A stretch of 14,378 nucleotides of DNA from a virus, in UHGV virus genome UHGV-0315315. One strand, given 5' to 3'. The translations under genes were made by a program, and so were the position numbers. The notes under the pieces are model-generated. The model worked only from the letters and a program-made list of their open reading frames with translations. It had not been told where the DNA came from and ran no database searches. Positions 1 to 14,378 of the stretch are shown here, one piece after another; positions within the stretch are counted from its first letter, which is position 1, and the number at the start of each line of letters is the position of its first letter.

Positions 1-322
1 CTGCATGCATATATGGGTAGAAAGTATATGCAAGATGTGAGAAAAACACAGCAAGACAGGCGATACCTCTGAGACCGTCCGCATTACTATTGTGTTCTTG
101 AGCAACACTCATGAAAATTAACCTATGTTTAGAGTAATGTAGCCTAAAACGCCTAATCAAAAATAGGCGGATACCTTTGAGGCCATTCTAGCCTGAGGTT
201 AATCAAGATACCATTATGCTTTCATATCCAATCTGGCCGGAAGCGTCGCATCTGTTTCTCGCTAAGTATCAACGTAGTAAGCATCCATCAGCTCACTGAT
301 TATTCACTTTCTTAAAACTGCT
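1..322. other. Unassigned AT-rich flank beyond the point where sheath-gene homology ends (host DNA or another element)
   Basis: No ORF of 60 aa or more in any frame in the track; sheath-like translation diverges around 320-326; no recognisable tRNA or IS terminus by eye. Confidence 0.3.
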
Positions 323-577
323 AACAACAACCGTCACGGGTTTTGACTGGTCGGCAATTGCATCCAGCGAACGGGCCAGCGTGCCGGACTCGCCTGCTTT
401 ACCGCTGGCCTCCAGCACATCCGTCAGCAGAACCGGCTTATTGAGAGGGAACACGGACGCATCAGCATCATCGCCGGTGCAGACCATACCCACGATAGCA
501 GTGCTTACCGTGGTGAGGGAGCGGGTGCCGTCGTTAACTTCAACAACGCGCACCCCGTGGTGGTAATCCTGAGCCAT
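293..577 (-). pseudogene. FI: Truncated contractile tail sheath gene (P2 FI-like), N-terminal fragment only
   Basis: 94-aa ORF. N-terminus MAQDYHHGV...[10 protein letters not shown] follows the conserved N-terminus of P2-family sheath proteins (recollection, not searched). Similarity ends at about aa 85 and the frame stops 9 codons later (SSFKKVNNQ*). Full-length sheaths are several-fold longer. AGGAGG lies 6-11 nt upstream of the ATG at 577. Confidence 0.75.
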
Positions 578-653
578 AGTGGCGAACCTCCTGATTGGAT
601 TAGGCTTCGCCCTATGTTGAAGTGATTGTGCCTGACAAACAGCTAAGCGCAGT

Positions 654-671
654 TGTGTCGTTATTCACACA
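654..671 (-). promoter_or_regulatory. TGT-N12-ACA dyad, candidate Ogr/Delta-type late-promoter activator site upstream of the sheath gene (PF-like)
   Basis: tgtGTCGTTATTCACaca read directly at 654-671. Centre (~662) is ~85 nt upstream of the sheath ATG at 577, compatible with an activator site centred near -55 plus a ~30 nt leader. Confidence 0.4.
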
Positions 672-719
672 AAATAACGGTATTTGTCTGCTTGCAGGGA
701 TAATCAACATAATGCTGAT

Positions 720-1286
720 TCAGGGGGATTCATTGATCTTATTTGCCGGAAATTTTCTATAAATGGTAGAAACGCCTACATCAAAAATCAGTGCAATACG
801 CTGTCTTGATTCTCCGGCCTCGAGTAAACGCCCAATCTGTGCCCACTGTTCGGTGGTCAACTTAGGACGGCGTCCACCTACTCTGCCTTTGGCACGAGCT
901 GCAGCCAGCCCTGCCCTGGTACGTTCAACTATCAGTTCGCGTTCCATTTCAGCCAGGGCACCCATGACATGAAAAAAGAAACGGCCCATTGGGGTACTGG
1001 TATCAATACTGTCAGTCAGGCTTCTGAAATTCACACCACGCTGGCGCAACTCTTCTATCAGCGTAACAAGATGCCGCATACTGCGCCCCAACCTGTCCAG
1101 CTTCCAGACAACCAGCGTGTCTCCTGCCGATAGTGTCCTGAGTAGTTTTTTCAGCCCCGGTCTGTCGGACTTAGTGCCACTGATTTTGTCCTCAAAAATC
1201 CGCTCACATCCCGCGCAGTTCAGTGCATTACGTTGCAAATCGGTGTTCTGGTCATTTGTTGACACGCGTACATAGCCAATAAGCAT
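720..1286 (-). CDS. Serine DNA invertase (Gin/Pin/Cin/Hin family)
   Basis: Track ORF 720..1292 begins at a TTG; the first ATG is at 1286 (MLIGYVRVSTNDQ...). Catalytic-serine motif GYVRVSTNDQ of resolvase/invertase recombinases and a C-terminal HTH-like tail (GVSTIYRKF). Near-colinear with remembered Pin/Gin sequences. Confidence 0.9.
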   Translation of the reverse strand: MLIGYVRVSTNDQNTDLQRNALNCAGCERIFEDKISGTKSDRPGLKKLLRTLSAGDTLVVWKLDRLGRSMRHLVTLIEELRQRGVNFRSLTDSIDTSTPMGRFFFHVMGALAEMERELIVERTRAGLAAARAKGRVGGRRPKLTTEQWAQIGRLLEAGESRQRIALIFDVGVSTIYRKFPANKINESP

Positions 1287-1341
1287 GATCAATCCCCTGA
1301 ATAAAAACCGGGGATGATGCCAGTTAGCCGTTATCTCTGCA

Positions 1342-1367
1342 TTTTCATAAACGTTGGTTTTGGAGAA
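1342..1367. repeat. Left crossover site of the invertible segment (hix/gix-like 26-bp site)
   Basis: TTTTCATAAACG-TT-GGTTTTGGAGAA. Its reverse complement matches the site at 3088-3113 at 21 of 26 positions (hand alignment). Half-site resembles the TTATCAAAAACC-type consensus of Hin/Gin sites. Flanking similarity continues to about 1377. Confidence 0.7.
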
Positions 1368-1649
1368 GGTGCTAACTGGGTTATGTTACCTGGAGGAATG
1401 ATAATTCAGCGTGTTTATCTTGGATTTCCTATTGGCACCAATGCAAGACACATAACTTTCCCCCGGTCGTTTACAACAACGAACTATTCCATCTCAATTA
1501 ACTGGAATGATATCGGTACTGTAACAACTGAAACACAATCACCAGCAAATGTGGCGGTTGTTCATCAAACAAAATCATTAACAGGGGCCAGCATCTGGCA
1601 GGCAGGTCCCGGGGGATTTAATGTGGACATTATAGCGGTGGGGTATTGA
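1368..1649 (+). CDS. Alternative tail fibre C-terminal cassette (Hv'), silent in this orientation; no start of its own
   Basis: Reading frame runs through the left crossover site. The motif VGFGEGA here parallels LGLGEGA at H residues ~350-356, which overlaps the right crossover site. Would be joined to the constant part of H after inversion. The track Met at 1314 lies upstream of the site and is probably not used. Confidence 0.55.
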
Positions 1650-1650
1650 T

Positions 1651-2079
1651 ATGTACGTATGGAGCGCTAAATCAAATGGCTTTTTCCCCATATCGGAGAA
1701 AGAAAAATTTGAGGCATCAGGTCTGTGGCCTGATGATGGTGTAATAGTCAGTGAGGAAGAACATAAAAAGTTATTTATGGATATTCCACCAGGAAAACAG
1801 ATTGGAACACTGAATGGAAAACCAGCACTGATAGATATTCCTCAGCCGACCAAAAAGGAATTAATAGCTATTGCTGAAGTTAAAAAATCCCAATTACGGG
1901 AAAAAGCTGACAGTGAAATATCCTGGCGTCAGGATGCTGTTGATGCTGATATCGCAACTGATGAAGAAACTTCAACTCTCACCGAATGGAAGAAATACCG
2001 TGTGCTGCTGATGCGTGTTGATACTTCAACAGCACCCGATATTGAATGGCCTACGCCTCCGGCAGTTCAGGCCAGATGA
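1651..2079 (+). CDS. Alternative tail fibre assembly chaperone (Tfa'), partner of Hv'
   Basis: 142-aa ORF starting at an ATG that overlaps the Hv' stop (TGATATG). C-terminus ...[13 protein letters not shown] parallels the C-terminus of the minus-strand chaperone (...[13 protein letters not shown]), a conserved Tfa/gpG-type tail. Confidence 0.75.
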
Positions 2080-2644
2080 CATCCGGCGCGGTGCTGGTAT
2101 CTGTTGCCGTCACCGCGTCAATGTAATCCAGCACGGTGTTAAGTCGGGTTGTTTCTGCCTGAGTCAGTTTCCGTCCGGCCTGTAATTTCAGCTGAATCAG
2201 ACTAATGGAAGCCATTACTGCATCAATCAGTGACTGGCGCTGTGCTTCTGCTGCTTCTACTGCGGCACCGTGTTGTGCCTCAGTATCTGTCACCCATTTC
2301 TCACCATCCCATTTATCATATGGCGTTAACGGTGAAAGCGTGACATAACCGTTTTTGATGGCACCGATATAATCCACTGTAACAGCTGCGCCATTTTCTG
2401 TTGAGTAAACAGTCTCATTGCGATGGTCTTCTTCATGGCTCCATCCCTTACCCGTAAATACTGCCACTTTCCCCGGAATGTTTTCGCCCGGGTCAATACC
2501 AGTGGAACAGGCGGGCATACTTACGCCAGTATTAATATATTCATCAGACCAGCCCGTATACTCAGATGTTTCAGCATCATAATAAAAACAACGCATATCG
2601 CCCGGCACTGTGGCCAGCCCATTTTCATCAAAAACAGGTTTCAT
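2051..2644 (-). CDS. G: Tail fibre assembly protein (P2 G-like)
   Basis: 197-aa ORF. ATG overlaps the H stop (TAATG). Conserved Tfa C-terminal motif. Its 3' end overlaps the convergent Tfa' 3' end (2051-2079). Confidence 0.85.
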
Positions 2645-4149
2645 TATTTAGCCCTCACCAGAAAGTTAAATGCAATATTTCGCGGTCTGACAGCAACAAA
2701 ATTCACACCATCACCCACAGAGTTACTGGTGAAATTAAATCGTGAAAATCCTGGCTGATTTCCGGCGATGCCATCATGAAAGTTAATTGCGTGTCCCGCA
2801 CCTCCGCCTATATTCCCGGCAAACTGAGAAAAGTTTGTAGCTTCCTGCCAGCTTAATAATTCGCGACCACCGTCTGCACCTCGCCCGTCATCCCAGATAC
2901 GAATGAAATCACCGCGGGCTTCAGGTAATATCAGCGAAGGAAACACTTTCGCCAGCACAGGATAATCAGTGGCAGAGAATTTCGCGCCGTTGAACTTCAA
3001 AAACACCATACTGGACCAGCTGTCGATTACAGTATTTGGCATTGCAGCGGACGGCCAGAAGAACGGAACGCCAATAGCTGGAGCACCTTCTCCCAAACCA
3101 AGGTATGTGAGAAGACCAGCTACATCCTTTCCACTCAAATTGGTAAGCGTATTGTCCAGCGGTTGTTTACCTGCCAGCGCATTAAGCATTGTCGTGGCAA
3201 AGTTCGGATCATTCCCCAGTGCCGCCGCCAGTTCGTTCAGTGTATCCAGTGCAGCAGGTGCAGAACCCACCATTCCTGCAATCGCCGATTTCACAAAAGC
3301 CGTAGTGGCAATCTGTGTATTGTTGACCGACTGCGCCGCCGTGGGGGCTGTTGGCGTTCCGGTGAGTGCCGGACTCGACAACGGTGCTTTAAGTGCCAGC
3401 GCATTGTTAATGGTGGTACTGAAATTCGGATCATTGTTAATGGCTGCGGCTATTTCTTTCAGCGTGTCCAGCGTGGCTGGCGTACCATTAATAAGGGCCG
3501 TCAGTGCCGCCTGTACAAACGCAGTGGTCGCAACCTGCGTGGTATTATTCCCCGCCGCTGGCGTTGGCGCTTTGGGGGTTCCGGTAAATGTCGGGCTGGC
3601 TTTTGGCGCGTACTGTGAATGCGGGTCCGGTGCGGCAAGATGTTTTGCCATCTGATCATCCGCGTACACCTTCAGCTCCAGTGCCTTGTCATCCACATAC
3701 TTGCGGGTTGCCAGCACTACAGCAGGGTCGATTTTCAGGGTGATATTGTCCGTGCTGCTGGTAATCAGCACCATGCGCACGGTCTGAGTGCGCCCGCTAC
3801 CTTCAGCCAGTTGCGGCTTATAGCTTTCCGGGCAGTTGCCCACAGCAATCAATGCCCCGGACTCATCAAACAAGCCCACTTCACGTATCCACCAACCGCC
3901 CTCGTTTTCAGGGATCACCTGTTCGGCAATAATCTGGCTGCTGTTCTGCGGGTCGATATAAAGCATATTCAGCGCAGCCCGGCGTTTCTCATTTACCAGT
4001 GCCGTCTGCTTTGCGTCCGGCGTTGGCAATACTCCACCGCCATCGCCCACCGCCATATAGGTAATTTTTAGCGGCACACCGAGCGCGGCGGCGCTGGCAA
4101 GTTTCGCCGCGCCAATATCCGTCAGCAGGGTATAAAATTTTGTGCTCAT
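2644..4149 (-). CDS. H: Tail fibre protein (P2 H-like): constant N-terminal part plus currently fused variable tip
   Basis: 501-aa ORF. Repeated ...NNTQ(V/I)ATTAFV... units typical of phage tail fibre repeats. Position upstream of the chaperone gene; crossover site embedded at codons ~346-354. Confidence 0.9.
   Translation of the reverse strand: MSTKFYTLLTDIGAAKLASAAALGVPLKITYMAVGDGGGVLPTPDAKQTALVNEKRRAALNMLYIDPQNSSQIIAEQVIPENEGGWWIREVGLFDESGALIAVGNCPESYKPQLAEGSGRTQTVRMVLITSSTDNITLKIDPAVVLATRKYVDDKALELKVYADDQMAKHLAAPDPHSQYAPKASPTFTGTPKAPTPAAGNNTTQVATTAFVQAALTALINGTPATLDTLKEIAAAINNDPNFSTTINNALALKAPLSSPALTGTPTAPTAAQSVNNTQIATTAFVKSAIAGMVGSAPAALDTLNELAAALGNDPNFATTMLNALAGKQPLDNTLTNLSGKDVAGLLTYLGLGEGAPAIGVPFFWPSAAMPNTVIDSWSSMVFLKFNGAKFSATDYPVLAKVFPSLILPEARGDFIRIWDDGRGADGGRELLSWQEATNFSQFAGNIGGGAGHAINFHDGIAGNQPGFSRFNFTSNSVGDGVNFVAVRPRNIAFNFLVRAK
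3088..3113. repeat. Right crossover site of the invertible segment, inside the H coding sequence
   Basis: TTCTCCCAAACC-AA-GGTATGTGAGAA; inverted relative to 1342-1367; central AA dinucleotide as in hix-type sites. Confidence 0.7.
3157..3603. repeat. Tandem duplication (~222 bp, ~74 codons, two copies) inside the tail fibre gene
   Basis: H residues ~184-257 and ~258-331 are two diverged copies (SPTFTGTPKAPTPAAGNNTTQVATTAFV...DPNFSTTINNALALKAPL versus SPALTGTPTAPTAAQSVNNTQIATTAFV...DPNFATTMLNALAGKQPL). Corresponding DNA direct repeats are visible on the plus strand. Confidence 0.7.
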
Positions 4150-4751
4150 GGATTCACTCTCATTGTGTCAATAACATGGACCGCCCCGCCTTCATGCGCG
4201 GTGCCACCGGAAATAATCGTTTCGTTGATATACGGATAGATCGTGATTTCTTCGCCAAGATAGCTGGCGGCTCCCACCCAATGCGGGCCGCTGGTCTGCA
4301 GATTGATGGACATGCCGATCATGTGGCGGCTACATGGTTTGGCATCGCTTATCAGTCGCTCAAGTTCCAGATAGGTATCTTCAGTGATGCCCTGGTCCTG
4401 CACGCCGATATCCAGGCGAAACGTGCCCGGTGTTTCTCCGGTCTGCCACCACTCAATAATGCGGATCAGGAATCCGAACGGTTCCACCACCCGCCGCACG
4501 GCACTGGTGGTTCCTTTATGCTGATGAATATAAAAAGCATCCTTCACTACCTGGCGTTTGACGCTTTCTGTCCAGCCCTCGTCCCAGCGATCCACAGAGA
4601 ACGCCCAGGCGAGATAAGGCAGGAAGCTGACCGGACAGGTAGCCGGATTCCACAAGTCACGCAGCGGCACCTGCAAATCAGAAATCCCGCTACAGGTTTG
4701 CGCCAGTCGGCGCTCCAGTGAAGTTGAACCCGGTGGCAGCAGACTATTCAT
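4146..4751 (-). CDS. I: Baseplate assembly protein (P2 I-like)
   Basis: 201-aa ORF, ATG start, 4-nt overlap with H start; gene order J-I-H; family recalled from sequence. Confidence 0.85.
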   Translation of the reverse strand: MNSLLPPGSTSLERRLAQTCSGISDLQVPLRDLWNPATCPVSFLPYLAWAFSVDRWDEGWTESVKRQVVKDAFYIHQHKGTTSAVRRVVEPFGFLIRIIEWWQTGETPGTFRLDIGVQDQGITEDTYLELERLISDAKPCSRHMIGMSINLQTSGPHWVGAASYLGEEITIYPYINETIISGGTAHEGGAVHVIDTMRVNP

Positions 4752-5652
4752 CCGTTCCTCCGTTGGTTACGCTCCACTGCGTACATGATGCCGCCTGTGT
4801 TTTGTTCAGGACCACATCCGCCAGCGGAGAAGCCAGTTCCACACGTTGAACACCCTCAACATGCAGAGCAGCAAAGATGGCGCTACGGCGAATATCCCGA
4901 CCAAGCCTCGTCTGGCTGGCAATGTACTTCTGCAGACTGGCTTTTGCCGCTGCCATTACCGGCTCTGCTTCCGGTCCCGGATAGAGAAAAATGGTGGCAT
5001 CCACGCGATACGGGATTATTTCTGCGCTGCGAACCGTAAGACGGTCAGCCACCGGGCGGACGTTCTCACTGTTCAGAGCTTTTTCCACCACATCCAGCAG
5101 GTCTTTTTCTGCTGTTCCGTCGCCTTCGCGGCTAAGGACAGTCAGCACCACCTCTGCAGGAGCCGGACTGGTTGCACTGGCATCCGCCACCCGACCGTCG
5201 GCGCTTCGGGCATGAAATTCATAAGCTGCGGTTGGCCCCGCAACTGAAAGCCCCTCAAAGGCTGCAGGCACACGCAGGCGTAACGCTTCATCGCTTTCCA
5301 TCACAGCCGCAACGGGCGGCACAGCGTCATTATCAGCAGGCGTCACCGTCAGGCGTTTCACGTTGTAGTTGGCAGCGATCTGGTCAAGATCGCCGCCCAT
5401 CGCGTAAGCCACCATTACCGCCTGCGCGGCTTCGTTAATGCGCTGGCGCAGAAGCAACTCACGGTAAGCGTTCTCCTGCAACAATTTGGTGACGGGTTCA
5501 GATTCCAGTTCCAGCGTGCGGATCACTGCTTCCTGCTCATCTTTCGGATGAAGCGCAACAAATTCGGCCTTGCGTTCGGCAAGCAGCGTCTCAAAGTCCG
5601 GCACATCGACAATCTGCGGCGCAGGCAACTGCGAAAGGTCAATCACTGCCAT
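4744..5652 (-). CDS. J: Baseplate assembly protein (P2 J-like)
   Basis: Track ORF extends to a GTG at 5691. Preferred start is the ATG at 5652 (MAVIDLSQLPAP...) with AGGAG 7-11 nt upstream. Confidence 0.85.
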   Translation of the reverse strand: MAVIDLSQLPAPQIVDVPDFETLLAERKAEFVALHPKDEQEAVIRTLELESEPVTKLLQENAYRELLLRQRINEAAQAVMVAYAMGGDLDQIAANYNVKRLTVTPADNDAVPPVAAVMESDEALRLRVPAAFEGLSVAGPTAAYEFHARSADGRVADASATSPAPAEVVLTVLSREGDGTAEKDLLDVVEKALNSENVRPVADRLTVRSAEIIPYRVDATIFLYPGPEAEPVMAAAKASLQKYIASQTRLGRDIRRSAIFAALHVEGVQRVELASPLADVVLNKTQAASCTQWSVTNGGTDE

Positions 5653-5998
5653 TCTCTGCTCCTGTTGATACGGAAAGGGAAACAGGCACACCGTTATTAC
5701 GCCGCCCGGTCAGCCCCACCACCATTGAACCGTCAAAATTGCTTTTAATGGTGATGGAATCCAGCGTCAGCCGTGGCTCCCAGCGACTCAGCGCCACATA
5801 CACTGCCGACATGACCTGCAGGCGTAATGCCGGATTTTGTGGCTGGTCTATCAGTGCCGACAGCAGGGAACCATATTCCCGACGGGCAATGCGGCTACCC
5901 TGCGGCGTCAGCAAAATGTCCCGCACCGACTGGCGCAGATGGTCAATATCAGTAATGGCTTTACCGCTGGTATTGTTCATCCCGCTATAAAGCGTCAT
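5639..5998 (-). CDS. W: Baseplate wedge protein (P2 W-like, gp25 / lysozyme-like fold family)
   Basis: 119-aa ORF; ATG overlaps the V stop (ATGA); size and position typical. Confidence 0.85.
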   Translation of the reverse strand: MTLYSGMNNTSGKAITDIDHLRQSVRDILLTPQGSRIARREYGSLLSALIDQPQNPALRLQVMSAVYVALSRWEPRLTLDSITIKSNFDGSMVVGLTGRRNNGVPVSLSVSTGAENGSD

Positions 5999-6573
5999 AC
6001 CGGGCCTCCGGTTGTGTCGCCGCCTTTCAGGACGCCAGTATGCTGATGTGCATCAACCACAATTCCGTTAGAACTCATTGCACCGCCGCCCTGGGTAACA
6101 CCACCATTGATCACTACTTCGCTGTTAATGCGTGTGCGGTCAGCCTCCAGTACAAACTCACTGGTTTTCAGGGTGATGTTGTCGGCAGCTTCAATGACCA
6201 TGGATTTGATTCCCCTGACATACCAGCGCCCGGTAGCGGGTTCGTATTCAAACCAGCCACCGTCAGGATGTTCTGTCACACAGGCGTCCACCGACGCCGA
6301 CGGTGGTGCGAACTGATTCGAATAGACAGCGGGCAGCGCAAAGGCGGTTTCCAGATTGCCGCCCAGACTCAGCAGCACCACCTGCTCACCTTCCGATGGT
6401 CGCCACCATGTGCGGGCATTACCCGCGCGCAGCGTCAGCCAGTTAATCCAGTTGGTTTCAAGGTCGCCCGTTTTCACCCGACAAAGCCAGTGTTCCCGGT
6501 CCACTTCGGTGACTACACCAGTGCGGATCAGGTTGGTGATAAGGCGCATGATTTCGGTTAATTGTGCGTTCAT
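5995..6573 (-). CDS. V: Baseplate spike / assembly protein (P2 V-like)
   Basis: 192-aa ORF; N-terminus MNAQLTEIMRLITNLIRTG resembles remembered P2 V; first gene of the V-W-J-I-H-G block. Confidence 0.85.
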   Translation of the reverse strand: MNAQLTEIMRLITNLIRTGVVTEVDREHWLCRVKTGDLETNWINWLTLRAGNARTWWRPSEGEQVVLLSLGGNLETAFALPAVYSNQFAPPSASVDACVTEHPDGGWFEYEPATGRWYVRGIKSMVIEAADNITLKTSEFVLEADRTRINSEVVINGGVTQGGGAMSSNGIVVDAHQHTGVLKGGDTTGGPV

Positions 6574-6619
6574 AATTTAATCATGCCGAGATAAGATTGA
6601 TAAAAAAACTCTTTAGTTT

Positions 6620-6637
6620 TGTGCCAGTTATGATACA
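6620..6637. promoter_or_regulatory. TGT-N12-ACA dyad in the divergent V / ATPase intergenic region; possible late-promoter activator site (PV-like)
   Basis: tgtGCCAGTTATGATaca read directly. Located where a PV-type promoter is expected, but its centre is only ~55 nt from the V ATG, so spacing is not canonical. Confidence 0.25.
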
Positions 6638-6673
6638 AAGTGCATTTACTCATGGACTAAATAAAGGATTCCT

Positions 6674-7933
6674 ATGTTTAGATTATCTAGTGTCAAGATT
6701 GAAGGTTTTTGGGGAAGACTAAATGCATCATGTTCATTTAATGAAGATGTAAATATTATTATTGGTCGAAATGGGACCGGTAAAACAACCTTTATGAATA
6801 TTCTTCACTCAGTTCTGGCATTAGAACTCGAATCACTAAATGAGAATAGTTTTGATAATGTAACAATAAAAATAAAAGAAGGAAGCAAAACTAAAACAAT
6901 AAAAGTTGTGAGTAAATTTGACATAACTAAAGCTTTGCCTACGTTTGAATATACAATTTCTAGAAAGAAATATATTATCAGATCCTTTGAAGATCGTAGA
7001 CTACCTATTTATATGAGGAGAAAATATCAGGAAGACGTTGAAAAACTTAAATTAGAGTTAGATAAATTAGTTGCTTTATCTTCTCTATCAGTTTACCGAC
7101 TTAGAAGCGGTGAAGATTTTGAAATCAGAGACAAATATGGCTCAAAATTAATCAACCCTGTTGATTACCGATTAGAACAATTATTGCAGAACCTAACAAA
7201 ATATCAACTTTATTTATCACAAAGAGCTCGTGATGTTTCTGCAATATTACAGAAAGAGGTTCTTGCTTCTATTCTTTATAGTAAAGAAGATGGTATCGAT
7301 GACACATTTAACTTTTCTTTTGATAAAGAAAAAGAACGTAGAAATTTAATAGCTGCATATTCTCAGCTTGGAGCTTTTGATAGTGATGTCAGAAAGAAGA
7401 TTAACTTTCACGTTGAATCTATTGCCAAAACATTTGAAGAATTACGACTTGCAGAAAAAAATAACAGAAATATTTTAAATGTAGATTACAGATCATTTGA
7501 GGCATTACGAAAGACGCAAAGAATTATAAAGATGTCTTTAAAATCCGAGGAGAAAATAAAAAACATATTTCTTCCTATAAATCTATTTTTAGAAACATTA
7601 CATGAGTTCATAACCGATAAAAAATTTAATTTTATCTCCGGTGAGCTAGTAATAGAAAACGAGCATGGGCCGATTAGCCATAGTAATTTATCGTCTGGTG
7701 AAAAACAGCTATTAATTCTTTTTATTGAAACTTTGCTACAGCAAAACAAACCTTTCATCTATCTTACTGATGAACCAGAATTATCGCTACATATTGCATG
7801 GCAACGAAAAATAATACCTGCAATCAAACAACTTAATCCTAATGCGCAAATTATCGCCGCTACGCATTCACCAGAAGTGGCTTCTAAATATCGAAATGCA
7901 ATCTTTGATATGGAGAAATTGGTTCATGGATGA
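6674..7933 (+). CDS. ariA: ABC-type ATPase (AAA_15/AAA_21-like, SMC/OLD-related); AriA-like component of a PARIS-type defence system
   Basis: 419-aa ORF. Walker A GRNGTGKTT (6764-6790), ABC signature-like LSSGEKQ (7688-7708), Walker B FIYLTDEPE (D366/E367 at 7769-7774), H-loop AATHSPE. K/E-rich probable coiled-coil insert between the lobes. AGGAT 5-9 nt before the ATG. Strongly AT-rich compared with flanking phage genes. Confidence 0.7.
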   Translation: MFRLSSVKIEGFWGRLNASCSFNEDVNIIIGRNGTGKTTFMNILHSVLALELESLNENSFDNVTIKIKEGSKTKTIKVVSKFDITKALPTFEYTISRKKYIIRSFEDRRLPIYMRRKYQEDVEKLKLELDKLVALSSLSVYRLRSGEDFEIRDKYGSKLINPVDYRLEQLLQNLTKYQLYLSQRARDVSAILQKEVLASILYSKEDGIDDTFNFSFDKEKERRNLIAAYSQLGAFDSDVRKKINFHVESIAKTFEELRLAEKNNRNILNVDYRSFEALRKTQRIIKMSLKSEEKIKNIFLPINLFLETLHEFITDKKFNFISGELVIENEHGPISHSNLSSGEKQLLILFIETLLQQNKPFIYLTDEPELSLHIAWQRKIIPAIKQLNPNAQIIAATHSPEVASKYRNAIFDMEKLVHG

Positions 7934-8777
7934 TTTCCATTATTCTGCCGAAGCAGAAAATGTAATGAATTTATTTTACCAAGCTGAAGCCATGGTTTAT
8001 GTTGAAGGCCCAGATGATATTTGCTTTTGGGAAATCATCTTTAATAAAGCTAGTTCATTAAAGGTTGAAATCAAAGATGTTGGCGGCTGTGAAGAATTAA
8101 AAAAATATATTGATAGAGTTACTGATGAAGATCTTCAAATTATAATTGCATGTGATGCAGACTTCACTACATTTGAAAATGAGGAAAACGCTGATAGTCG
8201 CATTGTAAAAACTTATGGGCACTCCATCGAAAACACGTTTATTGACAAAACAGGCATATATAAGGCAATAAAAACTCTCGGAAAATTACCTCAAAAGATA
8301 ATGAACGATGTCAACGTCGATTCTTGGACAGAAGACTTTTATACCAAAATGGAACCCCTAATAAAACTTGATATATACAATCATATTTATAGAAAAGGCA
8401 TTTCAGTTATTGGTGACAGTGCAGATCGTTTCATGAAATCTAGAAAATCAAATGAAATTTGCGAGCAAAAAATCACGAGTTACAAAAACACCATCATTGA
8501 AAAATTAGGTGTGGAACCAGATAACATCGATTCATCTTTCAAATCAAAATCGATAGAATACAGAAAGTGGCTTAGAGGTCATTTTCTTTTTTCTGCAGTA
8601 CATAGGTACATTAGCACAACTGCAGAAAAAAATGGAAAAAAAGTATCCTTATCATATGAATCATTATATTCCAATTTAATGAATACATTTGAATCTAATT
8701 TTACCAATGCTCATATTGAGTTTAATCATTACCACGAAAAAATTAAAGCCATAAATATGCCACACGAAATGAAATAA
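7926..8777 (+). CDS. ariB: Toprim / DUF4435-like protein (OLD-family nuclease-like); AriB-like effector of a PARIS-type system
   Basis: Track ORF starts at an internal in-frame ATG at 7842 inside the ATPase gene. Preferred start is the ATG at 7926 overlapping the ATPase stop (ATGGATGA) with GGAG ~10 nt upstream. Candidate Toprim acidic residues: E in YVEGPDD (8004-8006) and DxD in IIIACDADF (8154-8162). No HNH or zinc-finger pattern seen. Confidence 0.6.
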   Translation: MDDFHYSAEAENVMNLFYQAEAMVYVEGPDDICFWEIIFNKASSLKVEIKDVGGCEELKKYIDRVTDEDLQIIIACDADFTTFENEENADSRIVKTYGHSIENTFIDKTGIYKAIKTLGKLPQKIMNDVNVDSWTEDFYTKMEPLIKLDIYNHIYRKGISVIGDSADRFMKSRKSNEICEQKITSYKNTIIEKLGVEPDNIDSSFKSKSIEYRKWLRGHFLFSAVHRYISTTAEKNGKKVSLSYESLYSNLMNTFESNFTNAHIEFNHYHEKIKAINMPHEMK

Positions 8778-8779
8778 GA

Positions 8780-8799
8780 AAAAATACAGATGTATTTTT
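8780..8799. terminator. Candidate bidirectional hairpin between the convergent Toprim gene and S
   Basis: aaaaataca-ga-tgtattttt, a perfect 9-bp inverted repeat followed by a T-run on the plus strand. The stem is A/T-only, so predicted stability is low. Confidence 0.25.
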
Positions 8800-8802
8800 A
8801 TA

Positions 8803-9249
8803 TTATTTAGATAACCATTCAAATAGGGTATCCTTGATTTGATAATATTCTTTATCGTGGATACCCAATAGCTTACGCTCTGCGTAACGGACCTCAGGTC
8901 CTTTGCGACTGACGCGATCACGCAGGCCGTAGTGATGAACGCGGGCAATGCGCTGCACCTTGCCTTCAAACTGCACGCTGGCAGAATCGGCGCTGGCGGC
9001 AGTTTTCAGGTATTTTGTGGTGCGCAGCTTCGCAAACATCTGACGTTTAATGCGGCCTTTTTTACTGCGTGCTGTTACCCGTCGCGGTTCATAGCTGCTG
9101 CCGTCAGGGTTGCGCTGCATCCTGATATTCTGCTGCTGTGTCCGGCGAAGTTCCTGCGCCAGTTGGCGCATCATACGGCTTCTTGCGGCTGGCTCCAGAT
9201 TCGCCAGCAAGGCACTCAGCCAGTCGTCCACCTTCTGCAATTCAGCCAC
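8803..9249 (-). CDS. S: Tail completion / virion morphogenesis protein (P2 S-like)
   Basis: 148-aa ORF; start codon is GTG at 9249, overlapping the R stop; family recalled from sequence. The last ~20 codons lie in AT-rich sequence. Confidence 0.8.
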   Translation of the reverse strand: MAELQKVDDWLSALLANLEPAARSRMMRQLAQELRRTQQQNIRMQRNPDGSSYEPRRVTARSKKGRIKRQMFAKLRTTKYLKTAASADSASVQFEGKVQRIARVHHYGLRDRVSRKGPEVRYAERKLLGIHDKEYYQIKDTLFEWLSK

Positions 9250-9673
9250 GTTTCACCGTCCACATTTCTTCAGGTTCATCGGGTTCCGCTACAGCTTCAA
9301 CGCTGGACACTGTGCCGTCAGTGCTGACCAGCACACGTTCCGTCAGTTGCAGGTTAAGGCTGATATCACAGACATCGTTGCGCAGAATATCCACCTCAAA
9401 GGTGAATAACTTTTCCCGTAAAGCGGGATTATTGATGGCATCGGGCTGGTTATCACGCAGCCACAGCAAAACCGGGGCCATCAACAGATTCTGGTCACCA
9501 CTGAAATCCTCTATCACCACGTTCAGGGTGTAGCGGTACTCCCATGACATGGAGCTGGCCCCCGTGGCAACCAGCGAACCGTTATCCACAAACAGATGCA
9601 GTTTGTCCGGGTTATTACGGACATAAGGCACTGCTTTATTAAGGGCGTGGCGCAGGGATTGTGGTTTGTTCAC
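9242..9673 (-). CDS. R: Tail completion protein (P2 R-like)
   Basis: Track ORF begins at a TTG (9694). Preferred start is the GTG at 9673 (VNKPQSLRHAL...) with AGGAG ~7 nt upstream. Confidence 0.8.
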   Translation of the reverse strand: MNKPQSLRHALNKAVPYVRNNPDKLHLFVDNGSLVATGASSMSWEYRYTLNVVIEDFSGDQNLLMAPVLLWLRDNQPDAINNPALREKLFTFEVDILRNDVCDISLNLQLTERVLVSTDGTVSSVEAVAEPDEPEEMWTVKRG

Positions 9674-9926
9674 TGTTTCGCTCCTGACACGCAATAATCA
9701 TGTCCACTTTGTCTGCACAGACCGCCCAGGCGGCCTCCGTTTCATCCAGCAATGCGTTCAGATCACCGTTAGTGCGCGGCGCTGTCTGATCCAGCCGACA
9801 CGGCGTCACTCGCGGACAACCACTGACGGTAAGCTGCACCTCCGGTGAGTGCCGGACGTTCCCGCAGCCGGATAATGTCAGCAGGCAAAGGAGTATCAGC
9901 CCAGCGGCGTAAATCCTCGTTCTCAC
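9639..9926 (-). CDS. lysC: Outer-membrane lipoprotein spanin (LysC / Rz1-like), overlapping the 3' part of lysB in another frame
   Basis: 95-aa ORF, GTG start; signal peptide with lipobox LTLSGC; Pro-rich C-terminus; overlaps lysB (9769-9926) and the R start. Confidence 0.6.
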   Translation of the reverse strand: MRTRIYAAGLILLCLLTLSGCGNVRHSPEVQLTVSGCPRVTPCRLDQTAPRTNGDLNALLDETEAAWAVCADKVDMIIACQERNSEQTTIPAPRP

Positions 9927-10197
9927 GTTTCAGTTCCTCGATCCGGCGTTGTCGTTGTCTCAGCTGTGCGCTGGTCTGTTCTGCTTCGGCATAGAGCCGC
10001 GCCTGCTCCCGGTTATTAGTTTCAGTCAGAATGGACAGGCTGATAAGCTGGCTGTTGCTCTTTGCCAGTGCCTGACTTTTGCTCTGCAGCTCGTCTGCCT
10101 GCGTGCTGATGGTCTGGCTGGCATCAGCCAGCCGCCACGTCTGCCAGCCCAGCGCCGCCAGTAATAACGCCAGCACAACCAGCAGCAACCGGTTCAT
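9769..10197 (-). CDS. lysB: Inner-membrane spanin (LysB / Rz-like)
   Basis: 142-aa ORF; N-terminal transmembrane helix (LLLVVLALLLAALGW) followed by a charged coiled-coil-like region; ATG overlaps the lysA stop (ATGA). Confidence 0.7.
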   Translation of the reverse strand: MNRLLLVVLALLLAALGWQTWRLADASQTISTQADELQSKSQALAKSNSQLISLSILTETNNREQARLYAEAEQTSAQLRQRQRRIEELKRENEDLRRWADTPLPADIIRLRERPALTGGAAYRQWLSASDAVSAGSDSAAH

Positions 10198-10571
10198 GCT
10201 GCTACCTGTTGCGCCATCTGATTACGGGTGATCCAGAAGGCAATAACGGTCAGTAGATAAAAGACCAGGGTAATAGCCCACCCCGTCCAGGCGAGACTTA
10301 CGACAATCAGCAATCGCATCACCCAGCTGATAAATACGTTTTCTTTTCGGGTAATGGTCTTCAGCAAAGATGCCCTCAACTCCTGCCAGAGCGAGCCATT
10401 CTTAATTAACGCAGCCAGTGCTACCGGAATTACCGCCCATGTCAGTAAACAGGCTACCCAAACGCCGGACGCTGCCAGTACCGGAAAAATCCCCTGCGGA
10501 TACACCATTGCTGCAATTAACAGCGCCATCCATAACATCAGAAACAGCCCGCTGATTAATTTCTTTTTCAT
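10194..10571 (-). CDS. lysA: Lysis-timing membrane protein (LysA-like)
   Basis: Track ORF extends to 10643. Preferred start is the ATG at 10571 (MKKKLISGLF...) directly after the endolysin stop. Multiple hydrophobic helices. Confidence 0.6.
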   Translation of the reverse strand: MKKKLISGLFLMLWMALLIAAMVYPQGIFPVLAASGVWVACLLTWAVIPVALAALIKNGSLWQELRASLLKTITRKENVFISWVMRLLIVVSLAWTGWAITLVFYLLTVIAFWITRNQMAQQVAA

Positions 10572-10572
10572 T

Positions 10573-11085
10573 TCAGTTTGCTCCCTGTAAACACCAGGCC
10601 ATCTCCCGCGCACGGCGGTTATCCAGCCCCTGATTAAACACACCTTTCACATAAACCCAGCGCGGTAACTGTCGGCACGCATCCGCCCAGCGCCGCTGAT
10701 TGAGCAATTTCACCAGTGTGGAACTGCAGGCATTGCTAGTTCCCACGTTGAAGGCAAACGACACCGTAGCGTCATACACCTTCTGTGGTGGCTGTTGCTT
10801 CACACACCTTTCCAGTGCCCGCTCCACACGCAGCACGTTGGAGATCAGCCCTTCTGCTGCCTGTCGTTCCGTGATTGTTTTGCCGGGAATGACGCCCGAT
10901 GTATTACCAATGCCGTCGGTCCAGACACCCGCGCTGCACTGATACGGCTGCAGACGACAGCCTTCGTAATCGGCAATCAGTTTCAGCCCTTCCACGGACG
11001 TATGAAGCTGCTGAAAGCCCGGCAGCGTGGCAGCAATAGCCAGCACGGCCCCGACAAGGCAGCGTTTAACGACTGATGGATTCAT
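10573..11085 (-). CDS. Endolysin, T4/P21-type lysozyme with SAR-like N-terminus
   Basis: 170-aa ORF. Weakly hydrophobic Gly/Ala-rich N-terminal segment (CLVGAVLAIAATLPGF) followed by the lysozyme catalytic region EG...D...GVWTDGIGNT. Resembles P21 R-type SAR endolysins (recollection). Confidence 0.85.
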   Translation of the reverse strand: MNPSVVKRCLVGAVLAIAATLPGFQQLHTSVEGLKLIADYEGCRLQPYQCSAGVWTDGIGNTSGVIPGKTITERQAAEGLISNVLRVERALERCVKQQPPQKVYDATVSFAFNVGTSNACSSTLVKLLNQRRWADACRQLPRWVYVKGVFNQGLDNRRAREMAWCLQGAN

Positions 11086-11281
11086 AGTCCTCCCGCGAGA
11101 TCTGCCCGTCGCGCAGAAGCTGGTAGGCTTTGTGTTTGTAGTACCAGTTGATAGCCAGCATCAGCACACCAATCATCAGGCCGCCCAGCGTTGAGATATC
11201 CTTGATGGACAAATCGCCCAGCCAGGCCAGCACGACGGCGATGCAATACGTGATAAAGGCGCTGATTCGCTCAAGCGTCAT
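11066..11281 (-). CDS. Holin, two transmembrane helices (class II / pinholin-like)
   Basis: 71-aa ORF immediately upstream of the endolysin, overlapping its start by 20 nt; two hydrophobic helices and a charged C-terminus. Confidence 0.7.
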   Translation of the reverse strand: MTLERISAFITYCIAVVLAWLGDLSIKDISTLGGLMIGVLMLAINWYYKHKAYQLLRDGQISREDYESISR

Positions 11282-11284
11282 AAT

Positions 11285-11488
11285 TCAGTCCCATAGCTGG
11301 ACGGTCTGCACGGTGGTGGTTGCCGGAATGTCCGGCAGCTCCACCTGCAGCCCGTGAGGTAAAAAGGGGCCGTATTCGGCAAGCCCCGGATTTGCCTTCA
11401 GTACCTGCTCCGTGACACCCTGCGTGCGCCCGTAATGACGCCAGCAAAGCGCGTCCACCGTGTCATACTGATGCGCACGCACTTTCAT
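11285..11488 (-). CDS. X: Tail protein X (P2 X-like, LysM-like)
   Basis: 67-aa ORF, MKVRAHQYDTVDALCWRHYGRTQGV...; closely parallels remembered P2 gpX; ATG overlaps the L stop. Confidence 0.85.
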   Translation of the reverse strand: MKVRAHQYDTVDALCWRHYGRTQGVTEQVLKANPGLAEYGPFLPHGLQVELPDIPATTTVQTVQLWD

Positions 11489-11952
11489 CAGATAAGCTCC
11501 ACTGTGCAGTGCGGCGCATCCTGCACCCGGCTGATGGCCCAGCGGGCGTCACGCCACAAATCACCGCTTGCTTCCGCCAGTTCCTCGCCTCGCTTCACAC
11601 CGGACGCCGTGGCGTCATAGTCCTGATAACGCTCGTTGAGCATGGCGCGTGCCCAGCAGTAAACCGCGTTGAAATAGTGCTGAATGCGCTCACTTTTGCC
11701 GTCCAACTGTTCCGCCGGAACCTCAGCCAGCGACGCATACCCCAGCATCTGCTGACGTCTGCGAAACTCATACAGCTCTGCGTTGACCTCCGAAATTGCC
11801 GATAGCGCAACCTGCTTTAAACGCGGCTGCGTCACCGTGCCGTCAGTGCGCATCACACTGCGAAACTCCGACAGGTCCACATCAGGCCAGAACGGCGTAT
11901 TTCTGATGATTTCCGCCTGTTCCGGTGCCTGTTCTGGCGCAACAAACTTCAT
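11488..11952 (-). CDS. L: Head completion / stabilisation protein (P2 L-like)
   Basis: Track ORF extends to 12015. Preferred start is the ATG at 11952 (MKFVAPEQ...) with AGGAGA ~8 nt upstream. Confidence 0.85.
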   Translation of the reverse strand: MKFVAPEQAPEQAEIIRNTPFWPDVDLSEFRSVMRTDGTVTQPRLKQVALSAISEVNAELYEFRRRQQMLGYASLAEVPAEQLDGKSERIQHYFNAVYCWARAMLNERYQDYDATASGVKRGEELAEASGDLWRDARWAISRVQDAPHCTVELI

Positions 11953-12047
11953 GCTGCTTTCTCCTGAAATAAAGGGCGGTGGACGGGGTTTTGATGTGGC
12001 AGAGCCTTTCGCCACCCCGTGCCGCCCGTGCGCGGGGGCACGTTCTG

Positions 12048-12698
12048 TCAGCGGCTGTCATTGCGCAGTCTGCGCTCCAGCTGCTGTTTGTCTTTTTTCA
12101 CGCCACAGCGGGGATCGAGCTGTAACGCATGGTTGAGATGATTAAGGGCGAAAGCCGGATTGCTTTCACTCAGGACTGCGCCAATCGCTTTATGCAGACG
12201 CGCCCGTGACTGGTCCGGCATATCCAGATCGTCTGTCAGTTCCAGCGTCTGCAGCAACAGATCAGCATCAAAGCCGATGGCGGCAAGCATTGCGCTCTGC
12301 GCTGCGTCTGCCATTTCCTCTGCCAGCACGGTCTGCACGTTGCGGTTACCCAGCGGCATCACCCAGCCATGACGCAGGGCATGACGCCCGATCTCCAGCG
12401 CCCCGGCATAATCTCCGGCATCAATGCGCCACAGCATCACGTACATCAGCACGTCATCCTGCTGTGCGCCTCCGGCAGCCAGGACACCCTCCGCCCAGGC
12501 GGCGTACTTCGGCAGCAGCTCCACTTTGATTTCCGCTTTTTTGACCGTGGACTGAACGCCCTTGAGACGGCGGCGGTCTTCCGCCAGTTGCAGCAGCATC
12601 AGGTCATAGCCCGACGCGTGGCGAACACTGCCGCCCTCGCGGGCGGCCTGTTCAGCCTGAACGCGCAGGCGATGCTGCCGTGCGGGACTCAGGCTCAT
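12048..12698 (-). CDS. M: Terminase small / endonuclease subunit (P2 M-like)
   Basis: 216-aa ORF; conserved ...LMYVMLWRIDAGDYAGALEIGRHAL... core recalled from the P2 gpM family; position between N and L. Confidence 0.85.
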   Translation of the reverse strand: MSLSPARQHRLRVQAEQAAREGGSVRHASGYDLMLLQLAEDRRRLKGVQSTVKKAEIKVELLPKYAAWAEGVLAAGGAQQDDVLMYVMLWRIDAGDYAGALEIGRHALRHGWVMPLGNRNVQTVLAEEMADAAQSAMLAAIGFDADLLLQTLELTDDLDMPDQSRARLHKAIGAVLSESNPAFALNHLNHALQLDPRCGVKKDKQQLERRLRNDSR

Positions 12699-12701
12699 GG
12701 T

Positions 12702-13757
12702 TTATGCTCCGGCTTCTGCGGCGGTGCTGAAGTCGCCAATCTGGATGTTTTCCACCAGTGCTGCGCAGCGGTAGTCCTCAACCACATAGGCTTCGTTAAC
12801 GGATTCAAAGTTTTCAATCCGGTCACGTTTCGGGTTGTCGATAACTGAACGGCGGCGGGTGTCTTCCTGCCAGTAGATGGACAGGTTATCCAGACGGGTG
12901 ATCAGCAGCGCATTCGGCGGGAAGAACGGCGCACGCACGGCCTGCAGGCCACCCATGCGTTTCTGGCTGATGATCATATCGGCAGCCAGTTTTTCACTGT
13001 TTTCCTGCTCTTTGTTGACCAGCGGGAAATACTTATCAGACAACAGTTCACGACCGCAAATCACCACCAGATCGTCATCGTCCTGGTAGACCACGTCGAT
13101 AAGCTCATTAACGGCATCCATCACCACGGCGTCCAGGTTGGCATATTCGCCACCTTTACCGACTTTCACCGCGCCCGGTGTGGTTTCACCGCCCGTGGTG
13201 GTGCTGCCCATGACGTGATCCGGTGCATCCTCACGGATTTTCTGCAGCCAGCCTTTATTCACATCCTGCAGCAGCGGGTTTTCGCTACGGTTGGAGGTTT
13301 TCGCACGCTTCACGCCGTTAAAGCCGATCATGATGCGGTCCAGTGCCTGACGTTTCACGATGGCGTCACGGATACGCACCTGAAAATCCTGAAACTTCGC
13401 CCACAGGTCCAGCTTCGCGTAGGTCAGCACCGTGTCAAAGTTGGTCTGCTCGCATTTATATTCCACATCGACCATCAGCGTCGGATCGACAGGTTCACGC
13501 TCTTTCGCGGTGGTATCAGTGGTTCCGGCAATGGTGCTGCCAACTCCCAACCCCAGCAGCTGACCGGACTGCTCAGTCACTGGCGTGACGTTAATCAGCG
13601 TCAGGAAAGCGGCGGACTGCTGGATCTGGTCTTCCAATGTCTGCTGCACGGACGGCTCTACGGTGAACTTACTGGAGAGTTCTTCAATCTCCACACCATT
13701 CAGGCGCGCCAGCTGCTGCAGGTAAGCGTTAAAGGCAAAGCGGGTTTTCTTTTTCAT
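12702..13757 (-). CDS. N: Major capsid protein (P2 N-like)
   Basis: 351-aa ORF, ATG start (MKKKTRFAFNAYLQQLA...); length and position typical of the P2 capsid protein. Confidence 0.9.
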   Translation of the reverse strand: MKKKTRFAFNAYLQQLARLNGVEIEELSSKFTVEPSVQQTLEDQIQQSAAFLTLINVTPVTEQSGQLLGLGVGSTIAGTTDTTAKEREPVDPTLMVDVEYKCEQTNFDTVLTYAKLDLWAKFQDFQVRIRDAIVKRQALDRIMIGFNGVKRAKTSNRSENPLLQDVNKGWLQKIREDAPDHVMGSTTTGGETTPGAVKVGKGGEYANLDAVVMDAVNELIDVVYQDDDDLVVICGRELLSDKYFPLVNKEQENSEKLAADMIISQKRMGGLQAVRAPFFPPNALLITRLDNLSIYWQEDTRRRSVIDNPKRDRIENFESVNEAYVVEDYRCAALVENIQIGDFSTAAEAGA

Positions 13758-13773
13758 CGGGTTTTATGCTCCA

Positions 13774-14378
13774 TCAGCAATTGGTCAGGGTGCCTGCCGG
13801 TGCGTCACCGCCCGGCGCGCGCTGGCGGTAATCCTTGCGGCTGTCTTCAATGCTCAGCTTTTGCTCAAGCTCGGCAAAGGCGGCCTGCTGCTCCTGCAGG
13901 GAGGACTCCAGCTCAGAAAGGCGCTGCTCCTGATCGGACAGGGATTTTTCCGTGCGCTCACTCAGGTTCTGCTGCTCAGTAGCGACCAGCTCCACGGCTT
14001 TATGCACATCAGAGAATCGCGCATCGTCGGTCTGCTCTTTTTTGGTGAACAACGCGGTGACGCGGGCAAAGAGGGACGGCTTTTCGTCCTGGGCTTCTTC
14101 GAGTTCGATCAGCGTTTCTTCGGCAGCGGTAAACAGGTTTTCAGGATTCTGCTTACGGTTTGCCAGCGGGTTATGTGCGGCACTGGCGCTGAATGCCAGC
14201 ATTTCGGTGCCGAGACTTGCCGGATCATCTGTTGCCGCCAGCCCCACAAGATAGGCTTTACCGGTGTCAGCAAACTTCGGGCTGACCTCCATGGAGGTAA
14301 ACAGCTTCTGGCCTTTTTTCACCAGTGCCACCAGGGAGTCTGTCGGTTCAACATCGGCGTAAAGTGCCATCTTGCCCG
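13774..14378 (-). CDS. O: Capsid scaffolding protein (P2 O-like), 5'-partial: continues past the right edge of the window
   Basis: Open frame continues upstream of the track Met at 14370 to the window end. C-terminus ...GGDAPAGTLTNC matches the conserved scaffold C-terminus. The visible ~200 codons are the C-terminal part of a longer protein. Confidence 0.85.
   Translation of the reverse strand, partial: GKMALYADVEPTDSLVALVKKGQKLFTSMEVSPKFADTGKAYLVGLAATDDPASLGTEMLAFSASAAHNPLANRKQNPENLFTAAEETLIELEEAQDEKPSLFARVTALFTKKEQTDDARFSDVHKAVELVATEQQNLSERTEKSLSDQEQRLSELESSLQEQQAAFAELEQKLSIEDSRKDYRQRAPGGDAPAGTLTNC

Follow-up and report, generated by a model that had tools for sequence, protein, structure and literature searches.

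How did the tail sheath gene at the left end of a P2-like element come to stop after about 85 codons, and does the prophage itself end there? The window analyzed here, the whole 14,378-nucleotide (nt) stretch of virus genome UHGV-0315315, carries on its minus strand an open reading frame (293..577) that encodes 94 amino acids (aa), beginning with MAQDYHHGV and ending with SSFKKVNNQ before a stop. An earlier note made from the sequence had described a sheath ORF that keeps ~85 conserved codons and then runs through 9 unrelated codons to a stop, and translation, Pfam, and tblastn all agree with that description. The ORF is an FI sheath pseudogene composed of FI nt 1 to 254 (window 577..324), followed by 9 foreign codons and TGA (323..293) that come from an inverted acyltransferase upstream region. 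The FI share of 254 nt corresponds to 84 codons plus 2 nt, and codon 85 spans the joint with a foreign third base that retains Val, giving FI residues 1 to 85 in the product.

The only Pfam match of the stub is Gp18_domIII_N (PF22671), at residues 27 to 85 (E = 6e-10); the Phage_sheath_1 core and Phage_sheath_1C C-terminal domains are absent, whereas the FI proteins of intact relatives (~390 aa) carry all three sheath domains. When the intact 390-aa FI of a close relative (clade 1, L014) was compared with the window by tblastn, only residues 1 to 85 aligned, at 577..323 with 90.6% identity, and no FI similarity past residue 85 was detected in any frame left of base 324. Compared with the clade-2 mosaic FI of L002, residues 1 to 85 of the stub differ at 2 positions. 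FII, E, T, U, D, and ogr gave no tblastn match anywhere in the 14.4-kb window, which bears out the claim that tail tube, tape measure, D, and ogr do not follow the sheath. Thus, FI residues 86 to 390 and all downstream P_F-operon genes are missing from the window, making the 94-aa ORF a dead stub of FI, the tail sheath gene of P2-type phages. The note gave the P2 order as sheath, tube, tape measure, D, ogr, and integrase; in an integrated prophage, ogr abuts host DNA, on the side of ybjL or ssrA, and the integrase is at the opposite end. An exact look-up of the 94-aa product returned no record, and protein searches with the stub, the acyltransferase, and its N terminus yielded frameshifted or contig-end fragments and FI::FII fusions, with no inverted arrangement. 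Every prophage found by look-up of the window's invertase, H, and J proteins had its 390-aa FI intact.

Could the premature stop be a sequencing error, the example that the earlier note gave of what would refute it? Many short FI products in public records are frameshifts around an A4C3 run at codons 77 to 80, so there would be precedent for an FI that is intact but for a frameshift or nonsense error. The DNA left of base 324, however, has no FI similarity in any frame and is 99% identical to a different locus, leaving this explanation with virtually no chance of being right. In the window sequence as it stands, the truncation is a novel joint, not the result of a frameshift or nonsense error. 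The claim that no open frame continues and that the next ~320 bp are free of ORFs is therefore correct for FI, which has no frame left of 324, but not for the flank as a whole, where 112..2 encodes 37 acyltransferase codons.

What is the DNA on the other side of the joint? The note had suspected host or insertion sequence (IS) DNA. A search with bases 1 to 340 matched only five P2-like prophages, over the start of an acyltransferase gene, with no match in the phage collection and no IS or host annotation. Bases 1 to 323 match five E. coli chromosomes at 93 to 99% identity, always across the start of a gene annotated as "acyltransferase family protein" (99.1% over 323 nt to E. coli tcmA_3 and PSS-15, and 99.7% to L035). 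On the minus strand, 1..112 holds the initial 37 codons (MSVAQEHNSNADGLRGIACLAVFFSHLAYTFYPYMHA; translated from 112..2; 99.1% identity to the five E. coli genomes) of an Acyl_transf_3 (OafA/Oac-type) gene carried by phages, with the gene exiting at the left edge so that the window starts at its codon 37. This N terminus is identical over 37 aa, and a full-length relative is a 379-aa protein with Pfam domain PF01757 (Acyl_transf_3; E = 4.5e-26). The complete native upstream noncoding region of the gene (113..323, no strand assigned) follows, colinear with positions 15113 to 15323 of L002, the tcmA_3 prophage; bases 113 to 292 are noncoding in the window as well, and bases 293 to 323 are read as the foreign codons of the stub. 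GC content is ~0.39 to 0.44 in 113..323 (~0.39 just left of the joint) versus ~0.6 in the FI stub.

In tcmA_3, the 379-aa acyltransferase is part of an intact P2-like prophage, located between the tail fiber assembly gene G and FI and divergent from FI across a 305-bp spacer; in KSC64, the same module sits within a decayed P2-like remnant. The divergent arrangement of acyltransferase and FI across P_F is found in L002, L024, L025, L034, and L035. At its other end, the module in relatives borders a bidirectional terminator beside G. It has no terminal inverted repeats, transposase, or target duplication, and genome, phage, and protein searches found no example of it outside the G/FI slot. An IS or transposon origin of the left flank was rejected, given the matches solely to P2-like prophages and the lack of terminal inverted repeats. 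Judged from these matches, bases 1 to 323 are P2-type phage cargo DNA, neither host nor IS. Since the left partner is P2-like prophage cargo, P2-type phage DNA continues leftward, and the idea that the prophage ends at this point is not supported. A simple terminal deletion fusing the prophage to host DNA or an IS would account for the truncated FI and the distal tail genes absent from the window; it is nevertheless very improbable, because the flank that it would have to explain matches only P2-like cargo, in five E. coli genomes and always between G and FI.

Some acyltransferase records are themselves partial. The 20 member sequences of protein group P0122 share one 320-aa partial acyltransferase that begins with codon 60, and the single contig that we read, L033 (positions 1 to 963; E. 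coli GCA_026736635.1), opens inside the gene at that codon. Should other assemblies turn out to break at codon 60 as well, this would hint at a repeat, an inserted IS, or a problem of coverage at that point. In a Citrobacter remnant from a metagenome-assembled genome (MAG) (L024, 4593 to 7272), a serine invertase, an alternative fiber tip, a partial assembly gene, and the acyltransferase module stand side by side, in a block that adjoins a CI repressor. L024 thus shows that a single decayed element can carry cargo of both the invertase and the acyltransferase type.

The two partners meet at 323..324 (no strand assigned), where ...TTAAAACTGCTA is joined to ACAACAACCGTCACGG... In a four-way nucleotide alignment, the switch of parents is abrupt, with zero shared bases, no microhomology, and no common k-mer. 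Megablast against 5,426 complete E. coli genomes found matches to window bases 1 to 1400 in 1,712 genomes and to the whole window in 3,027. Among the matches listed for the 1,712 genomes, E. coli homology starts exactly at base 324, and the homology of all five acyl-type genomes stops at base 323. Comparison with intact P2-like prophages, as the note had proposed, thus maps the FI endpoint exactly: homology is lost at base 324, FI nt 254. None of the 5,426 complete E. coli genomes spans the joint, and an exact 36-mer and an exact 22-mer across it had 0 matches in GTDB representative genomes, JGI metagenomes, and IMG/VR. The joint was therefore found in no public collection searched, and its existence in a cell would rest on the window sequence itself.

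The two pieces are also turned around relative to each other. Window bases 1 to 323 align to the plus strand of L002 and bases 324 to 578 to its minus strand, meaning that they are inverted compared with the natural arrangement, in which the two joined points are 348 bp apart in P2-like phages. Unlike in the parents, the acyltransferase gene and the FI stub of the window are both on the minus strand, and the parent's P_F is missing. At the break, the acyltransferase parent reads ...CTGCTA followed by TTGTGCCAGCGCTGGCACAGG, which is a TGT-N12-ACA box. The break falls 1 nt short of TGTGCCAGCGCTGGCACA, the parent's P_F box, an 18-bp perfect palindrome of the TGT-N12-ACA form located 75 to 92 nt upstream of the FI ATG. 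Each of the five FI-upstream types compared has a box of this kind there; left of the box, their sequences are completely divergent. On the FI side, the break at nt 254 lies inside TTGTTGTGCG (FI nt 248 to 257/258), a patch that is followed by sequence resembling the P_F box.

Several local mechanisms could be imagined for such a joint. Inversion through microhomology or inverted repeats was rejected: the P_F box and FI nt 251 to 264 have only the hexamers TTGTGC, TGTGCC, and GGCACA in common, and after an inversion through these hexamers, the joint should retain 22 bp, the 18-bp box and 4 further bases, which the window joint does not. The resident serine invertase is another candidate, as an intact copy lies 143 bp from the stub and, on the acyltransferase side, the joint is immediately preceded by TTTCTTAAAACT, which bears a loose resemblance to a cix half-site, so that pseudo-cix sites might have been recombined. 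By eye, however, TTTCTTAAAACT agrees with the window's own half-sites (TTCTCCAAAACC and similar) at only ~7 of 12 positions, the crossover dinucleotide would be offset from the joint, and the FI side (ACAACAACCGTC) has no half-site, which makes an invertase origin hardly credible.

Backward insertion of the acyltransferase module into FI at nt 254, with the tail operon continuing left of the window, deserves somewhat more weight. The window ends inside the acyltransferase gene, so FI nt 255 onward could lie further left, and the right end of the module is used precisely, with its whole upstream region kept. The module, on the other hand, lacks terminal inverted repeats, a transposase, and a target duplication, its other end in relatives is the terminator by G, and it was never found outside the G/FI slot in our searches; on balance, we regard insertion as unlikely. 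The statement that a deletion or rearrangement removed the rest of the element can be kept in part: a rearrangement, not a point mutation, cut off FI codons 86 to 390. As for deletion in particular, the 323 bases left of the joint do not tell tail-gene deletion, inversion-relocation, and insertion apart.

The positions of the two breaks raise a further question. Besides the window joint, the patch at FI nt 248 to 258 hosts two further events, the deletion that formed FI::FII fusions (described below) and a switch from clade-2 to clade-1 ancestry in the FI of the acyl-type E. coli prophage (nt 233 to 257). One reading is that a 348-bp unit, "P_F box plus FI nt 1 to 254," is a recurrent recombination module, its left edge being the exact acyltransferase-side break and its right edge having been used by three events. 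We consider this improbable. If it were true, through a structure- or protein-driven process at box-like sequences, it could be part of the cargo-swap mechanism at the P2 G/FI hotspot, and the inverted stub would be a by-product of that process. The coincidences at FI nt ~250 and at the edge of the P_F box were noticed post hoc, and homologous crossovers are anyway confined to a few conserved patches; the coincidences remain unexplained.

Does the stub belong to the same lineage as the rest of the element? The earlier note had treated the prophage as uniform, an assumption that fails at the nucleotide level. The backbone core (537..13636, minus strand) matches the intact prophages L026 (100% identity) and L014 (1 mismatch); it comprises P_F with FI nt 1 to 41, the invertase, H, I, J, W, V, AriA/AriB, S, R, the lysis genes, X, L, M, and most of N. 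L014 is an assembly with its prophage beside ybjL, and L026 is a metagenome contig; FI is intact and the tail operon complete in both. The late-gene order of the window is colinear with these two, at 99 to 100% identity, between N and FI nt 41, which places the element among the P2-like phages (Peduoviridae). Neither end of the window extends into host DNA. FI nt 42 to 247 (331..536, minus strand), by contrast, form a clade-2 tract with 38 mismatches to the clade-1 FI of L014 and L026, so that the stub is ~85% identical to the FI of an otherwise 100%-identical backbone. We could therefore reject the stub as the backbone's own FI, given 38 mismatches in FI nt 42 to 247 versus 0 to 1 in the next 13.1 kb. 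The tract is 98.4% identical to the FI of H9Ecoli and 95.3% to that of the acyl-type prophage L002; an acyl-type phage is thus no more than one candidate source of the stub, as H9Ecoli, with the higher value, has other cargo. The lineage is rare, with 20 of 861 records at or above 95% identity and H9Ecoli the best at 98.4%. At the other end, a patch covering the 5' end of N and gpO (13637..14378, minus strand), which exits the window, is ~85 to 90% identical to L014 and L026, with 74 mismatches from 13637 on versus L014 (whose locus ends at window 14149) and 110 versus L026. This patch is best matched (93.6 to 95.1%) by E. coli genomes carrying clade-2 FI, and the best of them, E7476, S1, L3Cip3, and Z226-5, are largely those matching the FI stub. 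An in-frame stop in gpO at the right edge turned out to be apparent only, as the frame is open to the window end. As read from the window sequence, the element is either a clade-2 backbone with a 13.1-kb clade-1 replacement or a contig wandering between co-resident prophages.

The related FI loci are mosaics in their own right. The tcmA_3 FI (L002, 15418 to 16590) is clade 2 up to nt ~247 and clade 1 from nt 258. In L034, the FI start to which the acyltransferase module appears linked is clade-1-like, with 85.5% identity to the window stub. Comparison of L002 with L034 suggests that either end of the divergent FI tract can serve as the boundary when the cargo block is recombined into place. 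In H9Ecoli (L016, 6338 to 9644), which has the FI allele closest to the stub, the G/FI slot is occupied by an MBOAT O-acyltransferase, a hypothetical gene, and an invertase that is frameshifted and of another type (75% identity).

Such a mosaic is also what an artifact might look like. Two or three P2-like prophages (clade-1 L014-type, clade-2, and acyltransferase type) wrongly linked during assembly or library preparation would leave the real sheath genes intact, and several observations fit: the joint is private to the window sequence in all collections searched, a common prophage shares the 13.1-kb core at 100% identity, while the lineage changes inside conserved genes on both flanks, and the switch within FI falls among the first 47 nt of the gene, which are invariant across the lineages and offer a place for a graph path to cross. 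The 20 partial acyltransferases grouped in P0122, with one contig read that begins within the gene, point the same way. A repeat-collapsed graph, however, cannot make a joint at 323/324 whose two sides have no common k-mer; chimeric molecules with consensus support would be required, and random ligation is not expected to hit both the edge of a promoter box and the end of the divergent FI tract. We accordingly rate a chimera as a rather doubtful explanation, although it is the most serious competitor of those weighed here.

The P_F late-promoter region (578..719, minus strand) is intact, of the L014/L026 type, and identical to L014; a pattern match places its own TGT-N12-ACA box at 654 to 671, 77 to 94 nt upstream of the FI ATG and in the same position as in the five other FI-upstream types. 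TGT-N12-ACA is the consensus of Ogr-dependent late promoters, and P_F drives FI-FII-E-E'-T-U-D (PMC3931495). Next to it lies an intact serine invertase of 188 aa (720..1286, minus strand) with Pfam Resolvase and HTH_7 domains, belonging to a tail fiber inversion system. Two cix-like inverted repeats of 32 nt, 84% complementary, are located at 1342 to 1373 and 3082 to 3113; they flank an invertible tail fiber segment with alternative fiber C termini and assembly genes (genes 1314 to 2644). Between V (5995 to 6573, minus strand) and S (8803 to 9249, minus strand), the plus strand encodes an AriA/AriB PARIS-like pair (6674 to 8777), an AAA_15/AAA_21 ATPase of 419 aa and a DUF4435 protein, recognized by PADLOC with E values of 6e-40 for AriA and 3e-24 for AriB. 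The two proteins are identical in the intact L014, and L026 has genes of equal sizes and domains. Another TGT-N12-ACA box is present at 6620 to 6637 beside the pair, presumably P_V. The claim that an intact invertase and a defense cassette were retained is thus well founded.

Taken together, we think that the joint was probably made by real, homology-independent recombination among P2-like sequences, which left a sheath pseudogene in an element made mosaic by exchange with clade 1. Illegitimate recombination would have fused FI nt 254, in inverted orientation, to the upstream end of the Acyl_transf_3 module. This might have happened by a local inversion or fold-back inside an acyltransferase-carrying element, or by the head-to-head joining of two P2-like prophages, which fits equally well; the local route is attractive because the joined points are natural neighbors 348 bp apart. 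The identical core would then stem from a clade-1 phage by homologous exchange, one crossover lying in FI nt 1 to 47 and the other near the start of N. The number of events needed, one illegitimate joint plus two homologous crossovers, counts against this explanation. If an inversion took place, it predicts a reciprocal joint, ...GCTGGCACAA next to GCGTGTGCCGCAGG..., that is, the inverted P_F box beside FI nt 255.

How does this locus compare with known P2 systems? Its gene order, O-N-M-L-X-lysis-R-S-V-W-J-I-H, is as in P2, and at the P_F operon, the 85 residues of the stub are 90.6% identical to clade-1 FI, with the TGT-N12-ACA box at the usual distance, but the window is without FI residues 86 to 390 and every downstream operon gene. 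P2 remnants with a truncated FI are common among complete genomes: in three complete E. coli genomes, KSC64, FDAARGOS_1250, and GDSC2227PM, a P2-like remnant has FI cut internally and keeps cargo at the G/FI slot, in KSC64 the same acyltransferase module. Unlike the window joint, these are colinear internal deletions, in which FI' is fused to the tape-measure gene or lies near ogr. The three also retain the ogr end and the host junction, whereas the window has an inverted cargo partner and no linked distal tail genes.

Another parallel is an FI(1-86)::FII fusion in Salmonella bongori and Citrobacter (protein groups P0031 and P0003), whose FI break falls in the same ~10-nt patch TTGTTGTGCG. It is located at L023 8001 to 8453 (Salmonella bongori CP035676, beside ybjL) and at L024 7576 to 8028 plus L025 (Citrobacter, MAG), and the Citrobacter copy has the same acyltransferase module upstream, 96.6% identical to window bases 1 to 323. 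The fusion arose by a microhomology-mediated colinear deletion and has an open 150-aa frame, in contrast to the window joint, which is inverted, has no microhomology, and runs into a stop after 9 codons. The 150-aa frame consists of FI residues 1 to 86 and the last 64 FII residues, joined in frame via the microhomology TTGTNGTGCG. The two genera share this joint; their copies differ at 36 of 453 nt, with a pN/pS of ~0.3. The fusion may be an old remnant that has been maintained or converted by recombination.

Defective P2-like elements that keep near-identical defense genes have been described, and no consistent pattern of a pseudogenized core component was seen among inactive elements, though the primase was hit more often (PMC13586616). 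The window resembles those elements in having a core gene inactivated while its AriA/AriB are identical to those of intact relatives; it differs in the gene hit, the sheath, and in its junction type, neither of which is mentioned there. What is new here is the inverted joint to cargo DNA together with the mosaic background, as truncated FI and defense retention were already known.

With FI cut at codon 85, at least one essential virion gene is inactivated, as in other defective prophages, and we propose to annotate the element as a defective mosaic P2-like prophage with a sheath pseudogene, and its left bases as phage cargo (O-antigen-type acyltransferase) instead of host or IS DNA. P_F is predicted to be still able to drive the stub, now reading toward the acyltransferase gene. 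No sheath is expected to be produced, and tube, tape measure, U, D, and ogr are unlinked, which would leave the element unable to build tails by itself; retained intact are the invertase, the tail fiber and baseplate genes, the lysis genes, and the PARIS-like pair. Overall, this is an ordinary defective mosaic prophage shaped by ordinary prophage decay. It adds an example of a disabled P2 element that keeps its defense pair and invertase, in agreement with recent surveys. Beyond this locus, its significance is modest: the edge of the P_F box and FI nt ~250 are where breakpoints in or beside FI cluster, a pattern that may bear on how cargo is exchanged at P2 hotspots.

Follow-up and report, generated by a model that had tools for sequence, protein, structure and literature searches.

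In the window analysed here, the whole stretch of 14,378 nucleotides from virus genome UHGV-0315315, a tail-fibre gene faces a second, oppositely oriented fibre tip and a recombinase gene, which raises the question whether the two tips are alternatives exchanged by DNA inversion and, if so, whether this copy can perform the exchange. We read the region, with a probability of about 0.9, as a switch of the Pin/Gin type in a P2-like E. coli prophage, in which site-specific inversion toggles the tail-fibre operon between two states. An inversion switch had already been proposed from the letters alone (hereafter the sequence-only reading), and that proposal is supported by the analysis below. The kind of switch is already known, and the locus is an ordinary phage DNA switch.

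Prophage context

The late genes follow the order V-W-J-I-H-G-(cargo)-FI, as in phage P2 (NC_001895). The longer P2 series O N M L X Y K lysA/B/C R S V W J I H G FI was found along with its protein families on combining the open reading frames of the window, Pfam assignments for L007 (a complete relative, the prophage of GCA_916175175.1, 99.2% identical), the RefSeq annotation of L001 and a comparison with P2. Judged from this gene content, the host element is a P2-like (Peduoviridae) E. coli prophage. P2 itself has a fixed H tip served by one chaperone (G), and its G-FI interval is occupied by fun(Z); in the window a silent tip cassette and an invertase gene take that place.

A fibre gene with two tip cassettes

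The constant N-terminal part of H (3101-4149, minus strand, ~350 aa) occupies the same place in both orientations of the segment. It belongs to the Pfam family Phage_tail_fib (E = 3e-64), and residues 1-354 of H are 50% identical to residues 1-364 of P2 H; past residue 354 no similarity to P2 H was found, which sets the boundary between the constant and variable parts at the right crossover site. The expressed variable tip (2644-3100, minus strand, ~151 aa) is StfE-like, with residues 350-500 of H showing 41% identity to StfE of e14, and it matches the C-terminal end of phrog_3100 (E = 2e-54). The chaperone for this tip is encoded next (2051-2644, minus strand), a TfaE-like Tfa protein of 197 aa that matches Caudo_TAP (E = 5e-27) and phrog_105 (E = 9e-84) and is 62.6% identical to e14 TfaE.

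The alternative tip resides in a silent cassette on the plus strand (1344-1649), encoding ~97 aa past the crossover with a gp53-like C-terminal domain (PF21882 Gp53-like_C, E = 5.5e-6, which passes the curated cut-off) and matching the C-terminal ends of phrog_2557 and phrog_1396. The sequence-only reading had described a startless frame with a VGFGEGA motif at this position. The motif is indeed present, the left site opening a frame that reads ..NVGFGEGA.., but the frame does not strictly lack a start, being open from an in-frame ATG that precedes the left site by 28 nt (1314). RefSeq names the equivalent ORF 'gp53-like domain-containing protein'; with ATG 1314 included the frame still encodes a C-terminal tip only. 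A second Tfa-type chaperone had also been claimed to follow, and it is recognised here as a 142-aa protein (1651-2079, plus strand) by Caudo_TAP (E = 7e-34) and phrog_188 (E = 4e-55); in L001, L003 and L004 the gene after the gp53-like tip likewise encodes this protein, WP_000289820.1. The sizes given earlier (tips of ~150 and ~95 aa, chaperones of 197 and 142 aa) agree with those found. The two tips are of unrelated families, both matching the C-terminal ends of tail-fibre families. Within the segment the two tip cassettes converge. Downstream of each tip comes its own chaperone gene of the Tfa/U type, and the 3' ends of the two tfa genes overlap by 29 bp.

Crossover sites and the two orientations

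The left 26-bp recombination site (1342-1367, TTTTCATAAACGTTGGTTTTGGAGAA) is pix-like, with the crossover dinucleotide TT at 1354-1355. The right site (3088-3113, TTCTCCCAAACCAAGGTATGTGAGAA) lies within codons 346-354 of H, where the LGLGEGA motif begins at residue 350, and has its crossover dinucleotide AA at 3100-3101. The two crossover points are separated by 1746 bp, the invertible segment (1355-3100). In inverted orientation the 26-bp cores match at 21/26 positions and differ at the other 5/26. Imperfect inverted sites of this similarity, their central AA/TT and the location of the right site at LGLGEGA had all been reported from the first inspection, and all three were recovered. A repeat search of 600-4300 gave, as the longest inverted repeat, the arms 1342-1373 and 3082-3113 (32 nt, 84% complementary). 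An ungapped scan scored this arm pair at 27/32, and the best pair per shuffle in 60 dinucleotide-preserving shuffles reached 20-23 (mean 21.6). The similarity of the sites, whose significance had been left to be checked by alignment, therefore exceeds that in every shuffle. The left site agrees with the pinE-proximal pix of e14 at 25/26 positions, the reverse complement of the right site agrees with the pix in e14 stfP at 23/26, and L003 carries the same pair of 26-mers.

From what is known of the recombinase family, dimers of the invertase would bind both 26-bp sites, and host Fis, bound to an enhancer that the invertase gene contains in its 5' part, would bring them into a synaptic tetramer. 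Both sites would then be cleaved at the central AA/TT dinucleotide, and after a 180 degree turn of one subunit pair religation would leave bases 1355-3100 inverted. The two states can be read from the sequence. In the present one, the late operon V-W-J-I-H expresses a 501-aa H composed of the constant 350 residues and the 151-aa StfE-like tip, followed by the 197-aa TfaE-like chaperone; in the inverted state, the constant part is joined in frame to the 97-aa gp53-like tip to give a 447-aa H', followed by the 142-aa chaperone.

Inverting 1355-3100 in silico produces this 447-aa H' in frame, with the gp53-like tip and then the 142-aa chaperone, as had been anticipated when an exchange of tip and chaperone was proposed. 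The predicted protein is identical at 444 of 447 residues to an annotated tail protein of NZ_AP022215.1 (L004), in which the gp53-like tip is fused to the constant part of H, and one E. coli genome contains the predicted flipped junction in a single piece of 1401 nt that is 99.6% identical. On aligning the window with L004, 1342-2332 is reversed and both flanks run forward, with breakpoints within the sites. The alternative orientation proposed earlier is accordingly present in public E. coli genomes, and the flipped state exists in nature. The prophages of L003 and L004 are 99.8-99.9% identical and differ by exactly this inversion, the reversed block measuring 1814 bp at 99.8% identity. Their inner half-sites, which a T/G difference at position 20 of the site tells apart, are swapped, and their outer halves are fixed, so that the exchange maps to the site core. 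This comparison shows both states in near-identical prophages with a reciprocal exchange of half-sites. The reciprocal junction, with the invertase beside the StfE-like tip, was found in 237 genomes.

As a separate observation, noise in the CUVET23-RF4 assembly (L002) coincides exactly with the invertible segment, which is suggestive only.

Invertase and putative enhancer

The serine DNA invertase gene (720-1286, minus strand, 188 aa) has its start codon 55 bp from the left site. The protein contains the Resolvase domain (PF00239, residues 5-137, E = 2e-53) and HTH_7 (PF02796, residues 140-183, E = 1.5e-15), its residues 1-184 align with the Gin structures 3UJ3/4M6F (E = 1e-92), and it matches phrog_125 'DNA invertase' (E = 7e-101). 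Bit scores of 312 with Gin versus 122 with gamma-delta resolvase, together with identities of 86.7% to PinE and 74.6% to Gin, substantiate the earlier claim that a Gin/Pin/Hin-family invertase abuts the left site. In Fis/enhancer-dependent invertases, Q151/R154/L155 of Hin are reported to be uniquely conserved, along with basic residues at 47, 48 and 51 (K47/R48/K51) (PMC3798978). The window invertase carries K46, K47, R50, Q150, R153 and L154, which correspond to the Hin numbering minus one. By its domains, identities, residues and sites, the recombinase groups with the Fis/enhancer-dependent Gin/Hin/Cin/Pin subfamily of small serine recombinases.

A putative recombinational enhancer may be placed at the 5' end of the invertase gene (1202-1265, minus strand), where two G-N13-C 15-mers occur at gene nt 22-36 and 71-85. 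Both recur at the same codon positions in pinE of e14 and gin of Mu; over nt 1-130 the gene is identical to pinE at 114/130 positions and to gin at 97/130. For these comparisons, as for those of the sites, the Mu and e14 sequences themselves were used. Kahmann reportedly located the Mu enhancer within gin in 1985. A loose Fis-consensus scan for site pairs 48 bp apart had no discrimination. Terminator-like matches, looked for together with sigma-70 promoters, showed no enrichment. By analogy with Mu G, P1 C and e14 P, inversion would probably depend on Fis and such an enhancer, and the two states would be expected to differ in adsorption specificity.

Whether the window copy is still active

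An inherited architecture could also persist without inverting, if the invertase were no longer expressed or the sites had diverged, in which case the second cassette would be a silent fossil; we consider such a frozen switch unlikely. It would account for sites that are only 21/26 alike, for a simple sigma-70 scan that found no promoter-like site upstream of the invertase, for apparent damage to the prophage at the sheath gene and for five contigs with an identical H protein, whose orientation is necessarily that of the window, as the two that were aligned confirm. Imperfect sites, however, are normal in this family; the pix sites of e14 also differ from each other, and both 26-mers of the window are identical to those of an element observed in both orientations. 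The invertase ORF is full length with the catalytic Ser9 in VRVSTND, and its product is identical at 186 of 188 residues to the invertase of that same element. Additionally, e14 still inverts despite being defective, at about 50:50 (PMC4272514 Table S1). With the sites of L003 and an invertase 2 aa away from that of L003/L004, the window copy looks competent for inversion.

The damage itself concerns the tail-sheath gene that adjoins the invertase, which is cut off at ~323 at a junction with foreign P2-like DNA and encodes a product of 94 aa; from this the prophage copy in the window seems truncated in the sheath gene. Exact matching of the 323/324 junction, and of a 24-mer from 1-113, against genome contigs gave no hit, nor did an exact search with the 94-aa sheath product. 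The junction was considered as a product of the invertase and rejected, there being no pix-like sequence at that point, and hence it carries no footprint of the window invertase. If the junction is real, the prophage would be defective, lacking the sheath and all that lay beyond, and would make no tails; the switch would then be a vestige like that of e14, and host-range switching may be without consequence in this genome. A tail-less phage would in that case have kept its invertase intact, along with the sites and two complete cassettes. Under these circumstances there would be a very slim chance that the invertase is maintained by the host for a task in trans, either flipping related segments of other resident prophages or promoting larger rearrangements between P2-like prophages. 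In Salmonella, Fin of Fels-2 acts in trans on hix.

Origin of the repeat and number of sites

The inverted repeat might owe its existence to coding sequence, as a by-product of convergent homologous fibre genes that share G-x-G-E-G-A rather than a site of recombination, with any inversions between genomes arising through rare RecA-mediated or illegitimate recombination. The best-conserved part of the repeat, the inner arm TTGGTTTKGGAGAAGGTGC common to both sites (exactly 2 occurrences, 0.02 expected), is indeed coding in both arms. The outer half of the left site, on the other hand, falls in the non-coding stretch that separates the cassette from the invertase and nevertheless matches the outer half of the e14 pix at 12/12 positions. 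Over its full length the 26-mer conforms to the pattern of invertase sites and shows dyad symmetry about the central AA/TT, only 55 bp separate it from a dedicated Pin-family invertase, and the exchange between L003 and L004 falls at the site core. An imperfect repeat of 32 bp is moreover far below the length usual for a RecA substrate. With all this against it, a coding by-product has scarcely any credence.

Similarly, we give scarcely any probability to a shufflon-like system in which several sites generate more than two fibre variants, as in the three-repeat P2-like locus of E2348/69 or the Min system of plasmid p15B. Such P2-like loci do exist (PMC4272514), one EPEC locus having three repeats and four states, whereas the 14.4-kb window as a whole has two tip cassettes and exactly two occurrences of the degenerate invertase-site pattern, for which 200 shuffles give an expectation of 0; a shufflon with at least three crossover sites is ruled out for the window, barring further sites beyond its ends. 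A tyrosine-recombinase inverton is ruled out by the serine type of the recombinase.

Comparison with known systems

The inversion switch proposed for the window shares with Mu G, P1 C and e14 P an in-fibre site at the constant/variable boundary, two cassettes and an in-frame fusion. The kinship to these three segments suggested by the sequence-only reading was right as to type, and the nearest relative proved to be e14 P with PinE rather than Mu G. The P segment of e14 (stfP/tfaP, tfaE/stfE, pinE), a defective prophage of E. coli K-12, has the same convergent tfa genes overlapping by 29 bp, the tip cassettes flanking them and the invertase beside the silent one. The resemblance extends to the invertase (86.7%, PinE), the sites (25/26 and 23/26), the 197-aa chaperone (63%, TfaE) and the expressed tip (41%, StfE). 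Unlike the lambdoid e14, the host element here is a P2-like myovirus prophage with a P2 H-like constant part; the gp53-like tip has no e14 counterpart, and the 142-aa chaperone is only 33% identical to TfaP.

Inversion has been measured in e14 and, by sequencing and PCR, in P2-like prophages of EPEC E2348/69 (Goldberg 2014; PMC4272514 Table S1), the latter at NC_011601.1 2977580-2979467 and 1891695-1893703. The locus at 2977580 has the order tip/Tfa200, Tfa146/gp53-like tip, invertase and sheath, like the window; the E2348/69 invertases are 80-82% identical to that of the window, and the site TTTTCTTAAACGTTGGTTTGGGAGAA matches at 24/26 positions. The cassettes, in contrast, have diverged, with chaperones 44-59% identical and tips without a blastp match.

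The logic of Mu G is also alike, with a constant part Sc, alternative tips Sv/Sv' with U/U' chaperones, an invertase gene abutting the segment (Gin, 74.6% identical) and a 26-bp site with the same half-site outline. The Mu G segment, unlike that of the window, is ~3 kb long with perfect 34-bp repeats and belongs to a different phage family; comparison of Mu S/S' with the window tips gave no detectable similarity. The P1 C segment with Cin follows the same logic as Mu G. Hin of Salmonella, acting on hix, belongs to the same recombinase subfamily with the Fis/enhancer mechanism, and its Fis/enhancer-contact residues are conserved in the window invertase. Hin flips a promoter, whereas the window system would exchange the 3' end of a coding sequence.

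Implications

The locus adds little by way of discovery. It is a further instance of a textbook phage host-range switch, and sequenced E. coli genomes contain this element at 99% identity as well as hundreds of its variants. Its consequences for annotation are more practical. The 111-aa 'gp53-like' ORF and the second tfa are to be annotated as the silent half of H, not as separate genes, and cultures of mixed orientation can garble assemblies at the segment. Host-range prediction from the tail fibres of P2-like prophages should weigh both H and H'.

Genomic setting of the switch region

The window holds the late region of an E. coli P2-like prophage; on the minus strand its genes run O, N, M, L, X, holin, lysozyme, lysA/B/C, R, S, V, W, J, I, H and tail-fibre chaperone. 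An E. coli assembly contains a complete P2-like prophage to which positions 324-14149 align without gaps at 99.2% identity. The switch region sits between H, which encodes the tail fibre, and the sheath gene FI, the interval in which phage P2 has the cargo gene fun(Z). Elsewhere, between gpS and gpV, a position known as a P2 cargo hotspot, lies a PARIS-type anti-phage defence pair of an AAA ATPase and a DUF4435 protein (6674-7933 and 7926-8777, both on the plus strand), matching AriA (E = 6e-40) and AriB (E = 2e-24) in PADLOC.

Recombination sites

The sequence-only reading had proposed imperfect inverted 26-bp sites at 1342-1367 and 3088-3113, and both repeat search and alignment bear out the agreement of their cores at 21 of 26 positions. 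Extended to 1342-1373 and 3082-3113, the arms form the longest inverted repeat in 600-4300 (32 nt, 84%); their 27/32 matches are significant against 60 dinucleotide-preserving shuffles, whose best 32-nt inverted matches ranged from 20 to 23. Within the 14.4-kb window there are exactly two occurrences each of a degenerate invertase-site pattern and of the shared inner arm, against an expectation of ~0. The central dinucleotides are TT on the left (1354-1355) and AA on the right (3100-3101), in line with the central AA/TT of the earlier reading. Taken in one and the same sense, the two sites thus share their central dinucleotide, a requirement for inversion by serine recombinases.

The right site was correctly placed inside H at the LGLGEGA motif: it covers codons 346-354, and the motif runs from residue 350. 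The left site lies at the opening of the plus-strand frame of the silent tip, which carries the VGFGEGA motif; to call this frame startless was literally incorrect, an incidental ATG being present at 1314. For comparison, crossover sites were taken from the fetched sequences of e14 and Mu. The left site, TTTTCATAAACGTTGGTTTTGGAGAA, agrees with the pix site next to pinE in e14 at 25/26 positions; the right site, read as its reverse complement TTCTCACATACCTTGGTTTGGGAGAA, agrees with the pix site in e14 stfP at 23/26. The repeat might be a mere echo of the shared peptide motif; against this, the left site has a non-coding outer half that is identical to its e14 counterpart, which argues that the repeat is more than such a reflection. 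By their sequence, the two window sites are pix sites.

Invertase and candidate enhancer

Near the left site lies, as the earlier reading held, an invertase gene of the Gin/Pin/Hin family (720-1286, minus strand), encoding 188 aa with Resolvase and HTH_7 domains. The product aligns end to end with crystal structures of Mu Gin (E = 1e-92), shares 86.7% identity with e14 PinE and 74.6% with Gin, and carries Ser9. Residues K46, K47, R50, Q150, R153 and L154 are equivalents of Hin residues reported to be specific to Fis/enhancer-dependent invertases (PMC3798978). A candidate enhancer consists of two G-N13-C 15-mers at nucleotides 22-36 and 71-85 of the gene, in the same codons as in pinE and gin. 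A terminator-like hairpin (1306-1325, minus strand) followed by TTTATT separates the left site from the start of the invertase gene and is suitably placed to keep late-operon transcription from reading through into that gene; in the scan that included this hairpin, terminator-like hits were not above shuffle level.

Alternative tips and chaperones

Two convergent chaperone genes with Caudo_TAP domains lie within the invertible segment, at 2051-2644 (minus strand) and 1651-2079 (plus strand), the latter being the second Tfa-type chaperone that had been anticipated. Their 3' ends overlap by 29 bp (2051-2079), as do those of the convergent tfaP and tfaE in e14, and a conserved C-terminal ..DTSTAPD..WP.. 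motif is encoded on both strands. A tip cassette lies ahead of each chaperone gene. The tip that is expressed resembles StfE (41% identity to StfE; phrog_3100 C-terminus, E = 2e-54), whereas a gp53-like C-terminal domain (PF21882, E = 5.5e-6) marks the silent one. The constant part of H, residues 1-354, shows 50% identity to P2 H, the homology ending at the site. A 99% identical copy of the region in NZ_CP145714.1 (14045-15550) illustrates how automatic annotation mishandles such switches: RefSeq splits H into two partial pseudogene fragments and lists the silent tip on its own as a 'gp53-like domain-containing protein'.

Evidence for inversion

In-silico inversion of 1355-3100 produces an in-frame, 447-aa product, H', ending in the gp53-like tip. 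The predicted flipped junction (1401-nt query) was matched in a single piece, at 99.6%, in E. coli WP8-S17-ESBL-05, where the annotated tail protein is identical to H' at 444/447 residues. Between the window and this genome both flanks run forward and 1342-2332 is reversed, with breakpoints at 1342-1369 and 3082. The prophage of WP8-S17-ESBL-05 recurs, 99.8-99.9% identical, in E. coli CUVET23-CCU12 with an 1814-bp block reversed. In this pair the inner half-sites are reciprocally swapped (T/G marker, position 20) and the outer halves are fixed, which is the signature of site-core exchange. Both window 26-mers are identical to the CUVET23-CCU12 sites, and the window invertase differs from that of the pair by 2 residues.

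The reciprocal junction, with the invertase adjoining the StfE-like tip, was found in 237 complete genomes; the gp53-like cassette is silent beside an invertase in 79 genomes and fused to a window-type H constant part in 5. In E. coli CUVET23-RF4 (NZ_CM172035.1, 2371-4183), from the same study as CUVET23-CCU12, the consensus becomes noisy and indel-rich over precisely the invertible segment, both flanks being clean, and the segment is flipped relative to sibling isolates of the same lineage. Mixed-orientation reads in the sequenced culture are the likely cause, the noise being no more than suggestive of them. The earlier observation is confirmed and its interpretation as an invertible tail-fibre segment is supported.

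Proposed mechanism and relation to known systems

Two pix-type sites, an adjacent Pin-family invertase, an in-frame exchange of cassettes, and near-identical elements that occur in both states and differ by exchange in the site core are direct observations. From knowledge of the family, an enhancer within the first ~100 nt of the invertase gene would bind Fis, which would activate a synaptic tetramer, which would cut at the central dinucleotide, its subunits then rotating by 180 degrees. By analogy with Mu, P1 and related systems, and with the two tips being unrelated folds, inversion would change specificity.

This kind of system is already established, as is its presence in P2-like prophages of E. 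coli. Goldberg et al. 2014 (PMC4272514) used sequencing and PCR to measure inversion in e14, with 51% in the forward orientation, and in two EPEC E2348/69 P2-like prophages. One EPEC locus (2977580-2979467) has a window-like layout of tip/Tfa200, Tfa146/gp53-like tip, invertase and sheath, with an invertase 80% identical to that of the window and a site matching at 24/26; the invertase of the other locus is 82% identical. The Z/fun hotspot often contains a DNA invertase, accompanied by inversion of the neighbouring tail-fibre genes, according to a 2024 preprint on P2-like hotspots.

Left junction and possible consequences for the prophage

Positions 1-323 are foreign to the prophage. At 99.1% identity they match the 5' end of a cargo gene of the acyltransferase family, together with the sequence upstream of it; this gene lies in the G-FI interval (between tfa and the sheath gene) of a different E. 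coli P2-like prophage, e.g. in NZ_AP027709.1. At ~323/324 this DNA is joined in opposite orientation and without visible homology, reducing FI to a 94-aa ORF (293-577, minus strand). The junction, which occurs in no other genome searched, reflects either a genuine rearrangement involving two P2-like prophages or a chimeric assembly. In the first case the prophage is defective, and its switch would matter as little for host range as that of e14.

Follow-up and report, generated by a model that had tools for sequence, protein, structure and literature searches.

Closest described systems

PARIS systems are recognized by two adjacent genes, one for an ATPase that scores 32 bits or more against AAA_15 or 27 bits or more against AAA_21 and the other for a protein that scores 27 bits or more against DUF4435 (Rousset et al. 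2022, PMC9122126). In the system of Escherichia coli B185, the proteins form an AriA6:AriB3 complex from which AriB is released in a trigger-dependent manner, with tRNA cleavage and abortive infection as the outcome (PMC11464382, PMC12409363). Both the Walker A residue K39 and the Walker B residue E393 of B185 AriA are needed for defense, and the trigger-binding pores of AriA are reportedly poorly conserved between clades. Among P2-like phages, the published defense hotspots are gpA-gpQ (old/tin), Z/fun, and the interval between a tail gene and cI. In P2 itself, three moron regions are recognized, one of which is orf30 (PMC6823313, PMC3091744). In the P2-like hotspot literature that we examined, the S-V junction is not handled as a defense hotspot.

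We analyzed a 14,378-nucleotide stretch of the UHGV virus genome UHGV-0315315 (hereafter, the window), in which the S-V junction is filled by an AT-rich block (positions 6574–8871). This block is very likely an exchangeable moron cassette of a P2-like (Peduoviridae) phage that carries a PARIS-type abortive infection system. The carrier differs from that of B185 PARIS: the window system resides in a helper-type P2-like phage at S-V, whereas the B185 system occupies a P4-satellite hotspot near cos. Like gpA-gpQ, Z/fun, and the tail gene-cI interval, S-V is a small locus with conserved anchors and a fast turnover of AT-rich defense cargo, and a related PARIS allele adjoins cI in a Yersinia 186-like prophage. 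The anchors of S-V are different, however, and the junction is not next to cos, so that recombination at cos ends, as suggested by Rousset et al., cannot be invoked here; unlike the published hotspots, the S-V cassette overlaps the end of an essential gene and an essential promoter.

An AT-rich cassette between S and V

The preliminary description had noted, by eye, a sharp AT-rich island at 6574–8870 and placed it in the P2 orf30-type cargo position. Both points hold. The computed GC content is 0.308 at 6574–8870, compared with 0.562 at 3300–6573 and 0.568 at 8871–14378 (two-proportion z of about 22 for island vs flanks, calculated by hand from the GC figures). The sliding profile falls from about 0.55 to 0.29 across 6451–6601 and rises again within 8701–8851, and the GC3 values agree, with 0.21 for ariA and 0.28 for ariB against 0.57–0.63 for V, J, R, and the S core. 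The orf30-type moron site is characterized by variable, non-essential, AT-rich cargo upstream of the V promoter (PV); the P2 RefSeq record has orf30 antisense between S and V, and the island fits this description. It contains only two genes, which overlap and run opposite to the phage late genes.

The edges were mapped by alignment to two phages with an empty site, Escherichia phage 500465-1 (L002) and Klebsiella phage 4LV2017 (L003). In both comparisons, the left homology break lies at 6574, one base beyond the complement of the V ATG, and the right break lies at about 8868–8871, that is, at codon 127 of 148 in S. The boundaries proposed from the letters alone, at the V start codon and within the last ~20 codons of S, are thus reproduced by homology, and the junctions match gene and promoter landmarks. 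A repeat search found no flanking repeats around the island, and none of the island open reading frames encodes a recombinase; transposition or site-specific insertion, as of a transposon, insertion sequence, or integrase island, was therefore rejected.

The cassette carries the end of S and the V promoter

On the right, the tail-completion gene S is split between flank and cassette. Its conserved core (8872–9249, minus strand; Pfam Phage_tail_S, 5e-41) differs from that of L002 at one of the first 126 residues, and the last 21 codons of S have a GC content of 0.29 vs 0.57 for the remainder of the gene. Codons 127–148 and the stop (8803–8871, minus strand) are borne by the cassette: the window S tail is KLLGIHDKEYYQIKDTLFEWLSK and that of the empty site is RLLGVNDDVEAMTRDMILQWLAG, with both S proteins being 148 aa long. 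Distinct S tails (the last ~22 codons) occur in almost all cassette classes, the total length of S staying at 147–152 aa. The AT-rich 3' end of S, which the preliminary description had left as either supplied by the insert or native, accordingly belongs to the insert. The genes ariB and S converge, and the gap between their stop codons holds an AT-only hairpin with an 8-bp stem and a 4-nt loop (8780–8799). It is a candidate bidirectional terminator (−6.9 kcal/mol with z −3.1 on one strand, −5.5 kcal/mol with z −3.8 on the other), placed just where the O-operon terminator is annotated in P2. A scan for G+C-rich terminators returned nothing at the S/ariB junction, and the AT-only hairpin is weak.

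On the left, the cassette abuts the baseplate gene V (5995–6573, minus strand; Pfam Phage_base_V, 6e-18, and GpV Apex). In the P2 RefSeq record, transcription of the V operon is annotated as starting with the initial base of the V coding sequence, and the V ATG at 6573 is probably likewise the transcription start of a leaderless V operon; our statements on P2 late promoters are based on the RefSeq annotation and PMC3931495. We compared PV across 20 cassette classes that are less than 70% identical upstream, and only three elements were conserved among them: a TTTGT..ACAA box, A at −11 (17/20 classes), and T at −7 (16/20). The two single positions fall in the −10 hexamer CATGAT (6580–6585, minus strand; positions −12 to −7 counted from the first base of the V start codon). 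The box is a TGT-N12-ACA late-promoter activator site of the Ogr/Delta type (consensus from PMC3931495), located at 6620–6637 on the minus strand and centered ~55 nt before the V start codon. The box begins at −63 to −66 in each of the 18 S-V length classes observed among the close relatives and in three diverged PARIS alleles, and outside it the PV region is unalignable between classes. Because TGT-N12-ACA occurs in the whole window at chance frequency (5 found, 4.1 expected), the only evidence for the box is its fixed position across cassettes.

The P2 orf30 locus shares this layout. It has antisense AT-rich cargo at S-V (interval GC 0.35), with the O-operon terminator on one side and the pV activator site on the other, and a leaderless V; the P2 activator site is annotated at an equal distance, although its sequence is not an exact TGT-N12-ACA. 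The S tail and promoter sequences of P2 and the window are wholly different except at the constrained positions. The cargo differs as well: P2 encodes a single 261-aa membrane-type ORF with no PADLOC match, compared with the two-gene PARIS of the window.

This architecture suggests how cargo could be exchanged. The cassette supplies the last 22 S codons and a complete leaderless PV (box at −55, −10 hexamer, and probable transcription start at the V ATG). With these elements in the insert, homologous recombination within the conserved flanks could replace the whole block between S codon 126 and the V ATG and leave tail gene expression undamaged.

Variation of the S-V site and source of the low GC

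The S-V interval had been described beforehand as variable, and it is. Among 76 close relatives, the site is empty (68 bp) in 45, so the two genes are far from universal at this position, and the 31 occupied sites present 17 different insert lengths, all with a GC content of 0.31–0.36. The identical cassette was found in three IMG/VR loci (L004, L013, and L015), and a cassette at least 99.7% identical is present in 18 of 5,426 complete E. coli genomes. Other cargo families at S-V include FRG/PDC-S15, SIR2, PDC-S59, AIPR/AbiU, KAP/PDC-S49 (KAP NTPase), and a fused AriAB-like protein; judged by these family assignments, many S-V inserts are defense related. PADLOC returned no match for P2 Orf30 or for the small membrane proteins carried as cargo.

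The preliminary description had explained the composition by horizontal acquisition from a low-GC donor. Under this reading, the cassette entered a formerly empty S-V junction recently and its AT-richness is an unameliorated donor signature, as the contrast with the flanks (0.31 vs 0.56; GC3 0.21–0.28), the empty site in many 95%-identical relatives, and the near-identity of the cassette across the 18 E. coli genomes could indicate. The diverged alleles speak against it. PARIS alleles in Enterobacter, Cronobacter-type, and Edwardsiella prophages (AriA 77–83% and AriB 57–69% aa identity) likewise occupy S-V, oriented as in the window and at equally low GC (0.34), with V, W, and R comparably diverged; the synonymous sites of the cargo are saturated, so the alleles are old. 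Furthermore, the 17 other cassettes and P2 orf30 are similarly AT-rich, and the AT-rich block includes the functional S C-terminus and PV, which are phage sequence. We consider a recent donor improbable and do not retain this part of the preliminary description. Because the diverged alleles keep ~34% GC and the block holds phage-functional sequence, the low GC is a stable property of the P2-like cassette pool rather than evidence for recent acquisition from a foreign donor. We also rejected the idea that cargo and flanks diverged strictly in step: the pS of the cargo is saturated (0.74–0.83), compared with 0.46–0.59 for the flanks (L089 and L090). The PARIS alleles may thus be older than their flanks and exchanged from the pool.

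The two cargo genes form a PARIS-type pair

The first gene (6674–7933, plus strand) encodes an AriA-like ABC ATPase of 419 aa. Pfam searches matched AAA_21 (8e-23, 82.3 bits) and AAA_15 (2e-17, 64.6 bits), the best PADLOC match was AriA (5.7e-40), and phmmer aligned the protein to AriA chain 8ux9_B (6e-17) with the motifs in register. These motifs comprise Walker A GRNGTGKTT (K37), the signature LSSGEKQ (residues 339–345), Walker B LTDEPELSLH (D366-E367), and the H-loop ATHSP (H398), all invariant across 32 homologs; in the alignment to 8ux9_B, K37 and E367 are the Walker A lysine and Walker B glutamate. In a Foldseek search of the PDB with the AF2 model (pLDDT 81), the top 14 matches were all AriA chains (E 2e-18 to 3e-15, TM 0.53–0.64), as expected of an ABC head with the coiled-coil/trigger-binding insertion.

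The second gene (7926–8777, plus strand), the start of which overlaps the ariA stop by 8 nt (ATGGATGA), encodes a 283-aa AriB-like DUF4435/Toprim effector. It matched Pfam DUF4435 (1e-25, 91.2 bits), so that the adjacent pair exceeds the bit-score thresholds of the PARIS rule, and its best PADLOC match was AriB (2e-24). Since a phmmer search against PDB sequences returned no match and a family-profile search, with AriB on top, reached only E = 0.089, kinship was settled by fold: the AF2 model (pLDDT 92) has a single significant PDB match, AriB chain 8ux9_A (E 5.9e-6, TM 0.54/0.51). E27, G28, D31, T96, E102, N103, and H219 are invariant, and D30, D77, and D79 are conserved in at least 90% of the sequences. 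In the model, E27 directly follows strand 1 and D77-x-D79 follows strand 3, the arrangement of a Toprim domain with a catalytic glutamate and metal-binding acidic residues; E27 is the likely equivalent of the catalytic E26 of B185 AriB. In NCBIfam, the ATPase has sub-threshold matches only and the DUF4435 protein matches no model.

The overlapping two-gene organization, the Walker A/B, signature, and H-loop motifs, the Toprim acidic residues, and the best PDB fold matches are all shared with B185 PARIS. Nevertheless, the window system belongs to a distant clade, with ~16–21% identity to the solved proteins in structural alignments, an AriA 45 residues shorter than that of B185 (464 aa), and an AriB that lacks a pairwise sequence match. 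The pair with its 8-nt overlap is kept as far as Acinetobacter and Yersinia, and the cargo is under purifying selection (pN 0.10–0.26 vs pS 0.74–0.83).

PARIS has been placed in an OLD-like family in the literature, which raises the question of whether the pair is instead an OLD- or Gabija-like ATPase-Toprim DNA nuclease that degrades phage or host DNA. P2 Old, which excludes other phages, likewise combines ABC ATPase and Toprim chemistry and is prophage encoded; profile searches with the window AriA also match GajA-, PtuA-, and OLD-related models, and the second and third fold matches of AriB are OLD Toprim regions. Several lines of evidence nonetheless make this reading quite unlikely. P2 Old is one fused polypeptide at the A-Q hotspot, whereas the window encodes two separate proteins, the second of which belongs to DUF4435, the AriB family; Toprim_OLD (PF20469) gave no match in the Pfam search of AriB. 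The best profile and fold matches are AriA and AriB by a wide margin (~1e-18 for AriA vs 1e-12 for the retron PtuA; 6e-6 for AriB vs 9e-3 for the best OLD region). On these grounds, a class 1 or 2 OLD family nuclease, with ABC ATPase and Toprim_OLD in one polypeptide, was rejected, as were Gabija, Septu, and retron PtuAB systems, given that the island has no third gene for a UvrD-like GajB or an HNH PtuB and that the partner of the ATPase is DUF4435. A toxin-antitoxin or addiction module, or decaying passengers without a defense role, as could be suspected from the label that Pfam gives to AAA_21 ('putative AbiEii toxin, Type IV TA') and a possibly defective prophage, is highly unlikely, considering that purifying selection on the two intact ORFs is strong across genera, that deletion of either gene of characterized PARIS is non-toxic, which excluded a toxin-antitoxin system (PMC9122126), and that S-V is enriched in other defense families.

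Predicted action and expression

For the window system, complex assembly, the trigger, the tRNA target, the defense phenotype, and the recombination mechanism are inferences. By analogy with E. coli B185, the AriA ABC ATPase would form a scaffold that keeps the Toprim nuclease AriB inactive, and AriB would be freed once a phage trigger protein, for example a DNA mimic that counters restriction, is sensed in an ATP-dependent manner. The freed nuclease would then dimerize and cut host tRNAs, halting translation and aborting the infection, which would protect the lysogen population and hence the prophage. The AriB substrate could differ from that of B185 AriB, given the 17% identity between the two proteins in the structural alignment, the blank phmmer search, and the low profile score.

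Because ariAB is antisense to the late operons, its expression in the lysogen could be independent of late transcription. No convincing sigma-70 promoter was found for ariAB in the 100-bp control region: a sigma-70 scan detected fewer sites than in shuffled sequences and none at 6574–6673, and a looser scan of four PARIS alleles found no conserved −35/−10 pair. A TATGAT hexamer within the activator box is conserved in 4/4 PARIS alleles. Separately, the sheath gene of the window prophage looks truncated; this copy may be defective, which leaves the expression context in the present host uncertain.

Implications for P2-like phages

The window adds a divergent P2-borne clade to PARIS, the trigger and tRNA targets of which are probably unlike those of the B185 model. 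S-V emerges as an under-described defense hotspot with a self-contained cassette architecture. Tentatively, and with considerable doubt, we suggest that it may be a fourth major defense hotspot of P2-like phages, missed by recent surveys, in which the cassettes are self-contained swap modules with their own S C-terminus and leaderless Ogr-dependent PV, the promoter of the cargo and the activator box may interlock, and several inserts are uncharacterized defense candidates. If the interlock is real, activator binding in the late phase of the prophage would switch the defense genes off. If the hotspot reading is correct, the candidates would include the 304-, 307-, 386-, and 449-aa proteins of L006, L060, L033, and L037, respectively, and small membrane proteins, P2 Orf30 among them.

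With ~40% of the sampled sites filled by at least 17 cassette types, several of them without a known family, the orf30 slot is a rich reservoir of anti-phage genes, and the 'YAERRLLG' patch of S together with the V ATG offers simple anchors for mining such genes from short contigs. The architecture shows how cargo can turn over amid a tail-gene cluster while essential genes are spared: the end of one of them and an essential leaderless promoter travel with the cargo.

An AT-rich island at the S-V junction

The window is a prophage of the P2-like group (Peduoviridae). With positions 5600-9700 as query, it shares 99.6% identity with Escherichia phage vB_EcoM-813R9. The late genes J, W, V, S, and R, together with those for lysis and the head, are on the minus strand. 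The late genes V (5995-6573, minus strand) and S (8803-9249, minus strand) flank an island at 6574-8870 with a GC content of 0.308, compared with 0.562 (3300-6573) and 0.568 (8871-14378) on either side; the 3' end of S lies inside the island, and its last 21 codons have a GC content of 0.29. In a 300-nt profile, the change between ~0.55 and 0.29 is completed in one step at either edge, and third codon positions likewise separate the island from its flanks (GC3 of 0.21 in the first and 0.28 in the second island gene vs 0.57-0.63 in V, J, R, and the core of S). Base-by-base comparison with empty-site relatives placed the left homology break at 6574, one base past the V start codon, and the right one at ~8868-8871, in codon 127 (of 148) of S. 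The preliminary description, which had judged the island by eye and set its edges at the V start codon and within the end of S, is borne out by computation: the compositional island exists, and its borders are sharp.

The island genes encode a divergent PARIS system

Both island genes are on the plus strand, opposite to the late operons of the phage, with an 8-nt overlap (ATGGATGA). The first (ariA; 6674-7933, plus strand) encodes a 419-aa ABC-type ATPase (AAA_21, 8e-23; AAA_15, 2e-17), for which the best PADLOC model is AriA (5.7e-40) of the two-gene anti-phage system PARIS. The ATPase, shorter than AriA of Escherichia coli B185, aligns to the solved PARIS AriA (8ux9_B, E = 6e-17) with the Walker A (GRNGTGKTT), signature (LSSGEKQ), Walker B (LTDEPELSLH), and H-loop (ATHSP) motifs in register, all of them invariant across 32 homologues. 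The 14 top PDB matches of its AlphaFold model (pLDDT 81) are all AriA chains (E ~1e-18, TM 0.53-0.64), followed by retron PtuA (1e-12).

The second gene (ariB; 7926-8777, plus strand) encodes a 283-aa DUF4435 protein (DUF4435, 1e-25; PADLOC AriB, 2e-24) too divergent for a pairwise match to any PDB sequence; a 36-sequence profile ranked AriB first in PDB, at E = 0.089 only. The sole significant PDB fold match of its model (pLDDT 92) is AriB (8ux9_A, E = 5.9e-6, TM 0.54/0.51), with OLD Toprim regions next. The family keeps the Toprim signature, with E27 (following strand 1) invariant and D77-x-D79 (following strand 3) ≥90% conserved; further invariant residues are T96, E102, N103, and H219. The gene pair scores above the cut-offs set by the published rule for detecting PARIS (PMC9122126), and the pairing and the 8-nt overlap are kept in an Acinetobacter strain and a Yersinia 186-like prophage. 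In short, a divergent representative of an already known defence family occupies an already known moron site.

On the model of the B185 system (PMC11464382, PMC12409363), we infer a PARIS-type mechanism: AriA would keep AriB inactive until a phage trigger is recognised in an ATP-dependent manner; once released, AriB would dimerise and cut specific tRNAs by two-metal chemistry, arresting translation. PARIS comprises 11 described clades, between which the trigger-binding pores are poorly conserved.

Diverged alleles are found at this site, in unchanged orientation, in three other P2-like prophages (Enterobacter bugandensis, a Cronobacter-type contig, and Edwardsiella tarda), with identities to the window of 83, 79, and 77% for AriA, 69, 63, and 57% for AriB, and 86, 88, and 71% for V, respectively. 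Purifying selection acts strongly on both cargo genes, with a pN between alleles of 0.10-0.14 (ariA) and 0.17-0.26 (ariB) against a saturated pS (0.74-0.83). AriB diverges much faster than AriA in every pairing of the window's genes (6674-8777) with the diverged alleles (L089-L091). Faster change in the effector AriB than in the sensor and scaffold AriA is the reverse of the published expectation of a fast-evolving trigger-sensing part.

Phage elements carried by the cassettes

In nearly all cassette classes, S ends in a class-specific stretch of ~22 residues that begins after a conserved YAER(R/K)LLG patch, at a total S length of 147-152 aa; the sole exception (L068) retains the empty-site tail. 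The AT-rich end of S therefore travels with the insert, which settles whether the insert supplied it, a point previously left undecided. An AT-only hairpin at 8780-8799, between the convergent stops of ariB and S, has a fold energy well below that of shuffled sequences (z of -3.1 and -3.8) and could serve as a bidirectional terminator, although it is a weak candidate.

At the opposite end, we compared 20 cassette classes less than 70% identical over the 70 nt upstream of V. The sole conserved positions are TTTGT (-66 to -62), ACAA (-49 to -46), A-11 (17/20), T-7 (16/20), and C-1. Together, TTTGT and ACAA form a TGT-N12-ACA box centred ~55 nt upstream of V, the box of Ogr-dependent P2 late promoters (PMC3931495). 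It lies at 6620-6637 in the window and at -64 in all three diverged alleles. TGT-N12-ACA by itself occurs in the window about as often as chance predicts (5 occurrences vs 4.1 expected), so support for the box comes from its fixed position across otherwise unalignable sequences, not from motif count. P2 RefSeq annotates the first base of the V CDS as the V-operon transcription start; if transcription begins at the A of the V ATG, as in that annotation, A-11 and T-7 are hallmark positions of a -10 hexamer, predicted at 6580-6585. V would then be leaderless and, therefore, everything 5' of its ATG would belong to the exchangeable module, hence the island edge at the start codon. The S tail and the V promoter (PV) are two phage-functional elements within the AT-rich block.

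For ariAB itself, no promoter was found in a sigma-70 scan including 6574-6673 or in a looser scan of four alleles; the one candidate in common, a hexamer TATGAT (6629-6634), lies within the activator box and is kept by each of the four alleles found at the site. Speculatively, activator bound here might shut off the cargo during the late stage of the phage's own lytic cycle.

Other features of the prophage

A second exact TGT-N12-ACA, at 654-671, precedes the start of the sheath gene (577, minus strand) by ~85 nt and is a candidate PF late-promoter box. The sheath gene ORF has just 94 aa (293-577, within 1-577). In other E. coli prophages, the match to the window begins only at position 324, and bases 1-323 match an acyltransferase-family gene present in just 5 complete E. 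coli genomes; this prophage copy appears to be truncated or rearranged in FI. Next to a resolvase/invertase gene (720-1292; Resolvase, 2e-53), tail-fibre C-terminal and tail-fibre-assembly genes are present in copies of opposite orientation (1314-1649 and 1651-2079, plus strand; 2051-2644, minus strand); the region 720-2644 resembles an invertible switch of host range at the Z/fun position. Of the GenBank 'phage' records, the one nearest to the window (ON470620.1, L001) is a prophage plus flank, not a clean phage genome: in its positions 1-5152, the E. coli chromosomal genes artP, ybjP, ybjQ, amiD-like, ybjS, and ybjT abut a shortened tail-fibre gene H.

S-V as a cargo site and defence hotspot

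In P2-like phages, orf30 is listed as one of three moron regions (PMC6823313, PMC3091744). The P2 S-V interval (940 bp, GC 0.35) is ordered in RefSeq as O-operon terminator, the non-essential orf30 on the opposite strand, pV activator site ('activator binding site; activation of pV promoter'), and V CDS, which upholds the earlier assignment of the island to an orf30-type position. Among 80 IMG/VR loci with a V protein at least 96% identical to that of the window, 76 contained both S and V. The interval proved variable rather than universally conserved: it is empty in 45 of the 76 (68 bp, GC ~0.51), as in Escherichia phage 500465-1 and Klebsiella phage 4LV2017 (95% identical in the flanks), and occupied in 31, with inserts of 17 different lengths in the range 553-2229 bp, each at GC 0.31-0.36. 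The PARIS cassette is present in 3 sampled loci and, at ≥99.7% identity, in 18 of 5426 complete E. coli genomes.

Low GC had suggested a low-GC donor; this part of the preliminary description is not supported, the observation and the cargo position having stood. The three diverged islands have a GC content of 0.34 vs 0.54-0.60 in their flanks and, because these alleles keep both site and low GC, the composition is a long-maintained trait of the cassette pool rather than a fresh donor signature. For two alleles, synonymous divergence is higher in the cargo than in the flanks, which fits old alleles swapped from a pool. No flanking repeats were found at the cassette and no recombinase gene in the island; exchange is inferred to proceed via homologous recombination in the conserved flanks.

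Other S-V cargos include FRG/PDC-S15, a SIR2_2 protein (LmuA/ThsA-like), PDC-S59 (1.7e-197), AIPR/AbiU, and KAP NTPase/PDC-S49. One IMG/VR locus (L075) carries a single 598-aa AAA_15/AAA_21 ATPase fused to a Toprim-like C-terminus (PADLOC AriAB, 1e-25; also GajA-like), so the slot accommodates ATPase-Toprim systems in split as well as in fused form. No Pfam or PADLOC family was found for the cargos of L006, L033, L037, and L060 (304, 386, 449, and 307 aa, respectively) or for several membrane-type cargos of 145-268 aa (L010/L014/L028/L050/L083), and P2 Orf30 has no PADLOC match; these are candidate novel defence or exclusion genes. In Yersinia enterocolitica (L087/L088, 4752-6837), a 64%/44%-identical allele of the ATPase-DUF4435 pair, preceded by a clear 10/12 sigma-70 promoter, adjoins the cI-type repressor in a 186-like prophage, so S-V is not the only P2-like hotspot used by this PARIS clade.

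Three published papers on P2-like hotspots describe the gpA-gpQ, Z/fun, and tail gene-cI sites; S-V is not among the sites in these three. With 17 insert types, many of them defence-related, S-V is therefore a defence hotspot, diverse and under-described, and new beyond the known moron site is that its cassettes bring their own S tail and a PV promoter predicted to be leaderless.

Follow-up and report, generated by a model that had tools for sequence, protein, structure and literature searches.

What is encoded by two plus-strand genes that lie between two tail genes of a P2-like (Peduoviridae) Escherichia coli prophage? The stretch of DNA analyzed here (the window, 14,378 nucleotides in total) contains an AT-rich island of 2,229 bp (6574–8802) with a GC content of 0.309, compared with 0.541 in the remainder of the window. 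A previous sequence-only reading of the window had proposed that the island carries a defence system of the PARIS family, possibly a divergent member. Our analysis confirms the observation and supports this reading; of the checks proposed there, all that were run favoured PARIS. The island genes very probably form a PARIS-type defence operon (AriA and AriB), complete but divergent, that occupies the orf30 slot of a P2-like phage as cargo.

The island and its position in the phage genome

The slot is bounded on both sides by minus-strand tail genes, and the insertion site between S and V proposed earlier could be verified. On the left is the gene for the baseplate spike protein gpV (5995–6573; Pfam Phage_base_V, 6.1e-18, together with the Apex motif; 'phage baseplate assembly protein V' in RefSeq), on the right the tail completion gene gpS (8803–9249; Pfam Phage_tail_S, 4.9e-41; annotated as 'tail completion protein GpS'). 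Two genes make up the whole gene content of the island, both on the plus strand and at the positions already given in the sequence-only reading: ariA (6674–7933, 419 aa) and an open reading frame ending at 8777, ariB. Rfam and tRNA scans across the whole window gave no matches and hence no associated noncoding RNA or decoy tRNA.

The island takes the position and antisense orientation that orf30 has in P2, with the terminator of the O operon preceding it and the pV activator site following it. This S–V (orf30) interval of P2 is a recognised site of horizontal transfer (PMC3091744, PMC6823313). The cargo differs, being a two-gene PARIS system in the window and orf30 in P2. On the DNA level similarity to P2 is confined to a few late genes of the window, at only 64–74% identity, and does not extend to the island, which rules out P2 orf30 as a homologue of the island cargo. 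The other cargo hotspots of P2 included in our comparison were old/tin, Z/fun and the CI-proximal site.

To see how the slot is used by close relatives we compared 80 sibling phages, defined by a gpV at least 96% identical. In 45 of them nothing is inserted, the S–V gap being 68 bp. Since most siblings lack the island, we rejected a morphogenetic role for it. The other siblings hold at least 17 other AT-rich cargos in the slot, many of them defence genes, and PADLOC recognised among these an AriAB-like fusion, AbiU, a SIR2 protein, PDC-S15, PDC-S49 and PDC-S59. The island is thus of foreign composition, accessory and sited between gpS and gpV, as expected for P2-like cargo at the orf30 slot. 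With so many alternative contents the orf30 slot of P2-like phages is documented as a defence-cargo slot, useful for mining new defence systems.

The cassette recurs, 99.7–99.9% identical, in one phage record (vB_EcoM-813R9) and in 18 complete genomes of E. coli from dogs, cattle, humans and the environment, which far exceeds a chance explanation. The accessible literature on the S–V slot describes no PARIS system there, nor a swap unit spanning the S C-terminus and the pV promoter. PARIS at S–V is an addition to a well-studied family in a known cargo slot and does not overturn current understanding.

Identification of AriA and AriB

Both island proteins are recognised by standard defence-finder HMMs, and their top PADLOC matches are AriA and AriB, respectively. 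The best model for gene 1 is AriA PDLC04164 (5.7e-40). Profile searches against Pfam, which the sequence-only reading had suggested as a check, placed both proteins above the curated cut-offs: gene 1 matches AAA_21 (8e-23, 82 bits, cut-off 27) and AAA_15 (1.6e-17, 65 bits, cut-off 32), gene 2 matches DUF4435 (1.1e-25, 91 bits, cut-off 27). Gene 1 also finds the solved AriA structure 8ux9_B directly by phmmer (6e-17). Its AlphaFold model (pLDDT 82) was compared with the PDB by Foldseek, and the first 14 matches were all AriA chains (6e-19, TM-scores 0.58/0.63), followed by retron PtuA and Rad50/SMC.

Gene 1 contains the full ABC ATPase motif set as originally described, namely Walker A GRNGTGKTT at residues 31–39 (K37), the signature LSSGEKQ at 339–345, Walker B LTDEPE at 364–369 (D366/E367) and the H-loop ATHS at 396–399 (H398). 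All four are invariant or nearly so across 50 homologues. The segment separating the ATPase halves (about 161–312) had been described as a K/E-rich probable coiled-coil; it is indeed predicted to be helical in the AlphaFold model, but it is not especially rich in K and E (fraction 0.18 vs 0.19 in the N-terminal part). Together with the helical insertion and the Rad50/SMC-like fold, this motif set identifies the protein as an ABC/SMC-type ATPase of the AriA kind, in PARIS the sensor.

The start of gene 2 is the ATG at 7926 within ATGGATGA, so that ariB (7926–8777, plus strand) overlaps the ariA stop by 8 nt, in line with the overlap noted before, and encodes 283 aa; the longest open reading frame would give 311 aa. 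The same start is used in RefSeq for an E. coli prophage of 99.9% identity. Residue numbers given in the sequence-only reading for the Toprim residues (E55/D105/D107) belong to the 311-aa frame and are off by 28, the correct ones being E27/D77/D79. Of the Toprim motifs themselves, YVEGPDD (25–31) and IACDADF (74–80) are present as reported, whereas a third acidic motif, SIENTF (E102), had been missed. E27, D31, D77, D79 and E102 are invariant in all 50 homologues compared.

PADLOC matches of gene 2 are restricted to AriB and AriAB models, with AriB PDLC02983 as the best (2.3e-24) and PDLC04165 next to it (1.2e-9); a scan with NCBIfam gave no matching model. Neither phmmer of gene 2 nor a profile built from 50 sequences reached the solved AriB among the PDB sequences at E≤1, and a fold search and hhalign were therefore needed to make the link to AriB. 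The AlphaFold model (pLDDT 93) has as its top Foldseek matches the AriB chains 8ux9_A (1.2e-5) and 8v46_D and then the C-terminal Toprim domains of OLD proteins (6njw/6nk8); the TM-score against AriB is moderate (0.54/0.51). An HNH or other non-Toprim fold of gene 2, which the sequence-only reading had named as an outcome speaking against PARIS, was not found. By hhalign the comparison with AriB of E. coli B185 gave an E-value of 7e-5 at a probability of only 63%, with the motifs VEG.., CD.(D/E)F, GHS.EN and RGH..LFSA in register. In this alignment E27, D31, D77, D79 and E102 correspond to E26, D30, D88, E90 and E122 of B185 AriB, which are the acidic residues of its two-metal site (PMC11464382). 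Gene 2 is accordingly annotated as ariB, a predicted DUF4435/Toprim effector nuclease.

ABC ATPases of the AAA_15/21 group are also found in other defence systems, which would act on DNA and not on tRNA: PtuA with an HNH partner in Septu and retrons, Gabija, AbiL with its partner RloB, MADS3-4 and a split class-1 OLD nuclease. We consider it highly improbable that the island encodes one of these. Numerous ATPase models for PtuA, mad3 and retron I-A do match gene 1 (1e-15 to 1e-23), but the AriA model is ahead of the others by about 16 orders of magnitude. The NCBIfam scan of gene 1 returned only sub-threshold matches, to ABC transporters and to PtuA; the PtuA match, at 6.6e-18, lies far below the cut-off of that model. 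Retron PtuA and Rad50/SMC do rank next to AriA among the fold matches, and the gene 2 model resembles the Toprim domains of OLD and GajA; these last matches are, however, at least 600-fold weaker in E-value than those to AriB. What decides is the partner protein. Gene 2 carries DUF4435 and gave no PADLOC match to PtuB/HNH, GajB, RloB or mad4, and on this basis the HNH/Septu, Gabija, AbiL and MADS readings were rejected. A Septu or retron PtuAB pair is contradicted by the missing HNH match in gene 2, and class 1 OLD or Gabija by the two separate open reading frames and the lack of a helicase gene. The island also has no third gene, reverse transcriptase or noncoding RNA.

The hallmark of PARIS is an ABC ATPase gene (AAA_15/AAA_21) directly next to, and in the same orientation as, a gene for a DUF4435 protein, and exactly this pairing is found in the island, each member being matched by its curated PADLOC model. 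Homologous ariA–ariB loci occur in five other genera, both within and outside P2-like phages. Those of Enterobacter, Cronobacter, Yersinia and Shewanella have the ATPase gene first, DUF4435 second and the 8-nt overlap; that of Pasteurella has the same order, with 9 nt between the genes. Identities of AriA/AriB to the window proteins are 83/69, 79/63, 64/43, 49/37 and 42/29%, so that AriA and AriB co-diverge.

Comparison with characterised PARIS systems

The experimentally validated PARIS systems come from the P4-satellite hotspot of E. coli B185 and O42, and in P2 the hotspot that Rousset et al. examined is gpA–gpQ (PMC9122126). The P2/P4 hotspot origin of PARIS mentioned in the sequence-only reading is therefore correct for P4, while the P2 site meant is not S–V. 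As far as the supplementary tables of Rousset et al. are accessible, they contain neither the motif strings nor the RefSeq accessions of the window proteins, and the PARIS listed there for gpA–gpQ is of the O42-like type (PMC9122126).

PARIS-2 of B185 (PDB 8UX9, 8V45–8V49) is the best structural match for both window proteins. The two systems share the gene order, ABC ATPase then DUF4435/Toprim, the ATPase motifs (K37 and E367 are the counterparts of B185 K39 and E393) and the five acidic Toprim positions, and each resides on a mobile element belonging to the P2/P4 system, the window system in the S–V slot of a P2-like phage and that of B185 in the P4-satellite hotspot. The proteins are nevertheless only about 16–20% identical, AriB being reached only by profile–profile comparison, and the divergence suspected by the sequence-only reading is thus considerable. 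Both are shorter in the window, with 419 aa against 464 for AriA and 283 aa against 308 (published sequence table) for AriB. In B185 a salt bridge of AriB R28/R31 with AriA D401/E404 was shown to be necessary (PMC11464382); these residues are not conserved in the window, which has P29/I32 in AriB and A375/R378 in AriA. Taken together, the low identity and the changed salt-bridge residues place the window system in a distinct and, at 315 clusters of 50% identity (E≤1e-30), large PARIS clade, as judged from the sequences. The importance of the interface residues was shown for a single system, and they do not define the PARIS family as a whole.

PARIS-1 of O42 has the same architecture but, like the gpA–gpQ PARIS, occupies a hotspot other than S–V. 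The N-terminal motif of O42 AriB is of the 'VFEGxDDY' type and closer to the 'YVEGPDDI' of the window. Here hhalign aligned the Toprim core only (97 columns, E 1.2e-4, probability 56%).

More distant relatives are the OLD family proteins (P2 Old, class 1) and GajA of Gabija (class 2), with which the window system has the logic of ABC ATPase plus Toprim in common; PARIS has been described as class 4 of the OLD family (PMC11464382). The Toprim fold of gene 2 resembles the C-terminal regions of OLD and GajA. In these, however, a single polypeptide carries both ATPase and Toprim whereas the window has two proteins, and unlike OLD and GajA the DUF4435 protein has its own C-terminal helical domain. 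In PADLOC the GajA models rank well below AriA.

For the mode of action we have to reason from the family, since cleavage of the tRNA anticodon stem–loop and abortive infection are established only for B185 (PMC11464382, PMC12409363), as are the Ocr trigger and the targets tRNA-Lys/Thr/Asn. By homology with B185, AriA would form head-to-tail dimers which assemble into a hexameric scaffold, and the scaffold would keep the AriB nuclease inactive within an AriA6:AriB3 complex. Binding of a protein of a superinfecting phage together with ATP turnover would release AriB. The freed AriB would dimerise to a two-metal-ion endoribonuclease and nick host tRNAs in the anticodon stem–loop. Translation would then halt and the infection abort, so that the lysogen population, and hence the prophage, would be protected.

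Within this scheme the conserved D30 of AriB and R378 of AriA could make a charge-swapped contact. Tentatively, one could imagine a separate PARIS clade with a rewired sensor–effector contact, maybe through this R378/D30 swap, an AriB C-terminal domain which perhaps addresses another set of RNAs, maybe a trigger other than Ocr, and a cargo possibly exchanged at S–V as a self-contained module; we regard this combined reading as possible rather than probable. The AriB C-terminal domain is fast-evolving. A well-supported clade, large (hundreds of 50%-identity clusters) and carried by temperate phage, is in any case added to the family, and it offers a natural comparison for the diversification of the AriA sensor, the holding and release of AriB and the choice of tRNA targets.

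Expression of the cassette and its putative control elements

On one side of ariAB is gene S, with which the O late operon ends, and on the other the pV promoter; as lysogenic-conversion cargo at the orf30 slot, the two genes would be transcribed antisense to the late genes. Could the cassette be of PARIS ancestry and yet not work as a defence here, either as silent AT-rich cargo, for example repressed by H-NS, or in another phage use such as addiction or prophage stabilisation? The island has 31% GC, and a consensus promoter scan upstream of ariA called no sigma-70-like promoter; the ariA start follows the pV activator dyad at a distance of only 35 nt. A 2026 preprint reportedly describes silencing of AT-rich immunity loci by H-NS. 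A precedent is PARIS-1 of O42, which was silent from its native promoter and needed an artificial promoter for activity (PMC9122126). On the other hand neither reading frame is disrupted, and the catalytic residues are kept throughout, also in homologues down to 28% identity, which argues for purifying selection on the activity. The near identity of the cassette in the 18 genomes from such different sources also speaks against a nonfunctional remnant. Deletion of ariA or ariB was not toxic in B185 (Rousset et al., PMC9122126), which argues against a toxin–antitoxin type of addiction. We thus hold a cassette without defence function to be very unlikely, and a working PARIS system is preferred.

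The divergent control region between V and ariA contains a TGT-N12-ACA dyad (6621–6638, minus strand), by its position and its likeness to P2 probably the site at which a late activator (Ogr-type) acts on the pV promoter. From its centre to the V ATG downstream it is 56.5 nt; for the annotated pV activator site of P2 the corresponding distance to the V start (also the transcription start) is 55.5 nt. Every cargo variant has a TGT-N12-ACA at this position, each with a sequence of its own, and the Enterobacter PARIS locus shares both dyad and flank with the window unchanged.

At the other end of the island, between the convergent stop codons of ariB and S, an AT-rich hairpin (8780–8799) with U-runs on both strands is a candidate weak bidirectional terminator. 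It was not called by a consensus terminator scan; its folding energies are −6.9 kcal/mol on the plus and −5.5 kcal/mol on the minus strand (z −3.6 and −4.4 vs shuffled sequences), and the O-operon terminator of P2 is annotated at the equivalent place.

The 3′ end of S is linked to the cargo as well. Its last 19 codons and stop (8803–8862, minus strand), encoding the tail IHDKEYYQIKDTLFEWLSK, are AT-rich, with a GC content of 0.267 over 60 nt vs 0.53 for the whole of S. Possibly the exchanged module comprises these last 19 codons of S, an essential tail gene, as well as the defence genes, a terminator and a late-activator-dependent pV promoter of its own, and if so, defence cargo and late-gene control elements would be inherited together. 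In the sibling phages the S tail past ...RYAERxLLG varies by cargo type, and it is identical in the three PARIS-bearing contigs.

A plus-strand gene pair between tail genes S and V

The window spans the part of a P2-like prophage that holds its late genes (morphogenesis and lysis). Across the island described here it is 99.9% identical to a 20-kb stretch of E. coli CUVET24-CCU22, whose RefSeq annotation gives, from right to left, portal, terminase, scaffold, capsid, L, X, holin, lysozyme, LysB/C, R and S, then two plus-strand genes, and then V, W, J, I, the tail fibre and so on. The Peduoviridae record vB_EcoM-813R9 has the same gene arrangement as the window. The island (6574-8802, 2,229 bp) is AT-rich, with a GC content of 0.309 versus 0.541 in the rest of the window, and is anchored by the minus-strand genes of gpV (5995-6573; Pfam Phage_base_V and the gpV apex motif) and gpS (8803-9249; Phage_tail_S, 4.9e-41). 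Only two ORFs of substantial length lie in it, and both are plus-strand. The first, ariA (6674-7933), encodes an ABC ATPase of 419 aa. The second, ariB, starts at the ATG at 7926 inside ATGGATGA, overlaps the ariA stop by 8 nt and ends at 8777; this start, which is identical to that in RefSeq, makes AriB a protein of 283 aa. The two plus-strand genes and all the motifs reported from the sequence-only reading are present, and the observation of a foreign two-gene cassette is confirmed. The Toprim pattern proposed for the second gene also holds, but its residues had been numbered on a 311-aa ORF and become E27, D77 and D79 after subtraction of 28.

A scan of the 100 nt preceding ariA called no sigma-70 consensus. 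For the experimentally validated E. coli PARIS-1 system O42 an artificial promoter was required for activity (PMC9122126). Whether ariAB is expressed by the lysogen is uncertain. The ariB coding sequence itself contains a terminator-like hairpin (8562-8587, plus strand; a stem of 11 bp and then a T-run, -14.9 kcal/mol, z -3.2), which may be fortuitous.

Assignment to PARIS

Both proteins were matched by the profile HMMs expected for a PARIS system. AriA exceeded the curated Pfam cut-offs for AAA_21 (8e-23), AAA_15 (1.6e-17) and SMC_N, and AriB that for DUF4435 (1.1e-25). The top PADLOC-DB match of AriA is the AriA model PDLC04164 (5.7e-40), the PtuA, mad3 and retron ATPase models trailing it by 16 orders of magnitude or more, and AriB matched only AriB models (PDLC02983, 2.3e-24; PDLC04165, 1.2e-9) and the fused AriAB model. 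NCBIfam gave no match for AriB and only sub-threshold matches for AriA. On the sequence level AriA reached the solved AriA of B185 (8ux9_B, 6e-17), the structurally characterised and validated E. coli PARIS-2 system. The solved AriB was reached from AriB neither by phmmer nor by a profile of 50 homologues, and we therefore compared the folds.

The AlphaFold model of AriB, built on the 50-homologue alignment (pLDDT 93, pTM 0.90), has as its two best PDB matches the AriB chains of two separate PARIS cryo-EM studies (8ux9_A, 1.2e-5; 8v46_D, 6.6e-5; TM about 0.54/0.51, 15-16% identity), followed by the C-terminal Toprim regions of OLD nucleases and GajA. For the AriA model (pLDDT 82) the first 14 PDB matches are all AriA chains (down to 6e-19, TM about 0.58/0.62, 16-20% identity), and retron and Septu PtuA ATPases and Rad50/SMC come only after these. 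An HNH or other non-Toprim partner, the alternative named for the second gene, was not found. The earlier PARIS interpretation is supported.

A profile-profile comparison of the hhalign type with AriB of B185, as listed in Table S2A of Rousset et al., aligned 196 columns (E 7e-5, probability 63%) and paired the motifs VEG(P)DD/VEGRHD, CDADF/CDREF, GHSIEN/GHSLEN and RGHF..LFSA/RGHT..LFSA. Because these motifs are paired, E27, D31, D77, D79 and E102 are the counterparts of the acidic Toprim residues E26, D30, D88, E90 and E122 of B185 (PMC11464382). All five are invariant in 50/50 homologues with identities down to 28%. In AriA, K37 and E367 are the counterparts of B185 K39 and E393, and the whole motif set is invariant in the homologue alignment. 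The cassette is a member of PARIS and its catalytic machinery is intact.

The operon structure is conserved as well. An ATPase of 418-429 aa lies immediately upstream of the AriB homologue in all five genera examined, and four of them retain the 8-nt overlap, the Pasteurella genes being 9 nt apart. Enterobacter bugandensis and Cronobacter sakazakii carry the pair in P2-like prophages, again at the V-S slot. In Shewanella and Pasteurella it is found in chromosomal settings with no phage genes nearby. The AriA/AriB identities to the window proteins are 83/69, 79/63, 64/43, 49/37 and 42/29% (homologue cassettes L004, L005, L008, L010 and L011). AriA is more conserved than AriB in all five, and the two co-diverge, matching the co-evolution reported for this gene pair (PMC11464382). 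In Yersinia enterocolitica (L005-L007) the 64%/43% identical copy adjoins the CI repressor, close to Phage_GPA and Phage_RepB, which are replication genes from a P2-type element, so beside P2-type phage genes the clade is found at no fewer than two cargo positions. Nor is the clade rare: when 1.84 billion cluster representatives were searched with a profile, 315 clusters resembled AriB at E<=1e-30 and 864 at E<=1e-10, almost all of them full-length (270-290 aa), and the ATPase search gave more than 4,800 matches.

Divergence from the characterised systems

With this cassette a family that is known and mechanistically well studied gains a divergent new member. The cassette is roughly equidistant from B185 and O42; with the AriB of O42 the Toprim core alone aligns (97 columns, E 1.2e-4). 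By homology with B185 (PMC11464382, PMC12409363), AriA would form a hexameric ATPase scaffold in which AriB is sequestered. Binding of a protein of the incoming phage to AriA would trigger an ATP-dependent step freeing AriB, which would dimerise and nick specific tRNAs by two-metal-ion catalysis, so that translation would halt and the infection abort. Both the stoichiometry and the tRNase and abortive action are thus predicted by analogy for the window system.

In B185, R28 and R31 of AriB form experimentally important salt bridges with D401 and E404 of AriA above the ATP sites (PMC11464382). This salt bridge is not conserved here, the corresponding residues being P29 and I32 in AriB (G28-I32, 8001-8021) and A375 and R378 in AriA (7788-7810). 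Since 90% or more of the sequences in the respective clade alignments keep AriA R378 and AriB D30, a charge-swapped contact between the two is conceivable. AriB is most conserved in its Toprim core (residues 21-40) and least so in stretches of the helical C-terminal half, which in the B185 model contributes to tRNA recognition (PMC12409363); the target specificity of this clade may therefore differ from that of B185.

The S-V slot and its variable unit

P2 itself carries orf30 at the equivalent position, also antisense to the late genes and flanked by the annotated O-operon terminator and the activator-binding site of pV, the promoter of gene V; transcription of V in P2 starts at the V start codon. 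[quoted passage not shown] Among 80 sibling IMG/VR loci with gpV at least 96% identical, the slot is empty (68 bp) in 45, and 31 have AT-rich inserts in 18 size classes of 550-2,229 bp. Three of these 31 hold the PARIS cassette. Besides PARIS there are at least 17 kinds of cargo, two size classes sharing one gene, and with a single exception the cargos run antisense to the late genes. Six of the ten larger cargo proteins have PADLOC matches (L034, L036, L055, L062, L077, L084): PDC-S15, PDC-S49, AbiU, a SIR2/LmuA-like protein, PDC-S59 and a 598-aa ATPase-Toprim fusion resembling AriAB/GajA. The remaining four (304-481 aa; L015, L042, L046, L069) have no PADLOC match and are candidate new defence genes. 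With so many alternative cargos, PADLOC defence matches among them, the slot behaves as a defence-cargo hotspot.

Cargo site and phage type are already known, and standard defence HMMs recognise the cassette, so that it is no surprise to a specialist. What remains of interest is the unconserved AriA-AriB interface, what triggers this abundant clade and what it targets, and the apparently modular exchange of S tail, cargo and pV promoter.

The swapped unit exceeds the intergenic insert, as seen from the window (8803-8862 and 6574-6640) and the sibling loci (L013-L092). After RYAERxLLG the last ~19 codons of the essential gene S form a different tail for each of the 17 or more cargo types; in the window these tail codons (8803-8862, minus strand) have a GC content of 0.27. 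Every cargo type likewise comes with its own copy of the pV TGT-N12-ACA dyad ~55 nt upstream of the V ATG, and across cargo types conservation restarts exactly at ATGAACGCA, the start of V. The window dyad, TGTGCCAGTTATGATACA (6621-6638), lies 35 nt from the ariA start, and the Enterobacter cassette, 83%/69% identical in AriA/AriB, has an identical dyad and flank. Between the convergent ariB and S stops there is an AT-rich hairpin with U-runs on both strands. The PDC-S59 cargo (L077) keeps the S tail of the empty site and looks like a simple insertion.

A further segment of the window appears to be invertible. At the Z/fun position a serine DNA invertase gene (720-1292, minus strand; Resolvase, 2.3e-53) adjoins 19-nt inverted repeats (1355-1373 and 3082-3100, 95% complementary), which bracket an alternative fibre C-terminus (1314-1649, plus strand; Gp53-like_C) and two oppositely oriented tail-fibre chaperone genes (1651-2079, plus; 2051-2644, minus). 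Judged from this layout, the region 720-3100 looks like a host-range switch of the Gin/Cin type.
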